NCBI GenBank assembly: GCA_038893995.1
Contig: JAWAQK010000001.1
Location: 43,776 to 107,775, forward strand
Length of the DNA: 64,000 nt
Reading direction: 5' to 3'
Source of the DNA: Candidatus Thorarchaeota archaeon
GTDB taxonomy: Archaea > Asgardarchaeota > Thorarchaeia > Thorarchaeales > Thorarchaeaceae
Positions 1 to 64,000 of the stretch are shown here, piece after piece (position 1 is the stretch's first letter; each line of letters starts with the position of its first letter). A program made the translations under genes and the position numbers. Below the pieces are notes generated by a model. That model saw nothing but the letters and a program-made list of their open reading frames with translations. It had not been told where the DNA came from and searched no databases.

Positions 1-244
1 TGAGTTCCTTCCAGAACTCATAGTGTGCCAACTCCTCATCGGACAGACGCTGGAGGACTTCCCTGTTCGCCGCATCCTTGGTCGAAGATGCCAGTCTACG
101 GTAGACGATGTGTTCAGTGAGTTCATTCTTCTGGTATTCAGCGATCAACGGTAGCAAGTCTCGGATCAGGGGCTCTGGCATCATGACACCGTTGACAAGA
201 ATTCGATTTATCTGTGACGATACCCCCTTCGCCACAGCATCCAT
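1..244 (-). CDS. Partial CDS running off the left edge of the window. It encodes a ferritin-like, rubrerythrin/VIT1-type helical segment.
   Basis: Minus-strand reading frame is open to position 1. It translates to ...MDAVAKGVSSQINRILVNGVMMPEPLIRDLLPLIAEYQKNELTEHIVYRRLASSTKDAANREVLQRLSDEELAHYEFWKEL. The E..HYxFW and YRRLA motifs resemble the ferritin-like domain of VIT1/CCC1 or rubrerythrin-like proteins. The six-frame track only lists the + strand ORF 108..368, which looks spurious. Confidence 0.3.
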   Translation of the reverse strand, partial: MDAVAKGVSSQINRILVNGVMMPEPLIRDLLPLIAEYQKNELTEHIVYRRLASSTKDAANREVLQRLSDEELAHYEFWKEL

Positions 245-458
245 CTCCCTGCCAAACACGACCTGGGAACATCTCTGCAGGATGCTGCTCTTCTTCAGTC
301 TAGGAGGTCAAGATCGCCGTCGCAAGGCCCTGCTCATTTACTGCCTGATGGTGAGATCAAAGCATTGACTTGAGGTACAGAGTAGTTGAGGGACCTAGAT
401 AGTGTCGGCAAGATGGTGACTGGAACGCCAGTGGCGACAGATTTAGGAGGGCTACACC

Positions 459-1514
459 TTGTTTGCCTCGACTGTGACAGGACTGACAACGTTGCTAGAC
501 AAGATGATCGCTCAGTCTAGGATGAGAGTCGCTCAAGACCGACAAGACGAGCTCGCGAAAGAACTCATGCGGAATGCCGCTCAGGGACAGTCGCCGCAAT
601 GGCTACTGATCTCGTCTATAGGACGGGCGGCTCAAGACCTGGACATGTGGAACGTGAAGAGAGGAGAGATGTTCTGTGCAACGCGTATCCCAGGAACGCC
701 AGTCCTCACTCCATCAGACGCTCTGGTCCTGTACGGCGGTCCAGTCGAGTACTTCCATCACTTCCCAGACCGAGTTGGAGCCGTGATGACGTTCGAGATG
801 GACGAGAGCAAGGCGATAGTGGACGAATCGGTCAGGAATATCACCAATGGCGGTCTGCATGACTGCAGCGTGGTGGCTCTTGAGGTCGACTATGAGTCCG
901 CGACAGTAGAACCAATTGCGTTCAATCTTCACGAGCCACGAGAGTTCCCGGGCAGGTTCGTCAGCTATGTCAAGACACCTTCACCTGTGGACGCGAGAGT
1001 CCTCGTAGTCATGTGCTCAGACTCACGCATCTGTCCTCCCGAGACCCCCGACGGGGTTCCCATGGTCATTCGCACTCTCGGAGGCTATCTCCCGCCATAT
1101 GCAGATGGAAGCAACGAGACAACCCTCCTCAATAGATACTTGAGAGTGTGGCTAACGGGCGGACCTGCAGACAAACACATCGTGATAGTTGCTCATGGCG
1201 ACTTTGGAGGGGGAGGTCAGCCATGTGGAGCGGCAAGGGCCGCACTCGATCCGTGCGGGGTGCATGGAGAGTGCCTCAGAGCAGTCATCCAGACCATTAG
1301 GAATGATACAATGAGATACGAGAGGACCGCCATCGTCGATCCGGAGTCCTCTGCAAGATCAATTGCTGAGACCACGAGAAGAAACATCATGTCCTACCCT
1401 GCCGTGGCCGAGTCTATCAGAGCAGGGACCGAGTCTGATGAACTTGTAGGAGTCCTTCTCATGGACACCGTGACAAACGAGCTGTTCCATGCGGATTTGT
1501 CAGACTTTGACTGA
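459..1514 (+). CDS. Protein with a degenerate beta-carbonic-anhydrase-like C-terminal domain.
   Basis: 351-aa ORF. Contains CSDSRI (matching the beta-CA signature C-[SA]-D-S-R-[LIVM]) and a downstream HGDFGGGGQPCG that aligns loosely with the second beta-CA motif (G-H-x2-C-G). The N-terminal 150 aa is unrelated to beta-CA. Confidence 0.4.
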   Translation: MFASTVTGLTTLLDKMIAQSRMRVAQDRQDELAKELMRNAAQGQSPQWLLISSIGRAAQDLDMWNVKRGEMFCATRIPGTPVLTPSDALVLYGGPVEYFHHFPDRVGAVMTFEMDESKAIVDESVRNITNGGLHDCSVVALEVDYESATVEPIAFNLHEPREFPGRFVSYVKTPSPVDARVLVVMCSDSRICPPETPDGVPMVIRTLGGYLPPYADGSNETTLLNRYLRVWLTGGPADKHIVIVAHGDFGGGGQPCGAARAALDPCGVHGECLRAVIQTIRNDTMRYERTAIVDPESSARSIAETTRRNIMSYPAVAESIRAGTESDELVGVLLMDTVTNELFHADLSDFD

Positions 1515-1634
1515 GTCAGTCCAGTCCGGAGAGATCTCATACCGTGGGGCCCAGAGAGACAGGGTCGATCAGCGGTGCCAAGACGCGCAATGTATTTCTG
1601 GTCACGCTGCTCTCTCAAGAGAGACTTACAATCG

Positions 1635-2054
1635 ATGGCCACACGGGTGGGGGCGCCAGTAGACATGAGCGTGAAGGAGCCGGAACATCGTTGCGACTGG
1701 TGTGGGGCAGAGGTTTCACAGTTTCGCTATAAGAACGGCAGGAAGGTCTACTGCTCAGGGAAATGCTGGTCAGCAGGAATGTACCCGCTTTTCTTGCCCC
1801 TCTTCGTCTTCCTTGTTTCGTTTGATGTGCTGATCATGTTGTTCCCAAGTCAGGTAGTGTACATGTTTCTACGATATCAAGGATACAACGGTCCGTTGCC
1901 AAGTGAGCTCAATCTGGCACTCTTCACTGTGATTGCGCAGATCTCATTACTCGTACTGATGACGCTGTGGACTGGGAACGAGGTATGGATAGGTCGGAAG
2001 GTCCGTCGTGAAGTTAGGCAACATACAGACAACTTGACGTCACATCAAATATAG
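1635..2054 (+). CDS. Small membrane protein with an N-terminal zinc-ribbon (CxxC...CxxxC).
   Basis: Within ORF 1575..2054. The motif HRCDWCGAEVSQFRYKNGRKVYCSGKCW is followed by three hydrophobic helices (LFLPLFVFLVSF, LALFTVIAQISLLVLMTLW). Start chosen at an internal Met after the upstream stop at 1514. The start is uncertain (1575, 1635 or 1665). Confidence 0.35.
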   Translation: MATRVGAPVDMSVKEPEHRCDWCGAEVSQFRYKNGRKVYCSGKCWSAGMYPLFLPLFVFLVSFDVLIMLFPSQVVYMFLRYQGYNGPLPSELNLALFTVIAQISLLVLMTLWTGNEVWIGRKVRREVRQHTDNLTSHQI

Positions 2055-2130
2055 CATCATTCAGAACTCCGCGATGCGAGGGACAGACATTCCAGCAGAT
2101 TGTATGATACGCCCGACCTCGCAGACCTTG

Positions 2131-3189
2131 TCAGGACCTGGGAAGCAAGCGCCGTTTAAGTTCAGACTTCACGAACTCCTCACGGACAGTGTTATCTGCA
2201 CCCATCACAAACCGACGCAGCTCTTCGACCATCGATGATAGACCGTCTGCTGCGCTGATATAGGTGCTCAGGACGGATGATCCATCACGGAGATGTGCTG
2301 CGATTGCGAGCGCTGCCATCTCGCCACTCTCTATGGCAGGACGGATGCCCTCACCCGAGAGGGGATTGCATAGCCCTGCAGCGTCTCCGACCAGTAGCAC
2401 ATTCTCGGTACCGTAGATTGTGGGACCGATGGGAATGGACCATCTCTCATTGTTGAGCCTCTCCCGGCAGATCAGCAGACCCTCTCTCTCCAGCCACTCT
2501 CTTAGCATACGGAGGGAGGCTGTGATGTTCATTCTGGATCCTGAGAGAACGCCGGTCCCAACGATGACCTTTCCATCTTTAGGAATGAGATACGAACAGG
2601 CAGGCGAGATGTGTCTGTCAAATAGGACATAGAAGTCGCTCTCATAGTTCCCATCGCCATGCCATGTTTCCTGACCGACAATCATCAGGTTGAACTGACA
2701 TTGTGGGAACAGAACACGTCTGACAGAGGACCGTGCCCCATCTGCCCCGACGACGAAACGTGTGCGAAACAAGCAGGGATGACCCTCCACTTCACAGGCG
2801 ACCAAGATGTCATCGGTCTGCTCAAGTGAGATGAATCTGGTCGAGAACATCACACTCACACCCTCGTCACGGGCCAGGTCGATCAACCACTTGTCGAATG
2901 CGTCACGGTCGATATTATGGACCTCGTACCCATGCATCCTTCCGCCATTTGTCAGACCACTGGGCGGAACATAGGTCAGACCAAGCTGTGGGGGGTACGC
3001 ACTTACCTCGGGAGGAATGTCTCGGCCCAAGATCTGTTCGATTATGTCAGGGGCTACCAGAGGAAGTACACCGCCGCAGGGCTTGTGTCTTCCCCGCTCC
3101 CCTTTCTCCATCAGGAGTACGTTGAAACCCTGCCGGGCGCAACACACAGCTGCTGATACACCGCCGGGCCCCCCACCCACTACTATCAC
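2131..3189 (-). CDS. FAD-dependent geranylgeranyl reductase (digeranylgeranylglycerophospholipid reductase family).
   Basis: N-terminal Rossmann motif MIVVGGGPGGVSAAVCCARQGFNVLLMEKG. Length 352 aa. C-terminal GDAAGLCNPLSGEGI is typical of the GGR family. Confidence 0.8.
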   Translation of the reverse strand: MIVVGGGPGGVSAAVCCARQGFNVLLMEKGERGRHKPCGGVLPLVAPDIIEQILGRDIPPEVSAYPPQLGLTYVPPSGLTNGGRMHGYEVHNIDRDAFDKWLIDLARDEGVSVMFSTRFISLEQTDDILVACEVEGHPCLFRTRFVVGADGARSSVRRVLFPQCQFNLMIVGQETWHGDGNYESDFYVLFDRHISPACSYLIPKDGKVIVGTGVLSGSRMNITASLRMLREWLEREGLLICRERLNNERWSIPIGPTIYGTENVLLVGDAAGLCNPLSGEGIRPAIESGEMAALAIAAHLRDGSSVLSTYISAADGLSSMVEELRRFVMGADNTVREEFVKSELKRRLLPRS

Positions 3190-3208
3190 ATCGTAGGTAG
3201 TCGACAGC

Positions 3209-4801
3209 TCAGCGTCCCCCCATTAGACCCATCGCAGCAAGCCTCAACAGTACTTGCTCAAGCAGCTCAGTCTTAAGGGTAGTCTGGCTCTCGAAGACAC
3301 CTATGTAGGCCTCTCGTTCCTTGCCAAGGTCATAACAGGTAGAATCATCAATGTCGATCAGTATGGCCGGGACTCCTGTGGCGACAAAGTCATCATGGTG
3401 TTTGCAGAAGAATCCCTCACAACAGGACCCCACAAACCCCCTTGCGCCCCTTGCCTTGAACTCGTCAATGGTCGCGATCAGATGCTCGAAGTTCTGAATG
3501 GTACGATAGGGCACCCCGATCTTCTCTATGGTTTCTATCACAGTGCCTACAGTGCAGCCTCCACAGACTGAGCAGCCCTCTTTGCGTCGGTACTCGCACT
3601 CGACCAGCTTGGCACAGTAGGGTAGCAGTACGTAGTCAAACCTCTGCCGACCCAGATGCTCGGGGGAGAAGTTGACGTACATGAGATGGTTGGTCTCATC
3701 GAGCGACAGCCCTAGTTGAGTGAATGCCTGCTTTCGAATGGCCTCAACTATGACGTCTGCCAACTCTTGTGGCTGAATGCCGACCATCACCGCGCCCGAC
3801 TCTGCAAAGAATGACTCGACCTCGTGGCGTATTGTAGACTCGTCAGTGGAGATGTTCTTTAGTCTCGCCTCGAGGTCCATCATGGCCCTCTGAGGAAACA
3901 CCTGAAAATCACCAGTCAGCAGGCTACTCACGATGAAACGACCTGCACTGTCTATAGAGAGAGAGGCTCTCACGAGCCCGCCGGGAGTCTTCCTGACCGC
4001 ATTTACGTGTCCAGTGGACTCTGGTCTTCGACGCTCTAAGAAGATCCACTCATCAGACTGGAAGAAGGGCAGGCTCCTCTCATATGTCCGGATCTCTTCT
4101 TCAAGCAGGCCACCAGGAACCAGTCTGATTCCAAGGACGCTCTCGAAGCCCTCTGCGACTGTACTCTTGATCTCAGCCAATGACGGAGTGTATCCAAGTT
4201 CTCGTGACAACCAAGTGACACGGTCTCTCACACTCTCGATCTCCTTGTCCTTCAACTTCTCCATGGGAATCCTCAGTGACTTGAGCATCAGCTCAAGGTC
4301 GAAATCTATTAGTAGAGTTCCCTGATACATGAAGGACCCGCCTCTCTCGGTCCCTCCGGTCCCCGATATCTTCCGCCCACCTACCTCGATGTCGTTCCTG
4401 GGCCTGAATTCTGCACTGACACCGAGTTTCTTGAGCGCAATTACGACTGCGGAGCAGAGGGTCCGCGCAAGCCAATCGAGGTCCCGGCCCATCTCTGCAA
4501 TGCCTGGTGTCCTCTTGTCAGCATAGATCTCCCAGCCAAGACACTTTGGAGTGAACAGTATTGCACCGCCACCAGTTATGCGTCGATTGATGTCGACGCC
4601 GGTCCTGCGGCAATAGTCGATCCGGATCTCTTGTTCGACAGACTGGTGATAGCCTACAAGGGCAACAGGGGGATTGAACTGTAGGAAGCGTAGTGTATTT
4701 GGAGATATGCCGAGACTATGACACTCCAAAAGAGTGTCGTCCATAGCCATGTTCTGTGCGCCGGTAAGCACACCTGTGTCAAGAAGCCTCCACTCCTTCA
4801 T
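3209..4801 (-). CDS. lplA: Lipoate-protein ligase A (catalytic plus C-terminal accessory domain) fused to a roughly 170-aa Cys-rich C-terminal domain.
   Basis: Sequence MKEWRLLDTG...AQNMAMDDTLL...TLRFLQFNPPVALVGYHQSVEQEIRIDYCRRTGVDINRRITGGGAILF matches LplA/LipB-fold ligases. The extra C-terminal region carries a CAKLVECEY...CSVCGGC...GSCCEGFFCKHHDD cysteine cluster. The start is placed at the internal Met (MKEW), giving an ATGA-type overlap with the stop of the upstream gene at 4803. The ORF track gives 4918 as the longest start. Confidence 0.75.
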   Translation of the reverse strand: MKEWRLLDTGVLTGAQNMAMDDTLLECHSLGISPNTLRFLQFNPPVALVGYHQSVEQEIRIDYCRRTGVDINRRITGGGAILFTPKCLGWEIYADKRTPGIAEMGRDLDWLARTLCSAVVIALKKLGVSAEFRPRNDIEVGGRKISGTGGTERGGSFMYQGTLLIDFDLELMLKSLRIPMEKLKDKEIESVRDRVTWLSRELGYTPSLAEIKSTVAEGFESVLGIRLVPGGLLEEEIRTYERSLPFFQSDEWIFLERRRPESTGHVNAVRKTPGGLVRASLSIDSAGRFIVSSLLTGDFQVFPQRAMMDLEARLKNISTDESTIRHEVESFFAESGAVMVGIQPQELADVIVEAIRKQAFTQLGLSLDETNHLMYVNFSPEHLGRQRFDYVLLPYCAKLVECEYRRKEGCSVCGGCTVGTVIETIEKIGVPYRTIQNFEHLIATIDEFKARGARGFVGSCCEGFFCKHHDDFVATGVPAILIDIDDSTCYDLGKEREAYIGVFESQTTLKTELLEQVLLRLAAMGLMGGR

Positions 4802-4802
4802 C

Positions 4803-5825
4803 TCACTGAGCCTCAACAACTGCTGTGAACAGCGAACAACACTCATCAGACAAGACCACGCGGAGACCTCTCTTTCTCGCATAGTCAAATGCCTCTGGTG
4901 TGGGATATGCGATGGCACTCACCCCCGCATCTATCGCCAGACGATCAGTGAGGACACGGTGTTCTCCCAGTGGTCTTGCACAGCCGAGGATGATAGCCCG
5001 TTCGGGCATCGCGAACCTAGATGCTAGCAAGACCCGTGCTATGTCAATGGGCTCCGGCGGACGCACACCGGTCATCGGAGTCTCATCGAGGGGCATGAAT
5101 GCTACCACGACTACGGACTTGGTCTTGTGCCTCGAGATCAGTCTGATTGCGTTGCCCTCGCCCCTGAGACGGCCAAAATAAAGACCGACAACAACGTGCG
5201 GTACGATCTCAACACCATTCTCCTCCAGTAGATCCATTGATCGGTCAAGGGACTCTGGGCCCATATCAAGGTGATATATGTCATGAAGGGTCTCACGGTC
5301 GCCGATTATGTCAATCATGGCACCATCAACCCCTGCATCAGCCAGTCCCCTGGCGACGTCGGGATACACAATTCCGGTGTGTACCACCAGGTGGAGACCG
5401 AGTTCCCTCTTCACTCTCTTCATGACCTGCGTGTATCGTGATATGGGAGTGTTGCCAAGCCGCGTAGATCCCCCGCTGACCAGTATTCCCTTGCCACCTC
5501 TCCTGACGACTTCCAAGCATATCTCCCACAGCTGCTCCGGCGTCCTGGCAGGGAGCATACTCTCAAGGAGCTTGCCCCTGCAGTGCTCACAGTTGAGAGA
5601 GCACTCCGTACCTGTGACCGAAACGCTCGGGAATCTGAAGATGTTCGTGCCCGAGTAGAAGTCAGTCTCATAGTGTCGCATGCCTGGCATGTGAAATGAT
5701 ATCACGTCGGAGAACCTCTCCCGTGTCAGGCTGTAGGCCCGACTGAACAGGTTCTCAAGGACCTCGACCGGAAGGTCCAGGCACTCCTCAACGGACGGAA
5801 ATGTCTCAGTCAAACTCCGGCTCAT
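4803..5825 (-). CDS. Radical SAM protein. It is a candidate LipS-type lipoyl synthase component.
   Basis: CSLNCEHC (Cx3Cx2C) near the N-terminus and a TIM-barrel-like G-rich region. 340 aa. Sits in the same operon as lplA and a second radical-SAM gene. The archaeal two-component lipoyl synthase LipS1/LipS2 is the known precedent. Confidence 0.55.
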   Translation of the reverse strand: MSRSLTETFPSVEECLDLPVEVLENLFSRAYSLTRERFSDVISFHMPGMRHYETDFYSGTNIFRFPSVSVTGTECSLNCEHCRGKLLESMLPARTPEQLWEICLEVVRRGGKGILVSGGSTRLGNTPISRYTQVMKRVKRELGLHLVVHTGIVYPDVARGLADAGVDGAMIDIIGDRETLHDIYHLDMGPESLDRSMDLLEENGVEIVPHVVVGLYFGRLRGEGNAIRLISRHKTKSVVVVAFMPLDETPMTGVRPPEPIDIARVLLASRFAMPERAIILGCARPLGEHRVLTDRLAIDAGVSAIAYPTPEAFDYARKRGLRVVLSDECCSLFTAVVEAQ

Positions 5826-7080
5826 CCATCCTATACTCTAGCGAATAGTCCCAGATCTGGGTCCGGATCGTATTCAGGTCGTCGTCTGTTGGCGGAAAGG
5901 GCAGGTTTCTCCAATGACCTATGGAGGCCTGGTAGGGTGTGCAGTTACCCATGGGCCGGTTGCATGCATACTTATGGTTCGGACTCGAGCAGCCAGACGT
6001 CATGAAGGCCTCGCCTCTCGAGATCGTCTGGTCCAGCACCTGTGACGGTACCCCGAAATCAATCAGTTGCCCCATTCTGTTGAACTTCATCTGATCGGCC
6101 CTCGCAATGCCCTCGTTGATCATGTAGCGGGCCAGCTGGACTCTCCGATACGCGCCGAGGGGTGGCTGATGGTGTGTTTCCATGATTGACCCCTCCTCAG
6201 GAAAGAAAGAGAATAGATGAGTGTCTGCACCCCTGTCATATGCGCTCTGTATTGTCTCTATCATCTGCTGCTCGGTCTCGCCTAGCCCAACTATGAGATG
6301 GACACCCACGTTGTGTCGTCCGAATATCTCTACGGCCTCGTCCAGTGTCTTCCAATATCGCTCCCACTTGTGTGGGCCGCGAACACCGCTTCCACGTAGC
6401 CTGTCAAACAGATCAGGCGTAGCGGCATCAATGGCCACCCCAATCTTGTCCGCACCGATTTCTCTGACCCTTGCCAGCCACGCACGATCGACTATCGTAG
6501 GCGTCACCAACACTGAGATGTGGTCCATCACTTCCCGCAGGCTAGACACGACCGTGAGTGCGTCCTGACGCGCCCTGCCGGTTGTGATCATTGAAACGCA
6601 GATTCTCTCCACGTGAGGACATTTCCTGTCGGCAATTGCAGCCTTCACATCGTCAACGGAGACAATCGGCCAATCGACTCGAATGAAGGTGTTATTGACC
6701 CAGTCCGTATTCGTGACTCGAGAACCTGAGAGGCCGCAATAGGCACAACGCGCATGACACCCCTCGTCATACGTGAGCAGCAGATTGATGCAGTAGAGCT
6801 TTGCATCCCTGTAGAATCGGCCGTTCGCCTTACCCATTGTCATATAGGCGGCTAGACTCGTGCGGACAAACTCCGGTGACTCGAGGATCCGATCTTCCTG
6901 ATTGACAACATCACGTACGGACATCTTGGGGGTCACCGACAACGTAGAGAGCCACCTTTGCGCTCTTATTACAGTTTCCATAGGAATATTGCAGGGGGCA
7001 TGAATGACTGCGCCTCTGCGATTGCACCAGGGTCCAGGCTGAGTGAGCACTACTCTTAAGTCTGCAGAGACAGACCGCAT
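5806..7080 (-). CDS. Radical SAM protein. It is a candidate LipS-type lipoyl synthase component.
   Basis: CHARCAYC (Cx3Cx2C). 424 aa. Overlaps the downstream radical-SAM gene by 20 nt and sits in the lplA operon. The start is uncertain (internal Mets at METVIRAQ and MSVRDVV). Confidence 0.55.
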   Translation of the reverse strand: MRSVSADLRVVLTQPGPWCNRRGAVIHAPCNIPMETVIRAQRWLSTLSVTPKMSVRDVVNQEDRILESPEFVRTSLAAYMTMGKANGRFYRDAKLYCINLLLTYDEGCHARCAYCGLSGSRVTNTDWVNNTFIRVDWPIVSVDDVKAAIADRKCPHVERICVSMITTGRARQDALTVVSSLREVMDHISVLVTPTIVDRAWLARVREIGADKIGVAIDAATPDLFDRLRGSGVRGPHKWERYWKTLDEAVEIFGRHNVGVHLIVGLGETEQQMIETIQSAYDRGADTHLFSFFPEEGSIMETHHQPPLGAYRRVQLARYMINEGIARADQMKFNRMGQLIDFGVPSQVLDQTISRGEAFMTSGCSSPNHKYACNRPMGNCTPYQASIGHWRNLPFPPTDDDLNTIRTQIWDYSLEYRMDEPEFD

Positions 7081-7149
7081 CTTGATCGAGACATCCGACC
7101 GCAGACAATTGCCAACCCGTATCGAGATGTCTTTCCCATCACTGGGCAG

Positions 7150-8073
7150 GTGATGAAGACTAGCATGGAGAGGATAGCGTTTAGGCGGAGTCAGTTGCTC
7201 ACCATTGTACTCATCTGCATTGCAGCTGTAGTGGGCACTTGGGCATACCTGACAGGGGCCGCTCTTCCCGATGATACGCCACCACTGACTCCATGGAGTG
7301 TGTTGATCCTGATAGCAGTTGGTACGATGGCAGGTATCCTCGGCGGACTGATTGGCACTGGGGGATGTAGTATAATGCTACCAATACTACACTTCTGGTT
7401 GGGCTACCCAGCACCGGTGGCCATTGGGACCACGCTATTTGCAGTCATCTTCACTGCAACTTCCGGCGGTCACGGCCATCTAATACGTGGAAACATTGAC
7501 AGGAGCGCTGCAATGTGGTTGGGTGGCTTTGGTCTGATTGGTATCCTGATAGGGTCGTGGCTGTTTACAATTCTTGCTTCACAAGTAGCATTACTGGGAC
7601 TCATCCTCGGCATGGCGTTCATCCTGCCAGCTCTGCGGATGATATGGGAGGGGTCAAGACCTGCGGAACAGCCCCAAAAGGTAGGAGAGATGATCCAAGG
7701 CTCAAGATACCGAATGGGAGTCTTTGGAATCATCATCGGTGTCCTGACGGGCATTGTAGGCCTTGGTGGCGGCTATGCACTTGTCCCCGGCCTGATCTAC
7801 CTCTTCGGTGCCCCTGTGTATCTCACAATGGGCACATCTCTGTTGACCATGATACCCCTTGCACTGGTCGGAGGGACCATCAAGCTTGCACAGGGGTTCG
7901 TGGCTCTTGTAGCCGCTGTGACAATGGGGGCCGGCTCCACTGTGGGTGCCAGGTTCGCTGCGTCTATAATCAGACGCTTCAAGCCAACTCAACTGAAACT
8001 GCTCTTTGGCATCTACTTTCTCTACGTGTCGCTGAAGTTCATCCTCGGCTACTTTGGAATCATGATATGGTAG
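7150..8073 (+). CDS. TauE/SafE (DUF81) family membrane exporter.
   Basis: 307 aa and polytopic. Gly-rich helices GGLIGTGGCSIMLPIL and GIIIGVLTGIVGLGGGYALVPGLIYLFG are typical of the sulfite-exporter TauE/SafE family. Confidence 0.6.
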   Translation: MMKTSMERIAFRRSQLLTIVLICIAAVVGTWAYLTGAALPDDTPPLTPWSVLILIAVGTMAGILGGLIGTGGCSIMLPILHFWLGYPAPVAIGTTLFAVIFTATSGGHGHLIRGNIDRSAAMWLGGFGLIGILIGSWLFTILASQVALLGLILGMAFILPALRMIWEGSRPAEQPQKVGEMIQGSRYRMGVFGIIIGVLTGIVGLGGGYALVPGLIYLFGAPVYLTMGTSLLTMIPLALVGGTIKLAQGFVALVAAVTMGAGSTVGARFAASIIRRFKPTQLKLLFGIYFLYVSLKFILGYFGIMIW

Positions 8074-8728
8074 AACACTTCACAGACAGAATGTACTGAC
8101 TTGATCTGACCAGAGAAGGAGAATGATGAATAGTGTATGGGCCCGGTGCGGACGCTCGCACCGGGTACTGAACTACTAGGTCGGTGACCCTAGTCTAGTA
8201 TCCCACTAGCAGGCAGACCAGCCTAGGCCGTGATGATCGTCGTACGAGATCACATCTCTTGCTCTGATGTCTCTCGGACGCCTGTGATTGACGCGGCGCT
8301 TGCGAGGGGTTGAATGATTGTGTCTACTCACTCTCTCACCTCCTGACTCCCTGCAAGGTCGGTCTGCCTAGATGGTAAGAAACAAGTATGCAGTCGACCA
8401 CTGGCAATCAGCCCACACTCGTCGGAAAAGTACGAGAGAAGCAGATAGTCCAACACTGACGACGACCTGACTGCCGTGACTCCGTTGGTATGATCCGGGT
8501 GAACCATCTTGGAGCAGTTACACCTGCACATAAGAACAACTGGTGAATGCGAATAAATCTTTGCACGACGTCCCTGGTCCTTCGTGGCGGCAAATAGGGG
8601 CATTCTATGAGCGTAATGTGTTTCGAAGGGCGGCCTGGCCGAAACTCAGAGAAGGGCCGGACGAAGAAGTTCCGTGAGACCCGCTATGACACAATGCATA
8701 AGTGCGAACATCATGAAGGAGGTCGCTG

Positions 8729-9676
8729 ATGGTGCCTCTATCACGGATATACAGAAAGGCAATGATCACTCTACTTGAACTGGGGGTCATACTCACACCC
8801 ACTGCGTTATGGTGGATCGTCATGGATGGACTTGGACTCCCAGTCATGTCGGTCTTCCTGGAACTTGCGCTTCCTATAGCCGGACTCGGACTTGTGTTCC
8901 TCATGCTCGGAGGCATCGAGGTCGTGATGAACATCCATCAACACAGTGTCGCTGTCCGGGGCATCAAGTCCGTCCTCAGCTCCGCCAATATCTCCGGCCA
9001 GTTTACCCCGGCAATGCAACCGGCATATCTCCTTGCGGACTCAATGGACAGAGAGGTGCTCGCAGCCATCAGGGAGATTGGCTCAGACATCCTCGACATA
9101 GAGGATCATCTGGCAAGTAGCGCAGTGCTCCCTGCCGGACAGGACACCTACCGTGTCCTCGCCAAGCTGCGAATGTTGGGGCTGATCATGATATCAGAGA
9201 AATGGGGGAAGGTGTTTCTGACTTCGGCAGGGATTGATGCACTGAATACGCCTGCAATCATGTACACGACGCGGATCCCCGATCAAGTCTGGAACTATGT
9301 GTTTAGCGAGAAGGTCCATCTGTGGAATCAAGAGTGGGGCGAAGTCGTGATCTCTGCTACGAGAGCACTTGAGGCTGCAATGAAGGAGAGGGTCAGGGTC
9401 AGTGTGAGCGCACGGCCTGAGCTGGAACAGGAGATAATGGAGATGGCTGCCGGCAAGCCGGTTGAGACCTGGAGCGCAGGCAATCTGCTTGGAGCCCTGC
9501 GTAAGATAGGCGTGGTGAGATCCAGTAGCCTTGAGGACGTGTTGGCTGGCGAGATCATAAAGACGAGGAATCTGGTTCACGACAAGGGAAGAGAGTACAC
9601 GTTCGGACCGGGAGATGCGGACCGCTGCGACACATGCCTGAGTATCCTGCTGAGGTCATGGTATGGTCCCCGGTGA
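8729..9676 (+). CDS. Hypothetical protein (two N-terminal TM helices plus a soluble helical domain).
   Basis: 315-aa ORF after a 650-bp non-coding gap. The hydrophobic N-terminus is LLELGVILTPTALWWIVMDG / LALPIAGLGLVFLMLGG. No recognisable catalytic motif. Confidence 0.4.
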   Translation: MVPLSRIYRKAMITLLELGVILTPTALWWIVMDGLGLPVMSVFLELALPIAGLGLVFLMLGGIEVVMNIHQHSVAVRGIKSVLSSANISGQFTPAMQPAYLLADSMDREVLAAIREIGSDILDIEDHLASSAVLPAGQDTYRVLAKLRMLGLIMISEKWGKVFLTSAGIDALNTPAIMYTTRIPDQVWNYVFSEKVHLWNQEWGEVVISATRALEAAMKERVRVSVSARPELEQEIMEMAAGKPVETWSAGNLLGALRKIGVVRSSSLEDVLAGEIIKTRNLVHDKGREYTFGPGDADRCDTCLSILLRSWYGPR

Positions 9677-9701
9677 TTAGTCCACCTGCCAGGACTTCCA
9701 C

Positions 9702-10556
9702 CTATGACTGCTCGTCCTCAACTACCGAAGCTATTCGAAGGGACCTTACAATCTCCTTGCACCGGGTTCTCAGTGTCACCTCGGTCACTCCGGCACTGAG
9801 CGCAATGGTCGCCTGGGGAATCCAGCAGTTGAGGTGTCTTCCTGCCAAGTAGATGGCCGCAGCCGCCATACCCCACGGATCCCTTCCAGCGACAAGTCCT
9901 CGCTTCTTTGACTCCTCGACTATGTCACACGCGTGCTTCACAACTTCGGTTCTAAGGTGCAGCTCTGCAGCCACACTCCTCACAGCCGCAGTCGGGTCAG
10001 GAGGAGGCGGTCTCAGGTGTAGCGAGCGGGCAACGATCCTGAATACCCTTTTGAGACGCTCTTCTGACACTCCAGCCATGCTTGCAACTCTGCCTAATTG
10101 TACAGGCTCTCCGGACATCCTACAGGCCGCATACACGGCAGCAGATACCAGTACGTCTCTGGATCGACCTCGAAGACAAACATGGCCAAACGCATCTCTC
10201 AGTATTCCCGATGCGATGACCCTGGTCTCATCGGGGATACCAAGCTTGAATGCGAGCGAGTGAAGACTGAACAGTGAATCACTCAGAAGACGTCTGCCCC
10301 TACGCTGGGATCTCACAGACAGTCTCCTCGTGATGTCAGTCCTGGGGCTTGTCACGCGACCAGGTCCGGAGTGTGTTGCAAGTGCAGTGTCTGCATTCGT
10401 CGACGTACCTGACGTCGTAGCACGAAGGGCATCCCGACCGGAGCCAGAAACGGACTTGACACTCGGGTCGTGACGATCTGAGGGAGAGTAATAGTCGTCA
10501 AGACGCGACTGCCAGTTGTGGTCTAGGTGGTCAGACTCACCGTCTCGCACTCTCAC
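9702..10556 (-). CDS. TFB/TFIIB-like protein with two cyclin repeats but no N-terminal zinc ribbon or B-reader.
   Basis: Two TFIIB-type cyclin repeats, RDVLVSAAVYAACRMSGEPVQLGRVASMAGVSEERLKRVFRIVARSL and RDPWGMAAAAIYLAGRHLNCWIPQATIALSAGVTEVTLRTRCKEIVRSL. The N-terminal 110 aa is low-complexity (S/T/R-rich) and has no CxxC pairs. Confidence 0.6.
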   Translation of the reverse strand: MRVRDGESDHLDHNWQSRLDDYYSPSDRHDPSVKSVSGSGRDALRATTSGTSTNADTALATHSGPGRVTSPRTDITRRLSVRSQRRGRRLLSDSLFSLHSLAFKLGIPDETRVIASGILRDAFGHVCLRGRSRDVLVSAAVYAACRMSGEPVQLGRVASMAGVSEERLKRVFRIVARSLHLRPPPPDPTAAVRSVAAELHLRTEVVKHACDIVEESKKRGLVAGRDPWGMAAAAIYLAGRHLNCWIPQATIALSAGVTEVTLRTRCKEIVRSLRIASVVEDEQS

Positions 10557-10825
10557 CCATAGCCCCTTTGCTAGTCAGTCCTACCGTGGCATCGACGTCT
10601 GATATAGGTAAGGCTCACCATGAATAGTGTTTGTCGTTTTTATGAGTTGTTGCGATATCCACAAGAGATCCTACCCGGATAAGACTGTCCAGACGGATAC
10701 TTCGGTCGACTTCGTCTCGCGCACCGTTTCTAATGCTCACTGGAGAGCTGCGGCAAATCATCCTTAGCTGCACAGGACAGCGTGGTATGAACAGCAGTCG
10801 GAGCCGGATTCGGACGCCATTGCCC

Positions 10826-12970
10826 TCATCCCAGCGAGTATCTGTATCTGTCAATGAACTCTCGTTTCTTGGAGGATCCCCACGAACTCAGTGATTGGCT
10901 GTAGCCAGTGATGCGCGATATGACCTCGACGCCCACATAACCACATCTCGGGCAGGGTATCCTACTGAGTTCATCAACCGAGTTGAACTTCGTGACTCGC
11001 CAATCGATACCGCCCTGGTAGGAGCACTTTGGACAGACTAGAATGTCTTTGGTGAAAGCCCAATATGCTGCCAGAGTTTCCCGAGCGATCTTGAGGTTGA
11101 GCCTCCACAGAGCATCAGGATCAGGATCTGCCTCACCCAGGAACACGTGTGTCAGTGCGCCTCCATCCATATAGGGATGGAACATGGCCTCTTTCTTGAC
11201 GCGTTCAGTCAGAGGCAGACCCGCACCGACGTAGAGGCAAGTGCTATTCGTGTAGTAGACATCGGGGGCCTCTCCCTTCAGGTATTTCCTGATTCCTGGG
11301 TATAGCCTGTAGTCCTTCATCGCTAGTCGTCCGGCCGCGGTCTCAGCCGGCGTTCGGGTCACACCGAAATGCAGACCAGTTTCCTCCTTGAACTCGTCAG
11401 CCCTGGCCTTCAGGTGTTTCAGCACCTTTATTCCAAAGCGTGTGCCTTCCCTCTCGTGAAGAGGATATCCAGTCACTATCTCAGCCATCTCGTTAAAGCC
11501 CACCGTACCAAGCAGATACTCTCTCCTCGTGACATCAATGAGTGGCTTTCCGTTGGGCTTGGGCTGTGTGTAGAATGGCACACTGCCGCTCTCAATCAGC
11601 TTCTGCATCAGTCGCTTCTTCTCAAGAATGACGCCCTTGCAGAGCTCAATGTACTCGTCAAGCTTGGCAAAGAATCTGGCCTCGTCAGCCCGGCCGAGCC
11701 ACGCCGCACGACCGAAGTTTGGAGTGACCATCTGCGATGCTCCGAATACCATATTTCCTGTGAGGAACTCTTCCATCTCTTCCTCGCTACTTGCGGTCCA
11801 AAGATGGGAACAACAGCTACTACAACCGGCCTCAATGCTCGATCTCCAGTTGAGGTAGTTCTCAAAATAGGGTGAACCAAACTTGGCAGCCAACTCTGAT
11901 ACAAGTCGCCAAGAACCTTCGTGTTCAGGAGTCATGAACTCCTCGCGCAGGACTATGTTCGGCTTGGGGAAATTGAAGCCCTTGCCTCTGGCATCTCCTG
12001 CAATCATGACCTCCATGAATGCATCGAAGAACTCACGTGCCTCCAGGTCAAAATCGCCATAGGTGAGATCAGTGACCTTGCCTCCCGGCAGGACAGCAGG
12101 TACATCGCGCATTATCTTTGGGATTCCCGGGGTCAGATCGATTGATGAGAAGATCACCTGGCCACCACGGGCAACATATTGCTGGGTGAGTGTGAATATC
12201 AGTTGCTGAGCGGCCTGTTTGATCTCCCTAAAGGTGTGGCCTCTCATGAAGGGCGCAAGGAAAGTGTTGTAGAAGAAGAATCCCTGTCCCCCTGCGAATG
12301 AGCTCTGGGCAGCAGCTAGCCATATGGCAGAGTGATTGACGGCGACGTTCAGATGCTGAGCCGGCCCAGCAGCACTCGAATGCATGCCTCCCAGTCCATC
12401 AGGTGCGATTCCCAGAAGGAGTACCTGGCGCAGGTCCCATGTCGCACAGTAATCACGTGTGGAGAAATACTCTCTGTCCTTGATGTAGATGTCACCCCTC
12501 AGGTGTGCATCGGCCAGCTTGGGGGGAATAGTCAGATAGCAGTGTTGCTCCATGACCTGGTCGTGGACAAGTTTTGCAATCGTCTCGGGGTTGCGCATGA
12601 GATTGGCATTCGACGTGAATAGCCCAGGACTGCTTATGAGTTGGTTCAGGTCATAGATGGGTATACCGACCCGTGTATACCTGATACGCTCTGCCTCCAG
12701 CCCCATTTCCGCCAAGACACTGTTGCACATCTCACGTATCAGGGGACCAGAGAGAAACTTGATTCCGGAGGCGGCAATCCGATCCATCACCTTCAGTGCA
12801 ACTGTTCGTGCAATGGTTTCACTCATGCCGGTCTCGCGCACTAGGCTGCCCACTATACGGCTGGAGTCGAATGGTTCCATTGTGCTGCTTGTAGTACGCA
12901 CCTGGGGGAGCTTCTTCTCCCTGGACTTGACGCTCTCCAAGTCAGCACCGGTTTCTGTGATCTCGGTCAT
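10826..12970 (-). CDS. nrdD: Anaerobic (class III) ribonucleoside-triphosphate reductase with an N-terminal ATP-cone.
   Basis: 714 aa. ATP-cone region (SRIVGSLVRETGMSETIARTVALKV). C-terminal Zn site (CPKCSY...CPRCGY) and glycyl-radical motif (SRITGYSQ). Confidence 0.85.
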   Translation of the reverse strand: MTEITETGADLESVKSREKKLPQVRTTSSTMEPFDSSRIVGSLVRETGMSETIARTVALKVMDRIAASGIKFLSGPLIREMCNSVLAEMGLEAERIRYTRVGIPIYDLNQLISSPGLFTSNANLMRNPETIAKLVHDQVMEQHCYLTIPPKLADAHLRGDIYIKDREYFSTRDYCATWDLRQVLLLGIAPDGLGGMHSSAAGPAQHLNVAVNHSAIWLAAAQSSFAGGQGFFFYNTFLAPFMRGHTFREIKQAAQQLIFTLTQQYVARGGQVIFSSIDLTPGIPKIMRDVPAVLPGGKVTDLTYGDFDLEAREFFDAFMEVMIAGDARGKGFNFPKPNIVLREEFMTPEHEGSWRLVSELAAKFGSPYFENYLNWRSSIEAGCSSCCSHLWTASSEEEMEEFLTGNMVFGASQMVTPNFGRAAWLGRADEARFFAKLDEYIELCKGVILEKKRLMQKLIESGSVPFYTQPKPNGKPLIDVTRREYLLGTVGFNEMAEIVTGYPLHEREGTRFGIKVLKHLKARADEFKEETGLHFGVTRTPAETAAGRLAMKDYRLYPGIRKYLKGEAPDVYYTNSTCLYVGAGLPLTERVKKEAMFHPYMDGGALTHVFLGEADPDPDALWRLNLKIARETLAAYWAFTKDILVCPKCSYQGGIDWRVTKFNSVDELSRIPCPRCGYVGVEVISRITGYSQSLSSWGSSKKREFIDRYRYSLG

Positions 12971-13320
12971 TTTCCGTTCACCCCGACAGCCTCTCGGACT
13001 TGTTCGACTGTTGGAACCCTACCGCTCCACAAGACTGTCAGTCCCTTGCCATTCTCAACAAGAATGGTGGGCGTTGATGCAATAAAGACTTGTGCCTCTA
13101 ACAGTCTGTACTCGAAGTCAGGGTCCATCTCATCAAGATCAACTTCCTTAACAGACACACACGTTCCCTCGAGGGCCTCAGACAGTACCAGCTTTGCAGC
13201 TGGACAATTGACGCACCCCTTCTGTGTGATCAGATAGACCGTAGTCAAGTCAGCTTGTCCTCCCGACGACATCTGCAAGCACCCGGCGCCTGTATTGATC
13301 ACAGGTACTGGAGATGACAC
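12967..13320 (-). CDS. Glutaredoxin/NrdH-like redoxin.
   Basis: CVNC active site preceded by a beta-strand (TVYLITQKGCVNCP). Overlaps the nrdD start by 4 nt. An alternative start at the internal Met (13272) gives a 101-aa protein. Confidence 0.6.
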   Translation of the reverse strand: MSSPVPVINTGAGCLQMSSGGQADLTTVYLITQKGCVNCPAAKLVLSEALEGTCVSVKEVDLDEMDPDFEYRLLEAQVFIASTPTILVENGKGLTVLWSGRVPTVEQVREAVGVNGK

Positions 13321-13610
13321 CTACGGTTGAATAAAAGTCTTGGCACACCGGAATCTTCCAGCATGGAGCGCTCTGTAGGCTCTTGGAGCCCTTGCTCGAA
13401 CGGGTGTGATACATTGTCAGAGTCATGTGCCCGGTGACCCTTAAGAGCTCCTACGAGGAACACTTCCAGAATCAGGTCGGGCGAATTGCAGTCGCACCGG
13501 ATGACTCGTGACGCGAGAGGGGGACAGGACTCGCTGCACTGCTCACCCCTCCTTGCAGGATTGCGCCACAGACACCTGGACGGAATTGCTAAGACGACCG
13601 TGTTCTGACC

Positions 13611-14318
13611 ATGTCACGAAGGCAAGGAGAATCTCCAGAGAGGACAACAAATCATAATAGGTTCATGCAGAACGACGCCAACAGGTACGAGGCAATGCCC
13701 ATCTATCTGAGAGCAAGGACGCCCGCGGCTGGATGGCGAATGGTTGTAAGAAGAATCATGGAATCGGGAAACACTAGACTTGACGAGCGAGGACTGGAGA
13801 CCCTTTGGCTCGACAACGTGATGATCCACGTCCAGGATCCCTACACCGACAGACTGGCATCCGAGTACCCATTCAGCGAGGATGTGATCAAGAACAAGTA
13901 CGCAACTCAATTACTCACGCCTGACAGGTTGGACTTCGAGTATACGTACGGTGAACGACTCAATGCTTGGGGTGACGAGAGGATCAACCAGGTACAGTAT
14001 GTAATAAGGAAACTTCGAGAGAACAAGAATACCCGTCGCGCCGTGGCGACCACCTGGGACCCGAGGAGGGACCACAAGACTGACGAGGTCCCCTGCCTGA
14101 ACCATTTCGTGTTCATGACCAGAGAGGAGGAACTGGATGTCTCGGTAATGATCAGGTCCAACGACATGTTTGGTGCATGGCCGGCGAACGTCTATGGAGT
14201 GTCGGAGCTACTCAGAAAGATCTCAGCAGACACTGGACTCCGACCGGGAAGAGTCACGACCCTGTCAGTCAATGCTCACATATACAGACACGACTGGGAG
14301 AGAGCATCTACAATCTGA
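13611..14318 (+). CDS. thyA: Thymidylate synthase (ThyA family, short archaeal type).
   Basis: RRAVATTWDPRRD, the catalytic PC in EVPCLNHFVFM, and RSNDMFGAWPANVYGVSELL together match ThyA core motifs (Cys nucleophile, RSxD, GxPxN). Confidence 0.6.
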   Translation: MSRRQGESPERTTNHNRFMQNDANRYEAMPIYLRARTPAAGWRMVVRRIMESGNTRLDERGLETLWLDNVMIHVQDPYTDRLASEYPFSEDVIKNKYATQLLTPDRLDFEYTYGERLNAWGDERINQVQYVIRKLRENKNTRRAVATTWDPRRDHKTDEVPCLNHFVFMTREEELDVSVMIRSNDMFGAWPANVYGVSELLRKISADTGLRPGRVTTLSVNAHIYRHDWERASTI

Positions 14319-14346
14319 TTGGCAGAGCGGTTGTCTTCAATACAGG

Positions 14347-15009
14347 ATGGGCCAGATAGTGACGGAGCGTGCTGCAATGAGACATTCGAGTCGAGGACTA
14401 TCCGATCTGGATGACACTGATCGAAGCATAGTTGCAATACTTCGGTCCAATGGACGTACTAGTCTGTCTCAGATAGGTAGGCGGCTTGGCCTGTCGCACG
14501 TTGCAATCAAGAACAGGATCGACAGGCTGGTCAGGAGGGGACTCCTTCGAGTATCAGCCAACCTAGGTCTGACGAAATTGGGAATGCGTGTGATGTTTAT
14601 CCTATTGACTCTTGACGACCCCAAGTGTGCGGACCACCTGGCAGCAAAGTACTCTGGGTGTCCTCGTGCACTGATAGTAACTCAGCTGACAGGGAAGTAT
14701 CATCTCGCAATGACTATTGTTGCAGAGGACGACAAGTGCCTCGAGTCAATCAGCATGAATCACTCCGTACTGAGAGAGCCGTGTGTGAGCAATGCCGAGC
14801 TCCATAGGGGAACAGTGGTTGCGGAGTCCCGGCATCTCCCCACGGATGTCATACAGGAAACCAACAGCAACTGCAGTACAGCATGCGAGAGATCATGTGC
14901 TGAGTGCAGCCACTATCGCTCAAGGGACTGCCCCGCGTGTCCCGGCACTGTGTGGTACAGATGCAGTGGTGCCGGTCCCTGTGTCAATGGCAGCATGAGG
15001 AAGAGTTAA
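14347..15009 (+). CDS. Lrp/AsnC-family transcriptional regulator with a Cys-rich C-terminal tail.
   Basis: HTH region DDTDRSIVAILRSNGRTSLSQIGRRLGLSHVAIKNRIDRLVRRGLL followed by a RAM-like domain. The tail is CSTACERSCAECSHYRSRDCPACPG. Start chosen at the internal ATG 14347, just after the thyA stop. The ORF track starts at 14170, overlapping thyA. Confidence 0.6.
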   Translation: MGQIVTERAAMRHSSRGLSDLDDTDRSIVAILRSNGRTSLSQIGRRLGLSHVAIKNRIDRLVRRGLLRVSANLGLTKLGMRVMFILLTLDDPKCADHLAAKYSGCPRALIVTQLTGKYHLAMTIVAEDDKCLESISMNHSVLREPCVSNAELHRGTVVAESRHLPTDVIQETNSNCSTACERSCAECSHYRSRDCPACPGTVWYRCSGAGPCVNGSMRKS

Positions 15010-15043
15010 CTCGCCATCGTGAAGGGTTCAGCACGGTGTCTGC

Positions 15044-15634
15044 ATGACAGGCAAGTTCATACATCCTCTTGCGGTCGTCGAGGAAGGAGCTACAATAGGC
15101 GATGGGACCCGGATCTGGCACTTTGCCCATGTCAGGTCTGGAGCCCGGATTGGTGAGAACTGCAACATTGGAAAGGACGTATACATTGACGCGGGTGTGA
15201 CGATAGGAAACCGTGTCAAGATACAGAACGGGGTATCAGTATACCACGGTGTGAGCATCGAGGATGATGTGTTCTGTGGGCCACACATGACCTTTACAAA
15301 TGACATGTACCCCCGTGCGTTCTCGTCCAGCTGGGAAGTCGTGAAGACCCTCGTTAAGAGGGGTGCATCAATAGGGGCACATGCAACAATCGTATGCGAT
15401 ACAGTCCTTGGGGAGTATTGCATGGTCGGCAGCGGCGCGGTCGTGACCAGAGATGTTCCTCCCCACGCACTGGTGGTGGGCAATCCAGCCCGCATAATAG
15501 GATTTGTCTGCTTCTGCGGACAACCTCTGAGAGAGGAGGTACATCGGACTGGCGAGGAAGTAGTATTTAGATGCGGGAAGTGTCGCGAGCAGGTCACGAT
15601 ACCAGTGTCCGTCTACAATCAGAGAGTTGAGTAG
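15044..15634 (+). CDS. Hexapeptide-repeat (left-handed beta-helix) acyl/acetyltransferase.
   Basis: Repeated [LIV]-G-x-x-x-x hexads (IGDGTRIWHFAHVRSGARIGENCNIGKDVYIDAGVTIGNRVKIQNGVSV). 196 aa, with a C-terminal CxxC...CxxC tail. Confidence 0.7.
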   Translation: MTGKFIHPLAVVEEGATIGDGTRIWHFAHVRSGARIGENCNIGKDVYIDAGVTIGNRVKIQNGVSVYHGVSIEDDVFCGPHMTFTNDMYPRAFSSSWEVVKTLVKRGASIGAHATIVCDTVLGEYCMVGSGAVVTRDVPPHALVVGNPARIIGFVCFCGQPLREEVHRTGEEVVFRCGKCREQVTIPVSVYNQRVE

Positions 15635-15639
15635 AGTCC

Positions 15640-17724
15640 TTGGCTCATCTGTACAAGAGATTCGTTGGAGAGAAGGTCGTAGGTCTCCTTGAGAACATCA
15701 AGAACATCAGGAACTGTACAGTGATTGCCCACATCGATCATGGAAAGACGACCCTGACAGACTCCCTCATTGCAGCGTCGGGCCTCCTATCGGACGACCT
15801 GGCTGCGTCTGTGAAGCTCCTAGACTACGATGCCATTGAGCAACAGAGAGGCATTACTATCAAGGCATCCAGCATATCGCTGGTCCATAGGAGGAACGGA
15901 CAGGACTTCCTAATACACCTGATCGACACACCGGGCCACATAGACTTCTCATTCCACGTCACCAAGGGACTCAGGATGGCAGACGGAGCCATCGTCGTGG
16001 TTGACATAGTCGAGGGTATAATGGTACAGACTGAGACTGTGACACGTCAGGCGGCCACTGAACTCGTCAGACCAGTGTTGTTTGTCAACAAGATAGACAG
16101 ACTGATATCTGAGAAGCAATACGGAGCCCAGAGGATCGCGTCAGAGGCGGGTCGAATCGTAACAGAGTTCAACGCAATGCTAGGCAAGTATCTACCCGAT
16201 GAGATCCTCAGTGAATGGGAGGTGTCATTTCGACGAGGGTCCCTGGTCATCGGTTCGGCTCTGGACAAATGGGGAATTGACATCGTTGCACTCATGCATC
16301 GGGCCGGAAACGATCGGCAGCCCAGGAAACTCGAGAGAGCACTCATGGAGATCCTTGAGGATATCGTGTCCCTATACAGAGAGGGTCAGGAGCAGGTCCT
16401 CTCGAGAAGATATCCACTGGCCAGGTGCGTCCTAGACGCAGTCGCTGATAGCGTGCCCAGTCCGGATGTTGCCCAGTCATATAGAGTCAGACACTTCTGG
16501 CGTGGCGATACTGAGTCTGACGTTGGTAGGGCCCTGCTGAGATGCGAGAGAGATACGGGCTGCATAGTGTCCGTGGGCGATGTTCAGTCAGACAGACATG
16601 CTGGGACTGTCGCAGCCGTACGCGTGATGACTGGCAGGCTCACAAGAGGTCATGAACTACGGAATCTGAGGACGGGGAAGGTGTCAAGAACCCTGCAGGT
16701 AGGGCTATTCATGTCCAAGACCAGGGTTCCTGTCGATACAGTCCCTGCGGGAAATCTCGCATTCATCACTGGCATTTCCGAAGTGGCAATTGGCGACACG
16801 CTCGTGGAGGGGGACATGCCCAAGATCCAGCCGCTTGATGAACCTCAGTATCCAACTGAACCCGTCGTCACCTACAGTGTGGAGCCCAGGAACCTCGCGG
16901 ACCTGAAGAACATACAGGAACCAATCATGAGGATGGTCCAGTCGGACCCTTCACTCGAGTTCTATGTGAGTCCGGACTCTGGCGAAAACCTGCTCTCGGG
17001 AGCTGGCGAACTTCACATCGAGATAGTGGTGGAGAAGTTGGCCAGAGAGGGAGTGGAGATAGTCGTTGGGAAGCCGATGGTAGTACTCAAGGAGCAGATG
17101 GCCCACGATGGGGAGACCCAAGAAGCGGGAGGAGGAGATGTCAGCTGGTTCAGGGTCCGTGCCCTGCTCACACCAGAAGGACTTGAGTCACCGCCTCCCG
17201 GTACCGTATTCTCAGATGCAAGACAGGGATGCTACCTAGTGGACCAGACAGGCACCATCAACGCACAAAGTCCGGCGTTCGAGTGGGTGGTCGACGGATT
17301 CAAGACCCTGATACGTAATGGGCCTGTGTCCGGGGAGAGGATGAGACGGTTGACAATCAGGATCGAGGATGCCACGATAGTTGCAAGCACACCTGAAACA
17401 TCGTGGAGGGATGTCACACAGCCACTGATTGATGCGTCTAGGGCCAGCATCCTGAGTGGTAAGCCCATGCTGATGGAGCCATGGACAAGGCTTGAGATCA
17501 ACACCCCTGGCCAATACGTCGGTGACGTGAGTGCAATAGTAGCCCGTAGGGGAGGCAGGATAATCGATCTGACTTCGACCAGGTTCATGTTCAAGATAGA
17601 GGCCGAGATACCAGTGAGACAGTCATTCGGATTCTCGACGGAGCTGAGGACTGCGACATCAGGATGGGCGACCTGGGGCGCGCGCTCGGGCGGATATCGA
17701 CCAGTCAGCAATGATAGATCATGA
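15640..17724 (+). CDS. Divergent EF-2/EF-G-family GTPase paralog.
   Basis: G1 AHIDHGKTT, G3 DTPGH, G4 NKID and five-domain length (694 aa). Domain IV reads EDATIVASTPETSWRDV with no His at the diphthamide position. It lies 5 bp downstream of the acyltransferase gene. Confidence 0.8.
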   Translation: MAHLYKRFVGEKVVGLLENIKNIRNCTVIAHIDHGKTTLTDSLIAASGLLSDDLAASVKLLDYDAIEQQRGITIKASSISLVHRRNGQDFLIHLIDTPGHIDFSFHVTKGLRMADGAIVVVDIVEGIMVQTETVTRQAATELVRPVLFVNKIDRLISEKQYGAQRIASEAGRIVTEFNAMLGKYLPDEILSEWEVSFRRGSLVIGSALDKWGIDIVALMHRAGNDRQPRKLERALMEILEDIVSLYREGQEQVLSRRYPLARCVLDAVADSVPSPDVAQSYRVRHFWRGDTESDVGRALLRCERDTGCIVSVGDVQSDRHAGTVAAVRVMTGRLTRGHELRNLRTGKVSRTLQVGLFMSKTRVPVDTVPAGNLAFITGISEVAIGDTLVEGDMPKIQPLDEPQYPTEPVVTYSVEPRNLADLKNIQEPIMRMVQSDPSLEFYVSPDSGENLLSGAGELHIEIVVEKLAREGVEIVVGKPMVVLKEQMAHDGETQEAGGGDVSWFRVRALLTPEGLESPPPGTVFSDARQGCYLVDQTGTINAQSPAFEWVVDGFKTLIRNGPVSGERMRRLTIRIEDATIVASTPETSWRDVTQPLIDASRASILSGKPMLMEPWTRLEINTPGQYVGDVSAIVARRGGRIIDLTSTRFMFKIEAEIPVRQSFGFSTELRTATSGWATWGARSGGYRPVSNDRS

Positions 17725-17728
17725 GAGC

Positions 17729-20032
17729 TCAGGAACGTATGTAGGACCTACGGTTGAGGACCGAACCGAGATGGACCATCACTCTACGCTCCACCATCGC
17801 AACACCATCCATCATCCGGACTGCACGAGAGATATTCGAGAGCACTGCATTCATGTACGGTTGTACCCTTGTCGGCTCTCCTTGAGCCATCATCCCTATG
17901 TAGGCATTGGTTATCTTTACTAGTCCTAGCCAGTCCTCGGGAAGTAGGAATGAAGACTCAAGGAACATATCATCTGATGGAATGGTTTCGGTGTGATCCA
18001 CAGACACCTCGTACTGAACCTCAAGGGCACTTAGAAGTCGCGAGAGCATATTTGTGAACGACGTTGCAACTGAGAGAATGAACTCACGAGACTCTGAGAT
18101 CGATGAGTCTTCTGAATGACATCTTCCGAATGACACGGCAGCTTGATGCAGCAGAGGAGCCAGTTCCTGGTGATTCCTGTTCTCGAAGAAGAGTCGGATT
18201 CCACTAGCCAGCAGGGCCTGGCCCTCCCAGTATCTTGTCAGGACGGGGTCAATATCATGTACCGAGAACTGCTCAGGACTGACGATGCCACTGACTGTTT
18301 CCGTACCAAGAGGTTGGATGTTTATCTTTGCTGTAGCAAAGGCCGCCATCAGCCTACCTACATCTCTGAGTTCAGAGTTGCGCTCCACGAGACTGAGGGC
18401 CCTTCTCTTGAGTTGGAACCAGTCACCGAACATCAGAGGCACAGCGAGTGATATTCCTTCAACGATCGAGGGACTGTCAGGAGGGCACAAGTCAAGGATC
18501 ATCCTATCCAGATCAAGAATGACCCTGCGCAGTCGCTCAGGAATGAATAGTCTATGCCTCAGAGAGAGCCAGGCAATATCGTACAATGCGATTGCGGCCT
18601 CGACAAGAGCACGCGAGTCAGAGGGAAAGAGTCGCATGTAGCGCAGTAGAGATTCACTCAGGAGATCGTTCGCACGGTCATCAATCGTTTCGGACTCACA
18701 GATTGCCGCGAGGCCCAATCCAACCATGGAGCTCAGTAATGCAATCTCCAGGCATTGACCCTTGTTGAGTAGAGATGTCCTCATCTCTACAGAACGCTGA
18801 AACGACTCAACTGCGGCAGACCGAAACTCTGCAGACTCCGAGAGTAGACAGGCCCAGCCAATAGCATGCAGACAACTGGCGATCTCAGACATCATGTCGT
18901 TCTCTGGAGACTTCAGGTCGTCTGCGACTTTCTGAGCCCGGCGGAGGTAGTCGATTGCAAGTGCTGTGCCGTCATCACTTCCGGTCAGGCTGTGGGCATG
19001 GCCGAGACCTACTAGGCAGCGCAGCAATGCCATCCGCTGCTCTCTTGTCGGGTCCTCGATCGATTCATAGACTGCGAGAGCCGCGTTCAGGCGTTCTACG
19101 GCCTGGGGTATCGCCTCCCGCCACCCACCAATGAGTATCGTCGAACCTACTAGAAGATATGCTGCCGCGAGATCGCCCCTGGTCATAAGACCTGCATCCA
19201 CGCTTCTCTCGTACTCCTGCAGTGCACGGTCAGCAAGGTCACGGGCAGTCTGATAGCTCACACCTTCGTCTCGCGTCTCATTTATCGCAAGCTGGAGAGC
19301 CAGTTGAATCCGTGATGCGGGCGGGAGTTCGGAGCCCATCTCTGATTCAAGCTGTTTCAGTAGACTCCTGGAGCGATCGAAGAGTTCCAGGTCAGTAAGG
19401 ACGGAGGCGAGGTCCAGGGTGAGGTCCAGCAAGAGGTCTCTGAATCCCAGCTGTCGTGATACTGAGAGTAGCCGGTCCAGGAGTGGTTCGGCACACTCTG
19501 CAAGGCCTTCATCCATCAGGGACCTGGCCAGGTAGTGCACCTCGGCCACTGCCAACTTGGTGAAGGATATCTGGTCACGGGCGATGATCGAGTCTAGCGT
19601 ATGGAGTGTTTCGTCAGCCAGGAATGCCAAGAGGGGACGTAGACCATGCCCTAAGGAGACTGACATGGACTGGCCCAGCTCACCAAGCAGGTCAATCAGA
19701 ATTGGCAGAGCCTCAAGATCGGGAAGGTCCTCCGCCGCCGTACGTCTGTACTCATTGGTGAACCTGGTGTCCAGTAGAGATATCAGCTCTGACAGCTCCG
19801 ATGTCTTATCAAATGAGTGACGCACGATGAGTTCAAGGAACTTGTAGTTTGCAAGTGCCGGCCTTCTGAGAAGCACTTCCTCGAGGGCTCGTGCCAACTC
19901 ATGACCCAGTTCATGAGAGTCGGGGGAGAAACGTGAGATTCCTTGAAGTGCAGCGAGACCATCGTCGAGGGAGACAGATGCACACAGTAGGTCCCTCAAG
20001 ATTGTCCGAATCCTTGGATCCAAACAGTTCAC
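17729..20032 (-). CDS. Large helical-repeat (TPR/HEAT-like) hypothetical protein.
   Basis: 767 aa, Leu/Ala/Glu/Arg-rich, predicted all-alpha, no catalytic motifs. Sits 47 bp downstream of the KaiC-like pair on the same strand. Confidence 0.5.
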   Translation of the reverse strand: MNCLDPRIRTILRDLLCASVSLDDGLAALQGISRFSPDSHELGHELARALEEVLLRRPALANYKFLELIVRHSFDKTSELSELISLLDTRFTNEYRRTAAEDLPDLEALPILIDLLGELGQSMSVSLGHGLRPLLAFLADETLHTLDSIIARDQISFTKLAVAEVHYLARSLMDEGLAECAEPLLDRLLSVSRQLGFRDLLLDLTLDLASVLTDLELFDRSRSLLKQLESEMGSELPPASRIQLALQLAINETRDEGVSYQTARDLADRALQEYERSVDAGLMTRGDLAAAYLLVGSTILIGGWREAIPQAVERLNAALAVYESIEDPTREQRMALLRCLVGLGHAHSLTGSDDGTALAIDYLRRAQKVADDLKSPENDMMSEIASCLHAIGWACLLSESAEFRSAAVESFQRSVEMRTSLLNKGQCLEIALLSSMVGLGLAAICESETIDDRANDLLSESLLRYMRLFPSDSRALVEAAIALYDIAWLSLRHRLFIPERLRRVILDLDRMILDLCPPDSPSIVEGISLAVPLMFGDWFQLKRRALSLVERNSELRDVGRLMAAFATAKINIQPLGTETVSGIVSPEQFSVHDIDPVLTRYWEGQALLASGIRLFFENRNHQELAPLLHQAAVSFGRCHSEDSSISESREFILSVATSFTNMLSRLLSALEVQYEVSVDHTETIPSDDMFLESSFLLPEDWLGLVKITNAYIGMMAQGEPTRVQPYMNAVLSNISRAVRMMDGVAMVERRVMVHLGSVLNRRSYIRS

Positions 20033-20079
20033 CCGCGATGCGGGTTGACTATTTCATTGGACTGTTAAAGACTTCCGTA

Positions 20080-20787
20080 TCAGCTGAGTCTGAACTCGAC
20101 CCACGCGCGCTTGGTCTCAGTCCCTCTCATTCTCTCCATCCGCACGAAGAACTTGGGAGTATCGCTAGTATCATCCACCCTGAATCTCAGGACCGCATCT
20201 GCGGAGTACGCGAAGCTGGCATACGTCTTGTCGTCATGTACCCCCTCCTCGAGAATGTACATGATACTGTGAGAACCCTGAGTCAGTCGACCGCTGAGTC
20301 TTTGCACGGCCTGAGGTAGAGCTGCAGCACTGGAACTCATGATGAGTGTCGTCAGGCTGTCAACCACGACTCTTGCAACTACAAGTTTCTCCAGCGCCTC
20401 CGTGAGGACGATTCCAAGCTCTGTTATGTCGTCGACCTTTGAGAGTGAGTAGGGACTTGTGCTCTTGACGCCCATCCGGTCCGAATACCCATCTACAAAG
20501 GTGAACATACCATTTCGCTCGTGCTTCTCGATCGGCCAACCATGTCGGCTCATGTCGTTTCGTATCACTCTGGGAGATACATCTGTCGTCACAAAGACCG
20601 CAGGGAAACCCAGCACTAGCCCCTCGGCGAGATATGCCTCGGCATACGTGGTCTTTCCAGAGCCTATCGGCCCCAGTAGCAATATCGACTGTTGAGTCAG
20701 TTGGCCAAACTCGACCAGGTCTCCTAATGTGGGGCTCACCTTGACAGGGTTGCGTTCGTCGATTCGACTATCATCTCGAGCCGTCAA
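20080..20787 (-). CDS. KaiC/RadA-like single-domain RecA-superfamily ATPase.
   Basis: Walker A LLLGPIGSGKTT. Walker B region VVVDSLTTL. 235 aa. Confidence 0.7.
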   Translation of the reverse strand: MTARDDSRIDERNPVKVSPTLGDLVEFGQLTQQSILLLGPIGSGKTTYAEAYLAEGLVLGFPAVFVTTDVSPRVIRNDMSRHGWPIEKHERNGMFTFVDGYSDRMGVKSTSPYSLSKVDDITELGIVLTEALEKLVVARVVVDSLTTLIMSSSAAALPQAVQRLSGRLTQGSHSIMYILEEGVHDDKTYASFAYSADAVLRFRVDDTSDTPKFFVRMERMRGTETKRAWVEFRLS

Positions 20788-20814
20788 TCAATTCACCTCT
20801 CGGATCTAGCTGAT

Positions 20815-21558
20815 TCAGCTGCCGGGGCTTATCTCAGTAGGCCAGACCCGAATACCCTCGTCAGTGATTCTCATGGAGTGTATCCTGGAGCTGTGCTTGG
20901 ATCCTCGGAGCTTCAATACCTCGATCGAACGGGAACGCGACGTGTCGCTTATCTTCTCGTTGTAGAGCACAATGACGCCTGATGCAAGGAAGGCTTCGAT
21001 GTCAAATACGCCCAGTCCGGTGTCCTGTGCAGGTATCTCTGATGTCAGCAGCAGGGTGGCACCTGTGCCTGTTATCTTGGAGCACATCTTGAAGAACTCT
21101 TCTCTGAGAATGTCTCTGCTCCTGAACTTGTATGCAAGGATTGATAGGGTGTCTATGACTACTCTCTTGGCATTCACCTTCTTCATGTTGCTCAGGATGA
21201 TTGACACTAGTGCCGACAGGTCGAAGCTCGGATACTCCTCCACCATGACGGGAGAGGGACGTGACGGTGACAGGTCTACGATCGCCAGCATACCCTGGTT
21301 CTCTAGTTTCTCGAGGTCCATGCCAAATCTCAACATGTTGCGCTTTATGAGGTGAGGGGGCTCCTCGAGAGTGACAAGCACGCCAGGTTCTCCGTATTCG
21401 GTGGCTCCCTTATACAGGAACTGGTTTGCGAGAATGCTCTTCCCAGTACCTGCCTTTCCTGCAATGAGTATGGTGTCACCTCTGGGAAAACCTCCCTCTA
21501 TCAGTTCGTCGAGTCCCGGGATTCCGGTCTTGACTCTATCAATTTGGTAGCCGGTCAT
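20815..21558 (-). CDS. KaiC/RadA-like single-domain RecA-superfamily ATPase.
   Basis: TGIPGLDELIEGGFPRGDTILIAGKAGTGKS (Walker A) and VVIDTLSIL (Walker B). The start is either the internal Met (MTGYQIDRV, 21558) or 21588. Confidence 0.7.
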   Translation of the reverse strand: MTGYQIDRVKTGIPGLDELIEGGFPRGDTILIAGKAGTGKSILANQFLYKGATEYGEPGVLVTLEEPPHLIKRNMLRFGMDLEKLENQGMLAIVDLSPSRPSPVMVEEYPSFDLSALVSIILSNMKKVNAKRVVIDTLSILAYKFRSRDILREEFFKMCSKITGTGATLLLTSEIPAQDTGLGVFDIEAFLASGVIVLYNEKISDTSRSRSIEVLKLRGSKHSSRIHSMRITDEGIRVWPTEISPGS

Positions 21559-21910
21559 CTGGAACACCTCTACGTTTTCTGTATCCAAGGATCATCCTGA
21601 GGATTGACTCTGGTTCGGGTATGCCGGTTATGGAGGCACCTCCGATCATTATCGTCGGAGCAGCGAGTACCCCATAGTACTGTGCGACTTCTGGCTCTTG
21701 GACCACATCAATCTCTCGCAGAGTGAACATGTCAGTATCAAACTCGCCAAGTATGTCTAGCAGTACCTGTTTAGCTCGCGGACAGAAGGGGCATTCATCG
21801 TGGCTAAAGAAGAGGACCTCAACCTTCGAGGATTCCTTCCCATCTTTGGAGCACCCTTCTTCATCAGACGGAGCCAACGAGACGCACTCCCTGTCCTGTG
21901 TGACCTCCAA
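21539..21910 (-). CDS. Thioredoxin/glutaredoxin-like protein (CPFC active site).
   Basis: VLFFSHDECPFCPRAKQVL ... PTIMIGG is a thioredoxin-fold pattern. 123 aa with an acidic N-terminal extension. Same operon as Roadblock and the KaiC-like genes. Confidence 0.55.
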   Translation of the reverse strand: MEVTQDRECVSLAPSDEEGCSKDGKESSKVEVLFFSHDECPFCPRAKQVLLDILGEFDTDMFTLREIDVVQEPEVAQYYGVLAAPTIMIGGASITGIPEPESILRMILGYRKRRGVPDDRLPN

Positions 21911-21948
21911 CTGTGGAGCTGTGCTCTATTGAATGTTATTGCGTCGGC

Positions 21949-22335
21949 CTAACGACGATATGCCATCATCTTTCGTATCTTGGTCGCCACTTTCCCGAGC
22001 GACCGAGAGTGATATCTGAGATGCCGAGGCATCACTGCGGCCAAGAGGAAGGACTGCCCACTGTCGACCAATATCTTGCGGACGACAAACTTTCCCTCCG
22101 AACAACGAATGGAGATCTCGGAGAGCTCCCCAAGCAGCAGTTCGTTCCGGAGACGCTCAACGGAGGAGGCCACATAGCCAGACATTGCAGCAACGATGTC
22201 ACGGTTTGTGGTGGGGGATGCTGAGGATGCCATGAGTAGGCCGTCATCTCGCGCAAGGATTGATGCGACATAGCCTCCGTTTCTGACCATGTCATCAAGC
22301 ATCTCGGTCAATGCCCTGTAGTCAGGTCTTTCCAT
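21949..22335 (-). CDS. Roadblock/LC7 (MglB-like) domain protein.
   Basis: 128 aa. GGYVASILARDDGLLMAS...AAMSGYVASSVERL...SEISIRCSEGKFVVRKILVDSGQSFLLAAVM matches the Roadblock/LC7 alpha-beta-alpha pattern. Confidence 0.7.
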   Translation of the reverse strand: MERPDYRALTEMLDDMVRNGGYVASILARDDGLLMASSASPTTNRDIVAAMSGYVASSVERLRNELLLGELSEISIRCSEGKFVVRKILVDSGQSFLLAAVMPRHLRYHSRSLGKVATKIRKMMAYRR

Positions 22336-22482
22336 GTGAATCGCTCCGTCATCCCTAATCGATTGCGCATTTTTCTTTTAAAGGATGAGGTCACATCCCC
22401 TGCTCCAGTATCTTGCAGTTGCACTCACAACATAGTTTTAAGTTAGGCTCCAAATGTGAGTCAGACGAGGATGTGATGTCGT

Positions 22483-23031
22483 TTGACTGCCGAATATAGA
22501 TTCAAGGTGGTCATGCTCGGTGATGGCGCGGTAGGGAAGACTGCGCTCACCAACATGTTCACGCAGGGCCACTTCATCTCCGAATACAAACGGACGATTG
22601 GGTCAGACTTTGCAGTCAAACGTGTCTCAGTACCCCAGAGGAATGCACAGGTCACTCTCCAGGTATGGGACTTGGCAGGACAACCACGATTCGAGATAGT
22701 CAGGCAATCTTTCTATCGTGGAGCAAGAGGAGGATTGCTTGTCTACGATGTCACACGACGCAGGACATTCCTGAACCTCGATCACTGGAGACAGGAAACT
22801 AAGAACAGTCTGAGTCGCGAAATACCCCTGGTCGTGGTCGCCAACAAGGTGGATCTGACAGGCGCACGCGTCGTGACGAGGGAGGAGGGAGAACAGTATG
22901 CTGCCAAGAGCGGACTCATATATGTGGAGGCAAGTGCACTCACAGGCCAGAACGTAGAGGATGCATTCGTGGAACTATGTGTCGAGATGATCGACGAGTC
23001 AAAGTCGGAAGCGAGATCTCAGACAGGTTGA
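22483..23031 (+). CDS. Rab/Ras-like small GTPase (Asgard type, no C-terminal prenylation motif).
   Basis: G1 GDGAVGKT. Switch I YKRTIGSDF (Rab-like TIGxDF). G3 WDLAGQ. G4 NKVDL. G5 EASA. 182 aa. Confidence 0.8.
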   Translation: MTAEYRFKVVMLGDGAVGKTALTNMFTQGHFISEYKRTIGSDFAVKRVSVPQRNAQVTLQVWDLAGQPRFEIVRQSFYRGARGGLLVYDVTRRRTFLNLDHWRQETKNSLSREIPLVVVANKVDLTGARVVTREEGEQYAAKSGLIYVEASALTGQNVEDAFVELCVEMIDESKSEARSQTG

Positions 23032-24179
23032 CCCTTCAAGAGGCCTAGATGCTTCTTGCACTGCCAGACGATATAGAAGATGGTCTTGTCCTGCAACACC
23101 TCACTGCCATATTGTGACATCAGGGACTCGAACCTGCGTACCAGATCAACCCTTCTCTCGCCTGCAGTATCGCTCTCGATCTCTCGCAGCAGTGCCTGGA
23201 GGGGCTCAATCATTGCAGTCCTGTCGACGATTTCCCACCGCCTTATTGCTCCGGTGGACTCACAGGTCAGGAACTCGTTCGAATCTGCCACCCATTCTAG
23301 AGAGTCCGGTTCGCCCCGTGTCATTGTCTCGGCCTGCCTAGTGAAATCACTTGTCCGCCACAGGAAGATGTTCTTGTCAGCAGACCCAGACGCAATAAGG
23401 GACCCATCGTGGTTGAATCCCACACAGCGGACCTCTTGTGTATGTCCTGTGAGTGTCTTCTCATGTCTGAGCTGCCCGTCTGAGGCGTCCCAGACCATGA
23501 CCGTCTGATCAGAAGATGCCGAGGCCACCCTGGTACCGTCCCTGGAAAAGCGCACCTGATGCAGTGCAGATCTGTGTTCTTGGAGCCACTCTATCCTCTC
23601 ACCAGTCGTCGGATCCCAGAGACCAATCATCGCATCGACACCACCGGACACTATCCGATCTCCACGAGGATCCCAGTCGCAGGACACTACGTATAGAGAA
23701 TGGCCCTTGAGCTGTCTCAGTGGCTTGGAACTGCCGATGTCCCACACCATGAGGGTCGTATCGCCACTCGATGACACTAACCTATCGCAGTCGGGAGAGA
23801 AGGCGAGCGACAATATGGGATACCGATGACCCTCGAGACGACATATCAACTCTGCACTCCTGACGTCCCAGACCTTGATAACCCTGTCAACACCACCAGA
23901 CGCTATCACATCACTCCGGGGGCTGAATGCAAGGGCTGTGCACAGGAAGTCGTCTGTGATTCGCTGGACCTCTTGGCAGTCTCTCGCATCGTACAGACGT
24001 ATTGTTCGGTCCTGATGAGCAGCAGCGAACATGCGTCCCACTCTGTTGATGGTGAAACGACGAATGATGTCGTCAGCAGTTTCCGCCTCGGGTCTTAGCA
24101 GCCTAGGACGAAGAAACAATGATGGTACGGACTCCGTCATCTTGCTCACCAGAGTGATTGTCATCGTCTCAAGCAGCAT
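23019..24179 (-). CDS. WD40 repeat (7-bladed beta-propeller) protein with a C-terminal helical tail.
   Basis: Seven GH...WD-type repeats (VWDVRS, MVWDIGS, IGLWDPTT, VMVWDASD, IFLWRTSD, IRRWEIVD). The C-terminal roughly 70 aa are non-WD. Starts 82 bp downstream of the second Rab-like gene on the same strand. Confidence 0.8.
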   Translation of the reverse strand: MLLETMTITLVSKMTESVPSLFLRPRLLRPEAETADDIIRRFTINRVGRMFAAAHQDRTIRLYDARDCQEVQRITDDFLCTALAFSPRSDVIASGGVDRVIKVWDVRSAELICRLEGHRYPILSLAFSPDCDRLVSSSGDTTLMVWDIGSSKPLRQLKGHSLYVVSCDWDPRGDRIVSGGVDAMIGLWDPTTGERIEWLQEHRSALHQVRFSRDGTRVASASSDQTVMVWDASDGQLRHEKTLTGHTQEVRCVGFNHDGSLIASGSADKNIFLWRTSDFTRQAETMTRGEPDSLEWVADSNEFLTCESTGAIRRWEIVDRTAMIEPLQALLREIESDTAGERRVDLVRRFESLMSQYGSEVLQDKTIFYIVWQCKKHLGLLKGQPV

Positions 24180-24261
24180 ATCTAAAAAGAGTTGTGAGGA
24201 TGCGATGGGCCCCTCAAGTCAGTATGGTATGGGTGGCTGGTGGTCCGAAGATGAGCATGGC

Positions 24262-24834
24262 TCAGAGAGTACTCTGGCCAATCGACTCGACCATCATGAT
24301 GATGAGCTCAATGAATGCCTTCTCCACGTTGTGTCCGGTCTTGGCAGATGTTTCAAGGAAGACCGTGCTGACCCCACTTTCTCTGAGCGCCTGTGTGAAC
24401 TTCTCACCCTCCTGCGTCGTGACTATCGATCCCTTCATGGCAGGATTGTCCTTGAACTGGTCCCGGAGATCAGTCTTGTTGCCGATGACTACAATAGGAA
24501 TGGTCTTGCCTGTGTTCGCCCAGCACTCCTCAAGCCAGTTGGGAAGATTATCAAATGACGAACGTTCCACAGTCGAGTATACAGCCAATGCTCCCTGGGC
24601 ACCCTTGTAGAAGGTTGATCGTACGTTCTTGAAGTGAGCCTGTCCAGCAAGATCCCATATCTGGATGTGCACCTCTGTGCCACTCTCAAGTGCCAGTTTT
24701 TTCACTGCGAAATCGGCGCCGATGGTGACCATGTATGAGGCCTTGAAACCTTCGCCCATGTAGGTCCGACGGAGCGAAGTCTTACCTACTGAGCCGTCGC
24801 CCATGAGAACTATCTTGAACAATGCTCTCGGCAT
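24262..24834 (-). CDS. Rab/Ras-like small GTPase.
   Basis: G1 GDGSVGKT. TIGADF. WDLAGQ. GNKTDL. ETSAKTGHNVEKAF. 190 aa. Confidence 0.8.
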   Translation of the reverse strand: MPRALFKIVLMGDGSVGKTSLRRTYMGEGFKASYMVTIGADFAVKKLALESGTEVHIQIWDLAGQAHFKNVRSTFYKGAQGALAVYSTVERSSFDNLPNWLEECWANTGKTIPIVVIGNKTDLRDQFKDNPAMKGSIVTTQEGEKFTQALRESGVSTVFLETSAKTGHNVEKAFIELIIMMVESIGQSTL

Positions 24835-25079
24835 CTGGTGTCACCTTGTAAGTCGGGTGAGTGTTCGCTCCGTAATCCGGAGTTCCACTATATGAGTCTA
24901 TGTGGACTGTGTTCTTGTGCCTCTCAGATACTCTCCTGGTGGAGCCATTGACCATCTTGACTTGACCTGATGCGGAGAGAGACCTTGTTGAGCAGGCGCT
25001 GTTGGGATTCGGTTATGCCCATCCCTCATGAGATCAATGGCCATGGCGACGAATAAGGGGACCATAGATATGTCTTCTG

Positions 25080-25649
25080 ATGCCACATCATCGATGGAAT
25101 CTCCTCAAGGCACTTCCCGAGAGACCACCGATGGCGTTGTTCGCTCGGGACACAGTCCCAGCGGCTCTGTATACGGTGGCCCCGCTGACTAATGCTATCA
25201 ACATTCACTTTCGGTCATCCGTCCCCGACGAACACGTCTGTGAGAATGAACATGAGTCAGAAACAAACCCCAACTATGACGTCATCTTGAGGAAACTACA
25301 ACCTGTAAGGAAACATCGTATCAGAACCCCCTCCTGGAGTTGGATTGAGATGGGTAGGACAGCCCATACCTTTCACGATCTCCTCGCAATGGAGGAGAAA
25401 CGCTGGAGTCAGTTCAGACGCGTACTCAGACAGTCGAAGCGGGAGTTGGTGGACAGGGTGTTCGACTACGCCAGAAAGAATTCTGATGCTGGCTCAATGG
25501 TATTGACACTCCGACCAATGGAAGTCGTACTCATGACTGCAGTCATTGAGATCCTCGACGAGCTGACCAGACTTGATGAGCGAGTCGGTATGCTGGAGAG
25601 GAGGGTCATGGGAGGTGCCAGCAGCGAAGAAGCGAGGCTGGCTACTTGA
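25080..25649 (+). CDS. Hypothetical protein.
   Basis: 189-aa ORF upstream of polB, overlapping it by 76 nt. No motifs recognised. The true start may be an internal Met (MGRTAHTFHDLL). Confidence 0.3.
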   Translation: MPHHRWNLLKALPERPPMALFARDTVPAALYTVAPLTNAINIHFRSSVPDEHVCENEHESETNPNYDVILRKLQPVRKHRIRTPSWSWIEMGRTAHTFHDLLAMEEKRWSQFRRVLRQSKRELVDRVFDYARKNSDAGSMVLTLRPMEVVLMTAVIEILDELTRLDERVGMLERRVMGGASSEEARLAT

Positions 25650-27888
25650 CGTCAGCCTGGATGACGAAAAAGGGGACCTGATCCTGTGGATAAGGGATGA
25701 GACAGGGACCAAGGGACTCAGATATCGTCGATTCAGACCGTCCCTGTTTGTGAAGACAGACCTGATCGACAGACCGGAGTTTCCGGTCAGAGAACTGATC
25801 AGGAGAGTCAGCGAGCATCCCAGAGTTCTCGGCGTTCGGCTTGTCAAGAGATACCTCTCCGTATATGACGAACATAGGAGCAAAGTACTACAGGTATTCG
25901 TCAGAGGAAACTCATTGCAGAGAGTTGCAGAAGACCTGGAAACATTGCCAGGGGCAATCGTGTTTCATGCAGACCTAGATGCCGTACAGCAGTTCTTCAT
26001 CGACAGAGAGATCTTTCCCTTCAGTCTCATCGAGTATGAGACGGATGGCATCGAGTTGTTCGACATCAGGTGCCTCAGCAGGAGGGAGGAGGTAGAATAC
26101 GAAGTGCCCCCGCTCAGAGAGATACAGATTGAGCCATACATGGAAACGAGAGGCCCCTTTCCCAGAATCGAGGATCCAATTCACCACATTCGAGTTAGAT
26201 TCGACAATCGGACTCTCTACGTGAGAGGACACAGCGAGAGAGAGACACTGTGTCTGTTTCAGGAGGTAATTGACCGCATAGACCCCGATATCATCATCAC
26301 ACGTGGCGGAGACGATGGAGTGCTAAGATATCTCAGCATGAGATACAGGGTCAACAACATGGCCCTGAGACTCTCAAGAGACGGAAGGCCGCTCATCATC
26401 AATGAGAGAGAACCGTCTTCATTCTGGCAGTACAATAGGATCGTCTTCAGACCGGGCAATCAGGTCATGCTCAGAGGCAGGATACATATAGATATGGCAG
26501 ATAGTCTCTACTACGCGCCCTCCAGGGTGGAGGGGGTGATTGAGGGCTGTAGACTTGCGATGGCACCTCCCCAGAGAGTTGCACGTATGTCCATCGGAAG
26601 CGTCAACGCGGCAATGCAGTACTACACCGCAATGAAGAGGGAGATCCTCATTCCCCCAGTCAAGCGCAATCCCGAGTATCTCAAGACAGTGGAGAGGCTC
26701 CTCAATCTTGACAGGGGAGGGCTCATACTTCAGCCACGTCCAGACATCTATGAAAATGTGGGGGAGTTTGATTTCTCATCGATGTATCCGACAATAATGA
26801 TCACCAAGAACATCAGCCCTGAAACTGTCTGCACACGAACCACCTGTCCCTACGATAAGAAATACTGCATCGATGTTCCAGAACTCGACTACAAGATATG
26901 TGGCCGAAAGAGGGGACTTGTGCCCGAGTCATTAGAGCTAGTGGTCAAGAAGAGAAATCAGCTCAAGAGGCTCATGCTTGACGGAAAGGACGTCAGACGG
27001 CATGGAGTCATCCAGAACACCCTCAAGGGAATACTGGTCTCCTGTTTTGGATACCTCGGATTTAGAAACGCCCGATTTGGCCGTGTTGAGGCGCATGCTG
27101 CAGTGACGGCCTTTGCGCGAGACATTCTGCTCAGGACGCAGGAGATTGCGGAGGAGAGAGGCCTTGAGTTGGTGCATGGGATCGTCGATTCTCTCTGGGT
27201 ACACTCGAGAACAGAGTTGGGTCACCAAGACCTGTTGGAGTTCGCCAGACAAGTCACCGAGTGCGTCGGCATTGAGATGACGCTGAAGGGAGTCTACAGA
27301 TGGATGGTCGTGCCATCATCAAGACTGCATCCAGTGGTAGCACCCATGAATCGTTACTACGGAGTATATCGGAATGGTTCAATAAAGGTCAGGGGTATTG
27401 AGGCCAGACGCAGAGACACTTGTCTCTACGTGAGGGACTGTCAAAAGGAGATGATCCGGACGCTTGCACATGCACCAGACAGAGATGCTCTTATCCGGGC
27501 AATACCCGATGCGAGGGCGGTCTGTGAGGAATTCATCCGGAAACTGAGGGAGGGAGATGTTGACATTAGAGACCTGGTCCTGCAGTCAAGACTGACACAT
27601 CATCCGGATGAGTATCATGGTACTACAAGAGTGGCGGTGGCAGCCCGCCAGTTAGCAGGCATGGGACGGAGACTCTACCCTGGACAAAGCGTGCGATACA
27701 TAATGGTGGAGTCCAAGTCAAGGAACCCGGCTCGACGGGTGAGGGCCATCGAGCTGGTAGATGAATCCACAAGATATGACCCGGACGCATATTCGGAACT
27801 CTGTATCCGTGCCTTCGAGAATCTGATACCGGCCCAGTATCTCGACTCATCATCAGAACTGGCTCACTCGGAGACCAGATTGACCTGA
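25573..27888 (+). CDS. polB: Family B DNA polymerase with degenerate exonuclease motifs and a degenerate polymerase motif C (PolB2-like paralog).
   Basis: Motif A DFSSMYPTIM. KxY/motif B region LKGILVSCFGYLGF. Motif C reads HGIVDSLWV instead of YxDTDS. Exo I reads LFDIRCL instead of FDIET, and Exo II reads TRGGDDGVLRYL. 771 aa, no inteins. Confidence 0.8.
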   Translation: MMSESVCWRGGSWEVPAAKKRGWLLDVSLDDEKGDLILWIRDETGTKGLRYRRFRPSLFVKTDLIDRPEFPVRELIRRVSEHPRVLGVRLVKRYLSVYDEHRSKVLQVFVRGNSLQRVAEDLETLPGAIVFHADLDAVQQFFIDREIFPFSLIEYETDGIELFDIRCLSRREEVEYEVPPLREIQIEPYMETRGPFPRIEDPIHHIRVRFDNRTLYVRGHSERETLCLFQEVIDRIDPDIIITRGGDDGVLRYLSMRYRVNNMALRLSRDGRPLIINEREPSSFWQYNRIVFRPGNQVMLRGRIHIDMADSLYYAPSRVEGVIEGCRLAMAPPQRVARMSIGSVNAAMQYYTAMKREILIPPVKRNPEYLKTVERLLNLDRGGLILQPRPDIYENVGEFDFSSMYPTIMITKNISPETVCTRTTCPYDKKYCIDVPELDYKICGRKRGLVPESLELVVKKRNQLKRLMLDGKDVRRHGVIQNTLKGILVSCFGYLGFRNARFGRVEAHAAVTAFARDILLRTQEIAEERGLELVHGIVDSLWVHSRTELGHQDLLEFARQVTECVGIEMTLKGVYRWMVVPSSRLHPVVAPMNRYYGVYRNGSIKVRGIEARRRDTCLYVRDCQKEMIRTLAHAPDRDALIRAIPDARAVCEEFIRKLREGDVDIRDLVLQSRLTHHPDEYHGTTRVAVAARQLAGMGRRLYPGQSVRYIMVESKSRNPARRVRAIELVDESTRYDPDAYSELCIRAFENLIPAQYLDSSSELAHSETRLT

Positions 27889-29219
27889 GATAGGATCAAT
27901 GGCCTGAGCTCACGGAGAGGTATTCCCGTCTCAAGGGAGATCTTACCCACATCATCTGCCTCAGGTTTGATGTTGACAACGCTACCATCTGGGGAACGTG
28001 AGACCTTGACACGGACCATGTACTCCCTCTCGTCAATCCTGACCCTGCATACCATGGACTCTCTGAACGTCTTCAGACGTTGCCAGCTGGTGTAACGGAT
28101 GCCCAAGGTCCCAAGGTGGTGTATCATCAACCTTGCAATTGTCTTCAGTCCGGTCCTAGGAGCCACGACCTGAACTATTGTACACGGACGATTCTTCTTG
28201 CCGTAGGCCGGGATCATCACTACATCGTAGGCCAGCCCCTCGGATAGGAGAAAGTCGAACAGCTGGCCCATTACTTCGCCGTCCACATCGTCCACTGTGG
28301 ACTCAATGACTACGACCTCGTCGGTGTCCCACGCGTCGAGGGGCTCAGTCGTTTCAGGGACCGCCTCCTTAGCGGTCACGGCGGCCGAGACAGGGGCTCC
28401 AGTTGCCTTGGCACGGAGACGTGGTTCGACCTCTGTAGATTCTACGCTCGGCACCTCGATGTCGCCGATGAGTATTCTCATCGTGTTAGGAAGGGTACCA
28501 AGGTCCCTTGCGCCAAAACCAACGCCCTGTCGCTTGATCATGAAACCCTCCAGACTATCGACATAAGACTGTACCAGTGCAGCAATGAGGGCGGCGCCAG
28601 TTGGTGTTAGCACCTCGGTCTTTGCATCACCAGGGTGATGGGGTATATTGTGCTTTGTCAGGATCTCAACGACCGCTGGCACTGGGACCTGCATCGTGCC
28701 ATGTTCAGTCACAATCTGGCCACTGCCAACCGCAACATGCGTAGCCATGAACTTCGCTCGGTCAATCAGACGGGCCCTCTCCAAGAGATACACAGTCCCC
28801 AGGATGTCAAGCATCGTGTCAATCGAGCCAGTCTCATGCAGCTTCAGATTCTCAATCGTGGTACGGTGTGCCTTCATCTCAGCCTCGAGCAATATCTCAA
28901 GCGCGGTGCGTGCGATCTTCTTGGCTGCGGGGGACAACTCGAGTTCCTCGCTGACTGTTGAGAGCATTCCATGCAATGAGCCCGGAGAAAAGCGGACTCC
29001 CCTGTCACACGACACGTCAATTCTCTTGCCCGACCCTGATTCCGAGACCCGTGAGTTGACCCTGACTCGAAGTTGTGGGTCATATATCAGGAGACTTGCA
29101 GCCACGGGAACCAACGCCTGGTCCTCCCCGAGGAGGTCTACCAATGCAGACAGGAACATGTCTCCAGATGCTCCAGCCCTGGAAACATCAAAGAGGACTA
29201 TACTCTCCGGCAAGCACAC
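27864..29219 (-). CDS. larC: LarC-family (DUF111) protein, a putative nickel-insertion / CTP-dependent enzyme.
   Basis: N-terminus LFDVSRAGASGDMFLSALVDLLGE matches the DUF111/LarC start (FDCFSGISGDMLLGALVDLG). 451 aa. Confidence 0.6.
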   Translation of the reverse strand: MCLPESIVLFDVSRAGASGDMFLSALVDLLGEDQALVPVAASLLIYDPQLRVRVNSRVSESGSGKRIDVSCDRGVRFSPGSLHGMLSTVSEELELSPAAKKIARTALEILLEAEMKAHRTTIENLKLHETGSIDTMLDILGTVYLLERARLIDRAKFMATHVAVGSGQIVTEHGTMQVPVPAVVEILTKHNIPHHPGDAKTEVLTPTGAALIAALVQSYVDSLEGFMIKRQGVGFGARDLGTLPNTMRILIGDIEVPSVESTEVEPRLRAKATGAPVSAAVTAKEAVPETTEPLDAWDTDEVVVIESTVDDVDGEVMGQLFDFLLSEGLAYDVVMIPAYGKKNRPCTIVQVVAPRTGLKTIARLMIHHLGTLGIRYTSWQRLKTFRESMVCRVRIDEREYMVRVKVSRSPDGSVVNIKPEADDVGKISLETGIPLRELRPLILSQVNLVSE

Positions 29220-29378
29220 ATTGCTCCTTGGGGTGTGCGGCGGGCGCGCAGTTTCGATGCTAATCGGTCCTAAATAACATTATGACCGGGCCTCGACACT
29301 AGGATTGACAGACGCCAAACGATATCAGGCATGATGAGATGGTGCCCCTCAGGGAGCCATCACCTGTCTGGCAGTTCC

Positions 29379-30173
29379 TCAGTCATGATGTAATGTCTGC
29401 CGATTTCCCCGGCGCCACTGCTCAAATATGGCCATGTACATACACTCATCTGGGGGAATCCACATCTCAGAGGAATCGAATGAGCGGTCCACAAACTCAA
29501 CGGGAGCGTCTCTCACAAGCACTGCAGGAACGGACTCATCGGACTCTCCCATCACTGCTGTACAGGCAGAGGCGATATTGTCAGCAACGGCCCTCCGAGT
29601 GATCCTGAGACGATTCCCGAAGAGGTCCTGTCGACCCCGATCGTCAGCTACCGGGCGAAATCCGGAGACTCCCAACGCCATGCCTATGTTACCGAGCCGC
29701 AGGGGCTGAGTCCGACTGTCAATCACCATCACGCCTATGGATTTGCCGAACCGTCTCCGGACCTCCTGCCTGATTCTCTCTGCGCTTCCAGCGGGGTCTC
29801 TGGGTAACAGACATGCAAACCCTGGAGGCACATTCGACTTGTCGATACCAGCATTGGCCATCAGCGTGTTGTCCTTGATCGTGAGGACCACGTGAGGAAT
29901 CCCGCCCAGGATCTCGTCAGACTCGCGCAGGATCAGCTCGGCGACGGCCGGCAGGAGATCGTACTTCTTCGCGAGCTCCTCGGCGCGGGGAGATACTGTC
30001 ACCGTGGATAGTCGAATGACGCATCCCTCAGTCGTCCCAAGCGGAGTCTCAGCGACAACTAGAATGTCACGATCCTGAAACTCGTACCCCGCCCGGTGCA
30101 TTCCTTCGGTTATCACGTCAAGAATGTTGTCAGTAGGAGTTATGATGCGTGTCCTTATTGGCAAGACCAGCAA
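29379..30173 (-). CDS. cofE: CofE-family protein (F420-0:gamma-glutamyl ligase-like).
   Basis: The conserved CofE blocks are all present: NAGIDKSNV, LLPRDPAGSAERIR, GKSIGVMVIDS, RAVADNIASACTAVMGESDESVPAVLVRD. 264 aa. Confidence 0.65.
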   Translation of the reverse strand: MLVLPIRTRIITPTDNILDVITEGMHRAGYEFQDRDILVVAETPLGTTEGCVIRLSTVTVSPRAEELAKKYDLLPAVAELILRESDEILGGIPHVVLTIKDNTLMANAGIDKSNVPPGFACLLPRDPAGSAERIRQEVRRRFGKSIGVMVIDSRTQPLRLGNIGMALGVSGFRPVADDRGRQDLFGNRLRITRRAVADNIASACTAVMGESDESVPAVLVRDAPVEFVDRSFDSSEMWIPPDECMYMAIFEQWRRGNRQTLHHD

Positions 30174-30333
30174 TCTTGGACCCTCGACTCCGTACGACAG
30201 GAATCTCTAGAAAAAGGCACCGTCATGCAGGTACTATTGCCGCGCAACTCGTATGCCGACGTGGCTACGCGATCAGGCGGGTTGTGTCAGGGAGGTATGT
30301 CTATATCGATGATGCTGCTGGGGGAGCAACAAC

Positions 30334-31251
30334 ATGTTCGTGTTCAAGAGAGAGCAGACAGTCTTTGACGCAGGAGGTGTCAGGATAGGCGGTCAGCCAG
30401 GTGAGAATCCCACAGTCCTCGTTGGAGGTCTGTTCTTCAAGGGTCAGCCGATAGTTGAGGATGTCAGCAGTGGGAGGTTTGATCAGGCACTGGCTGCTGA
30501 ATGGATATCGACTGCGATGGGCATGTCCCAGAGGACTGGGCATCCGCTCATCCTGCAGGTCTATGGCGCCACGCCAGAGGCAATGGAGAGGCATCTACAG
30601 TGGGTCACAGAGAAGTTCGATGGCCCCTTCATGTTTGAGTCTACCAACAGTGATGCAAGGAAGCGAGGTATCACCTACTGCAGTGAAGTCGGACTCGAGA
30701 ACAGGACCATTTACAACTCGGTCAACATGTCCATGAGGGATGACGAGAGAGAAACTCTGAGGAACAGTCCGATACACATGGCGGTCATCCTTGGATGGTC
30801 ACCCCGGATTGTCTCAATGCTGGACAGGATGGAACTGATCAGGTCCACATTGAGTGAGGCGGAGGGCCTGGGAATCGATGTCTTCCTCGTGGATCCAGCC
30901 GTGATGCCAGTCGGAGCGGGCTATGGGAGTGAGTACAGGACCCTGATCTCCATCAAGGCAGAACTTGGACTCCCGACCTGTCTTGGGCCTCACAATGCGG
31001 TGTCGTCCTGGAGCTACCTCAGACAACACAGTTCCGACAATAGAGACATGTATCTTGCATCAATCGCTGCGTCTGTCGCTGCGGCTCAGGTCTGTGCCGC
31101 GGACTGCATAATGTTCGGTTCTCTGCAGTGGGCGAGGGAGATATTCGCATCAGTGGCACTCGTTCAGAACGCCATAGTGACAGCTGTGGGAGAGGCTGAC
31201 GAGACACTCGGGCTGAAGCGAGATCTGTTCGAACCACCAACATGCAGATAG
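30334..31251 (+). CDS. mtrH: MtrH-like corrinoid:tetrahydromethanopterin/tetrahydrofolate methyltransferase.
   Basis: MFVFKREQTVFDAGGVRIGGQPGENPTVLVGGLFF...GHPLILQVYGATPEAMERHLQWVTEKFDGPFMFEST matches MtrH/pterin-binding (DHPS-like) methyltransferases. Confidence 0.75.
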   Translation: MFVFKREQTVFDAGGVRIGGQPGENPTVLVGGLFFKGQPIVEDVSSGRFDQALAAEWISTAMGMSQRTGHPLILQVYGATPEAMERHLQWVTEKFDGPFMFESTNSDARKRGITYCSEVGLENRTIYNSVNMSMRDDERETLRNSPIHMAVILGWSPRIVSMLDRMELIRSTLSEAEGLGIDVFLVDPAVMPVGAGYGSEYRTLISIKAELGLPTCLGPHNAVSSWSYLRQHSSDNRDMYLASIAASVAAAQVCAADCIMFGSLQWAREIFASVALVQNAIVTAVGEADETLGLKRDLFEPPTCR

Positions 31252-31264
31252 GGGGTGCTGAGAC

Positions 31265-31957
31265 ATGACCAATTCTGACAAGCGAAAGTGGCCGCCGGTA
31301 CCAGGTGACTACCGTGTCGGGAATGCCAGCAGCCCTGTCGCCATCTGCACACTGGGAAAATGGATTGATGTCGATGTCGACTACGCGATTCTTGGCACCT
31401 GCAAGACAGAGAACATAGGAATTGAACGGATCATCGTAAATACCATATCAAATCCTCACATCCGATTCTTCATTCTTGCAGGCCCCGAGGTCCCAGGACA
31501 CAGGACCGGTGCCTCGATAAGAGCCCTGTTTCAGAACGGGGTCGATCCCAGAGACCGCAGAATAGTAGGAGCCGAGGGCGCAATACCCTACATCGAGAAC
31601 ATTCCACTCGAGGCAATCGAACGTTTCCGGAGGCAGCTTACGCTCTGCGACATGTTAGATGTGGTAGAACCCGAGAGAATCAGGGCGGCGGCAGTGGCCC
31701 TTATCTCAAGACCAGTGGAACCTCTCGCAGAGGAACCGATGTGGGTTGACTTTGGGTCAGGCAAGCGAAGTACGCAGCATGCGATGCAGGCAGGGAGTGT
31801 CTCTTTAGTCCCCGAGTTAGGACTGGTCCTGGATCCGCGCATATCCATGGTATCCAGACAGAGCCGAAGTGCAACGGTGACCCAGCATCCGTCACCAGCG
31901 GGCGTGGAGATTCAGACTAGGGATGGGGGAACACTACTGATGGCAAGGGGGTATTGA
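31265..31957 (+). CDS. mtrA: MtrA-like corrinoid-binding protein (soluble, no C-terminal TM anchor).
   Basis: YRVGNASSPVAICTLG...TCKTENIGIERIIVNTISNPHIRFFILAGPEVPGHRTGASIRALFQNGVDPRDRRIVGAEGAIPYIENIPLEAIERFRRQ aligns closely with the MtrA N-terminal cobamide-binding domain, including the His in GHxTG. Confidence 0.75.
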   Translation: MTNSDKRKWPPVPGDYRVGNASSPVAICTLGKWIDVDVDYAILGTCKTENIGIERIIVNTISNPHIRFFILAGPEVPGHRTGASIRALFQNGVDPRDRRIVGAEGAIPYIENIPLEAIERFRRQLTLCDMLDVVEPERIRAAAVALISRPVEPLAEEPMWVDFGSGKRSTQHAMQAGSVSLVPELGLVLDPRISMVSRQSRSATVTQHPSPAGVEIQTRDGGTLLMARGY

Positions 31958-31960
31958 GAG

Positions 31961-32896
31961 TTGTTTGTGTTCGAGAGAGAACAATACATCTACAACATCG
32001 GAGGCGTCAGGATAGGGGGCAACCCGGGCGAGAGAGCGACTGTACTGGCTGGCACCATATTCTATTCGGGAGACAAGACTGTCAGCGACCCCAGTGCGGG
32101 TGTGTTCGACAGGACCGCGGCCGAGACACAGATCCGGAACCAGGATGCGATCTCAGAGACTACGGGAAATCCTGCACTGGTACAGGTATTCGCAGAGTCG
32201 GAGAGCGCCATGACGAGGTATATCGACTTCGTGACCGAGATGACAGACGCTCCGTTCCTCATTGACTCCACGGATCCGAAGGTCCGGATAGCCGGTCTCA
32301 GACACGCAGAAGAGGTGGGAGTCATAGGTCGGGCCATCTACAACTCGCTCAATGTCAGCATCAACACAGAAGAGTTGCAGACTCTCTCCGAACTGAGACC
32401 AGAGGCCGCGATCATATTGGCTTTCAATCCTGCCGACACGTCAATTGCTGGAAGACGTGCAGTGCTAGAGGAACCGTATGCTGAGTATGGCGAGGGTCTG
32501 CTATCACTTGCCAAGAGGGTCGGAATAACAAAGCCCCTCGTCGATACCGCAACTACTGCTATGGGCGCAGGAGCAGGTCCATCTGTGTCTTTCGTGTTCG
32601 TGGCCAAGAGCGTCTATGGTCACCCAACAGGATCTGGAATCCACAACGCTCCATCATCGTGGCCATGGCTGAGAGCGCACAAGAAGGTCAACCGTGCGGC
32701 CTTTGAGGCATGTGATGTCGCATCGGCACTGCTCGTACATTCTATGGGGGCGGACTTCATCTTGTACGGGCCCATCGTGAATGCAGACAGGGTCTTTCCT
32801 GTGGTGGCCATGGCTGATGTCCTGGCCGCAGAGTCTCTGTCTACGGAGTTTGGTCTGGGGCCACCTGAGAATCACCCATTCCGAAGGCTCCTATGA
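31961..32896 (+). CDS. mtrH: MtrH-like methyltransferase (second paralog).
   Basis: MFVFEREQYIYNIGGVRIGGNPGERATVLAGTIFYSGDKTVSDPSAGVFDRTAAE...DAPFLIDSTDPKVR. Starts 3 bp after mtrA. Confidence 0.75.
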   Translation: MFVFEREQYIYNIGGVRIGGNPGERATVLAGTIFYSGDKTVSDPSAGVFDRTAAETQIRNQDAISETTGNPALVQVFAESESAMTRYIDFVTEMTDAPFLIDSTDPKVRIAGLRHAEEVGVIGRAIYNSLNVSINTEELQTLSELRPEAAIILAFNPADTSIAGRRAVLEEPYAEYGEGLLSLAKRVGITKPLVDTATTAMGAGAGPSVSFVFVAKSVYGHPTGSGIHNAPSSWPWLRAHKKVNRAAFEACDVASALLVHSMGADFILYGPIVNADRVFPVVAMADVLAAESLSTEFGLGPPENHPFRRLL

Positions 32897-32918
32897 CAGA
32901 TGTCGAGGAATCCGGTCA

Positions 32919-34355
32919 ATGAGGTACAGGATCATTCACCCGCGCGGCATAAGCATGCTCTCGGTCAGGCTGGGCTCCTTCTTCACTGTTGCGTCGGTTG
33001 AACTCGGCAATACCACGACCAAGTGTATCGTGGTCACCACTAATCTGAAGACGGCCGAGGTATTTGAGATTGGGAAGGAGGTGCGGATGACGCGTGACAT
33101 CAGATTACCATGGGACGGGGAGACACCATTTGGGCATACAATCACCCGCAGGCCTCTCACGAGAGAGGCTGTATCGGAGATGGTGAGTGACATCCTGACA
33201 ACAACGGTGAAGCGCAATGGTATGGATATGAAGACTGATCTTGACTTCGTCGTACGCTCTACAGGCGTTACGGCGGGATTCGCACATCCTGATGAAGTAG
33301 ATGGGATGATCAGAGCGCTTGCAGACGGTTGTCTGAATGCGGGCGTGCCACCTGGAAAGATGATGGCCGCAATGTCAGTAATCAACCTCAACCCACGATT
33401 GCGCTCCCACAGCTGGTTGAACAAGGTGCACTTCGATGGTGCAGTTGCGAGCTGTCTTCCACCGGCAGGCAGACAGGTGGTGGCAAATGAGATGGAGGGC
33501 GAGCTTGTCACTGCCGGAATAAAGGGGGCCGCCAAGGGTACGGGTATTGACTTCCGCAATCCAGTCGCCACGATGGACTTTGGAACGACCCTCGCAGGGA
33601 GAATCACAGACGACTCCTATCCGTACGCAAACACAGTGGCCTCCTTTGTTGGCCTTGCAGGAGCCATTCCTGACGCCGTTGTGAGAGGGACCGGTTTCGT
33701 AGACAGGAACGAGGGATGCACCATCGACCTCACCTTACCGCACAAGAGAGAGGAGATAGAGGAATCGTCTTCGTGGTTGGAGGAGGCCAGCAGGATCATT
33801 ACGGTCGATAGGGTGCCCAGGGGAGTGGAGAGGTTCGGGACTGTACCCGTAGACATGAGGGCTGCAGAGGAGGCAGACCTGACCTTGCTCGGAGTCGATG
33901 TGGGGTGCAATGGATCTAGACTAGCTGATCTTGGTGAGATAGGACTCAGCATTGTTCAGGAGAAGGGCCCAGAAATCTTGCACTCATTTCTTGATCATCT
34001 TCAGGCACGCATAGTCCACAGACTGATAGAACTCGCTGAGTCAGAGGGACTGGTCAACGGACGCACATCGATAGGCCTCACAGGACGGGCGATAACAACT
34101 GGAATGAAACCTGAGCTGATCAGCAGCTGGCTGGAACGGTCTGGCGTATTGCCCCAGAGAGAGCAGGACATCGTAGTCTTTGTAGAAGATGGCCTCGCAT
34201 TTGGCGCAGCTGTGGCCGCCAGGTGCATGAACTCACTGGGAACGCCTCATGAGCCAATGGGAGGACGTAGGGGAGACAGATGCATAATGGGGGCGCGCAT
34301 GGCAATCCAGTCAGGCAGGGCTGGGGAGGTCAGGAGGAACTCGGCAGACAACTGA
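32919..34355 (+). CDS. ASKHA-fold (acetate/sugar kinase / BadF-BcrA-HgdC-like) ATPase-like protein. It is a possible corrinoid activase or chaperone.
   Basis: N-terminal phosphate-1-like motif VASVELGNTTTKCIVV. Further Gly-rich D/G motifs (MDFGTTLAG, LGVDVGCNGS, IGLTGRAITTG). 479 aa from the internal ATG 32919, 22 bp after mtrH. No ferredoxin Cys cluster. Confidence 0.4.
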   Translation: MRYRIIHPRGISMLSVRLGSFFTVASVELGNTTTKCIVVTTNLKTAEVFEIGKEVRMTRDIRLPWDGETPFGHTITRRPLTREAVSEMVSDILTTTVKRNGMDMKTDLDFVVRSTGVTAGFAHPDEVDGMIRALADGCLNAGVPPGKMMAAMSVINLNPRLRSHSWLNKVHFDGAVASCLPPAGRQVVANEMEGELVTAGIKGAAKGTGIDFRNPVATMDFGTTLAGRITDDSYPYANTVASFVGLAGAIPDAVVRGTGFVDRNEGCTIDLTLPHKREEIEESSSWLEEASRIITVDRVPRGVERFGTVPVDMRAAEEADLTLLGVDVGCNGSRLADLGEIGLSIVQEKGPEILHSFLDHLQARIVHRLIELAESEGLVNGRTSIGLTGRAITTGMKPELISSWLERSGVLPQREQDIVVFVEDGLAFGAAVAARCMNSLGTPHEPMGGRRGDRCIMGARMAIQSGRAGEVRRNSADN

Positions 34356-34394
34356 ACAAGTGCCGAAAAGTGCAGGCCCCTCTCCGGGATCATT

Positions 34395-35756
34395 TCAGGT
34401 CAGATAGGACTTCTCAGGAGGAGAATCGATGCACTTCAGACTACCTTCGGGCAGCCCCCTGGCTAGGTGCTCAGCAACATCCTTGCTGAGGATGACCTCA
34501 ACAAGAATCTGATCCTCGCCGAACTCCTCTCGCTCAATCCGAGCGACCTCATGAATCCACGACAACAACCTCATGCCCTCAGAGCCATATGGGAGGGTCA
34601 CCACAAATCTCTGTTCGGAGGGAAGCATCGATATGATCTGATCGATCAGAAGATCGATGTTGTGACCAGTCTTCGCTGACACCGGTACCACTTCTCTCGA
34701 GAAATGGCTGAGCAGTTGTAATCGGTCGGGCACTAGGGCGGGGTCTATCATATCGATCTTGTTGAGTACGATTGCCAGGTTCGGTGTGAGGACTCCGATC
34801 GACTCGAGTGTTGAGAAACATGCCTCCGTCTTTCGGACCATCTCGTTCGAGGGCTCCGAACCATCAACAACGAGCAGGACCACATCTGCAGTTCCGATCT
34901 CCCTCAGGGTCGTGTTGAATGCCTGAAGTAGGGAACGAGGGAGATCGCTCACAAAACCGACGGAGTCTGTGACCACAATGTTCCTTCCTGTGACACTCAT
35001 CCTCGACGTCTTTGTCGACAGCGTGGTGAACATCTGGTCACTCACTTCAGCATCAGACTGTGTCAGAGCCCTATGCAATGTACTCTTGCCCGCGTTGGTA
35101 TAGCCTGCGAGTGCTACCTCGTAGTATCCCTCACGGATCCGCTTCTTTCTCTTCAGATCCTCTGCATCCGAGATCGTTCTGAGCTTGTCTCTTATGATGG
35201 CGATACGCCTTCTGACCTCCATCATCCTGAGGTTGAGAATGTCTTCACCGGCACCTACCTGCTGCCCAACCGGACGAGCACCTGTATGCTCCCTCTGCAG
35301 ACGTTTCCGCAGCTGGTGACGGATGAAGGGCAGTTCATATCTCAGCCGGGCCTCCTCGATCTGAAGCTTCGCCTGGGGTGTCCTCGCGTGGAGATCAAAG
35401 ATCTCGAGGATGACCTGACCCCTGTTCCGGACATCAGTCTTCCACGCTCTCATAAGACGATACATCTGGCTTGATGTGAGATCCGGAGACACTAACACTA
35501 CGTCCACCTCGTTGTTCCTGATGTACTCTCCAATCTCATCCACCTTACCAGCACCAATTCCGTACCTCGTCTGATGTCGGCCCACTATGTCAAACCGACC
35601 TACCACGTCGTACCCTGCTGTCGATGCAAGTGCCTCAAACTCAGCAAGTAGATTCTCCGAGGCAGGGTTCCTGCGCTGTATGATGATGGCTCTCTGTCGT
35701 TCCACACGGAACGGACCCATGGATACTGTCTTAAGTAGTTCGGGCCGGGACACCAC
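34395..35756 (-). CDS. hflX: GTPase HflX.
   Basis: HflX N-terminal domain. G-domain VALAGYTNAGKSTL...DSVGF...LNKID. 453 aa. Confidence 0.8.
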   Translation of the reverse strand: MVSRPELLKTVSMGPFRVERQRAIIIQRRNPASENLLAEFEALASTAGYDVVGRFDIVGRHQTRYGIGAGKVDEIGEYIRNNEVDVVLVSPDLTSSQMYRLMRAWKTDVRNRGQVILEIFDLHARTPQAKLQIEEARLRYELPFIRHQLRKRLQREHTGARPVGQQVGAGEDILNLRMMEVRRRIAIIRDKLRTISDAEDLKRKKRIREGYYEVALAGYTNAGKSTLHRALTQSDAEVSDQMFTTLSTKTSRMSVTGRNIVVTDSVGFVSDLPRSLLQAFNTTLREIGTADVVLLVVDGSEPSNEMVRKTEACFSTLESIGVLTPNLAIVLNKIDMIDPALVPDRLQLLSHFSREVVPVSAKTGHNIDLLIDQIISMLPSEQRFVVTLPYGSEGMRLLSWIHEVARIEREEFGEDQILVEVILSKDVAEHLARGLPEGSLKCIDSPPEKSYLT

Positions 35757-35821
35757 AGTTCACCGTGAGAGAATACTACTGAGATTCATGAGACCCCCAA
35801 GACCTGCAAGGGGATAGGAAG

Positions 35822-37879
35822 ATGGATGTCTTCGAGTTGAGGGACCGAGATGGTCTTGCCAGACTTGGCCGACTGATCACAAGACACGGGACTGTGACAA
35901 CACCTCTCCTGATGCCGGTGGTACATCCCGGGAAGTCGACCGTCACTGCACAGGAACTGCGAAGCGAGTTTGGATTCGAGATGGTGATAGCCAACTCGTT
36001 CATAATCCGGTCTCGGCCGGAATATAGGGACGTCGCGCTCGAGAGAGGAATACATGCCCTGCTAGACTTCAACGGGCCGGTGATGACTGACTCAGGAACG
36101 TTCCAGATGTACTATCATTCGCTGCCTCGTGAGACTATCGACCCCATCGAGATCGTCAGATTTCAACGGAGCATCGGGACGGACATTGGTACGATACTTG
36201 ACGTGTTCTCAAGACCCGACGCAGGAAGAGAGAAGATCGAGGAGGACGTCAGGACATCAGTTGAGAGGGCGAGGAGGTCGGTTGGGGAAAAGGGAGACAT
36301 GCTCCTGGCAGGAACAGTGCAGGGAGGGGCCTACACTGACCTGAGAGAGGCATGCGCACGAGAGCTCGCCTCAATGGACTTTGATCTACACCCAATCGGC
36401 GGGGCAGTACCACTCATGGAGAGTTACCGGTATTCAGACATTGTCAGGGTCGTCCTTGCCGCAAAGAGGAATCTCCCAGCTAACCGGCCCGTACATCTGT
36501 TTGGGTGTGGACACCCGATGTTCCTGGCTCTCGCAGTGGCCCTGGGATGCGATCTGTTTGACTCGGCGTCATATGCTAAGTTTGCAGAGGACGGAAGACT
36601 ACTCCTACCAAGTGGTACTGTGCATCTGGACGACCTGAATGAGATGCCCTGCGAATGCAAGATATGCTCAAGCACGACACCTGAGGAGATCAGACGACTG
36701 GAGAGGGACCAGCGCGAAGACATGATCACTCGACACAACCTCTACGTCATGGCCGCCGAGATGAGGAGAGTACGGCAGGCGGTCCGAGAAGAGAAGATAC
36801 TCGAGCTTGCAGCGCTCAGGGCGAGGTCGCATCCTCGGCTAATCGAGGCGCTGATGCAGCTGCTCAACCACGCAGACCAGATCGAGGCTGAGGACCCCGT
36901 GGGGAAGACTGCATCGGTGTTCTACACAGGACCTGAGACCGCCCTTCATCCCTCACTGTACCGCTTTCACAAGAGGGTACTCGAGAGGTATCCGTATCTC
37001 GAAACGGACACCTTGCTCCTAGTCCCAGACATGGGGTACGTTCCATTCTCAGAGTCCAATCCGACAATCGAAAGTCTGGCCGGCACTCACACCCCCGAGG
37101 AGCTCATCGTGGTGTATGTGACTCCCATTGGTGTTGTCCCGTGGGAGTACGGACAGGTCTATCCGGCCCAGCAGTGCGTCTTCGGGAGGATGCTAGATAC
37201 AGATACCCTTGATACGGTGGCCAGGAGAACAAGTCAGTTTGTTGATACTGTGACCTGCCGCCGTGTCGTGTGGGTTCAGAGAGAGCATGTAGTTGACTCG
37301 GTGCGTCAGAGGATGAAATGGTCTGTCGAGCCAGATACGATCAGTCCATCGGACCTGTCGAAAGATCTGGTACCGGAGGCAGAGGGTCGTGAGAAACTTG
37401 CCGTGGAGCGAACTCTGAAGGCCCTGTTTCGATACCAATGGGGGGTCGATATCACGCGGGCAATTCCCATAGAGCAGATGAGGTGCGAATTCTCGAGGCG
37501 CACAGGCAAGATGAGACATCTGTTCCACGGGGAAGAATTGCTCTTCACGATTGTCCCCACCACAGGTCTCATGACGCCAACTGTTCGAGGTGCGCAGGTG
37601 CTCCTCGATGCAGGCATCGGCGACGATTACCGAGTTGTAGTATCTGACGAGGCAGCACCCTTCATCCGACAGGGAAAGTCAGTGATTGCCAAGTTCGTCA
37701 TGAGGGCCGGTACTGACCTGAGGCCTGGCGAGGAGGTGCTGATCCTCGATCAGGACGGAAATCTGCTTGGAACCGGACCTGCACTGTTGAGTGGCCGAGA
37801 GATGTTGACGTTCAAGAGGGGAGTGGCTGTAAATACTAGGCACCAGCAGAGGCAGCAGCCTGCGATGAGTGACGCGTAA
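35822..37879 (+). CDS. tgtA: Archaeosine tRNA-guanine transglycosylase (ArcTGT) with C-terminal PUA-type domains.
   Basis: TIM-barrel TGT core (VMTDSGTFQMY, GGAVPLM, CxCxxC Zn site CECKICS). 685 aa, the long C-terminal extension is typical of archaeal TgtA. Confidence 0.85.
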   Translation: MDVFELRDRDGLARLGRLITRHGTVTTPLLMPVVHPGKSTVTAQELRSEFGFEMVIANSFIIRSRPEYRDVALERGIHALLDFNGPVMTDSGTFQMYYHSLPRETIDPIEIVRFQRSIGTDIGTILDVFSRPDAGREKIEEDVRTSVERARRSVGEKGDMLLAGTVQGGAYTDLREACARELASMDFDLHPIGGAVPLMESYRYSDIVRVVLAAKRNLPANRPVHLFGCGHPMFLALAVALGCDLFDSASYAKFAEDGRLLLPSGTVHLDDLNEMPCECKICSSTTPEEIRRLERDQREDMITRHNLYVMAAEMRRVRQAVREEKILELAALRARSHPRLIEALMQLLNHADQIEAEDPVGKTASVFYTGPETALHPSLYRFHKRVLERYPYLETDTLLLVPDMGYVPFSESNPTIESLAGTHTPEELIVVYVTPIGVVPWEYGQVYPAQQCVFGRMLDTDTLDTVARRTSQFVDTVTCRRVVWVQREHVVDSVRQRMKWSVEPDTISPSDLSKDLVPEAEGREKLAVERTLKALFRYQWGVDITRAIPIEQMRCEFSRRTGKMRHLFHGEELLFTIVPTTGLMTPTVRGAQVLLDAGIGDDYRVVVSDEAAPFIRQGKSVIAKFVMRAGTDLRPGEEVLILDQDGNLLGTGPALLSGREMLTFKRGVAVNTRHQQRQQPAMSDA

Positions 37880-38996
37880 GTGGGTGGCCCCGAACTCTCT
37901 TCAGGGCCTCAACACCGCCCGTAGGAAGCACCATCACGTTCGAGGGTGAAACAAACAAGTGAAGGGTGTCTCCGGCATTGACTGTACTATGAGGAGGCAA
38001 CAGGGCCTGAGCACTCACATCACCGACATTGAAGTAGACCTCAAGTGAGTTGCCAACAAAGATCGTTCGACTGACTGTGCCGATAATCTCGTTGTCCTCA
38101 GGACTCTGACGAGACATCGACATGGCCTCGGGTCGGATTGCACAGATCGCCGACTCGCCTATCTCGAATGGATAACCGGTGACTGTCGATCTCCCCCGGA
38201 CCTCCTGTCTGGCTGAGAGTTGAACAACAGTCCAGTCACCGATCGAAGATATGGAGCCTCTCAGTAGCGTGCATTTTCCTATGAAGTCGGCCACAAACAC
38301 AGTCTGCGGATTCAGGTATATCTGCCGAGGCGTGTCAAACTGCTGCACATATCCACGGTCCATCACAGCAACTCGGTCAGAGATGCTGAGCGCCTCGTGC
38401 TGATCGTGAGTCACGTAGACGGTGGTGATAGACAGTTCCTTCTGGATACGCACTATCTCCTCTCGCATGTCACTACGCAGCTTGGCATCGAGATTTGAGA
38501 GCGGTTCGTCGAGTAGAAGGACTGCGGGCTCTATCACAAGTGCGCGGGCCAGTGCGACCCTCTGTTGTTGACCACCAGATAGTTGGTGAATATGTCGATT
38601 CTCAAGACCCTCGAGCCGGACTAGGGCGAGCGTCTGGGAAACACGTCTGTGGATGGCACTGGCGGTATACTTCATTCCATTGATGCGCTTCAACTTGAGA
38701 CCATATGCTACGTTTTCGAACACAGACATGTGTGGCCAGAGGGCATAGTTCTGGAAGCACATGCCCGTGTTTCGTTTGTGAGGGGGTAGCTCAGTCACAT
38801 CACGGTCGTCAAAGTAGATCTTACCGGAATCAGGGCGATAGAATCCTGCGATAAGCCGAAGTAGCGTGGTCTTGCCACATCCAGATGGACCAAGCAAGGT
38901 CGATAGTTCGCCCTCCCTGAGGACGAGATTGACCTCATCAGTGGCGACCACGTTGCCGAATGTCTTTCGGAGATTCTCCAGACGTATCTCAACCAT
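37836..38996 (-). CDS. ABC transporter ATP-binding protein with a C-terminal TOBE domain (Fe3+/spermidine/thiamine importer type).
   Basis: Walker A GPSGCGKTT. Signature LSGGQQQRVALARA. Walker B LLLDEPLSNLD. 386 aa. Confidence 0.85.
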   Translation of the reverse strand: MVEIRLENLRKTFGNVVATDEVNLVLREGELSTLLGPSGCGKTTLLRLIAGFYRPDSGKIYFDDRDVTELPPHKRNTGMCFQNYALWPHMSVFENVAYGLKLKRINGMKYTASAIHRRVSQTLALVRLEGLENRHIHQLSGGQQQRVALARALVIEPAVLLLDEPLSNLDAKLRSDMREEIVRIQKELSITTVYVTHDQHEALSISDRVAVMDRGYVQQFDTPRQIYLNPQTVFVADFIGKCTLLRGSISSIGDWTVVQLSARQEVRGRSTVTGYPFEIGESAICAIRPEAMSMSRQSPEDNEIIGTVSRTIFVGNSLEVYFNVGDVSAQALLPPHSTVNAGDTLHLFVSPSNVMVLPTGGVEALKRVRGHPLTRHSSQAAASAGA

Positions 38997-39005
38997 AGTG
39001 ACACC

Positions 39006-40919
39006 TCATATACCCGTCATTGCAGATGTCCTAGTACCCAGTATCTTGGTGGTCACTGCGATTACTGCCATCTGCATGGACATCATGAGCGTTCCTAGGC
39101 ACGCCGCATTAAACGGACCACCATAACGTCCTGTGGCATACAGGATCTCTCTGGTCCAGAACGTCATTGGGGCAAACTCGTGTCCGAGACTGCCCAGAAT
39201 CAGGCTAGTACTTACTTCACTGACTGAGTACACGAACGACAGCAACGCACCTGCCAAGACATTGACCCCTATCAGGGGGAGTGTTATCCGAAGGAATGTC
39301 TGACTCTTGCTTACTCCGACACTCTGTGACGCTTCCTCGAGTGAGACAGGCGTAGAACGTAGACCCGCATATGCAGCCCGGACCGTGAATGGAAACTTCC
39401 TCACTGTGTAGGACCACACGAGCAGAAAGGCAGGACCGGGCCAGCCCTGTGCGGGAAAGAACGGGGTATTATAGAAGAGTGTGAAGTAGCCAGTTGCAAT
39501 GACGATCCCGGGCAGTGCGACTGGGGATGTGACAAGCAGATCAAGAATGGTCCGACCAGGAATGTCTTTTCGGACTATGATGTAGGCGGCCCCGGTGCCC
39601 AGTAATGATATCATTGCTGTTGCAATGAGACCATACAACAGAGTTAGCAGTATAGAGTTCCTGACGTCCGGATAGGCCCAAAGCACAGAATAGTTGTCTA
39701 GGGTCCAAGCATCGGGGAGCACGGCATTAGTGGACCAATAGCTCGTCAGAGACAGGACTATGACGCTCATCTGAGGGATCAACGCGAGAAACAGCAACGG
39801 GATGAGCACTGCGTAGAGAATGATGGTCGATCTACGAGAGAGCCTTCGGACTCGAGGATTCCACTGACCCCCCTTGGTGCCAGACTCGTAGGACCTCAAC
39901 GAGGCGTATCGTCGGATGGCTATAAAACCTGCAAGTGCAAAGGTGAGCAGGATGACACCGATGGCGGGTCCCACGGGGTTGATCGTGCCCGCCTGGGTCG
40001 CGATGCTGCTGAACACCTGAAACGACAGAGTCTTTTGCGCCTGTAGGTTCTCGTAGTACACTATCGGTCCGCCGAGGTCTTCCAGGCTGATGATAAAGGT
40101 GAGAATTGCACCAGCCTGAATGCCAGGCATGGCCAGCGGGAGGGTGACCGAACGAAATAGCTTGAAGCCAGTTGCCCCGAGATTCTCTGCCTGTTCCTCT
40201 AGTGAGGGGTCGATGCTCATGAAGGATGAATATGCATTGAGATAGACTAGAGCAAAGAGCGACAGCGACTGAACGAAGATTATGGCGGCGAGACCCTGCA
40301 GCTGTATCCTGGGGGGAGTCTCGATTGCGAGCCAGGGAAGGGTCGTCTGTAGCCAGGAAACAATGGCTCTTGCCGCGTTATTGAAGAAGCCATGTGTACC
40401 CATGAAGTACTTTACACCTATAGCACCTACGAAGGGAGTGGCCAGGATTGGGAATATCAAAACAGTGCGGAGTACTCTCTTGCCGGGGAAATCGTAACGA
40501 GCCATGACGAACGCGAGGAAAACACCAATGATGACAGCGAAGAATGTCACGAATGTGGCGACATATAGTGAGTTGAGTATGGCACCAAGGTCCCAGCCTC
40601 GAATGACAATCGTTTCCGGTCCTACCACGATCGTTTCCAGATTAATATAGAACACCCAGCCTGAGTTGGGATCATACTGAAAGGGCCAGATATTGGAGTT
40701 CTGGAAAAGAGACTGAAAATGTATCAACGATGGCAGTCCTGTACTCTGGTCAGTGAAAGAGAATCGGATGACATCAGCAAGCGGCAGCACGAGGAACAGA
40801 CCAAATGCAATGAGTACAGCTGCAAGCTGAACAGTAGACAACATGTCTAGTTCTGCCCGGAGCTTGACAAACATTCCACGAATTGCTGCAGCAGGGTTTC
40901 TTGAGCGCCACGCCACCAT
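39006..40919 (-). CDS. ABC transporter permease with fused double TMD (FbpB/ThiP-like).
   Basis: Two repeats of the permease EAA-like region (LEEQAENLGATGFKLFRSVTLPL and LEEASQSVGVSKSQTFLRITLPL) and about 12 TM helices. The start is uncertain: the longest ORF start is 41174, and internal Mets at 40970, 40919 and 40874 lie after the SBP stop at 41108. Confidence 0.7.
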   Translation of the reverse strand: MVAWRSRNPAAAIRGMFVKLRAELDMLSTVQLAAVLIAFGLFLVLPLADVIRFSFTDQSTGLPSLIHFQSLFQNSNIWPFQYDPNSGWVFYINLETIVVGPETIVIRGWDLGAILNSLYVATFVTFFAVIIGVFLAFVMARYDFPGKRVLRTVLIFPILATPFVGAIGVKYFMGTHGFFNNAARAIVSWLQTTLPWLAIETPPRIQLQGLAAIIFVQSLSLFALVYLNAYSSFMSIDPSLEEQAENLGATGFKLFRSVTLPLAMPGIQAGAILTFIISLEDLGGPIVYYENLQAQKTLSFQVFSSIATQAGTINPVGPAIGVILLTFALAGFIAIRRYASLRSYESGTKGGQWNPRVRRLSRRSTIILYAVLIPLLFLALIPQMSVIVLSLTSYWSTNAVLPDAWTLDNYSVLWAYPDVRNSILLTLLYGLIATAMISLLGTGAAYIIVRKDIPGRTILDLLVTSPVALPGIVIATGYFTLFYNTPFFPAQGWPGPAFLLVWSYTVRKFPFTVRAAYAGLRSTPVSLEEASQSVGVSKSQTFLRITLPLIGVNVLAGALLSFVYSVSEVSTSLILGSLGHEFAPMTFWTREILYATGRYGGPFNAACLGTLMMSMQMAVIAVTTKILGTRTSAMTGI

Positions 40920-41107
40920 CTTTGCCCAGTCCCGTGGCCTTGAAACCAGCGATGAGTATGCACGCAGCATCCTCCGCTTGACAAGGGAGGGGAGTGCGCC
41001 CACGGCCTCTCTGACCCTGCCAGGGATGCTGTCTGGGACCAGTTCCGTTTCCTCAGGCTGGTGTCCCGTCCTTTGGTCTGTCGTTCCCGACACACTCCTG
41101 ATAGAGG

Positions 41108-42616
41108 TCACTGAAACAAGGCTTGAACGAGACTCATCACATACTGATACTGGTTCTTTGCGGCAGTCGTCCACCGGCTTGCAACTATTGAGGCATAGGA
41201 TGCATCGTATATCATGTCATGGTTTATTGACCGGGCATACTCCACGGTGAACTTCTCGTCCTTCAAGGTCTTCGGGTCTTGAATCGTGACCGGGGATCCC
41301 ATCAGGCCAGCGTAGTAGTCGACATCGATCAGCGAGATACGACCTTCGAAGTAGGCACTCAATATTGCGGTCCAGCAATTCACGAGCTCAGTGTGAGCAT
41401 GAGTGAACACAGACTGGAAGTACCTAATGAACGCGGAATTGGTCTCGACTGACAGGGTGTCATTGAATTCGATCCCATGTGTCGCTACAGTCCTGTTATA
41501 GGCTGCATAGAGGTCCTGCGCTTCGCTGGCCTCGGGCTCGAGGAATGCCTCCCTGAGAATGGGCATTCTCCGGATGCTCTCGTCAAGCCACAGGACTTGG
41601 CCACGAGGCGACAGTACAAAGTCGATGAAGCCTTCTGCCAGTTCCATCTTTGAGGTCGTAGCGGCTATTGCTATGGGGTCTGCATTGACAATGGTCTGAC
41701 CCTCAGGGACTATGTACTCACAATCGGGATTCCTGTACTGCGTCTGGTAACCATAGAAGTCTATTGACATCGCTATGCCTACCTGTCCAGTCTCGGCAGC
41801 ACTCTGAGTTTCGACCGAGCCTCCGTAGATGTTTGCGCTACCCGCCATCCTCGCCAATGTGATCCATCCAGCATCCCAACCAAGGGCCTGAGTGATGATC
41901 TCGTAGATGCGTGTGTTCGAGGTCGTGTCTGGAGCATTACCCATTGCTATGGTTGCCTGTGAAGGTAGGAGCTTCCCGTAAGTCACATTGGCGAGATCTG
42001 TCCATGTATGGGGAGTGGGAAGACCATACTCGTCGAGAAACGCATGATTCACAGTAAAGCCGAAAGAAGATATTGCAGCGCCAATCCACACGGTCTCGCC
42101 TGCCGTATTGTTTCGCTTCATTACTGAACCGGCGATTGTATTGTTTACGCGGGCTGCGACTTCAAGCATGAGAGGGCTTGTCAGGGGGGCAAGCCTTCCA
42201 TCACGTGCCAATTGATCGAAGAGAGTCGGACCGCCGCCCCAGCATACATCAACCTGTCCGGTGTCGATCAGATCATCCCAGAATTCCTGAGAGGGGGTCC
42301 TCCAGATAATATCTACAAGCCCGTGAGATCGTGCAAACTCTGTCTGCAAGAACGCTGGTTCAAACACATTCTGAATTGAAGTGTCATGCCGCGTCAGGAT
42401 AGTCAGAGTCGTGGTTTGAGTAGTGTCTTCAGCCAGAGGTCCACTGAGTATCACGAGGCCGACTGCAGAAGACACGACAACCAGTGCCGCAATGGCTGCA
42501 ACAAGCTTCGTCTTTGAGGCTGTTTCAAACTCAGACACCTGTACACACACCTCTCTAGGCCATGGGATGATGGAGTCATGTACCTCTGCTCGTAGTCGGA
42601 ATAATAAACCTTTCAC
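41108..42616 (-). CDS. ABC transporter substrate-binding protein (family-1 SBP, iron(III)/thiamine type), membrane-anchored.
   Basis: N-terminal signal/anchor helix LVAAIAALVVVSSAVGLVILSG, then a periplasmic-binding-protein-like sequence. 502 aa. Heads the operon with the permease and ATPase. Confidence 0.7.
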   Translation of the reverse strand: MKGLLFRLRAEVHDSIIPWPREVCVQVSEFETASKTKLVAAIAALVVVSSAVGLVILSGPLAEDTTQTTTLTILTRHDTSIQNVFEPAFLQTEFARSHGLVDIIWRTPSQEFWDDLIDTGQVDVCWGGGPTLFDQLARDGRLAPLTSPLMLEVAARVNNTIAGSVMKRNNTAGETVWIGAAISSFGFTVNHAFLDEYGLPTPHTWTDLANVTYGKLLPSQATIAMGNAPDTTSNTRIYEIITQALGWDAGWITLARMAGSANIYGGSVETQSAAETGQVGIAMSIDFYGYQTQYRNPDCEYIVPEGQTIVNADPIAIAATTSKMELAEGFIDFVLSPRGQVLWLDESIRRMPILREAFLEPEASEAQDLYAAYNRTVATHGIEFNDTLSVETNSAFIRYFQSVFTHAHTELVNCWTAILSAYFEGRISLIDVDYYAGLMGSPVTIQDPKTLKDEKFTVEYARSINHDMIYDASYASIVASRWTTAAKNQYQYVMSLVQALFQ

Positions 42617-42674
42617 AATCGAGCTATAAAGGTTAAATCCAAGCGTTTGATTCGGAAACTACCCAACGAGCCCG

Positions 42675-43751
42675 GTGCTCGAGGAGAGAGACTCCATGAA
42701 TCAGACGAGAGTGAAGAGCATCCTCGCAATGACCATGATATTGATCATGGTCGCTTCCATATTCTATAGCTACTCGATACCGGCCACAGCAAGTGACGTC
42801 ACACCCGGCTACCGTGGGAAGATACTCATCGACTATTCACACGGACAGTTCAAGGAAACGGCTCAGTACCTTGACAATCTTCTTGCGGCTAACCTTACTG
42901 AGATGGGCTTTGAGGTGGTCTTCCTGCGGGGAGGAATTAACAGCACAGTGTTGTCAGACGCAACAGGGCTGATAGTCAGTGGTATATACGAACCGACAAA
43001 CGCCATCTTGCCCGCTGAGGTCGAGGCGATAGCAGCATGGTTCAACGCGGGACACAAGTTCCTGTGGGTCGGTTATGACTCAGACTATCCCACCACAACA
43101 ACAGGCCAGTGGATCCTGGACAACATGACTGCGATACTTGAGGCAGTGGGCTCTCACGTCTACGGAGAACCAACTGCGGTACAGGACCCAGTACTGAACG
43201 CCGGAGCAGCATACAGACCAATCGCCAATGGCACAAGTAACGATCCGGTCGTCGCATCATGTGTGGCAAACGTGGGTCGAGTCCTAGTTCACAGCCCGAC
43301 CATCCTCTATGGCAGCAACAGTCCGACTCCAGGTGAGAACGTCAGTCCAGTGGCGCTTGAGGAGGTACAGATTGAGAATGTATACCCAATCCTGTATCAC
43401 AGCAAGAACGCCACTATAGTCGACAGCGATACCCTGTATCCCTATGCCCACCAGGATGGCCAGAGAGGCGCATTTGTGTCAATGACCCTGGAGCTGAAGG
43501 CAGGTGCAGCCAAGAACGGCGCCATCGTTGTCTCCGGTGCCAACCCCATCGGCTACTACTGGCCAATGACCGCTGACTTCTATTATGGACAACTGAGGCT
43601 GACAGGTTTCAACTTGGTACTCCAGACAATTGACTTTGGCATTACCGAGGCGCTGAAGGTTCAGTTTGACTGGACAACAATCATCGTAATTGGCGGGGTA
43701 GTCGCACTCGTTGTGATCGTTGCAGCTGTAGCGATCAAGCTCAAGAAGTAG
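42675..43751 (+). CDS. Secreted, C-terminally membrane-anchored surface protein with many N-glycosylation sequons (ThuA/DUF4350-like fold suspected).
   Basis: N-terminal signal helix ILAMTMILIMVASIF. C-terminal anchor TIIVIGGVVALVVIVAAVAIKLKK. At least 9 N-x-S/T sequons (NQT, NLT, NST, NMT, NGT, NAT and others). The ILIDYSHGQ region is paralogous to the N-terminus of the next gene. Confidence 0.5.
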   Translation: MLEERDSMNQTRVKSILAMTMILIMVASIFYSYSIPATASDVTPGYRGKILIDYSHGQFKETAQYLDNLLAANLTEMGFEVVFLRGGINSTVLSDATGLIVSGIYEPTNAILPAEVEAIAAWFNAGHKFLWVGYDSDYPTTTTGQWILDNMTAILEAVGSHVYGEPTAVQDPVLNAGAAYRPIANGTSNDPVVASCVANVGRVLVHSPTILYGSNSPTPGENVSPVALEEVQIENVYPILYHSKNATIVDSDTLYPYAHQDGQRGAFVSMTLELKAGAAKNGAIVVSGANPIGYYWPMTADFYYGQLRLTGFNLVLQTIDFGITEALKVQFDWTTIIVIGGVVALVVIVAAVAIKLKK

Positions 43752-43820
43752 AAGAGAATCGCCCGGCAACGGCCGGGCCTCATTTTTCTTTCTTGGTCCC
43801 ATAGGAGAACGAGAATACTT

Positions 43821-46241
43821 ATGAGAGGCGGCGACAGTGTCAGGGCGACTATGAAGACAGGACGACTGGGCACGACCATCCCTGTGTTGTTGATCATTCT
43901 GTTCATTATGTTTCCATGGATTGTAGTTACGGATTCTGTGCACACGACCGAACCCGATCGTGAGCCAACATCAGACGCTATCTCAGCGAGAGTACTGATC
44001 GACGAGTCTCACTGTGCGAACGGAAGTAGTCTGTGGACTCCCGGCAACCTATCTCTCTTTGGATGGATACTTCAGCAGAACGGCCATGTAGTGACTACAA
44101 ATCTTGCCACGAGCCTGGATTCTGGGATCCTGCAGGACTACGATGTTGTCGTCCTCTTCTATCCTGCAGTCAACCTGACCGCAGGCGAATTTGATGCTAT
44201 CCGAGCGTTCGTTGAGTCGGGTAGGGGACTAGTCCTGGTTGGTACCGACAATGAGAATTGGTGGAAGCTCAGGCCAGATTATCTCAACACAATCTCCCGA
44301 GGATATGGTATAGAGTTCAACCAGGACCGTGTGACTGCCGATGTGACAGATCTTGCTGTGCACCCCATCAACCATCAGGTCTCGGTGCTTCACACGAGAG
44401 GGATCCAACTTGATGGGTGTACTCTCACTCTAAGCGGAGCGGCAGCGTATATTGCAGCAGTCCCTACGGGTCCAGTTGCTGCAGTAACAGAGGCCGGTGC
44501 GGGTAAGATCGTTGCAGTGGGTACGCCCGCACCATTCTACATGTACCGCATGCTCGACCCATCAGCCAGCAGAGCACATTTCCAGTTCGCTCTAAACATA
44601 ATTGATTGGCTGGCGAGCAATTCACCCAGGACCGTCAACGAGCCCGAATATGCCATCATTAGAGTCAAGTCAGGACCGACTCTGAGTGCTGAGGACCTGG
44701 AAAGATACAAGCTGTACGTAGGACTGTATCACGACCACACCACTCATAGTGACGGCGCAAACTCGGCTGCACGCATGCTTGAAGCAGGGCTCGAAAAGGG
44801 ACTCGACTTCATGATACTGACGGACCATTCGCACTTGCAGCCAAACACCATATCCGGGGTGTATGGAGCCATGGAGGCGAGGAGCATCGCCGAGAAGTAC
44901 GGACTCGACTGTCTTCAAGTCATTGGAGCTGAACTGTCGTCCGTAAAACACACAGCGGGATTCCCACTGAATGAGAATATCTGGACAAACAACCAGTCGG
45001 AGGCAGTCATTCGGATTCACGAACAGGGCGGAATCGCTATACTCTGCCATCCGACAATGGAATACTCCTACGGCGAGGTCTTCTCGCGAATGAACGAACT
45101 CAACTATGACGCATTTGAGGTCGACAACAGCGGATACATTTTCGGCTCGGGCGAGGATGCTCTGATCTGGCCATTCATGGGTGCCTGTGACAGTCACTCT
45201 GCGTCCCATGTAGGTGACGTGCTGAACGCCCTTTTCGTCGAGAACCCCAGCGGACAGGAGGGACAACTGGCAGATGAGGACATCAAGAACGCAGTCCTCA
45301 CCAGACAACTGGTCGTGCTGGATCAGCTCAACAAGATCATACTCGGCGACAAGACATGGGTCGACAGACTCGTGGAGATGTGGGACAATGCCAAGAATGA
45401 CATCACACAGACGGAGAATCTTCTGACCCAGATCGAGTCAACAGGACAGAAAGTTACCATGTCCAGATACTACCTCGACTCAGCAAGGACCTCGCTCGAA
45501 CACATGAGCATCGGACGTGCAGGACGTCTACTTGGAAATGCGACATCTGAACTTGTGTTGGGATTGGACATTGGAATTGAAACGATCGAGATTGGCGAGC
45601 CTTGGTCCAGCATACCAATAGTGATCAGGTTGGCCAACAACCATTCAGCTCCAGTCGTTCTAAATACAACCGTCTATCCGCTGGGTGAGGTGGTGATTGA
45701 CCCTATCAACCAGATCATCAATGCCTCTGCCAAGTCTGTGACAACTGAGACAAGGACCATGCAAACCGGAAACTATGGCTATCTGAATTTCTGGCTCAAT
45801 GTCATGAGCCTGTCTGATGAATATACTCTCATTCCTATCTTCATCTCAAGTCGGGGTCTTATCGATCATGTGACACACACAATAACACCTGTAGGTGACA
45901 GCTTTCAGGTCGAGTTTCAATTCTGGATAGGGAGGCAGAACACCAAGACAGTCATCGATGCGTCTCTATTCTACGACACGGGATCGGGCTGGACGATGGC
46001 CAAAATGGAAGAGTCCTGGAACTACTTCTTTGCCCGAGTTGGTCAACTGCAGGCAGGCATGAAGATTCGTTATCGTGTCGTCGTGGTCACTGAGAGTGGT
46101 GTATTCACCCTCCGTGAGAGGTTGGCAGAGATACCTGGCACAAGTCCAGACCTGGGCATCATAGGGCTAGTCGTTGCCGTGGGAGCGCTTGGGCTGGTCA
46201 CTGTGCTTGGCGTCTGGCGCATGAGGATCCGTCGAAACTGA
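43821..46241 (+). CDS. Surface-anchored protein with an N-terminal domain paralogous to the previous gene, plus a PHP-family phosphoesterase domain.
   Basis: Signal helix LGTTIPVLLIILFIMF. VLIDESHCANGS...VVLVGTDNEN resembles the upstream paralog. PHP motifs are LYHDHTTHSDG and IAILCHP. C-terminal TM anchor GIIGLVVAVGALGLVTVLGVW followed by a basic tail. 806 aa. Confidence 0.6.
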   Translation: MRGGDSVRATMKTGRLGTTIPVLLIILFIMFPWIVVTDSVHTTEPDREPTSDAISARVLIDESHCANGSSLWTPGNLSLFGWILQQNGHVVTTNLATSLDSGILQDYDVVVLFYPAVNLTAGEFDAIRAFVESGRGLVLVGTDNENWWKLRPDYLNTISRGYGIEFNQDRVTADVTDLAVHPINHQVSVLHTRGIQLDGCTLTLSGAAAYIAAVPTGPVAAVTEAGAGKIVAVGTPAPFYMYRMLDPSASRAHFQFALNIIDWLASNSPRTVNEPEYAIIRVKSGPTLSAEDLERYKLYVGLYHDHTTHSDGANSAARMLEAGLEKGLDFMILTDHSHLQPNTISGVYGAMEARSIAEKYGLDCLQVIGAELSSVKHTAGFPLNENIWTNNQSEAVIRIHEQGGIAILCHPTMEYSYGEVFSRMNELNYDAFEVDNSGYIFGSGEDALIWPFMGACDSHSASHVGDVLNALFVENPSGQEGQLADEDIKNAVLTRQLVVLDQLNKIILGDKTWVDRLVEMWDNAKNDITQTENLLTQIESTGQKVTMSRYYLDSARTSLEHMSIGRAGRLLGNATSELVLGLDIGIETIEIGEPWSSIPIVIRLANNHSAPVVLNTTVYPLGEVVIDPINQIINASAKSVTTETRTMQTGNYGYLNFWLNVMSLSDEYTLIPIFISSRGLIDHVTHTITPVGDSFQVEFQFWIGRQNTKTVIDASLFYDTGSGWTMAKMEESWNYFFARVGQLQAGMKIRYRVVVVTESGVFTLRERLAEIPGTSPDLGIIGLVVAVGALGLVTVLGVWRMRIRRN

Positions 46242-46486
46242 TTGACCCAGTGATGTGGCCGCGTACATTACTGCGAGCAGTACAATAGTTTCCCGGGTGG
46301 ACCGACTGTCACGTGTCGGTCTGGGATCAAAGCCAATTGACTGCTTATGCATCCTTGAAACCGGTGACGGACATAGACACTAGGACTGCGAACATTTGAC
46401 CGGGTCTGTGTCTAGTAGTCATCGGCTAGAACTCGAGAAGTTCTATCTGCCCAAAGTAGCTCGCAAGCTCCATCTCTGGTCCTTCA

Positions 46487-46500
46487 CATAATTTAATATT
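46487..46500 (+). promoter_or_regulatory. Putative archaeal TATA box / BRE for the 46567 gene.
   Basis: ATAATTTAATATT lies in an otherwise GC-rich intergenic region about 70 nt upstream of the ATG. GGAACTGGAG precedes the start codon. Confidence 0.3.
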
Positions 46501-46566
46501 CATTGATGAGTATTGTACATAAGATAGGGATAGAACTTACATCGGACTGAGTGAGAGGAACTGGAG

Positions 46567-47139
46567 ATGCACGACCTCGAACGGGACGTAATAACAGCCT
46601 TCGGTCATGCAGTTGTTGAGTTCGAGGCCGCCCTGTATCAGAAGTTCATCATGATGTCTAGCGGTCATTCGTTGATAACCGTGGAGGAGTTCAGGAAGAT
46701 CCTGCAGGAGATGTACGCCAAGGGCTACATCAGTCCGTTAGATCTTCTGGGGAAGAAGGCATGGAAGAAGCTCGTGATCGAGGACAGGATCGATGACGCA
46801 CTGGTGCCACGAAGAATGATGATGAGTGGCGAGACACCCCCAGAGAGGATGGTCAAGACAAAGGGTCGTGTCGTCACTGAGTCCAGATGGGTTGCAGATC
46901 AGATAATGGAGGCCCTATCACGTAGCAGGTTCACAAGTAAGTCGCCTGAGAAGCGCATGGTCGAACTGCAGAAACATCTCTTAGAGATGAGGAAGGCACT
47001 CACGGTATCACAGAATGAGTTCATGAGCTATGTCGACAGGCACTTCCCCGATGTCAAGGAAGATCTGGCCAACCTGTTGAGGTCAAGAGGGGACCAGATG
47101 CTACTCCTTGGCATTAGGGTCCTGGAGGCTGTCGCATGA
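46567..47139 (+). CDS. Hypothetical protein.
   Basis: 190 aa, helical, charged, no recognised motif. Preceded by an AT-rich TATA-like element and a GGAG-type RBS. Confidence 0.4.
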   Translation: MHDLERDVITAFGHAVVEFEAALYQKFIMMSSGHSLITVEEFRKILQEMYAKGYISPLDLLGKKAWKKLVIEDRIDDALVPRRMMMSGETPPERMVKTKGRVVTESRWVADQIMEALSRSRFTSKSPEKRMVELQKHLLEMRKALTVSQNEFMSYVDRHFPDVKEDLANLLRSRGDQMLLLGIRVLEAVA

Positions 47140-47148
47140 GAGGCTGAA

Positions 47149-48270
47149 CTAGTAATCTCTCTTGACCAGGAATTCAGAGAAGTCCAACAGGAACTTACTG
47201 TATTTCTCGACGAGAGGTGGTAGTGCTTTTCCAAGACTCCTCTGACCCTCGTTGAGGAGCTCGAGCATAAGGCGCCTGGAGGCCTCAAGCGCACCGGAGT
47301 CTACGAAGACCTTCCGCACCTGATCAACCTCTTCGGGGGTCATGTCTCTCTTCCCCAGTAGCTCACGGAGAATACGTCTGTGTTCCGAACTGCCCATCTC
47401 GTTTGTCTTGACCACCAGGATCGTCTTCTTACCCTCTCGTATGTCCCCATCAGCGGACTTGCCTGTCACCTTCTCATCGCCGAAAGATCCAAGTATGTCA
47501 TCCTGAATCTGGAAGGCCTGACCCACCCGTGTTGCATAGACACTCAGCGATGACTTCTGGGACTCACTGGCACCAGCAATCGTGGCGCCCATCAAAAGTG
47601 ACTTCTCGATAAGCGCAGCAGTCTTCATTCGAATCATATCGAGGTAGGACGCAGTACTTGTCTCGGTATCGTGGACCATCACCATCTCAAGGAGTACTCC
47701 ATCGACAAGCTCGTGGTATGCGGCCTGGTAATGACGCATGCACTCGACGCATGTCGTGGGATCTAGTCCAGAGCTCGCAATCAACTCGGCACCCATGTTC
47801 AGTACTGAGTCGCCACTGAGTATGGCCATAGCGGCTCCAAATTCTGCAGCCCGGTCGGGGGCTGCACCTCGTGTCTTGGCCGCCCAGTCACGGTAGAGAG
47901 CGTGGACAGTGGGACCACCCCTACGCGTTTCATCACGGTCGATCAGATCATCGTGAAGAAGCGAACCGTTGTGGAGGAACTCCACTGCGCATGACACCCT
48001 ATAGAGATTGGCGGGCGCGGGCTGGTCTGAAATGGCCTTGTAACCTATCACGGTCAAGAGTGGTCGCAGACGCTTTCCCCCACGCATCATATAGTCGCGG
48101 ATGTTCGTGTAGAACTGGTGGAACAGAGGTCCCATCTTCTCGCTGCCGACGAGTATTGATGCAAAGTGCTCGGACAATGCTGCGCTAACACGCTGGAGTT
48201 CGGTGGTCATTATCTGTTCGTATTCTGACAGGTGTCTCAGCCCCTTGACGACGGGAGCGAAAGACCTCAC
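47149..48270 (-). CDS. idsA: Polyprenyl (geranylgeranyl) diphosphate synthase with a C-terminal extension.
   Basis: FARM LLHDDLIDRDETRRG and SARM FQIQDDILG. 373 aa. Confidence 0.8.
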   Translation of the reverse strand: MRSFAPVVKGLRHLSEYEQIMTTELQRVSAALSEHFASILVGSEKMGPLFHQFYTNIRDYMMRGGKRLRPLLTVIGYKAISDQPAPANLYRVSCAVEFLHNGSLLHDDLIDRDETRRGGPTVHALYRDWAAKTRGAAPDRAAEFGAAMAILSGDSVLNMGAELIASSGLDPTTCVECMRHYQAAYHELVDGVLLEMVMVHDTETSTASYLDMIRMKTAALIEKSLLMGATIAGASESQKSSLSVYATRVGQAFQIQDDILGSFGDEKVTGKSADGDIREGKKTILVVKTNEMGSSEHRRILRELLGKRDMTPEEVDQVRKVFVDSGALEASRRLMLELLNEGQRSLGKALPPLVEKYSKFLLDFSEFLVKRDY

Positions 48271-48777
48271 CTATTTTAGCGTTACTGATTGTGTCGAGTC
48301 TCAGTTCTTCAATCAACGATAGGGCAAGAAGAGTTGGACACTGACACGGGTCTATTGTGGCTCGACTAGATGATGTAGGACACTGCAATTGTTCCGTGTG
48401 GCTACAGAGTTGCTACGATCACTCGGTACGGACAATCTATGGATGTCCCACCCGACATGCCCGACGCTCGGACACTGGGACCTCGACGCATTGAATCCAT
48501 TGTCGTAAGGCGCATAGTAGATCTAGGAATCCCACACATTCGACGTGTAGTTTAAGCCTGGTTTAACCCAGACCGTGAGGTCAGGATCGTATCCTCTGGG
48601 GTATCGCCCAATGGGATGGCCGGCACTACCAGACCCGGGTTGTAGACATGCTTTTGACGAATATGCAATCCACCTGAACCCCAGGCCTGGTCCCTCATTG
48701 CTGACGGGCCTCAACGGGCGCGTGCTATCACGATCAAGTCTGTCATGGGCATCGAGCGTATAGTTCTGTGAGCACAC

Positions 48778-49698
48778 TCAGATCAGGAGGGTGCCTCTCA
48801 TGACAGTCACTCCCTTTCCACTCACCTTGACGTGTCTGATCTCGTTCTGGTCACCGTCAACCTCAACGAAGATCTTACCGGGTCTGCCAAGTATATGCCC
48901 CTGCTCAATGACAATACTCGTGACAGGCTGCGAAGGAGCAATGATGCCATACTTGATCAGGTAGCCGGCCATGCTTCCTGCAGCCGAGCCTGTCACAGGG
49001 TCCTCTTCAATTCCAAGCAGTGGGGCAAAGTGCCTGACATGAACATCTGATGTGGGATCCAACGTTTCTCTTGTGAAGACCTGTATAGACAGCCAATCGG
49101 AGTCACTCTGAAGTTGGTTGAGCAGTTCAGGATTGGGCTGGATGCGTCGGAGAGCACGGAGACTGGACACCGGTACCATCAGCTGAGGAACACCGGTACT
49201 TACGGTCTGGATAGGAAAGGGGGACATGATATCGGCCAGTGACAGTCCCAGAGCCATGGCATACTCGTGTGGGTCATATGTCTTCATGAAGGTGGGACGT
49301 TCGTGAGTTATCTGGACCTCGTGAAGTCCAGTCACCCGATCGTGTACGACCTCGATCTGGAGCACACCGGCTCTAGTTTCCAGGCTATGGACTGAAACGT
49401 CTCTCGATGTGTCGATCAGTCCCTGATCAATGAGGGCTACGAAGCCCGCCACGGTTAGATGTCCTGAGAATGGCATCTCTCCTCCCCGGGTCATGTAACG
49501 AAACAGCCAGTTTGCCGATGCAGACTTTCCAATGAACACGGTCTGGCCAGGACCGATCTCATCCACGATCTTCATCATCTGGTCGTCATTCAGATCGGTA
49601 CTGAACACCACAAGTGCGGGATTGCCGCCAAACGGGATATCGGTAAAGGCATCTACCTGGAAGACACCGATTTCGCTTCTACGATGCGCCATGCTCAA
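48778..49698 (-). CDS. PhzF-family (phenazine biosynthesis-like) isomerase/epimerase-fold protein.
   Basis: FQVDAFTDIPFGGNPALVVF at the N-terminus, and a second half with GSAAGSMAGYL, typical of PhzF/DAP-epimerase-like duplicated domains. 306 aa. Confidence 0.7.
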   Translation of the reverse strand: MSMAHRRSEIGVFQVDAFTDIPFGGNPALVVFSTDLNDDQMMKIVDEIGPGQTVFIGKSASANWLFRYMTRGGEMPFSGHLTVAGFVALIDQGLIDTSRDVSVHSLETRAGVLQIEVVHDRVTGLHEVQITHERPTFMKTYDPHEYAMALGLSLADIMSPFPIQTVSTGVPQLMVPVSSLRALRRIQPNPELLNQLQSDSDWLSIQVFTRETLDPTSDVHVRHFAPLLGIEEDPVTGSAAGSMAGYLIKYGIIAPSQPVTSIVIEQGHILGRPGKIFVEVDGDQNEIRHVKVSGKGVTVMRGTLLI

Positions 49699-50140
49699 CT
49701 ACACAAATCACACACCTGCTAATTAACCCTGTTCAGGTGTTCGACTTGTGAGACCAGGTGGTTGAGAATGAGGTGGCAGGCACATGGGACATCGTGGTAG
49801 GAGGGGGAGTTTCATAGTTGAGGGCATACAACTAAAAACAACCCATGTACCTGCCATTGCTAAGTGATTGCACCAGGGTTGTGTCTCGCGCTACCACTGT
49901 ACCATAGACAGAAGTCCTCGCCCTATTTAATATTTCTATTATGCGATGACTAAACGAGTGTTTAGTCCGTGTGACAGTTCCGGTACTTCGTAGTTTAAGA
50001 TGCATGAATCAATATCGCAGAAACGTATTGCAGGTAGAAGACGAACAGTGGCAAGGCCAGCCAGGGAATGTGCACCCGGCCAGCCCGACACACCGCTAGC
50101 ATGCTCCTCGGAACTAGGGCGGACTTGCCACCTCAGCGGA

Positions 50141-51844
50141 CTAGACATGGAACGGCCGAGATATGCTCTCTTCCTCAACGGCGTCAGGTCTATGGCCCTC
50201 TCTCCACTGATCCAGAGTCACGGAGTACTTTCTCTCTAGCCTGGACCGGTGAATGGTATTCATGGTGCAGAAGGGTACGATTCGGCCGTCGGGAGTAGCA
50301 TAGTTCACGTCACAGTGTTGCACACGTTCGAGGTCGAGGTTGAAAGGATCCTGAAAGTGCATTATGCCGATCATGATGACACGACGCATGAACTTCGCCA
50401 ACGATTCGTAGTCACCCCGGTTGAGGAAGGCGACCAGCAAGTCCTTTAGGACGCCCTTCTTCTTGATGAAACGGACACTGCCCAGCATCTTCGCCTTCGC
50501 ACGGGCACTTGCACCCCGTTTCTCGTTGGCATAGAGATCAGAGATCTCCGAAAGCACCTCAAGGAACTTATCCACGTCGATCATGTCCGTGATGGGACGA
50601 TAGCTGCCGTCCTCGTCAATGTATATGAACGTGGACATCCCACATGCAAAGTGTGAGCTGAGTTCTAGCTGAGGACTGCCCTTCATGAAACCCAGGGCCC
50701 TCCCAACGGGCAACATGGCTGGCACTGGATACCACACCGTTGCAGGGATGAGACCATTGGTCTGCTCTTCGATGAGGTGTATGACATCGGGAACAGTGAT
50801 CCTCATCTTCATCCGTGCGCTATAGTCAATCCTACCAGTGATGCTGACTGGCTGGAAGTTCACACAACGCACCACATCCCTGTTCTGTACTGCGAACTCA
50901 ACTATCTTGCCAAGTTGGTCATCATTCACGCCCCTAACAACAGTGGGAACTAGCACGAGAGACTCCATACCTATCTCTCGAGCATTCTGGATTGCCTGTT
51001 TCTTCACATCGAGCAGGTTCATCCCTCGGGCGGCAATGTAGGGTTCGGGCGTGACTCCATCAAACTGCATGTAGACTGTCGACAGTCCGGCGTCTCTGAG
51101 CTCCTGGAGATACTCCTTGCTCTTCCCAATCCGAATCCCGTTACTGGCGATCTCCACGTGCCTGAAACCAAGCTGCTTTGCCCATCGTATGTACTGAGGC
51201 AGATGCTTACTGACTGTGGGCTCACCACCTGCGAACTGGATGGCTGGGGCGGGCACCGGAAGGTTTCTCCTCAGATTTCGCATCATTTCCAGGACCTCTT
51301 CGGGTTTGGGCTCGTAGACTGTGCCGCCCTCTGCTGCAACCGCGAAACAGATTGGACATCTCAGGTTGCAGCGGTTCGTGACGTCCAGGAGTGCAAGCGC
51401 AGTGTGGGACTTGTGCTGTGGGCACTGTCCGCAGTCCTCGGGGCAACCTGCTACAGTTTGGGTCCTGGGATTGTCCAACCCTACTGATCTGTACCACCGG
51501 CTCATGGCTCTCCTGAACATATCTGCGTCGCCCCAGTATATATCGACGAACTCGCCGTGCTTCTCGCATGTCTTCTTGTACATGACCTTCCCGTCTTCTT
51601 CATACAGCGTGGCATCGATGACATGCACCTTGTCCTCTCCCAAGAAGCACTCTGGACAGATTGACTTCGTGGTGTATGGGAGGGACCTCATAGGATACTT
51701 CTCGATCCGATACCTTGACAGACTGCCTCCATCGGCATGGGTCACCGGTTTCTCTGGAATAGGAGTCACATCTCCAGATGTCATATCATTCACCCAGACA
51801 ACTATTTTACCACTAGACAGGGTGGTATTGTAGCAACACGGCAA
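50141..51844 (-). CDS. Radical SAM protein with N-terminal and mid-protein Cys clusters (Tes/GDGT-MAS-like architecture).
   Basis: CNLRCPICF (Cx3Cx2C). Upstream CPECF...C...H and CPEDCGQCPQH clusters. 567 aa with a long C-terminal domain. Confidence 0.55.
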   Translation of the reverse strand: MPCCYNTTLSSGKIVVWVNDMTSGDVTPIPEKPVTHADGGSLSRYRIEKYPMRSLPYTTKSICPECFLGEDKVHVIDATLYEEDGKVMYKKTCEKHGEFVDIYWGDADMFRRAMSRWYRSVGLDNPRTQTVAGCPEDCGQCPQHKSHTALALLDVTNRCNLRCPICFAVAAEGGTVYEPKPEEVLEMMRNLRRNLPVPAPAIQFAGGEPTVSKHLPQYIRWAKQLGFRHVEIASNGIRIGKSKEYLQELRDAGLSTVYMQFDGVTPEPYIAARGMNLLDVKKQAIQNAREIGMESLVLVPTVVRGVNDDQLGKIVEFAVQNRDVVRCVNFQPVSITGRIDYSARMKMRITVPDVIHLIEEQTNGLIPATVWYPVPAMLPVGRALGFMKGSPQLELSSHFACGMSTFIYIDEDGSYRPITDMIDVDKFLEVLSEISDLYANEKRGASARAKAKMLGSVRFIKKKGVLKDLLVAFLNRGDYESLAKFMRRVIMIGIMHFQDPFNLDLERVQHCDVNYATPDGRIVPFCTMNTIHRSRLERKYSVTLDQWREGHRPDAVEEESISRPFHV

Positions 51845-51901
51845 TAGGGCCGGATATAATCTTTGTCCGACGAATCAGAGTATGAATAGATAGTCCGGTA
51901 G

Positions 51902-52225
51902 TCAGATGGACATGACGAGACCCTGGTCAAAACCACCACGAGACTTACGTTTCTGTTCACGGATCTGGTCAATCTCTGCAGGAGAGACACCCCGAATGTC
52001 AAGAAGACGTGAAACAGCCTCTAGTAGGTCAGCGATCTCCTCAATGTCGCCTGACTGCTCGAGTTCATATGCCTCCTCCACTATCTTCCGTCGGAGCATG
52101 AGGTCGAGCTCGACACCCGTCACGATACGTACTCTCACGGAACAGCCCCTGCTCCGCATGATATCAGGGACTCTATCACGGACCAGTTTTTCAGCGGGCT
52201 GCAAGATACCGGGCCCATTGCCCAT
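51902..52225 (-). CDS. MazG/PRA-PH-like all-alpha NTP pyrophosphohydrolase.
   Basis: KLVRDRVPDIM...EEAYELEQSGDIEEIADLLEAVSRLL...KRKSRGGF matches the PRA-PH/MazG-like family pattern. 107 aa. Confidence 0.5.
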   Translation of the reverse strand: MGNGPGILQPAEKLVRDRVPDIMRSRGCSVRVRIVTGVELDLMLRRKIVEEAYELEQSGDIEEIADLLEAVSRLLDIRGVSPAEIDQIREQKRKSRGGFDQGLVMSI

Positions 52226-52242
52226 CGGCCGTCACTCCCCCG

Positions 52243-52944
52243 TCACAGGATCATTGCCACGTCAATGTGGTCCCTGGCTGTGGTCATGAAAGAGTCGACG
52301 GCGGTAGCAACGTCGTCAGGCAGACTTCCGCTCCAGATTGCTGGGTCACTACGTTTCAGGCCGGCCCTCATCCGCTCCAGTGGTAGGAATCGGGGAGTCC
52401 GGTGAGTCAGGCTGAGAGATCCGAGCCACCGGCCCTGCCTCACGAGCTCATAGAGCGGCCGCAGTCCCAGCATCTCTTCAGGCACTAGAGCATCCCAGAA
52501 GAACGATACGCCACCGAACTGCTCAGGCTCGCCAATTCCGATCGCGTAGGTGTCAAGCGTAGCAACGGCTGAGCGGATGTCATAGAGCAGTCCGACCCGG
52601 CAATTGAGACACTGGTTGAACTCAAGACCATCACCGTTCGGTGCAACAAAGGCTATGCCGTTCTTCTCGACGTTGCTGTCGTTGCAGTGCATGCAGAGGT
52701 TCATTCCCCACCGTACCTGAAGATGATCCTTCATGGGTCCGTTCAGCAGTCGTCGCATCGACCCGTCGAAGGCATCTCTTACAACATCATGACCCTCAGT
52801 ATCGAGGCGTTGTCGAATAGCGCTCCAGAGATGTAGCCGGTCCTGCCAGAGGACATTCACAACCATGTCAGCCAATCGGTCAATACTCTTGGAGTCCAGT
52901 CCACTCACAGTCTCGCACCTAGGACTAGACAGGAGTCGCACCAA
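52243..52944 (-). CDS. Hypothetical protein.
   Basis: 233-aa ORF in the same operon as the MazG-like gene. No recognised motifs. A CxxC pair is present (CLNC). Confidence 0.35.
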   Translation of the reverse strand: MVRLLSSPRCETVSGLDSKSIDRLADMVVNVLWQDRLHLWSAIRQRLDTEGHDVVRDAFDGSMRRLLNGPMKDHLQVRWGMNLCMHCNDSNVEKNGIAFVAPNGDGLEFNQCLNCRVGLLYDIRSAVATLDTYAIGIGEPEQFGGVSFFWDALVPEEMLGLRPLYELVRQGRWLGSLSLTHRTPRFLPLERMRAGLKRSDPAIWSGSLPDDVATAVDSFMTTARDHIDVAMIL

Positions 52945-53185
52945 TTAAGTCTTGGCTGCGTCAATGGTCGACTCTGCTGCACATGGCCCGCCTCGGGATT
53001 GCCGAATGTTTTTAAGGGGATAGAGACTCGGAGCTTCCGGCAGCGGTCAGGTGAGATAAAGGATGGATTGCCAAATCGTCACTGCATCTCTATGACGTAC
53101 ATGAGATAGATGTCGTCACTTCACCTGAAGTCTTGCTGGATAACACTTTCTGCCCTTGTCTATTACTCTCAAAGAGGATACTGAG

Positions 53186-56100
53186 ATGAGTCCACTATCT
53201 AAGAGGTACGAACCACAAGCAGTAGAGGAAGAAGTGCTCGAGTTCTGGAGCAAGAACCGCATATTTGAGAAGACCGTGAAGATGCGCGAGACAGGTCCCA
53301 GATGGAATTTCCTTGAGGGGCCTCCAACCACGAATGGGTTCATGCATGTGGGCCACGCGCGCGGACGCGCAATGAAGGACGCAAAGATAAGGTACATGAC
53401 AATGAGGGGCTACAACGTCTGGAGACGCGGTGGCTGGGACATGCAGGGACTTCCAGTGGAGCTGGAGGTCGAGAGAAAGGAGGGGATCGAGGAGAAGGGA
53501 GATGTAGAGAAGACCATTGGGCTGGATCTCTTCGTGCGCAAGTGCAAGGAACTTGTGGACTACTACCTCGAGGGATGGGTCAGAGACTCAGTCCGACTTG
53601 GTCTCTGGCTCGACTTTGATACGGCCTACCAGACGAGGAGAGACGACTACATAGAGCATGTCTGGCACTTCGTAAAACTTGCCAGTGAGAAGGGTCTACT
53701 GAGCAGGGGGTATCGTATCAACCCAGTCTGTCCACGATGTGTGACTGCGCTCTCTGGTCACGAAGTCTCACAGGGATACATGACCAAGACAGACCCATCC
53801 ATATACGTGAAGTTCCGACTCGTCAGGAATCCCAGGGAGTATCTCGTCATCTGGACAACCACACCATTCACACTGCTATCGAACGAGATGGTCTCAGTCC
53901 ATCCTGACTATTCATACGCAAAGGTCCATGTCGGAGACGAAGAGTGGTGGATCGCGGAGAGTCTCGTGGAAACGGTCATGTCAAAGGCAGGCGTATCAGA
54001 GTGGAAGGTGGTCACCACTCTTAGGGGAAGTGACATGCTAGGCTGGAAGTACGAACACCCCTTCAAGGACGAGGTCGCGTGGCATTCGGAACATACAGAG
54101 CAGTACATGCATGCCGTCGTGACCGGAGAGCATGTCACCATAGAGGATGGCACAGGACTGGTACACACGGCGCCAGGGTTCGGTCCAGACGACTTCGAGA
54201 TGGGAAAAGAGTATGGAGTACCTGTGTTCTGTCCGGTGACAATGTCGGGGCGCTTCACCAGCGATGTCCCCATGTTCAATGGGATGTCAGTATTTGAAGT
54301 CAACCCGTTAGTACCACCGATGCTCAGGAACAAGGGTCTCCTTGTCAAGGAGGAAACGATCGACCACGAGTATCCTCACTGTTGGAGATGCGACACGCCT
54401 CTCGTCTACCTGGCGGATGCATCACAGTGGTTCTTGAAGATGGAGGGAGTAAGAGACAGGCTCGTGGAGCTTAACAGGCAGATAGACTGGACACCCGAGT
54501 GGGCGGGCACCGGGAGATTCGGTGACTGGTTGGAGAATGCAGATGACTGGTGTATCTCCAGATCTCGTATATGGGGATCGCCTCTACCGGTATGGATCTG
54601 TGAGAGATGCGGGAACGAGATCGTGGTCGGATCGAGAGACGAACTCTCAATGCTGGCGGGGGGACTCCCGGCTGACTTTGAGCTCCACAGACCATGGGTG
54701 GACAGAGTGGACGTCAAGTGCCCCAGGTGCGGCGGGCACGCCAAAAGAGAACCATTCGTGGTGGACTGCTGGCTTGACTCGGGTATGGCGCACACTGCGA
54801 GCGTGGACTATCTGAAGGATCCAAGCCTCTTCAGAGAACTGTTTCCATTTGACTTCATCACAGAAGCGGTCGACCAGTCGAGGGGCTGGTTCTATAGTCT
54901 CCTGTACACATCGGCGGTCATGCACGACGAAACTCCCTTCAAGTCATGCCTGAGTCAGGGGCACGTACTCGACGAGCAGGGAGGGAAGATGAGCAAGTCC
55001 AAGGGCAACGTGGTCTGGGCGGAGAACGCGTTCAGGGATGTGGGTGCGGATCCATTCAGGCTCTTCGTACTGAGTCGATCAGCCCCCTGGTCAGCCATGA
55101 ATTACTCCAGGTCCGAACTGGAATCGGCGACCAAGAACCTGAATATTCTCTGGAATGTGGTCCTGTTCGCAGACACCTACATGACTCTTGACCATTTTCG
55201 GTTTGACAGGGACAGAATGCTGAGAATGTTGCCTAAGGCGGATCTCGAAGACAGATGGCTCGTGTCAAGGACCCAGTCCGCCCTCAAGACGTATCACGAA
55301 TACATGTCACGTCATCTGTTCCACCAGGCGAGCAGGGTCATGCTGGACCTGATAACGGAGGACATAAGCAGGGTCTACCTTCCCCTCGTCAAGAAACGCG
55401 TCTGGCTGGAGAGCAATGATCCGCGAAAGATGATGGCCTACGACGTGATGTACTATGCCCTCCAGGTGGTAACTAGAGCATTCAATGTATTCACACCCTT
55501 CCTGTGCGAAAAACTGCATCAGGACTTCCTCCGTAAGTTCGGCGATAGCGATGTTGAGTCAATCAACATGACGGAAATACCCGATGCTGACATGGACCTG
55601 AACGATCCAGAAGTGGAGAGGGCGTTCGATCTGTTGCAGGAGTTGCGGACGGCCGCCAGCCACGCCCGAAACAAGAGAGGCGTAAAGCTCAGACACCCTG
55701 TCGCATCTGTGATGTTTCTGCCCTCTACTCCCGAGGCCAGAACTGATGCACAGAGACTGTCAGGCATACTGCCAGAGGACCTGAACACCAAGGAGTTCCT
55801 GATACTCGATGAGAGCTCAGTACCATCGTTTGTCAAGGTGGTAGCCAAGCCAAACTTCAAGGTCCTTGGTCCAAGGGTGAGAGACAAGATGAGGCAACTT
55901 GTGGCCTCCCTCGAGAGCACAGATGTGACTTCCCTGCGCAGGGACTTGGAGAAGGGGTCGGCGAGGTTGAGAGTTGGTGACGAGTACATCGAACTTGTGC
56001 CTGGTGACCTGGAGTTCGAGGAGACCATGCCTGATAACATAGGCGTCGCCCAGTGTAGAATGGGCACTGTCTATGTCGATGTCTCGAGGACCAGAGAGCT

Positions 56101-56383
56101 GCTTGCTGAGGGACTCATCAGAGATGTGACCCGAAGAGTCCAGGTGATGAGAAAGGAACTCGACCTCAGCGTGGAACAGTTTGTGAAGATAGCCATCAGG
56201 TTCTCAGACGAGGAATCAAGAGAACTTGCACAGTCATTCACCGACTATCTCTCCAGTGAGACTCGTGCAAGGAGTCTCAAGATCCTTGGACCCAAGGGTC
56301 GGACAAGGTGGAGTGACTTCAAGCACGTCAAGGACTGGGAGATAGAAGATCTGAAGATCAGGATTGGTATGTCACCTGCGTGA
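53186..56383 (+). CDS. ileS: Isoleucyl-tRNA synthetase.
   Basis: HIGH motif PPTTNGFMHVGHARG. KMSKS motif GGKMSKSKGN. CP1 editing domain. C-terminal Zn-binding CxxC pairs. Start taken at the internal ATG (MSPLSKRY). The ORF track starts at 53156. Confidence 0.9.
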   Translation: MSPLSKRYEPQAVEEEVLEFWSKNRIFEKTVKMRETGPRWNFLEGPPTTNGFMHVGHARGRAMKDAKIRYMTMRGYNVWRRGGWDMQGLPVELEVERKEGIEEKGDVEKTIGLDLFVRKCKELVDYYLEGWVRDSVRLGLWLDFDTAYQTRRDDYIEHVWHFVKLASEKGLLSRGYRINPVCPRCVTALSGHEVSQGYMTKTDPSIYVKFRLVRNPREYLVIWTTTPFTLLSNEMVSVHPDYSYAKVHVGDEEWWIAESLVETVMSKAGVSEWKVVTTLRGSDMLGWKYEHPFKDEVAWHSEHTEQYMHAVVTGEHVTIEDGTGLVHTAPGFGPDDFEMGKEYGVPVFCPVTMSGRFTSDVPMFNGMSVFEVNPLVPPMLRNKGLLVKEETIDHEYPHCWRCDTPLVYLADASQWFLKMEGVRDRLVELNRQIDWTPEWAGTGRFGDWLENADDWCISRSRIWGSPLPVWICERCGNEIVVGSRDELSMLAGGLPADFELHRPWVDRVDVKCPRCGGHAKREPFVVDCWLDSGMAHTASVDYLKDPSLFRELFPFDFITEAVDQSRGWFYSLLYTSAVMHDETPFKSCLSQGHVLDEQGGKMSKSKGNVVWAENAFRDVGADPFRLFVLSRSAPWSAMNYSRSELESATKNLNILWNVVLFADTYMTLDHFRFDRDRMLRMLPKADLEDRWLVSRTQSALKTYHEYMSRHLFHQASRVMLDLITEDISRVYLPLVKKRVWLESNDPRKMMAYDVMYYALQVVTRAFNVFTPFLCEKLHQDFLRKFGDSDVESINMTEIPDADMDLNDPEVERAFDLLQELRTAASHARNKRGVKLRHPVASVMFLPSTPEARTDAQRLSGILPEDLNTKEFLILDESSVPSFVKVVAKPNFKVLGPRVRDKMRQLVASLESTDVTSLRRDLEKGSARLRVGDEYIELVPGDLEFEETMPDNIGVAQCRMGTVYVDVSRTRELLAEGLIRDVTRRVQVMRKELDLSVEQFVKIAIRFSDEESRELAQSFTDYLSSETRARSLKILGPKGRTRWSDFKHVKDWEIEDLKIRIGMSPA

Positions 56384-56392
56384 GGGCCCCTG

Positions 56393-57706
56393 TTAGTGGA
56401 GCAGACCCTCTATCAGCCGTTGGAACATCCGACCATTCTCCTCCACTGACCTGAGGGAGACCCACTCATTTGGACCGTGGATGTTTCCGCCAACTGGACC
56501 AAAGTCAAAGACCTGGGCATGGCGGTGGAAGTACCTGGAGTCAGAGGCACCGTAGCCCTCGACAAGGGAGTACCGAATTCCCTCAGCCTCGGCTGCTTGC
56601 CGAGCTGCTCTGATCAGTGGTGAGTTCGGGTCAGAGCACACACAGCCAGCACCAGCACTGACAGTCAGACTCTCAGGAACCACATACAGCTCAAGTGCTC
56701 TGGCAACAGCCTCTCGAAGCGGTTCCCCGTCATCAGTCATGGCTCGGACATCGAAGTACAGGTCCCATAGGCCATTTTCATAACGCATGACGTTTGGAGA
56801 GATTGTCGTTCCCCTGTCAGAGTGCTGGGTCGGGAAGTTGACATGCGAGACCGGAAGAAGTGACCTCATCAGGCCCGTGAGTCCCGCGTCGTACTGACAC
56901 TCAGTCCCACCGGAGTCCTCATGCACCACGTCTAGTTCCACCCAGTCGGGTACCACATTCGACTTCACAAACGACCCACGGATGTCTCTTACCACCGTAT
57001 GGGGATTTAGGTCAAGATATTTCGATGCTGCAAGCATCGAGTGTCTGTCTACACCTCTCTGCATGTAGGCAGAATGTCTTGACTCGTTTCCGAAAGTCTC
57101 AGTATGGATCCTGATAGTCTCATTCACGCCGGTGATGGTCCGAATGGAGCTCTTCACGCTGATTCGAACAGACATTGCGTTTCGTCTTCTGAAGATTATC
57201 TGTTGACCGATGCCATCTGCGACAACGACATAGTCCGGACTTGACCCGGTTTCTTTCAAGTGAGCCGCGAGATACCCGGCACCCGAAGAGCCACCAACCT
57301 CCTCATCGCCAGTGACTGCAAACAGGATCCTACATCCCGGTGTCTTGCGACATACGCTCTCAGCAGTGATCAGTAGTGAAACAATATTCCCCTTGTCATC
57401 ACAAGTTCCACGACCATATGCTCGGTCGCCCTCGACAACAAGATCAAAGGGATTCGTATTCCAGCCTTCGCCGATTGGGACTGTGTCGAAGTGTGCCAGA
57501 AAGAGGATTGTAGGGCAACCCGCGCCCACGCGACCCAGCACTGAATACACGCCTCCGTGCTCGAGCATCTCCGCCTCGAGACCGAGTTCCCTGAACCGCG
57601 AGAGTATGTGGAGGGGACACTCACGTCCGGGCCTGATACCATTGGCCGGGTCACTGACGGTATTGAAAGCCACGAGATCCCTCAGTTCCATCTTGACGTC
57701 CGTCAT
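56393..57706 (-). CDS. M20-family metallopeptidase/deacylase (ArgE/DapE/CPG2-like).
   Basis: HFDTVPIGEGWNTNPF and GRGTCDDKGNIV match the M20 metal-binding/catalytic blocks. 437 aa. Confidence 0.7.
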   Translation of the reverse strand: MTDVKMELRDLVAFNTVSDPANGIRPGRECPLHILSRFRELGLEAEMLEHGGVYSVLGRVGAGCPTILFLAHFDTVPIGEGWNTNPFDLVVEGDRAYGRGTCDDKGNIVSLLITAESVCRKTPGCRILFAVTGDEEVGGSSGAGYLAAHLKETGSSPDYVVVADGIGQQIIFRRRNAMSVRISVKSSIRTITGVNETIRIHTETFGNESRHSAYMQRGVDRHSMLAASKYLDLNPHTVVRDIRGSFVKSNVVPDWVELDVVHEDSGGTECQYDAGLTGLMRSLLPVSHVNFPTQHSDRGTTISPNVMRYENGLWDLYFDVRAMTDDGEPLREAVARALELYVVPESLTVSAGAGCVCSDPNSPLIRAARQAAEAEGIRYSLVEGYGASDSRYFHRHAQVFDFGPVGGNIHGPNEWVSLRSVEENGRMFQRLIEGLLH

Positions 57707-57887
57707 TCTGACGTGGACAGGGGTGGCACCCGTATATCAACCGCTCGATGACAGTAGAGGAAGTCGCATCTATATCTGAAATGCACATGCATTAGGACTG
57801 TGTCTGAGCAGATGCTCTACAGAGTCCTCTGGTCACTTGGAACGAGGGAAGAGACACCGGGGAGCCCGACTTCAGGCTCCACTCGGC

Positions 57888-60113
57888 CTAACCAGTACGC
57901 TTGTAGACGAATCGAGACCAGTTGCTAATGGTCGGAACTTCAGCTGGCAGATTCTTCCTCTTTCGGATGTCGGCTATCTTCGACTCACTCAGATGGGACG
58001 GTAGCGGTTCGAACCCGCGGAACTCGTATCCAAAGAAGCTTCTGCCTGACGTCGCGCCACGAAACTCATCCGCGATACCGATGGTCTCTGCGGTAGGCAA
58101 GGTCCCTCTGACTGTTACTGTATCCTCCTCTGCATCGATGGTGAGAATCTGTCCCCTGTGGCCGGTCAAGACCTTGATCACCTGCCCCTGAGTGTCTGTA
58201 GGGGTCTTGATGTCCACGTTCAGGACGGGTTCGAACAGCACAGGGGCTCCGGTCAGAAACGACATGTTGAGTGCCGCTCCAGTCATCGTTGCAACTTCGC
58301 TGTAACCCGTGTGGGCAGGATCAGTGTGTATTGTGGCATCTGTAATGACTGCTTTTACGCCCATGACGGGCTCGCGTGCCAGTGGACCCCCATCAATGAA
58401 TTCCCTGAACGTCGCCTGGACATACGGAAAGATCCGATCAAATCGCTGCACTCCAGTCATTGCGTCAATGAGCATCGACGTCTCGTATATGTCAATGATC
58501 TTTCGGGCCTCCTTCGGGTCCCATCCTGCCTCTGCACGAAGTATCTCTGCCCTGTCCTTTGCGTTCTGTTCCGCAGTGATCTTCTTCTTGCGAATTAGCT
58601 CGAGAGTCTTCTCGTCCAGTGGCTCGAGGTACATCTTGATGCGGTTGTGACCGTTTGGTGACTTGGTGTGGAACTCCTCGCCGCGCTGAGTCATGCGTTC
58701 CCTGTAAACTATGATGGGCTCTGAGACCTTGATCTTGACCTGCTCGTCGATTCGCTTGGTCAATATCTCGATCTGAAGCGGGTCAATACCATCAAGGCGA
58801 TACTCTCCTGACTCCTTGTCGTGAACGAACCGAGCAGTAGGATCAGCCATGATCCACTTGGAAACGACCTCGCCAAGTCTGGCTATGTCCTGTGGGTCCA
58901 CGGGCTTTATGCTCCTGCTAACTACCGGCTCACAGACGTACTCTATGGCCTCGAAGCCGGGGATATCAGAGTCTGGGTCAACAAAAGACTCACCCGAGGG
59001 ACACATGAATCCAAAGATCGAGAACAGGTTGCCTGCAGGTACTTCGTCAATGTCAAGGATATCAGTTATCTCCTGGACACCAAGCCTGCGCACTCGGGCG
59101 TTCTGTTTCATATTGACTAGTCTGATCTCCTGACCTGACCTCAGGGTGCCCGAGAAGAGACGACCAATGAGGGTGGGCCTCTTGCTCTTGGGATCTACGA
59201 ATATCTTCGTTATCATACCGACAAGGGGTCCCTTCGGATCGCAGTTCAATAGTGCCTGACCCGCAGGACTATTCAGGTCACCTCTCCATATTCGCGGAAT
59301 CTTGTACTTCTGGGCCTCCCTGGGGTTTGGCAGGTGCTTGACTATCATCTCGAGTAGGGCATCGTCAAGCGGTAAGTTCTCCCTGAGCCATCTGTCGTCG
59401 CCAGACTGATACTTCTCAAAGACGACCATAGGATTGACGTTCTTCCTCCTGAGGACGTTGGACGTGAAGGCCCATCCAGTCTTGGCGCTACCTATGGCAA
59501 CACTGCCTGCCTGGAAGCTCACCTGCCAGTCCTTTGCATGCTCGGGCGGTGCCACCTTTCTGATCAGCTCGTTGACCTTGGCAATGATCGCATCAATACG
59601 TTCTGATACTTTCTTGGGTGGTAGCTTCAGCTCATTGATTAGTCTGTCGACCTTGTTGACGAAAAGGACTGGTTTGCAACCCTCACCACCCACTGAGAGA
59701 CGGATGTTTGTTTCAGTCTGGGTCATGACACCCTCGAGTGCGTCCACCAGCAGAACAACACCATCACTGGCACGCAACGCGCGTGACACCTCGCCAGTGA
59801 AGGACAGGTGACCTGGCGTGTCCGAGAGCTGAACTAGGTACTCCTCTCCGTCGATCTCAAAGTTCAGCAGCACTACGGATGTGAATATCGTGATACCTCG
59901 GGCCTTCTCTTCCTCATCACTGTCAGTGAGTAGGGCCTGACCAGCCTGTGCATCGCTCATGAGACCTGCTGCACGCAGAAGATAGTCTGACGTAGTCGTC
60001 TTGCCATGATCAATATGTGCACTGATCGATATTATCCGCTTGTGCTCAAAGTCGTCAGACTTGATGAGATTCTTGATGGCCTCAGGATCCTTGATCTTGA
60101 CCAATGTGTTCAC
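57888..60113 (-). CDS. fusA: Translation elongation factor 2 (aEF-2), the canonical-type paralog.
   Basis: AHIDHGKTT, DTPGH, NKVDR. Five-domain layout. Domain IV reads DATIHTDPAHTGYSEV. No in-frame ATG upstream of the G-domain. A GTG start at 60113 gives a typical roughly 30-aa lead before G1. The ORF track runs to 60182, also from GTG. Confidence 0.8.
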   Translation of the reverse strand: MNTLVKIKDPEAIKNLIKSDDFEHKRIISISAHIDHGKTTTSDYLLRAAGLMSDAQAGQALLTDSDEEEKARGITIFTSVVLLNFEIDGEEYLVQLSDTPGHLSFTGEVSRALRASDGVVLLVDALEGVMTQTETNIRLSVGGEGCKPVLFVNKVDRLINELKLPPKKVSERIDAIIAKVNELIRKVAPPEHAKDWQVSFQAGSVAIGSAKTGWAFTSNVLRRKNVNPMVVFEKYQSGDDRWLRENLPLDDALLEMIVKHLPNPREAQKYKIPRIWRGDLNSPAGQALLNCDPKGPLVGMITKIFVDPKSKRPTLIGRLFSGTLRSGQEIRLVNMKQNARVRRLGVQEITDILDIDEVPAGNLFSIFGFMCPSGESFVDPDSDIPGFEAIEYVCEPVVSRSIKPVDPQDIARLGEVVSKWIMADPTARFVHDKESGEYRLDGIDPLQIEILTKRIDEQVKIKVSEPIIVYRERMTQRGEEFHTKSPNGHNRIKMYLEPLDEKTLELIRKKKITAEQNAKDRAEILRAEAGWDPKEARKIIDIYETSMLIDAMTGVQRFDRIFPYVQATFREFIDGGPLAREPVMGVKAVITDATIHTDPAHTGYSEVATMTGAALNMSFLTGAPVLFEPVLNVDIKTPTDTQGQVIKVLTGHRGQILTIDAEEDTVTVRGTLPTAETIGIADEFRGATSGRSFFGYEFRGFEPLPSHLSESKIADIRKRKNLPAEVPTISNWSRFVYKRTG

Positions 60114-60686
60114 CTTGGAATTACTTCGACAACCCCCATCACACAACAGGCCAGCTGCGAAGAAGTCTGGCGGGGGAACCACGTGGGCGTGGCACTTGGA
60201 GCGACGTCCAGACTATCCAATAAAAGATTATCGTCATGACTCGAGGAATTCAGGACGGCTCCAGTCGCGAGAGGCCATATGTCGTTTCTACGACCATGAG
60301 ACATGACTGCAGAGCACTCACTGAATAGGAACACATAATCTAGAGTGGTCCGACATATGGCCGCAGGTTTAGATGTATGCGGGACAGTGACCACCAGAGT
60401 GGAGCGACCCGCACCTGTCGTTCTCGCCGGGAGGGAAGCAGACTTGACCAACAGGAAGTATACGTCCAGTAAGGACTACGGGTCGTATCTCCGTCGGAGG
60501 AGACTTATAACTTACCTATAAAGATATTCTTCTGAGCATTGGGGGAACGATCTGTCGCAAAATCGAGGAGCCACTCAAGACAGTTTGGAAGTATCGGCAC
60601 GAGTCAGGGACCCCAACTCGAGAACGATTCTGGAGGCCTAGCTGAGCTGAGGCTGCGAGAAGGACATCACAAAACGAACAGTTGAA

Positions 60687-60762
60687 TGGTAGCCCCGCCA
60701 GGATTCGAACCTGGGTCAATGGATCCAGAGTCCATTGTGCTTGACCACTACACTACGGGGCT
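60687..60762 (-). tRNA. tRNA-Gln (anticodon CUG) with genomically encoded CCA.
   Basis: The reverse complement folds as a canonical cloverleaf: acceptor AGCCCCG/CGGGGCT, anticodon stem ATGGA/TCCAT with loop CTCTGGA (U33, anticodon CTG, G37), T-arm CCAGG-TTCGAAT-CCTGG, discriminator A, then CCA. 76 nt. Confidence 0.85.
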
Positions 60763-60805
60763 ATCATCAGGAGATCCAGGATGGACCTGGCCTAGCGTAC
60801 CTGCC

Positions 60806-60820
60806 AGTGATTTAATAACT
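60806..60820 (-). promoter_or_regulatory. Putative TATA-like element upstream of tRNA-Gln.
   Basis: The minus-strand reading GAGTTATTAAATCA (TTATTAAAT) lies about 45-55 nt upstream of the tRNA 5' end. The spacing is somewhat long, hence the low confidence. Confidence 0.2.
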
Positions 60821-60875
60821 CTTGCGCAGCGAGTATGCGCATCGACAATCAGCTGCGGGGACGAGAACCGGAACT

Positions 60876-61610
60876 ATGCCAAGATGGACAGAGCTGACGC
60901 ACCTGAGTTTTGTCAAGGCGATATCAGGCACCAGGGTCGCCATTCTTCCCACTGGATCCCTGGAGGCCCACGGAAATCACCTGCCTCTTGGTACCGACAC
61001 AATACTGCCGGAGTACCTTGCTGACAGGGTGAGCCGAAGGACGCATGCGCTGGTACTGCCGCCCATCCCATTCGGCGACAGCTGGGCCCTTGAGGGGTTT
61101 GCCGGTACCGTGACTGTAAGGCACCAGACGCTGGTCGAGTTCTACTGCGAGGTCATGGAGAGCATCTTCAGGAACGGCCTGAGCAGAATCGTCGTCCTGA
61201 ACGGTCACGGGGGTAACACGTCTGCGATAGAGTCTGCTGCGAAGACTGCCACCCAGGACAACGACAGGATCGTGGTGATAGTCAACTGGTGGGTGGACCT
61301 CGCCAAGGAAACCAGACGCGAGGTCCTAGAGACCCCGGAGGGACACGCTGCTGAGGACGAAACTTCCGAACTCATGTATGTCAGGCCGGACCTCGTCGAC
61401 ATGACTGACCTGAAGTCAAGTACAGTACTGATGAGATACCGGGTGATATCAGCAGAGCATAGGAATGACCTCTATCGGTACGCTGCAAGTGGTGATCCAG
61501 GGAAGGCCAACCCGGAAAAAGGAAAAAGGATTCTCGAGTCTGCCGAGGACGAACTGGTGCATCTCGTGGAGGATCTTGAACGCGACCTCCTGCCCGTTGA
61601 GAGAGGCTAG
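60876..61610 (+). CDS. Creatininase-family amidohydrolase.
   Basis: VAILPTGSLEAHGNHLPLGTD and VLNGHGGN match creatininase-family metal-binding motifs. Start at the internal ATG 60876, so the ORF no longer overlaps the tRNA. Confidence 0.65.
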   Translation: MPRWTELTHLSFVKAISGTRVAILPTGSLEAHGNHLPLGTDTILPEYLADRVSRRTHALVLPPIPFGDSWALEGFAGTVTVRHQTLVEFYCEVMESIFRNGLSRIVVLNGHGGNTSAIESAAKTATQDNDRIVVIVNWWVDLAKETRREVLETPEGHAAEDETSELMYVRPDLVDMTDLKSSTVLMRYRVISAEHRNDLYRYAASGDPGKANPEKGKRILESAEDELVHLVEDLERDLLPVERG

Positions 61611-62440
61611 AGACCCACCTTGAAGATCAGGGCATCACGGAGTATTCTTTGAAACATCCTCACGAGGTTCTTTCCCTCTGTGGCTACGGTCGGAAAGACC
61701 GGATGGGCCTCCAGGCCGAGCAGACTCATCATGTAGTCGATTGGAAGCGCGTTTGGCAGGTCCCTCTTGTTGAGTGCCACGACGAGGGGTATGGTCGCCA
61801 TCCTGTCGGTCCCCAGAGCCATTCTCAGCTCCTCTATGGATGCTATGTTCTCATTCATGGACTCAGGACGGGAATCAGCCATGAATATTATGCCATCTGC
61901 GTCCTTCAGAACGAAGATACGATTCTGAGCGTGTCGTCTCTGACCAGGGACCGTGAACACATCAAAGACCACTCTCTCGTTGGCGGACACGGGTACGAAA
62001 TCGAAGAAGGTCGTACGTCCGAGCTCATCCATCACTTCGACCAGTCGACTCTTGGAGAGTGTCCTCAGATTTGCAAAGAGCCACCTCAACGCGGTTGTCT
62101 TTCCCGACAGTGAGGGCCCGTAGAAGACGATCTTGATATGGAGCCGGCCAGCGCTGTCGCGCTTCAACAACCTTCCTGGGACCAGCTCAGCTGTGCTCAT
62201 TGGCTCAATACCAGCAGTCTGAGCCCTTGCCATCGTGGCAGATACGTCCATGATATCTTCATGTGTTGCGACCAGTGTACCAGCAGGGGTCAGGGGAGTT
62301 CTTGCCTCGGGAGAGACTGACGGAGAAGACTCTACAACATGGGTCTCTCCAGGGGGAGAACTGGTCTCTACACTAGTTTCTTCGGGCTTGGCCTCGGGGG
62401 CACGTCTCCTGCCCAACCGGGCCGCCAACCAACGAATCAC
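61607..62440 (-). CDS. mglA: MglA-family small GTPase with a Pro/Ser/Glu-rich N-terminal extension.
   Basis: KIVFYGPSLSGKTT (compare MglA KIVYYGPGLCGKTT), TTFFDFVPVS, TVPGQ, NKRDLPNA, all MglA hallmarks. An N-terminal extension of about 110 aa of low-complexity sequence follows if the start is 62440. Alternative starts are at 62251 and 62200. Confidence 0.7.
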   Translation of the reverse strand: MIRWLAARLGRRRAPEAKPEETSVETSSPPGETHVVESSPSVSPEARTPLTPAGTLVATHEDIMDVSATMARAQTAGIEPMSTAELVPGRLLKRDSAGRLHIKIVFYGPSLSGKTTALRWLFANLRTLSKSRLVEVMDELGRTTFFDFVPVSANERVVFDVFTVPGQRRHAQNRIFVLKDADGIIFMADSRPESMNENIASIEELRMALGTDRMATIPLVVALNKRDLPNALPIDYMMSLLGLEAHPVFPTVATEGKNLVRMFQRILRDALIFKVGL

Positions 62441-62542
62441 GGCGCTCCTCTCCGTAACCTAAAACGGATGGCCATGTTTTAAAACTTCGTCAGATAGTGT
62501 CCGAGTGATGTTTATCAGTACGGAGGCCTAGCGGGTAGCACC

Positions 62543-63670
62543 GTGGACGAGAAGAGCGTTCGAGATCTTGTGGCCAGGTCCTTTCCCAGCCTGGCAGAGA
62601 TGACGTACCTCAACAATGCATCGACAGGGATACCTCCTGTCGAGATGATCAATGCCGTGAACGCCTACCTGAGCGAGCGCATGATGGCGAAAGACCTGAT
62701 GGAGTATACCATTGAGAAGATGACAAGCGTCCGAGAGAGGCTTGCACGTCTCCTAGGGGGGCGTCCCGAGAACTACGCACTCATGACCAGCACATCGGAT
62801 GGCCTCAACGCTGCAGCTCACAGCATATCGTATCGGCCCGGTAGCAACATTGTCATCAGTGATCTAGAGTTCCCATCCAACTACATCCCCTGGCAACACG
62901 CATGTCGGTTGTATGGTACGGAACTGCGTGTGGTGAGGTCCAAGAACGGAGCAGCGCCCGAAGAAGACTACATCCGGCTCATAGACGACAAAACCACAAT
63001 TGTAGCAGTCAGTCACGTTCAGTTCGCATCTGGCTACAGATCAGACCTGTCCCTGCTGAGTGAGTCTGTTCATCAGGTCGGCGGCTATCTCGTGGCAGAC
63101 ATCATTCAGTCTGCGGGGTGTGTCTGCATCGATCTTGAGCGACTCGGGGTGGACTTCGCGGCTGCACAGGCTGCAAAGTGGCTGATCGGGCCCATTGGAG
63201 CAGGGTTTCTCTACGTCAGCGATCGAGCCATCGAGACCGTGACACCGCGTTATGCGAGCTGGTGGGGAATGGAAGACCTAGAGGACTTCTCATTTCGGGA
63301 ACGCAGGATGTTGCCTGACGCACGGAGATTCCAGACCGGATCATTGCCAATGATGCCCCTTGTAGGATTCGATGCATGTCTTCACGTGCTGTCCACCATC
63401 TCAATCGATACCGTTTCGAATCTGGCAAATGATAGAGCGGACTATCTGAGGAGCAGGTTACATGAGGAGGGTGTGAGCCACTATGACTTCGGCAGAGAAC
63501 ACAACTCGACGATCGTCTCTCTTCAGGTTTCAGATGCCGAAGAGGTCGTCAAGAGATTGGCTGAGGAACGCATCTACTGTTCTGCAAGACAGGGTCGACT
63601 GAGGGTCTCGCCTCATTTCTATAACACACGTGGTGATATAGACCGGCTCATTGAACATCTGGTGATGTGA
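62543..63670 (+). CDS. Class V aminotransferase-fold PLP-dependent enzyme (cysteine desulfurase / epimerase-like).
   Basis: 375 aa. AVSHVQFASGYRSDLSLL...GGYLVADIIQSAG...AAQAAKWLIGPIGAGFLYV is an AAT-V pattern with a candidate PLP-Lys. Confidence 0.65.
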   Translation: MDEKSVRDLVARSFPSLAEMTYLNNASTGIPPVEMINAVNAYLSERMMAKDLMEYTIEKMTSVRERLARLLGGRPENYALMTSTSDGLNAAAHSISYRPGSNIVISDLEFPSNYIPWQHACRLYGTELRVVRSKNGAAPEEDYIRLIDDKTTIVAVSHVQFASGYRSDLSLLSESVHQVGGYLVADIIQSAGCVCIDLERLGVDFAAAQAAKWLIGPIGAGFLYVSDRAIETVTPRYASWWGMEDLEDFSFRERRMLPDARRFQTGSLPMMPLVGFDACLHVLSTISIDTVSNLANDRADYLRSRLHEEGVSHYDFGREHNSTIVSLQVSDAEEVVKRLAEERIYCSARQGRLRVSPHFYNTRGDIDRLIEHLVM

Positions 63671-63671
63671 G

Positions 63672-64000
63672 TTGTTTGAGACAATAGACGAGTGCATTCA
63701 CTTCCGTGCTAGCACCTCATTTGATAGCAATATCACTTTCCTGGACTGCGGGGCCAGCCGCGTACTGATAGACACGGGAACGGGTCTATTCCACGACAGG
63801 CTTGAACAGGACCTGGCAAAGATTGGAAGGAAGCCCAGCGAGATCACGGACATTGTTCTGACACACAGTCACATCGATCACATCGGAGGAGTTGCTAACT
63901 TCCTCGACAACGAGGACTTGACTGTTCATCTACACCGGATTGAGGCGGAGAGAATAAACAAGGGGGACCTTGAACTTACCCTGGTTGACACGTTTGGTGG
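63672..64000 (+). CDS. Metallo-beta-lactamase-fold hydrolase, 5' part (runs off the right edge of the window).
   Basis: Frame translates ...FLDCGASRVLIDTGTGLF...IVLTHSHIDHIGGVANFLD (HxHxDH motif). No in-frame ATG, so a TTG at 63672 overlapping the upstream stop is the likely start. Confidence 0.45.
   Translation, partial: MFETIDECIHFRASTSFDSNITFLDCGASRVLIDTGTGLFHDRLEQDLAKIGRKPSEITDIVLTHSHIDHIGGVANFLDNEDLTVHLHRIEAERINKGDLELTLVDTFG

Follow-up and report, generated by a model that had tools for sequence, protein, structure and literature searches.

The locus is a four-gene lipoyl-cofactor assembly operon, lipS2-lipS1-lpl(AB)::DUF116-lipT, of a Thorarchaeota-like Asgard archaeon. The lipS1-lpl(AB)-lipT-lipS2 module is already known, and the undescribed part is the fusion of the ligase to a cysteine-rich DUF116 domain. 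The conserved position of this domain beside lipoate genes provides the first clear functional context for an old orphan family. Our best reading, which draws on sequence conservation, gene context, natural fusions, and a structural model, is that the domain may use Fe-S chemistry to relay electrons between LipT and the synthase's radical-SAM clusters; on balance, and with modest confidence, we favor the proposal as a whole, a four-gene lipoyl assembly with DUF116 in that role.

All four genes lie on the minus strand of the window (the whole 64-kb stretch of DNA analyzed). The LipS2-like subunit is encoded at 5806–6927: its open frame, 5806–7080, carries the motif CHARCAYC, and the N-termini of homologues make ATG 6927 the most likely start, giving 373 aa. 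The LipS1-like ORF (4803–5825), which carries CSLNCEHC, overlaps it by 20 nt (5806–5825). The open frame of the fusion ligase extends over 3209–4918 (569 aa), but because homologue N-termini place the start at ATG 4801 (MKEWRLLD), the gene occupies 3209–4801 (530 aa plus stop) and therefore begins 1 nt past the LipS1 stop, without overlap. The sequence-only reading had described three overlapping minus-strand genes; the strand was right, the overlap applies solely to LipS2/LipS1, and the fourth gene of the operon, lipT (2131–3189), was overlooked. lipT starts with GTG 3189, 19 nt beyond the ligase stop; in most homologous loci the first canonical start of the LipT frame precedes the ligase stop, positions consistent with translational coupling of the two genes. 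Chance can be excluded as the origin of this arrangement because the E-values of the family matches lie between 1e-48 and 1e-64 and dozens of unrelated genomes contain this gene set as well. Neither a lipoyl-acceptor gene nor LbpA/GcvH or sHdr genes were found across the 64-kb window.

The two radical-SAM proteins had been proposed to be LipS1/LipS2-like, which our searches bear out. They are a divergent subgroup, both scoring under the curated NCBIfam equivalog cut-offs: LipS1 matches NF053742 with 213.6 bits (E 3.7e-63, cut-off 230) and LipS2 matches NF053743 with 216.7 bits (E 4.4e-64, cut-off 270). In the comparison with Thermococcus kodakarensis that had been suggested, LipS1 is 32% identical to TK2109 (E 2e-38, BLASTP) and LipS2 30% identical to TK2248 (E 4e-43, BLASTP). 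The radical-SAM CX3CX2C motifs align, and so do all auxiliary-cluster ligands defined by mutagenesis in the Thermococcus enzymes, H159, C230, C276, and C277 of LipS1 and C85, C276, and C279 of LipS2 (Neti 2022, PMC9585515). Invariant residues include C75/C79/C82, H210, C282, and C329/C330 in 60 LipS1 homologues and, in 65 LipS2 homologues, the radical-SAM C108/C112/C115 together with C161, C364, and C373 (424-aa ORF numbering). The window proteins differ from their counterparts: LipS1 is extended by about 48 aa at its N-terminus, and LipS2 has 6 additional residues separating its two C-terminal ligand cysteines as well as a longer C-terminus. In Thermococcus the lipoate genes are presumably dispersed and the ligase bipartite, without DUF116. 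The model matches and the TK2109/TK2248 alignments therefore assign the locus to the described lipoate assembly pathway (Jin 2020; Neti 2022, PMC9585515; Tanabe 2023, PMC10332631).

The closest known counterpart is the sLpl(AB)-LipS1/LipS2-LipT set of Thioalkalivibrio and Hyphomicrobium, which encodes the same four functions together; the lipS1-lpl(AB)-lipT-lipS2 cluster has been validated genetically and biochemically, and its prevalence in Asgard archaea described (Tanabe 2023, PMC10332631). Both it and the window operon are tightly packed, with stops and starts overlapping or abutting. However, the sulfur-oxidizer ligases have no extra C-terminal domain, whereas the window ligase carries 160 aa of DUF116 with eight invariant cysteines. 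The Hyphomicrobium denitrificans ligase deletion, which spans residues 8–349 and leaves the last 35 bp, implies a protein of about 360 aa, and DUF116 is not mentioned in that paper (PMC10332631). Our literature search for the ligase-DUF116 fusion found no paper discussing it, while in public records the fusion is common, labeled automatically with names like ‘DUF116 domain-containing protein’.

The N-terminal part of the fusion protein is a lipoate ligase. Its LplA catalytic domain (residues 1–255, 4037–4801; Pfam PF21948, 165.6 bits) holds the GRKISGTGG motif with K144, which is at least 90% conserved, and resembles Thermoplasma acidophilum LplA (2art, 3r07_A; target-normalized TM about 0.85, Foldseek). 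An LplB-type accessory domain follows (residues 262–340, 3782–4018; NCBIfam NF053749, E 5.1e-08), similar to T. acidophilum LplB (3r07_C; target-normalized TM 0.90, Foldseek). A helical linker (residues 341–371, 3689–3781; AlphaFold2 helix 344–363), which forms the N-terminus in rare stand-alone versions of the cysteine-rich domain, leads to the DUF116 core. The expected ligate-then-sulfurate module, a Lpl(AB) ligase with a radical-SAM pair, is thus present.

The C-terminal domain (residues 372–530, 3212–3688) had been guessed to be of DUF116 type, and it matches Pfam PF01976 with 29–31 bits against a cut-off of 25, as do 24/24 aligned members, covering model positions 42–143 of 155. At about 140–160 aa it is somewhat smaller than the roughly 170 aa first estimated for this ligase extension. 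The first cysteine group, C396-x5-C402-x7-C410-x2-C413-x2-C416 (3554–3616), lies in the loop past the first core strand and includes a CxxCxxC; the second (3335–3424) comprises C460-C461 (GSCCEGF), H468, and C489 (TCYDLG). All eight of these cysteines are invariant in 82/82 archaeal and bacterial sequences and H468 is 95% conserved; the last cysteine of CCEGFFC (C466), part of the pattern originally noted, is conserved in only 10%. The AlphaFold2 model (pLDDT 89.1, pTM 0.86) has strands alternating with helices and predicts a flavodoxin-like fold. In its secondary structure, from which we infer the spatial grouping of the cysteines, all eight follow the C-terminal ends of beta-strands, and this is where flavodoxin-like folds usually bind their cofactor. 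The domain shares with DUF116/COG1852/arCOG02078 proteins (e.g. MMP0162; PMC5898192) the CxxCxxC, at least six conserved cysteines, an alpha/beta core of flavodoxin type, and repeated occurrence alongside redox enzymes. Canonical members, however, are stand-alone, membrane-anchored proteins with two N-terminal transmembrane helices, whereas here the soluble core alone, free of transmembrane helices, sits behind the ligase.

At least 352 species-level genomes carry the fusion, from archaea (including Asgard lineages and Bathyarchaeia) as well as bacteria, and its architecture is shared by over 120 clusters of full-length homologues, 520–550 aa long. A phmmer search with the Lpl-fused domain did not go beyond 182 clusters (50% identity), and nearly all full-length clusters among the 150 listed have the fusion architecture; judged by sequence, the Lpl-fused clade is divergent. 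The domain is joined to Lpl(AB) in 78/80 loci examined. LipT is present in 69 of 74 homologous loci, in 61 of them directly downstream on the same strand, and LipS1, LipS2, and LipT were all found in 49 of the 58 loci with enough flanking sequence. Natural fusions include Lpl(AB)-DUF116-LipT (P0145), DUF116 with a CdhB/epsilon-type domain (P0244, P0255, and P0254), LipT-LipS1 in a single ORF (L072), and LipS2-LipS1 (L069). These rare fusions tie DUF116 physically to what appear, by sequence, to be redox partners. LipT itself is a FAD-binding oxidoreductase of the geranylgeranyl-reductase family (Pfam FAD_binding_3, E 6.3e-18; TIGR02032 GG-red-SF, 150.8 against a cut-off of 158.8), and C38 of its PCGG motif is invariant among homologues.

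Cluster resupply and one-electron donation are accessory roles that any lipoyl synthase needs. In E. coli, NfuA/IscU renew the auxiliary cluster of LipA, and flavodoxin/flavodoxin reductase is the radical-SAM reductant. DUF116 could fill either role, an analogy of function only: we found no sequence or fold kinship of the domain to Nfu, IscU, or flavodoxin, and no PDB relative. By homology, the Lpl(AB) part would adenylate free octanoate (or lipoate) and transfer it to a lysine of a lipoyl-carrier protein, presumably encoded elsewhere in the genome, after which sulfur would be inserted by LipS2 at C8 and by LipS1 at C6; each subunit would employ two [4Fe-4S] clusters, the radical-SAM one and an auxiliary one that is sacrificed. 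Enzymes of the radical-SAM type depend on a one-electron donor of low potential. The fused domain may use its eight invariant cysteines to bind one or two Fe-S clusters and pass single electrons between LipT and the two synthase subunits' radical-SAM clusters, and the four proteins may form one complex around the ligase-bound acceptor protein. LipT was earlier proposed as an electron source (PMC10332631), and DUF116 was independently predicted to be a metal-binding, flavodoxin-like electron-transfer protein (Makarova et al. 2015, PMC5898192). Counting against the relay, the partner to which DUF116 is tethered is the ligase, not one of the radical-SAM enzymes, an arrangement that a simple carrier would not obviously need. 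Nor is DUF116 universally required for the pathway, since the bacterial lipS1-slpl(AB)-lipT-lipS2 set without it lipoylates LbpA in E. coli (PMC10332631).

The domain might alternatively be dedicated to donating Fe-S clusters or sulfur, so that the sacrificial auxiliary clusters of LipS1/LipS2 are rebuilt at each turnover and the synthase becomes catalytic, which we consider possible but unlikely. This was the idea of the sequence-only reading, and it parallels the service of NfuA/IscU to LipA. LipS1/LipS2 use up their auxiliary clusters and complete only about 1–1.5 turnovers with the physiological ferredoxin reducing system (PMC9585515), and therefore need a regeneration partner. The eight invariant cysteines, the tight co-location with both synthase genes, and the sulfite-reductase components that adjoin some canonical DUF116 genes would all suit a donor. 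However, DUF116 is linked most strongly, covalent fusion included, with proteins that bind flavin or nucleotides (LipT, CdhB-like) and not with the synthases, no recurrent Fe-S assembly genes stand beside the fusion in the loci examined, and eight invariant cysteines in a small domain are likelier to hold clusters stably than to form a labile transfer site. In Thermococcus, moreover, apo-LipS1/S2 receive their clusters directly from the general SmsB2C2 scaffold (PMC12442378). Fusions and neighborhood, as seen in the sequences, thus point more towards an electron relay with LipT than towards a sulfur donor.

Rather doubtful, in our view, is a purely structural or regulatory cysteine/metal module, for example with zinc sites or as a sensor of redox or Fe-S status, that carries neither electrons nor sulfur. 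Such a module could dock LipT, LipS1, and LipS2 onto the ligase, or gate ligation. Its attachment to the ligase instead of to redox enzymes would fit, as would the activity of the DUF116-less set in E. coli, and the chain of fusions makes a complex likely whatever the chemistry. Yet cofactor binding is what a CxxCxxC plus five further invariant cysteines on a flavodoxin-like scaffold typically signals, and DUF116 recurs in other redox contexts and is also joined to the CdhB-like domain.

It is improbable that LipT and DUF116 act together as a reductase on an acyl or dithiolane substrate and not on the radical-SAM clusters. The reaction could convert an enoyl or isoprenoid-derived C8 precursor to octanoate in archaea without fatty-acid synthase, or reduce the lipoyl disulfide. 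This would explain the tethering of DUF116 to the ligase, to which the free acid binds; the invariant PCGG cysteine of geranylgeranyl reductases is retained in LipT, a member of their family, some bacteria fuse DUF116 to polyprenyl synthetase, and where archaea obtain octanoate is acknowledged to be unsettled. However, LipT-LipS1 fusions exist, and LipT accompanies LipS1/S2 also in bacteria with normal fatty-acid synthesis.

That the radical-SAM pair belongs to another family (BioB, PylB, or activases, the PflA type among them) and the cluster is no lipoyl synthase is effectively refuted: despite weak secondary BioB matches (37 and 27 bits; E 1.8e-09 and 2.8e-06), a weak BATS-domain match, a weak PylB match, and the former annotation of T. 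kodakarensis LipS1/LipS2 themselves as biotin synthases (PMC9585515), the LipS1/LipS2 models outscore BioB by about 180–190 bits, the LipS-specific auxiliary ligands are kept (among them the CC at the LipS1 C-terminus and, in LipS2, the GC...CNRP motif), and a lipoate ligase is co-located in almost all of 80 loci, often with GcvH-like genes near.

A precedent for uniting ligation and sulfur-insertion machinery in one polypeptide is NCBIfam NF053790 (LplA_LipA_fuse), in which the partner is canonical LipA; the window protein matches this model via its LplA part only (96.7 bits against a cut-off of 800). At one homologous locus (L086), the DUF116-bearing set lies within a classic tusA-dsrE-lbpA sulfur-oxidizer cluster.

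Four closely packed genes on the (–) strand, running from 2131 to ~6927, make up the operon: a LipS2 radical-SAM ORF (5806–7080, (–), 424 codons, motif CHARCAYC), a LipS1 radical-SAM ORF (4803–5825, (–), 340 codons, motif CSLNCEHC), a ligase + DUF116 ORF (3209–4918, (–), 569 codons, matching PF21948 and PF01976) and a LipT-like FAD protein ORF of the geranylgeranyl-reductase family (2131–3189, (–)). Judged by the N-termini of homologues, the ligase begins at ATG 4801 (MKEWRLLD, 530 aa), one base past the LipS1 stop, and LipS2 at ATG 6927 (373 aa). The LipS2 and LipS1 genes have 20 nt in common, and in the FAD gene the earliest canonical start codon is GTG 3189, 19 nt beyond the ligase stop. 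The sequence-only reading had recognized a lipoate operon here, an observation that we confirm, and had counted three genes in it, the FAD protein ORF 2131–3189 being the fourth. The operon is the lipoate assembly system of Tanabe et al., who demonstrated a route via lipS1-slpl(AB)-lipT-lipS2 clusters (Tanabe et al., 2023, PMC10332631), and judging from its sequence it very probably operates as a lipoyl-assembly module. The pathway proposed by the earlier reading was therefore correct without being new, since the Lpl(AB)/LipS1/LipS2/LipT pathway is already known. Tanabe et al. make no mention of DUF116 (PMC10332631), and the DUF116 fusion is real, widespread and without description in the searchable literature.

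The ligase part matches the LplA/B catalytic domain PF21948 (Pfam) at 165.6 bits (cut-off 27) and does not reach the bacterial equivalog TIGR00545 (143 vs 280). A full-length AlphaFold2 model built with 58 homologues (mean pLDDT 85.9) matches LplA structures, T. acidophilum LplA among the nearest (Foldseek against 2art and 3r07_A, E ~1e-23), and its residues 262–340 fit T. acidophilum LplB (3r07_C) at a target-normalised TM of 0.90; the LplB sequence model NF053749 gives 33 bits, under its cut-off of 65. Because the model fits both LplA and LplB, the accessory domain that sets ligases apart from LipB/LipM octanoyltransferases, we assign the protein to the Lpl(AB) ligase architecture and not to those transferases. 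Within the GRKISGTGG motif, K144, which we take to be the catalytic Lys of LplA-type ligases, is conserved in at least 90% of the 58 homologues, and I145, S146, T148 and G149 are invariant.

The radical-SAM pair is LipS1/LipS2-like, as had been proposed from the sequence. NCBIfam NF053742 is by far the top match of the LipS1 ORF (213.6 bits, E 3.7e-63), and NF053743 matches the LipS2 ORF at 216.7 bits (E 4.4e-64; next family 59 bits). Since both scores lie under the curated equivalog cut-offs (230 and 270, respectively), the two proteins represent a divergent subgroup. In BLASTP comparisons with the Thermococcus kodakarensis reference enzymes, using the sequences given by Neti et al. (PMC9585515), LipS1 is 32% identical to TK2109 (2e-38) and LipS2 30% identical to TK2248 (4e-43). 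The LipS1 CX3CX2C motif (C75-x3-C79-x2-C82) aligns with TK2109 C27/C31/C34 and is invariant in 60 homologues, and the LipS2 radical-SAM motif, C108/C112/C115, is invariant in 65. The residues implicated in auxiliary [4Fe-4S] binding are C230, C276 and C277 with the conserved H159 in LipS1, and C85, C276 and C279 in LipS2 (PMC9585515). All of them have aligned counterparts in the window: LipS1 H210 (PHVVVGL), C282 (GCARPLG) and C329/C330 (ECC) for H159, C230 and C276/C277 of TK2109, and LipS2 C161 (RICVSMI), C364 and C373 (GC...CNRP) for C85, C276 and C279 of TK2248, each invariant in the 60 and 65 homologues, respectively, from other loci. By homology, LipS1 would insert sulfur at C6 of 8-mercaptooctanoyl-lysine and LipS2 at C8 of octanoyl-lysine. 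An identity as BioB or activases, which the sequence-only reading had itself named as the outcome that would overturn its assignment, or as PylB, is ruled out by the scores and the ligand pattern; BioB, the next match of LipS1, scores 37.2 bits with LipS1 and 26.8 bits with LipS2 against a TIGR00433 equivalog cut-off of 225.

The pair also differs from the reference enzymes. Compared with TK2248, LipS2 has a 6-aa insertion between its last two auxiliary ligands (C364 and C373), and compared with TK2109 and the NCBIfam model, LipS1 has ~48–60 extra N-terminal residues (window 5640–5825). P47 in this extension is at least 97% conserved, and LipS2 ends in a C-terminal tail of ~40 residues (window 5809–5935). 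Such extensions, specific to the subgroup, might serve to dock the DUF116/LipT partners. Searching the PDB by sequence and by profile found no solved structure of LipS1 or LipS2.

The fourth gene matches Pfam FAD_binding_3 (E 6.3e-18) and scores 150.8 with TIGR02032, whose cut-off is 158.8; family membership and cluster context together identify ORF 2131–3189 as a putative LipT. LipT lies directly downstream of the fusion on the same strand in 61 of the 74 loci with room for it and is present in 69 of them, and the protein has been proposed as an electron supplier (Tanabe et al., 2023, PMC10332631).

The Cys-rich domain occupies residues 372–530 of the ligase. Kinship with DUF116-type families, suggested by the earlier reading as a search to make, is supported by PF01976, which scores 29.0 bits with the whole ligase and 31 with the domain alone against a gathering threshold of 25; all 24 aligned members match PF01976 (best E 5.7e-12). 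C396, C402, C410, C413, C416, C460, C461 and C489 are invariant in 82/82 sequences and H468 is 95% conserved. The final cysteine of the pattern first noted, C466, is shared by only 10% of the 82 sequences. The CxxCxxC motif that marks DUF116, a family characterised by at least six conserved cysteines including this motif (PMC5898192), is present as C410-x2-C413-x2-C416. A full-text literature search found DUF116/COG1852 discussed by Makarova et al. only, who predicted from sequence a metal-binding, flavodoxin-like, membrane-anchored electron-transfer protein (Makarova et al., 2015, PMC5898192). Canonical DUF116 proteins have two N-terminal transmembrane helices, whereas the window domain has none; the Pfam match begins at model position 42 and is preceded by the ligase and a linker helix (344–363 in the model), which we judge from its residues to be amphipathic.

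In a domain-only AF2 model (pLDDT 89.1, pTM 0.86), strands and helices alternate, the cysteines lying in the loop that follows strand 1 and just past where strands 3 and 4 end. Foldseek against the PDB gave no match below E 1e-3; generic flavodoxin-/Rossmann-like folds were matched weakly (E ≥4.5e-3, TM ~0.4), including PurE, TIR, type II dehydroquinase, B12-binding and CheY-like folds, which is compatible with a flavodoxin-like fold without being diagnostic of it. No relative of the domain emerged when PDB sequences were searched by profile, and permissive Pfam scans of the 24 members found no family besides DUF116 matching consistently. A relationship to the HdrB CCG domain, prompted by the 'CC' motif and the lipoate/sHdr link, was rejected, with no HdrB/CCG match in the Foldseek top 50 or in those Pfam scans.

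Grouped at 90% identity, the homologues retrieved with the 530-aa query form more than 120 clusters, almost all of them 520–550 aa long with full coverage and LplA + DUF116 annotation, a few truncated entries departing from this pattern; the closest matches are from Thorarchaeota (72% identity), with Bathyarchaeia and others ranking next. An exhaustive phmmer search with the domain alone against 1.84 billion representatives returned only 182 clusters at 50% identity. Most of the 150 clusters listed are ~520–550 aa long with the domain at ~370–520, the shorter ones being fragments or small stand-alone versions, and this distribution therefore defines a distinct DUF116 clade that is essentially dedicated to the ligase. 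When each GTDB species was represented by a single genome, at least 352 genomes were found to encode the fusion domain. The best 80 loci from these 352 comprise 54 archaeal records (Thor-, Prometheo-, Baldr- and Jord-archaeota, Bathyarchaeia, Terraquivivens, Nitrososphaeria, Altiarchaeales, Thermoplasmata and Methanomassiliicoccales) and 26 bacterial ones (Anaerolineae, Dehalococcoidia, Desulfosarcina and other 'delta' lineages, Bacillota, Planctomycetota, Actinomycetota and Nitrospinota). The domain and Lpl(AB) share one ORF in 78 of these 80, the remaining two being cut by a contig end or masked, and the fusion looks ancient. The full trio of LipS1, LipS2 and LipT occurs in 49 of the 58 loci with enough flanking sequence, and a GcvH-like gene lies near the fusion in 17 of the 58. 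Beyond the four genes, the flanking genes show no conservation across 84 loci; a TauE/SafE permease divergent from the operon (7150–8073, (+)) was considered as part of the system and rejected, with one match in the 84.

Some clusters hold additional genes. In several Thorarchaeota loci, a second, shorter LplA-like paralogue of ~350–390 codons (phmmer 144–171 bits) lies beside the module, mostly right after LipT (homologous fusion loci L008, L015, L017, L019, L024, L026, L027 and L031); the window has no second ligase. In some Thermoplasmata and bacterial MAGs, GcvH/LbpA-like and HdrC/B/A-like, CCG-domain, TusA or DsrE genes lie beside the fusion cluster, a sulfur-metabolism context of the sHdr-LbpA type (L078 8667–11011; L042; L068; L003 1–1369; L086 1230–3847) that is absent from the window. 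At L086, a tusA-dsrE-gcvH/lbpA ... lipT-lipS2-FadL-like cluster, of the kind seen in sulfur oxidisers, contains the DUF116-bearing ligase.

Natural fusions between the components were also found. In one homologous protein, P0145, the parts Lpl(AB), DUF116 and LipT follow each other in one continuous polypeptide, LipT and LipS1 form a single ORF in a Thermoplasmata MAG (L072 2551–4725), and LipS2 and LipS1 do so in a Planctomycetota MAG (L069 4405–6393). These fusions link ligase, DUF116, LipT, LipS1 and LipS2 in a chain, which argues for one physical assembly. Three further homologues, P0244, P0255 and P0254, carry a CdhB/epsilon-type domain (PF02552) appended to DUF116, and an LplA-LplA-DUF116-CdhB-like architecture occurs among them.

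A conserved Cys-rich domain on the ligase that recurs in at least 352 species-level genomes of archaea and bacteria, and that LipT nearly always follows, is an obvious candidate for reducing the radical-SAM clusters in vivo or for replacing the auxiliary clusters destroyed at each turnover. By homology, the ligase would adenylate octanoate or lipoate and pass it to the acceptor, after which LipS2 at C8 and then LipS1 at C6 would insert sulfur drawn from their own auxiliary clusters. We infer that the DUF116 domain would bind one or more Fe-S clusters and pass electrons singly between the flavin of LipT and the radical-SAM clusters. Taken by itself, this relay role has in our estimation close to an even chance, and we lean slightly towards the combined picture of a lipoyl-assembly module served by a DUF116 electron relay. 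A stronger form seems to us doubtful: DUF116 would be the dedicated partner that enables the two-component lipoyl synthase in vivo, as an obligatory low-potential electron gate from LipT to both radical-SAM enzymes or as a donor rebuilding their sacrificial clusters, within a ligase-assembled four-protein 'lipoyl synthesome'. A bacterial cluster without DUF116 is functional in E. coli (PMC10332631), which counts against an essential role. That the domain is a cluster or sulfur donor regenerating the LipS1/LipS2 auxiliary clusters would suit their destruction at each turnover, but we consider it unlikely given that the domain is linked preferentially to flavoproteins and that direct loading of LipS1/S2 by SmsB2C2 has been found possible in Thermococcus (PMC12442378). 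Among further alternatives to the electron relay, a metal module of structural or regulatory function is rather improbable, and a LipT/DUF116 reductase acting on an acyl or dithiolane substrate very improbable. The fusion offers a concrete, testable hypothesis for a missing accessory function of the known lipoate system, provides the first strong functional association for the old orphan family DUF116 and suggests that ligation and sulfur insertion take place within one complex.

The LipT frame opens at 3222, within the 3' end of the ligase gene and at +1 relative to the ligase frame, across a six-G run (window 3189–3222, (–): WGDAELSTTYDVIVVGGGPGG), and the sole canonical start ahead of the Rossmann motif is the GTG coding the V of 'YDV'. 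Of 65 loci, 56 have a canonical LipT start more than 8 codons upstream, mostly overlapping the ligase stop. Besides the window, the junction was noted at L005, L008, L009, L012, L013 and L031, of which L008, L009 and L031 have no canonical LipT start at all. Possible explanations are translational coupling, homopolymer sequencing errors, initiation at a non-canonical codon, or recoding that yields a ligase-DUF116-LipT fusion such as P0145.

With regard to its surroundings, the operon lies in what looks like an Asgard (Thorarchaeota-like) chromosome, with genes for TFIIB, Ras/Arf-family GTPases, WD40, MtrH/MtrA, NrdD and two EF-2 paralogues. No lipoyl acceptor was found in the 64-kb window by phmmer with two GcvH sequences, and Pfam scans of the other large window ORFs revealed no E2, GcvH or GcvP/T. 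Two ORFs of more than 300 aa fall into no confident family: 459–1514 (+) shows just a sub-threshold beta-carbonic-anhydrase match (E 7e-4), and 8729–9676 (+) is without a Pfam match. Two Ras-family small GTPases (22483–23031 (+) and 24262–24834 (–)), an Arf-like GTPase (61607–62440 (–)) and a WD40 beta-propeller protein (23019–24179 (–)) are eukaryote-like Asgard signature genes and fit the Thorarchaeota affinity of the ligase. The EF-2/EF-G-family paralogues lie at 15640–17724 (+) and 57888–60182 (–), and an MtrH-MtrA-MtrH-DUF2114 row at 30334–34355 (+) looks like a corrinoid/methyltransferase-type module of a non-methanogen.

Follow-up and report, generated by a model that had tools for sequence, protein, structure and literature searches.

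Recruitment of RNA polymerase to promoters depends on TFB/TFIIB in both archaea and eukaryotes, and the locus described here raises the question of what a TFB-like protein would do when the half that recruits the polymerase is missing. The gene was found in a 64-kb stretch of a contig from a Candidatus Thorarchaeota MAG, the whole of which was analyzed and is called the window. It is a complete open reading frame at 9702..10556 on the minus strand, encoding 284 amino acids from a GTG start codon (NCBI MEM4734139.1, annotated 'hypothetical protein'). A first, sequence-only reading had described the product as two cyclin folds without a Zn ribbon or B-reader, and this architecture was borne out by the present analysis. 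The wholly low-complexity N-terminus, the absent B-linker and the parallel with cyclins and Brf proteins that were part of the same description were not supported. Its proposal of a competitive regulator that would bind TBP and DNA without recruiting RNA polymerase fits established TFB biology.

The locus and its gene model

The TFB-like gene lies downstream of nrdD on the same strand, as had been stated. The nrdD gene (anaerobic ribonucleotide reductase; 10826..12970, minus strand; Pfam E 4e-128) is itself preceded by a thioredoxin-like gene (12967-13320), and its stop codon is separated from the GTG start of the TFB-like gene by a non-coding gap of 269 nt (10557..10825, minus strand). This gap has stop codons in all three frames and carries the AT-rich, TATA-like stretches CATAAAAA and CCTATATC; the gene's own promoter presumably lies within it. 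Convergent with the TFB-like gene is an orphan gene of 315 aa (8729..9676, plus strand); its product has two TM helices near the N-terminus and a region resembling a winged helix. No match to this product was found in Pfam, NCBIfam, PADLOC or PHROG, and its AF2 model had a pLDDT of 48. The relative P0127 also has a convergent neighbour of 315 aa, and shared synteny was considered and rejected: the two neighbours are unrelated (E 0.64). Around the TFB-like gene GC and skew showed no anomaly, nothing pointed to a mobile element, and the search for repeats and RNA families gave nothing notable there. Origin of the window copy by horizontal transfer or from a mobile element was rejected on the flat GC and skew; the low codon score of the gene is not diagnostic of transfer because it is common to other small genes.

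A hidden ribbon was searched for by three-frame translation of 9600-10900, by tblastn of five full-length TFBs against the 64-kb window, and by a scan of all frames for CxxC...CxxC. The TFB-like locus was the sole tblastn match within the window. In the 64 kb, CxxC pairs were found only in nrdD, in a radical-SAM protein, in a 233-aa ORF 42 kb away, and in an out-of-frame CxxC-x8-CxxC peptide that overlaps the TFB-like ORF at about 10390-10431 and is enclosed between two stops. On the TFB HMM this peptide scored -1.3 bits and ranked 26 of 211 scoring sequences (300 shuffles searched), and it was rejected as a chance occurrence without similarity to a TFB ribbon. The upstream stops, the tblastn search of the window and the test of the CxxC peptide together exclude the fused or frameshifted ribbon that the sequence-only reading had already thought unlikely.

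An independent Logan assembly was 100% identical over 3,466 nt. The alignment with P0127 runs from residue 1 to 273 (E 2e-37). Because homologues match from the very first residue and carry the N-terminal motif in register, the GTG start and the tail were taken as real. Coding scores were low, at 0.125 (whole gene) and 0.047 (codons 1-80), compared to 0.32 +/- 0.06 for reference genes. In the linker (residues 24-67) the coding score was weak, with frame 0 still the best frame.

Two-cyclin core and N-terminal tail

Both TFIIB cyclin repeats were found to be intact, in agreement with the initial description. PF00382 (TFIIB repeat) matched the ORF twice (E 1.8e-27, 95.6 bits compared to the Pfam cutoff of 23.6). 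The first cyclin-like repeat spans residues 89-180 (10017..10292, minus strand) and includes the conserved LRGRS and VYAACR motifs, and the second, likewise part of the TFB core, spans residues 187-276 (9729..9998, minus strand). Residues 82-276 were aligned to positions 115-309 of the 312-position NCBIfam TFB profile PRK00423, on which the whole protein scored 149 bits, below the curated cutoff of 384 for a canonical TFB. The best matches among solved structures were the P. woesei TFB core 1AIS/1D3U (E 4e-28, query residues 89-276, 37% identity). In the AF2 model, residues 90-275 had a pLDDT >94, and the model superimposed on 1d3u_B with a TM of 0.87 and an rmsd of 1.6 A, fitting the conformation that TFBc adopts in the complex with TBP and DNA. 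The comparison with cyclins and Brf proteins made earlier proved weak: cyclins B1, T2, C and D1 gave a TM of only 0.29-0.33 to the AF2 model, below all TFIIB and Brf matches, and Brf1/Brf2 ranked below TFB/TFIIB (E 5.7e-9; TM 0.55-0.62).

The helix-turn-helix recognition helix GVTEVTLRTRCKE (residues 256-268; 9753..9791, minus strand), which, going by the 1D3U/1AIS literature, takes the place of the BRE-reading helix of canonical TFB/TFIIB, was largely kept. Compared to the consensus GVTEVTIRNRYKE it carries the changes N264T and Y266C, and V260, T261, R263 and R265 are invariant. Over the whole core, 36 of the 51 highly conserved positions were kept. The other 15 were changed (Y119L, E113V, N264T and Y266C among them), and TBP or BRE binding might therefore be altered or lost. 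The protein ends 8 residues past the core and has no C-terminal extension.

The N-terminus gave no Pfam match to the Zn ribbon PF08271. The first cysteine of the protein is residue 127, and residues 1-88 gave no signal with a canonical-TFB HMM (score -3.2, ranking 403 of 501 in a comparison with shuffles), so that the reported lack of Zn-ribbon cysteines was confirmed. The HMM alignment to TFB begins at residue 81, and the non-homologous part amounts to approximately 80-88 residues instead of the approximately 110 first proposed. Vestigial TFB homology across residues 1-88, at which MAFFT had hinted with some matches, was rejected when the HMM gave none compared to shuffles. The B-reader is absent, as claimed, and the RLRKWQ motif of the B-linker is lost; the B-linker, which had also been taken as absent, is instead degenerate. 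Its remnant is a basic helix at residues 68-88 (10293..10355, minus strand), for which the AF2 model showed a helix at 71-105 with a pLDDT of 69-78 up to residue 90. The query's VTSPRTDI resembles VTSERSEI(YRLRKWQ) in the relative P0122, and by way of P0122 this stretch adjoining the core is the only credible remnant of a TFB N-terminus.

Between this helix and the extreme N-terminus lies a Ser/Thr/Arg/Gly-rich linker (residues 24-67; 10356..10487, minus strand), which is Cys-free, predicted to be disordered, and without similarity to the TFB ribbon or B-reader. The low-complexity, Ser/Thr/Arg-rich composition once ascribed to the whole N-terminus was found to hold for residues 31-88 (S+T 33%, R+K 19%) and not for residues 1-30, which are acidic and contain a conserved PIP-box-like motif.

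This motif, QSRLDDYY (residues 16-23; 10488..10511, minus strand), fits Qxx[LIM]xx[FYW][FYW], the PIP-box consensus as used in PMC3820547 and PMC2962436, and no other strict PIP match occurred in the window ORFs, which total about 19,400 aa. Counterparts were found at residues 13-21 of P0127, P0137 and P0138 (QLTLDEYP, QLTLDLYP and QLTLSEHL, respectively). The onset of the motif is at residues 13-16 in all four tail-bearing proteins, and the linkers of 49-84 aa before the core have diverged; among other TFB-family proteins the motif was present in 0 of about 340 fetched. Over these sequences (n = 4 only) Q and L are invariant, position 7 is Y, Y, Y and H, and position 8 is Y, P, P and L. Because both aromatic positions are present in the query alone, the other three motifs ending in YP, YP and HL, the PIP reading rests on the pattern match. 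The AF2 model placed a short helix at 14-22 over the motif, with the rest of the tail disordered at a pLDDT <50. No paper tying TFB to a PIP box or to PCNA was found in the literature searched. No PCNA gene was identified in the window. The tail motif probably serves as a tether to some partner, which may be the PCNA sliding clamp.

A ribbon-less clade and its gene neighbourhoods

By its sequence the protein is not a one-off but belongs to a clade of ribbon-less TFB-like proteins, defined here, that is both small and rare. The members come from Thorarchaeota and other uncultured archaea, and searches of 5.8 billion and 1.8 billion proteins gave no relative above about 41% identity to the query. 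A signature, GRDPWG (residues 224-229; 9870..9887, minus strand), stands where canonical TFBs have GRDPRG, GKDPAG or GRGPTG. Among the 344 proteins fetched it was confined to ribbon-less proteins (10 of 10, the query and its fragment included). In a neighbour-joining tree the query was placed inside a clade of 13 proteins, all of them ribbon-less, the tree being crude and open to long-branch attraction. Against an 8-sequence clade HMM the query scored 193 bits, compared to 153-165 bits against size-matched canonical HMMs, and in the same comparison canonical TFB controls favoured the canonical HMM by 50-80 bits.

The clade was recovered by an exhaustive phmmer search and was missed by word-index protein searches, which gave almost only canonical TFBs. 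The DNA pattern for G[RK]DPWG.A[AG]AA.Y had one match in GTDB representative genomes, one in JGI metagenome contigs and none in IMG/VR, and because these matches were so few the clade is regarded as rare. An alignment-based scan of IMG/VR gave 21 loci, of which 21 encode canonical ribbon-bearing TFBs, and in INPHARED only the Sulfolobales viruses YNP1/2 were matched. All viral and IMG/VR matches were either ribbon-bearing or only 24-39% identical.

Eight of the nine clade members with readable surroundings adjoin restriction-modification, Dnd or other phosphorothioation-like genes. P0138 lies with DndBCDEA and ParB, and P0127 with Type III-like restriction-modification, SRA, BrxD-like and HEPN genes. 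Next to P0137 are an HsdR fragment and YgjP, 13 bp upstream of the TFB-like gene, and next to P0189 a SNF2 helicase, a DndD-like ATPase and a Dam methyltransferase. P0122, P0123, P0129 and P0128 share a conserved divergent operon encoding a BrxP/SspD/DndC-like PAPS reductase, an SMC-like ATPase and an AAA+ protein. At loci L008-L011 the divergent operon encodes two proteins of about 290 and 275 aa with an N-terminal CxxC...CxxC ribbon; these ribbon proteins have no similarity to TFB and no homologue in the 64-kb window. No report connecting TFB-like genes with defence islands was found in the literature searched.

Unlike these relatives, the window copy does not lie beside a restriction-modification, Dnd or PAPS-reductase module. 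Its neighbours are nrdD, the thioredoxin-like gene, the orphan TM protein and TauE, and PADLOC gave no hit near it. The sole homologue of the 315-aa orphan, P0346 (locus L036), is flanked by a PLD-nuclease-like gene and an SMC/AAA_15-like ATPase, surroundings that give only an indirect hint of a link to defence or modification for the window copy.

Proposed promoter occupancy, rival readings and known systems

The reading that we favour, and hold to be slightly better than an even bet, is that the gene product is a TFB paralogue of the ribbon-less clade, naturally truncated at its N-terminus, a promoter-occupying regulator that would not recruit RNA polymerase and whose PIP-like tail is perhaps tethered to the clamp. 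The two-cyclin core most likely would still dock on TBP-bent TATA/BRE promoter DNA. In canonical TFB the ribbon docks on the dock domain of RNA polymerase, thereby recruiting it (PMC7289017). Lacking the Zn ribbon and B-reader, and with no more than a degenerate B-linker left, the window protein alone should fail to recruit or position the polymerase, and without that recruitment it would act by occupying promoters as a competitive or gene-specific regulator, that is, as a natural dominant-negative TFB. An engineered Sulfolobus TFB2-deltaN was reported to bind promoters without recruiting RNA polymerase and to be dominant negative (bioRxiv 10.64898/2026.09.06.749720). The disordered tail would stand in for the ribbon in this sub-family, its PIP-box-like tip holding the protein to PCNA or another partner. 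From other Thorarchaeota we infer that the host genome also encodes a canonical TFB.

Asgard mobile elements carry TFB together with PCNA homologues, and a bolder version of the favoured reading, which we consider unlikely, is that an Asgard cyclin-fold TFB core became a PCNA client that rides the clamp, occupies TBP-bound promoters on newly replicated DNA and couples replication to silencing. The silenced genes would be the restriction and DNA-modification modules in the relatives and, in the window, perhaps the adjacent ribonucleotide reductase. A conserved natural TFB without its polymerase-recruiting half would be a built-in promoter competitor; to our knowledge, promoter competition by a ribbon-less TFB has been shown so far with engineered truncations only. 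The PIP-like tail, the DNA-modification neighbourhoods of the relatives and the pairing of TFB with PCNA on Asgard elements together suggest that promoter occupancy, replication and DNA-modification defence are connected, a connection of which no description was found in the literature searched. The clamp-riding core of the bolder version, if true, would amount to a general transcription factor that is naturally dominant negative and tied to the replication fork, and it would set a prokaryotic precedent for cooperation between a cyclin-fold protein and PCNA. In an Asgard host, such a clamp-tethered protein would also bear on the origin of cyclin-like regulators from TFB. Should the motif fail to bind PCNA, what remains would be a further divergent TFB paralogue, only modestly interesting.

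The neighbourhoods of the eight relatives, the PIP-like motif and the TFB-PCNA pairs of Asgard elements would also suit a non-transcriptional scaffold of DNA-modification or defence machinery, in which PCNA brings the core to forks to mark or survey new DNA. Clamp-tethered maintenance methyltransferases exist in eukaryotes and offer an analogy. However, the best-kept features of the protein are those for reading TBP and BRE, the AF2 model matches the TBP/DNA-bound conformation of TFBc, modification genes are absent near the window copy, and we know of no cyclin-type partner in archaea. We consider the scaffold rather unlikely.

A split TFB that still works as an initiation factor, with a separate Zn-ribbon protein in trans or the tail itself contacting RNA polymerase, is quite improbable. 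TFB3, a ribbon and coiled coil without a core, activates transcription in trans (PMC7289017), and the L008-L011 operons divergent from the ribbon-less gene encode the two CxxC...CxxC proteins; but those proteins resemble neither TFB nor anything in the window, no ribbon-only gene adjoins the window ORF, and the protein lacks the B-reader, which start-site selection requires.

It is very improbable that the gene is a decaying TFB duplicate, a pseudogene in the making whose ribbon and reader have mutated past recognition and whose product is functionless. The near-zero N-terminal and low whole-gene coding scores, the 'hypothetical' annotation, the distance to the nearest relative in billions of proteins and the 15 altered positions are what such decay could leave, but the frame of 284 codons is unbroken, the core is modelled with a pLDDT >94 and retains the functional helix, and the clade is set apart by a signature and conserved gene partners of its own. 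The ribbon-less layout and the motif at the same position are kept in homologues of only 30-35% identity, a persistence that indicates selection.

An annotation or assembly artefact is scarcely credible and has been largely refuted already: a real protein starting downstream as a bare core at the in-frame GTG of V68 or V81, or a ribbon hidden by a frameshift, could draw on the weak coding signal of codons 31-80 and on the out-of-frame CxxC-x8-CxxC peptide, but it is opposed by the identical Logan assembly, by homologues that match from the first residue on and keep the motif in register, and by the negative score and flanking stops of the peptide, and it would take two compensating frameshifts.

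Among known systems, Brf1/Brf2/Rrn7 combine a ribbon, a core and a family-specific C-terminal extension, whereas the query has neither ribbon nor extension. The controller (C) proteins and other dedicated regulators of restriction-modification or defence operons are small DNA-binding-type proteins beside such operons, as the relatives are, often divergently. In contrast, their fold is unrelated, an Xre-type HTH instead of a cyclin-like TFB core, the mechanism here would be TBP/promoter occupancy, and C proteins adjoin their operon, which the window copy does not. TFB homologues are also known from the Asgard MGEs 10H_0 and 7H_42-like and WyrdV1, from thaumarchaeal ICEs by ParB and from the Sulfolobales viruses YNP1/2. 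These are accessory copies outside the core genome, and P0138 lies beside ParB as in the thaumarchaeal ICEs; the Asgard MGEs and ICEs were compared by description, and the window copy shows neither mobile-element sign nor GC shift.

PIP-box clients of PCNA include FEN1, RFC-L, DNA ligase, p21 and others. The query shares with them the exact Qxx[LIM]xx[FYW][FYW] at the end of a disordered tail, where such motifs usually lie, whereas its homologues have the non-canonical last positions YP, YP and HL, and PCNA binding is putative. Sulfolobus TFB3 is also a truncated TFB paralogue, one that cannot replace TFB and serves as an accessory regulator (PMC7289017), but the cut is reciprocal: TFB3 keeps the ribbon without the cyclin core, and the query the core without the ribbon. 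With canonical TFB/TFIIB, represented by P. woesei TFBc, the query shares the two cyclin-like repeats, the C-terminal helix-turn-helix and the BRE helix, and it differs by the lost ribbon and B-reader, the degenerate B-linker, the GRDPWG loop and the new PIP-like tail. In domain content the query equals the core-only Sulfolobus TFB2-deltaN and classical TFBc constructs; those truncations were engineered, whereas the window protein, known here from sequence, comes from a gene that occurs naturally, is conserved, and has an added tail and a clade to itself.

A TFB core without a Zn-ribbon

The TFB-like gene at 9702-10556 (-) of the window was found to be a real ORF of 284 codons with a GTG start, deposited as MEM4734139.1 ("hypothetical protein") in a Candidatus Thorarchaeota MAG; an independent Logan assembly was identical over 3,466 nt. 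Its location downstream of nrdD, proposed in the sequence-only reading, was borne out, with 269 nt separating the ORF from nrdD at 10826-12970 (-) (Pfam NRDD, E = 4e-128). A thioredoxin-like gene at 12967-13320 (-) shares 4 nt with the start of nrdD, pointing to a thioredoxin-NrdD operon. No gene for an NrdG-like activase adjoins nrdD, and a radical-SAM protein of 424 aa is encoded at 5806-7080. Elsewhere in the window, a KaiC-family ATPase pair (20080-21588, -) adjoins an Asgard-type cluster (21949-24834) containing a roadblock/LC7-like gene (21949-22335, -) and two Rab-like small GTPase genes (22483-23031, + and 24262-24834, -) with a 386-aa gene between them; the GTPase and roadblock genes fit the Thorarchaeota deposit.

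Both TFIIB cyclin repeats claimed by the same reading were recovered (two Pfam TFIIB repeats, E = 1.8e-27). Residues 82-276 aligned to positions 115-309 of 312 in the NCBIfam TFB model at 149 bits, far under its 384-bit cutoff, and 36 of the 51 highly conserved core positions were kept, together with the BRE-reading helix. The closest solved structures were the Pyrococcus woesei TFB core in TBP/DNA complexes (1AIS/1D3U; E = 4e-28, residues 89-276). In an AF2 model built from an alignment of 102 sequences, residues 90-275 reached pLDDT >94 and matched 1d3u_B with a TM-score of 0.87 and an rmsd of 1.6 Å, compared to a TM-score of only about 0.3 for cyclins. These findings show that the C-terminal part of the protein is a TFB core.

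The predicted lack of a Zn-ribbon also held, as the PF08271 search was negative and cysteines begin only at residue 127. A profile of 105 full-length TFBs gave no ribbon signal, its alignment beginning only at residue 81, and residues 1-88 alone scored -3.2 bits against it (rank 403 of 501 against shuffles). The gap upstream of the ORF held no ribbon exon and carried stops in every frame, and tblastn with five full-length TFBs matched this locus alone, revealing no second TFB locus in the 64 kb window. A candidate hidden ribbon in the +1 frame, the CxxC-x8-CxxC peptide GCPSCYDVRYVDECRHCTC at about 10390-10431 (-), overlapping the linker codons, did not resemble the TFB ribbon, had the wrong spacing, scored -1.3 bits against the TFB profile, was bounded by stops and was judged to be due to chance. 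Taken together, these results exclude a ribbon fused or frameshifted in another frame or upstream, the case that the sequence-only reading had held against itself.

The N-terminal tail and its PIP-box-like motif

The N-terminus, previously taken for a low-complexity segment, was found to bear a motif common to four proteins. P0127, a 287-aa ribbon-less relative, aligned with residues 1 to 273 (E = 2e-37), and the motif was in register in the window protein (QSRLDDYY, starting at residue 16), P0127 (QLTLDEYP, residue 13) and the relatives P0137 and P0138 (QLTLDLYP and QLTLSEHL, respectively, both residue 14), which supports the GTG start. No comparable motif was present near the N- or C-terminal end of the other approximately 340 TFB-family proteins fetched. 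In approximately 19,400 aa of window ORFs, only this copy strictly matched the PIP-box consensus Qxx[LIM]xx[FYW][FYW], as used in PMC3820547 and PMC2962436.

AF2 predicted disorder throughout residues 1-67 except for a short helix (14-22) over most of the motif, and codons 31-80 gave a weak codon-usage signal. The linkers between motif and core varied in length (49-84 residues before the core) and were not alignable; since they have diverged while the motif was kept, the motif appears to be under selection. Residues 68-88, a basic helix in which VTSPRTDI is comparable to VTSERSEIYRLRKWQ of the relative P0122, are a degenerate B-linker. The PIP-like motif would most plausibly tether the protein to PCNA; no report of a TFB-PCNA contact was found in the literature searched.

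The ribbon-less clade and its gene neighbourhoods

phmmer, run exhaustively over 1.84 billion representatives, yielded 3,529 relatives, and many of the top matches had no ribbon. A word-index protein search did not return P0127, P0137, P0138, P0122, P0123 or P0129, though all are in the collection, even when they were in the query alignment, so that its negatives for divergent families are to be read with care. In a neighbour-joining tree of 331 core domains, the protein grouped among 13 proteins, none with a ribbon (0/13). The loop GRDPWG was confined to ribbon-less sequences; canonical TFBs carry GRDPRG, GKDPAG or GRGPTG. The core's score was 193 bits with an HMM built on eight clade members, compared to 186 bits (229-sequence HMM) and 153-165 bits (size-matched HMMs) with canonical HMMs, and ten canonical controls favoured the canonical over the clade HMM by 50-80 bits. 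As a DNA pattern, the clade signature was found in one GTDB species representative, one JGI metagenome contig and no IMG/VR contigs; the clade is rare.

Of the nine clade members with readable surroundings, eight were linked to genes for DNA modification or restriction. The P0138 gene adjoins ParB-domain genes and a Dnd cluster (L007:10864-13431: metallo-beta-lactamase-fold, HTH_ParB and ParB_N proteins, then DndB-C-D-E-A). The P0127 gene runs divergently to a Type III-like methyltransferase/helicase pair, and SRA-domain, BrxD-like and HEPN genes follow; that of P0137 (Thorarchaeota) has an HsdR fragment and a YgjP-like gene upstream, 13 bp away, and that of P0189 lies within a cluster of SNF2 helicase, DndD-like ATPase and Dam methyltransferase. 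The genes of P0122, P0123, P0129 and P0128, in which the YRLRKWQ B-linker is still present, are each divergent from one common operon, forming a conserved eight-gene module on four unrelated metagenome contigs (L008:1-7376, L009:2099-8221, L010:747-7837 and L011:1668-9215). The operon codes for a Zn-ribbon protein (about 290 aa), a TRIP13/IetA-like AAA+ protein, two small proteins, a 641-aa SMC/LmuB/DndD-like ATPase, another Zn-ribbon protein (about 275 aa) and a BrxP/SspD/DndC-like PAPS reductase (BrxP, E = 3e-45) that has a 4Fe-4S domain; these proteins share 39-86% identity from locus to locus. The module appears to be a DNA-modification, defence or mobile-element system not described before.

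The exception was the window copy, which is surrounded by housekeeping genes or orphans and near which PADLOC found no defence system. A 279-aa AsnC/MarR-type wHTH protein at 14170-15009 (+) gave weak PADLOC matches to Csa3/CasR/CARF-type regulators (E about 1e-5) in its HTH region only. In the convergent 315-aa orphan at 8729-9676 (+), two TM helices lie at the N-terminus, the middle is winged-helix-like and an invariant KxRNLVHDK motif stands near the C-terminus; the AF2 model of this protein was unusable (pLDDT 48). On either side of the gene for the orphan's sole homologue, P0346 (L036; 44% identity), are a PLD-family nuclease-like gene and the end of an SMC/AAA_15-like ATPase gene, only a faint hint of a comparable setting for the window copy.

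Proposed mode of action and relation to known systems

In TFB, the ribbon docks on RNAP, the B-reader and B-linker extend to the active site, and the core contacts TBP and the BRE (PMC7289017). A Sulfolobus TFB2 engineered to lack its N-terminal part bound promoters, was unable to recruit RNAP and was dominant negative (bioRxiv 10.64898/2026.09.06.749720). We infer that the window protein probably occupies TBP-promoter complexes without recruiting polymerase and would, for that reason, be a competitive or gene-specific regulator, which the tail motif could hold on PCNA; TFB and PCNA homologues have been reported together in Asgard mobile elements (bioRxiv 10.1101/2021.07.29.453957). Alternatively, the protein may be a non-transcriptional scaffold in DNA modification. 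A split TFB, with a ribbon partner acting in trans, is possible, but no such partner is encoded nearby. A pseudogene is unlikely, given that layout and motif are conserved at about 30-35% identity, and an annotation or frameshift artefact was rejected.

A protein of this kind has known counterparts in TFB paralogues, mobile-element TFBs and truncated constructs. The literature searched held no description of a natural, conserved ribbon-less TFB clade, of a PIP-like tail on a TFB-family protein or of a TFB-like clade tied to restriction-modification and Dnd-type loci, and all three appear to be new to it. The adjacency of P0138 and ParB genes at L007 echoes the TFIIB-ParB pairing that has been reported in thaumarchaeal integrative-conjugative elements (PMC6563490).

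Follow-up and report, generated by a model that had tools for sequence, protein, structure and literature searches.

A second EF-2-family gene in a Thorarchaeota window (the whole stretch of DNA that was analysed, 64,000 nucleotides) is, with a probability of roughly 0.85, the Thorarchaeota form of aEF-2p: a duplicated EF-2 standing beside a modified, functional aEF-2, in lineages from which diphthamide synthesis is reportedly missing. EF-2 and diphthamide were long considered universal and single-copy in archaea and eukaryotes. Judged from its domains and motifs, the paralog is most likely a ribosome-dependent GTPase that is not a translocase. Gene pairs of this kind are already known, aEF-2p having been described in 2018, and the window is one more instance. 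The relevant features are as follows.

15044 to 15634, plus strand: WlbB-type left-handed beta-helix N-acetyltransferase with a C-terminal CxC...CxxC (Pfam Hexapep; PDB 3mqg, 181 bits)
15640 to 17724, plus strand: aEF-2p, EF-2-family GTPase paralog; intact open reading frame of 694 aa with a TTG start
15727 to 15750, plus strand: G1/P-loop AHIDHGKT of aEF-2p; seven of eight residues invariant in 50 homologs, the eighth at least 90% conserved
15925 to 15939, plus strand: G3 motif DTPGH of aEF-2p, with the catalytic His100; invariant in 50 homologs
16087 to 16098, plus strand: G4 motif NKID of aEF-2p; N150, K151, and D153 invariant
17119 to 17160, plus strand: replaced second domain IV loop of aEF-2p, QEAGGGDVSWFRVR, instead of a K-SPN(R/K)HN-type loop (from alignments)
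17368 to 17427, plus strand: replaced diphthamide loop and tip helix of aEF-2p, DATIVASTPETSWRDVTQPL (from translation and alignment to PDB 5h7j)
57888 to 60113, minus strand: aEF-2, the presumed working translocase, of the dph-minus Asgard type (full-length alignment to PDB 5h7j, 588 bits)
58305 to 58328, minus strand: diphthamide-type loop of aEF-2, translated as HTDPAHTG, with His601 kept and R702 replaced by T

Both EF-2-family genes are present as claimed in an earlier note on this DNA. The aEF-2p reading frame is uninterrupted and encodes a five-domain EF-2-family GTPase, in keeping with the note's description of an intact 694-aa gene rather than a frameshifted pseudogene, and the frame is likewise intact in more than 120 clusters of homologs. 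The TTG start is supported because homologs begin at the same place, with the consensus MSHLYKKFV. Pfam matches were strong for GTP_EFTU, domain 2, EFG_III, and EFG_C, and the EFG_IV match, at 16.7 bits, fell short of its cut-off of 24. The best NCBIfam match was aEF-2 (TIGR00490), with 518.1 bits in two stretches, short of the cut-off of 738.45 bits that marks a bona fide aEF-2 translocase. Bacterial families scored far lower in bits relative to their cut-offs: EF-G 267/659, TypA 217/757, LepA 180/534, and tet_protect 153/775. Among sequences in the PDB, archaeal EF-2 scored 465 bits, eEF2 297, and EFL1 (5anb) 218. In an AF2 model (mean pLDDT 81.7), the nearest structures were likewise archaeal EF-2, and a fold search with the predicted structure matched only EF-2, eEF2, and Snu114, giving no functional hint. 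With archaeal EF-2 as the best match in both PDB and NCBIfam, aEF-2p is assigned by sequence to the EF-2 family and not to EF-G, at about 30% identity to the aEF-2 of the same window.

The catalytic core of the paralog is highly conserved. As previously noted, all G-motifs are kept; across 50 homologs, nearly all residues of G1 to G5 (AHIDHGKT, RGITI, DTPGH, NKID, and GSA) are invariant and the others are at least 90% conserved. As read from the translation and this alignment, the GTPase centre of aEF-2p is complete, including the catalytic His of DTPGH. Per-domain identity within aEF-2p was 0.81 for the G core, 0.75 for domain III, 0.74 for domain V, and 0.50 for domain IV, which is the least conserved domain; the corresponding values for aEF-2 were 0.92, 0.91, 0.85, and 0.80. 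Domains III and V, which touch the ribosome in EF-2 and EF-G, domain III contacting the small subunit, are thus well conserved in aEF-2p. One candidate marker of ribosome binding was uninformative: F226, critical in the groove of PhoEF-2 that binds the stalk protein aP1 (PMC5887453), corresponds in aEF-2p to a Leu directly after a 13-aa insertion, but the bona fide aEF-2 of the window has Pro at this site, which is hence non-diagnostic.

Domain IV is reduced and altered. The segment DATIVASTPETSWRDVTQPL pairs gap-free with DAQVHEDNVHRGPAQ of Pyrococcus horikoshii EF-2 (PDB 5h7j), so that VASTPETS lines up ungapped with HEDNVHRG, placing Glu586 at the position of the diphthamide His and Val581 at that of the upstream His. 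The claim that this loop has no His therefore stands, and no His is recovered by correct gapping against the P. horikoshii protein. The second domain IV loop is also replaced, with GGGDVSWFRV where KSPNxHN would be, and its only family-conserved residues are S502 and F504. The diphthamide His and the decoding-centre loops of domain IV that characterize a bona fide translocase are thus both missing. In addition, the helical insert of domain IV is short by about 28 aa and the C-terminal tail by about 34 aa. Compared with canonical archaeal EF-2 (TIGR00490; P. horikoshii, 5h7j), its best match in sequence and structure, aEF-2p has the same domain order and GTPase motifs and conserved domains III and V, but lacks the diphthamide His, has a domain IV smaller by about 60 aa, and carries a 13- to 14-aa insertion in G'.

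Within the Thorarchaeota family, E586 is at least 90% conserved and W589, R590, T593, and P595 are invariant; no other stretch of domain IV is as well conserved as this tip loop region. Thorarchaeota sequences share a motif at the replaced loop, PETSWRD(V/I)TQPL, and its PETSWRD tip is near-fixed within Thorarchaeota, whereas every other phylum examined has a different tip.

The second EF-2 gene had been described as looking canonical; it keeps the diphthamide-type His but is not canonical throughout. Its loop reads HTDPAHTG, with R replaced by T; the protein also reads SPNGHN and RFDR (E660 replaced by R), and its score against the NCBIfam aEF-2 model is 670 bits, under the cut-off of 738. 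The HTDPAHTG, RFDR, and SPNGHN signatures are invariant across 120 Thorarchaeota aEF-2 sequences, with H, D, P, A, H, T, and G of the loop each present in 120 of 120. By these signatures, the partner gene is a modified, dph-minus type of aEF-2 rather than a textbook canonical one. Its start may lie at the alternative TTG at 60104, which gives a 738-aa form deposited as P0294. An identical aEF-2 is encoded in assembly GCA_038825165.1.

The pair matches published aEF-2p feature by feature, in line with the earlier remark that EF-2 paralogs and altered diphthamide loops have been reported in Asgard and some other archaea. aEF-2p is the EF-2 paralog carried by dph-lacking Asgard archaea, Korarchaeota, and some Bathyarchaeota, with Thorarchaeota among the lineages in which it has been described (Narrowe et al., 2018, Genome Biol Evol, PMC6143161). 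Its presence goes together with the loss of dph genes and with linked changes in aEF-2, namely R702T, E660R/K, and loss of the loop Lys K584 (PMC6143161). The window gene has the five-domain EF-2 architecture, retains G1 to G5, and has lost both domain IV loops, and its companion aEF-2 has R702 replaced by T, E660 replaced by R, and K584 lost. Nothing essential differs from the published protein; the Thorarchaeota clade adds the conserved PETSWRD and lacks the helical insert and C-terminal tail. The genes dph1/2, dph5, and dph6 are reported missing in all Asgard archaea except Hodarchaeales, and the 46 ORFs scanned within the 64-kb window contained no diphthamide-synthesis Pfam families, a result that speaks for the window and not for the genome.

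Homologs of aEF-2p form more than 120 intact clusters at 56 to 62% identity, and nearly all of the named ones are labelled Thorarchaeota. Thorarchaeota homologs of aEF-2 are 78 to 85% identical, so that aEF-2p diverges about twice as fast. In an alignment of 50 aEF-2p sequences, mean column identity was 71%, with about 160 invariant columns. At the level of sequence comparison, the intact clusters and this column conservation establish that aEF-2p is under purifying selection. In a neighbor-joining tree (distance only, not maximum likelihood, with 50 bootstraps and unresolved deep nodes), 15640 to 17724 grouped with aEF-2p sequences rather than with aEF-2. The Thorarchaeota aEF-2p clade had 100% support and was joined by P0121 at 98% and then by the Odin sequence P0122 at 100%, and the aEF-2 of the window joined another HxxxxHT sequence at 100%. 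Synteny in four loci and the 100% bootstrap value of the Thorarchaeota clade suggest that aEF-2p was vertically inherited. When contigs were scanned with the generic patterns DTPGHIDF and DxIEQ[EQ]RGI, the true aEF-2p loci among the matches listed were only L001 and L002, the other listed matches being canonical EF-2 or EF-G; the synteny comparison therefore drew on contigs encoding homologs of the protein rather than on this listing.

The closest functional parallel for tasks being split between duplicated copies comes from eukaryotes. EFL1/Ria1 and Snu114 are EF-2 derivatives that retain the GTPase but have neither the diphthamide His nor a part in translocation, as is probably also the case for aEF-2p. 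They arose by independent duplications, however, and aEF-2p, at 694 aa, lacks eukaryote-type length extensions. Of the comparison that had been proposed as a check, scores against aEF-2, eEF2, and EFL1 and a rough tree were obtained, and in this tree aEF-2p lies outside the eukaryote-length clade (100% support), inside the archaeal part. The PDB scores rise in the same direction, from EFL1 through eEF2 to aEF-2. Kinship with Snu114 or Ria1 in the sense of orthology was rejected on both grounds; a Ria1-like function is possible. Bacterial Tet(M)/Tet(O), EF-G2, LepA/EF4, and BipA provide a further precedent, as factor-site GTPases with altered domain IV tips in non-translocation jobs, but these EF-G paralogs belong to a bacterial lineage, score much lower, and have found other domain IV or C-terminal domain solutions.

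In the mechanism we favor, aEF-2p in its GTP form would bind the ribosomal factor site and hydrolyse GTP there, normal tRNA-mRNA translocation would be left to aEF-2, and the GTP-driven domain movement of aEF-2p would serve an accessory ribosome task. Because the tip is near-fixed in Thorarchaeota and different in other phyla, a lineage-specific partner or site is a likelier target than the universal codon-anticodon helix, and the tip more likely pushes on such a target than reads that helix. In Sulfolobus, a single aEF-2 frees aIF6 from 50S subunits (PMC8024482). A division of labour in which aEF-2 retains translocation and aEF-2p performs an ancestral non-translocation job, for example aIF6 release from 50S, is our leading but tentative candidate. 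A narrower form of this proposal, drawn by analogy, would make Thorarchaeota aEF-2p an independently evolved functional counterpart of EFL1, acting in aIF6 release and large-subunit licensing with the lineage-specific PETSWRD tip engaging a protein partner instead of the decoding centre; we regard it as doubtful. If it were true, the EF-2/EFL1 division of labour would have arisen twice, in Asgard archaea and in the eukaryotic stem. The literature yielded no biochemical or structural work on any aEF-2p and no Asgard ribosome-factor structures.

The main alternative to an aIF6-type division of labour is the hypothesis of Narrowe et al. (PMC6143161) that aEF-2p compensates for missing diphthamide. 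Here the paralog would act on translating 70S ribosomes beside unmodified aEF-2, as a back-translocase or as a frame-maintenance or rescue factor. The paralog tracks dph loss and the aEF-2 changes, and the window pair has exactly those changes; the well-conserved domain III (0.75) suggests action on whole ribosomes, and the conserved Trp-Arg in the tip of domain IV could stack on RNA. However, a tip that varies in every phylum examined is unexpected for a protein reading the universally conserved decoding centre, and dph-lacking Geoarchaea and some Korarchaeota are also without the paralog (PMC6143161). We consider back-translocation or rescue unlikely as the function of aEF-2p. As a separate observation, aIF6 release alone does not account for the tracking of dph-gene loss by the paralog.

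A role in stress, hibernation, or ribosome protection, in which aEF-2p would occupy the factor site of idle ribosomes or subunits or clear an A-site ligand in the manner of Tet(M), is improbable. The solved structures 9ou7 and 9rvu show canonical EF-2 or eEF2 bound to ribosomes that are hibernating or dimerised. The Tet parallel was noted by Narrowe et al., who reported a complete lack of conservation in aEF-2p loops, and Tet domain IV tips are likewise unconserved (PMC6143161). The intact and highly conserved GTPase centre of aEF-2p nevertheless favors turnover over passive occupancy, and neither the examined neighbourhoods nor the window ORFs revealed any stress-related gene or regulator.

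The gene neighbourhood bears on another proposal, that aEF-2p is partnered with, or modified by, the WlbB-type acetyltransferase, with a new modification in place of diphthamide. The hexapeptide transferase gene lies exactly 5 bp upstream in the same direction (TAG agtcc TTG), as had been noted. This adjacency is conserved in four divergent loci (L081 to L084), from Thorarchaeota and one sister lineage, with the genes co-directional and 3 to 22 bp apart, and the transferase shows 65% identity across lineages whose aEF-2p proteins share only 43%. Narrowe et al. also considered that domain IV might carry some other modification (PMC6143161). But the transferase matches nucleotide-sugar N-acetyltransferases, which are small-molecule enzymes, over nearly its full length (3mqg), and the adjacency may just reflect conserved gene order, the neighbourhood of 12 genes being conserved as a whole. 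The pairing was also absent from the four other Asgard aEF-2p loci examined (Odin, Hel, Heimdall, and Loki-type) and is thus no family property. With these absences and the sugar N-acetyltransferase resemblance, the transferase was rejected as a family-level functional clue, and its involvement with aEF-2p is highly improbable. The examined loci with aEF-2p contained no translation-related clue among gene neighbours.

Although aEF-2p evolves fast relative to aEF-2 and its domain IV falls under the Pfam threshold, the chance that this copy is degenerating, that it reached the bin as a contaminant, or that it is a transferred bacterial EF-G is negligible, and these readings were rejected in view of the intact frames here and in the homolog clusters, the invariant catalytic motifs, the presence of both EF-2 genes on one 64-kb window with conserved synteny, an aEF-2 score far above that of EF-G, and the archaeal placement in the tree.

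The paralog shows that the archaea most closely related to eukaryotes duplicated their translocase and put one copy to another use, in parallel to the EFL1 and Snu114 duplications, a point made in 2018. Not found in Narrowe et al. (2018) were the conservation of PETSWRD(V/I)TQPL within Thorarchaeota, the approximately twofold faster divergence of aEF-2p than of aEF-2, with domain IV as its least conserved domain, and the pairing of aEF-2p with a WlbB-type acetyltransferase in Thorarchaeota and one sister lineage. Current annotation obscures the distinction between the two genes: NCBI calls aEF-2p homologs and many aEF-2 homologs "GTP-binding protein," and JGI calls both "elongation factor 2." Estimates of genome completeness will be wrong for genomes carrying aEF-2p if the marker set treats EF-2 as a single-copy gene. 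The Thorarchaeota-specific conserved tip residues E586, W589, and R590 are targets for mutagenesis.

The EF-2-family gene at 15640-17724 is, judged by sequence, a member of a published family, aEF-2p, in a lineage already reported to have it. Narrowe et al. [quoted passage not shown] One, aEF-2, carries R702T, E660R/K, and a nonconserved K584, and the other, aEF-2p, keeps G1 to G5 and lacks both loops of domain IV along with the diphthamide His. Eme et al. (2023) restated the pattern, with dph genes and a single EF-2 occurring, among Asgard archaea, only in Hodarchaeales. The window pair agrees with this description on every sequence criterion, which bears out the earlier note's mention of EF-2 paralogs and altered diphthamide loops in Asgard archaea. 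Among the 46 ORFs scanned in the window, a 64-kb part of the genome, none matched a diphthamide-synthesis family. The window comes from a Thorarchaeota MAG: NCBI entries P0001 (partial) and P0294, both labelled Thorarchaeota, match the window proteins at 100% identity, and GCA_038825165.1 carries an identical aEF-2 with the same neighbors. The additions made here are modest: a conserved tip motif specific to the Thor clade, a twofold rate difference, a profile of conservation by domain, the degree to which domain IV has been trimmed, and the limited phylogenetic reach of a pairing with an acetyltransferase gene. The three genes concerned are as follows.

15640-17724, + strand: aEF-2p, 694 aa, TTG start, uninterrupted ORF
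57888-60113 (longest ORF 57888-60182), − strand: partner aEF-2, aligning end to end with Pyrococcus horikoshii EF-2 (PhoEF-2; 588 bits)
15044-15634, + strand: WlbB-type left-handed beta-helix N-acetyltransferase with an extra C-terminal CxC...CxxC, possibly a zinc ribbon

Both EF-2 ORFs recognized in the earlier note were recovered, and GTP_EFTU, domain 2, EFG_III, and EFG_C (Pfam) were found in each. EFG_IV was strong in aEF-2 (58 bits) and fell below the threshold of 24 in aEF-2p (16.7 bits). Against the NCBIfam aEF-2 equivalog (cutoff, 738 bits), aEF-2 scored 670 bits and aEF-2p 518 bits in two pieces, both far above their scores for EF-G, TypA, LepA, and Tet models. The start of aEF-2p is shared by homologs (consensus MSHLYKKFV), which supports the TTG codon. 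It also retains the G motifs, as first noticed (G1 AHIDHGKT, G3 DTPGH, G4 NKID), with almost all of their residues invariant in 50 homologs and the others at least 90% conserved, so that the GTPase centre, catalytic His included, is intact.

Domain IV differs between the two proteins. The best PDB sequence match of aEF-2p was PhoEF-2 (5h7j), and the phmmer alignment, interrupted between residues 490 and 526, pairs DAQVHEDNVHRGPAQ with DATIVASTPETSWRD ungapped at the diphthamide block. Glu586 thus occupies the diphthamide-His position and Val581 the upstream His position, confirming that the histidine is missing. Aligned directly with aEF-2 (30% identity), aEF-2p has GGGDVSWFRV in place of the KSPNGHN loop, is missing some 28 aa of the helical insert in domain IV and a C-terminal tail of about 34 aa, and carries a 13- to 14-aa insertion in its G' domain. 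The sequence replacing the diphthamide loop, PETSWRD(V/I)TQPL, is the best-conserved stretch of aEF-2p domain IV: in 50 Thor homologs, conservation is at least 90% at E586 and complete at W589, R590, T593, and P595. The motif is limited to the Thor clade. P0121, the nearest relative outside it (43% identity), reads TISENLDAA at this position, and Odin, Hel, Loki-type, Heimdall, and Kor paralogs each have an unrelated sequence. Domain IV of aEF-2p is reduced and fast-evolving, with a tip fixed within one phylum that differs between phyla. An AlphaFold2 model from the 50-sequence alignment (mean pLDDT, 81.7; domain IV blocks mostly 76 to 94) had the usual five-domain layout, with the ETSWRD residues starting the domain IV tip helix. 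Foldseek searches of the PDB with this model ranked archaeal EF-2 first (6u45; TM, 0.74), then eEF2 and Snu114, and gave no new functional hint.

Homologs of aEF-2p formed more than 120 clusters (56 to 62% identity, all about 690 to 715 aa), and nearly all source-named clusters were labelled Thorarchaeota. A mean column identity of 71% and about 160 invariant columns in 50 homologs indicate purifying selection. Divergence was about twice that of aEF-2 (56 to 58% versus 80 to 83% identity) in gene pairs whose longest contigs are equal in length, which makes a common contig probable for each pair (P0014/P0301, P0059/P0332, P0101/P0320, P0104/P0346, and P0062/P0340). Domains III and V are conserved in aEF-2p.

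Mean pairwise column identity by domain
G core: aEF-2p, 0.81; aEF-2, 0.92
G': aEF-2p, 0.59; aEF-2, 0.82
Domain II: aEF-2p, 0.63; aEF-2, 0.84
Domain III: aEF-2p, 0.75; aEF-2, 0.91
Domain IV: aEF-2p, 0.50; aEF-2, 0.80
Domain V: aEF-2p, 0.74; aEF-2, 0.85

The partner had looked canonical in the earlier note, and it does keep the diphthamide His. It reads HTDPAHTG, SPNGHN, and RFDR, however, which amounts to R702→T, a missing loop Lys, and E660→R, respectively. Because the variant residues are invariant in 120 of 120 Thorarchaeota homologs (78 to 85% identical), aEF-2 is best described as a specific, strongly constrained variant rather than a textbook EF-2, with decoding-centre loops that are invariant. 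Its start codon is ambiguous among 60182 (longest ORF, 764 aa), GTG 60113 (741 aa), and TTG 60104 (738 aa). The last fits the deposited identical protein P0294 (738 aa), and most homologs have 737 aa.

In a rough neighbor-joining tree (107 sequences, 659 columns, 50 bootstraps), aEF-2p fell inside the Thor clade (100%), to which first P0121 (98%) and then an Odin sequence (100%) are sister, and aEF-2 grouped with another HxxxxHT sequence (100%). Deep nodes lacked resolution, as in published maximum-likelihood trees. A eukaryote-length clade, His-less members included, stood apart with 100% support, so that aEF-2p is not an ortholog of EFL1/Ria1 or Snu114, the comparison raised in the earlier note; PDB scores agree (aEF-2, 465 bits; eEF2, 297; EFL1, 218). 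The representative EF-2-family proteins also include a well-supported clade of short His-less members of about 630 to 675 aa (P0147, P0155, P0168, P0172, P0175, P0176, P0215, P0217, P0221, P0222, P0237, and P0239) and further His-less groups (P0150/P0154 and P0161/P0166/P0173/P0187). This suggests that EF-2 paralog diversity exceeds the named Asgard and Kor groups. Homologs of 1,035 to 1,233 aa (P0128, P0131, P0140, P0143, P0145, P0148, and P0152) matched in three separate stretches beginning deep inside the protein, which would fit EF-2 genes with inteins or N-terminal fusions.

A literature search found no experimental work on aEF-2p. When the aP1 stalk-binding groove of PhoEF-2 (PMC5887453) was mapped onto both window proteins, the critical F226 fell on Leu in aEF-2p and on Pro in aEF-2, so that this site is no guide to stalk binding. 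From its sequence, aEF-2p would bind the ribosomal factor site and hydrolyze GTP there, would not serve as the translocase, and would probably engage something lineage-specific through its tip rather than the universal codon-anticodon helix. Slightly favored, by analogy, is a division of labor in which aEF-2p may have taken over a job that ancestral aEF-2 did besides translocation, such as aIF6 release. In eukaryotes, a task of this type is given to an EF-2 paralog, EFL1. In Sulfolobus, aEF-2 performs aIF6 release (PMC8024482). About equally plausible is the proposal of Narrowe et al. (PMC6143161) that aEF-2p acts in back-translocation or makes up for the missing diphthamide. A hibernation or protection factor is less likely. 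Also less likely is a functional link to the neighboring acetyltransferase, given the distribution and similarity of that gene.

The transferase lies 5 bp upstream of aEF-2p, exactly as first noted, and always 3 to 22 bp upstream in Thorarchaeota and one sister lineage (7410-7997 in locus L081, 7387-7995 in L082, 7281-7994 in L083, and 1-546 in L084, the P0121 locus). The gene order of window 10826-24834 is kept in three Thorarchaeota loci with an aEF-2p only 57 to 61% identical to the window's: NrdD, thioredoxin, a ThyA-like protein, an AsnC-type regulator (missing in one locus), the transferase, aEF-2p 3 to 6 bp downstream, a convergent protein of about 766 aa without Pfam hits, two KaiC-like ATPases, thioredoxin, Roadblock, a Ras/Arf GTPase, and a WD40 protein. 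At the P0121 locus, the transferase (C-terminal Cys pairs included) again immediately precedes aEF-2p, and the KaiC/Trx/Arf block immediately follows it; the transferase is 65% identical between lineages where aEF-2p is only 43% identical. The paralog loci of Odin, Hel, Heimdall, and Loki-type lineages have an entirely different context and lack the pairing, and the enzyme is a near full-length match to WlbB-type nucleotide-sugar N-acetyltransferases (3mqg, 181 bits). The pairing is therefore read as lineage-specific gene order, possibly co-transcribed, offering no functional clue for the family.

Several neighbors deserve description. The convergent 767-aa protein (17729-20032, − strand; 4 bp between stop codons) has only a weak TPR_12 match and no Pfam family; counterparts of 765 to 794 aa occupy the same position in the three Thorarchaeota loci and are absent from L084. 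The block at 20080-24834, also in L081 to L084, encodes two KaiC-like ATPases (one also DUF7504), a thioredoxin/glutaredoxin-like protein, a Roadblock/LC7 protein, two Ras/Arf-family small GTPases, and a WD40 propeller, a eukaryote-signature-type cluster that stays beside aEF-2p across lineages; a third Arf-like gene is at 61607-62440. The ThyA-like ORF (13611-14318, + strand), adjoining NrdD and thioredoxin, covers just the C-terminal half of the profile for thymidylate synthase (positions 89-218 of 266). It overlaps ORF 14170-15009 (+ strand) by about 150 nt; the two have homologs of about 207 aa, so that their actual starts probably lie more downstream. The C-terminal tail of the AsnC-type regulator is rich in Cys (CSTACERSCAECSHYRSRDCPACPG). 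An HflX-type ribosome-associated GTPase (34395-35756, − strand; 6599-7897 in L084) is some 17 kb away from aEF-2p in the window and some 4 kb away at the P0121 locus, which may be coincidence. At 30334-34355 (+ strand), this non-methanogen carries an MtrH-MtrA-MtrH-DUF2114 cluster, the Mtr genes encoding methyltransferase subunits of the tetrahydromethanopterin S-methyltransferase type, with CofE (F420 ligase) and a LarC-type nickel-insertion gene nearby (27864-30173).
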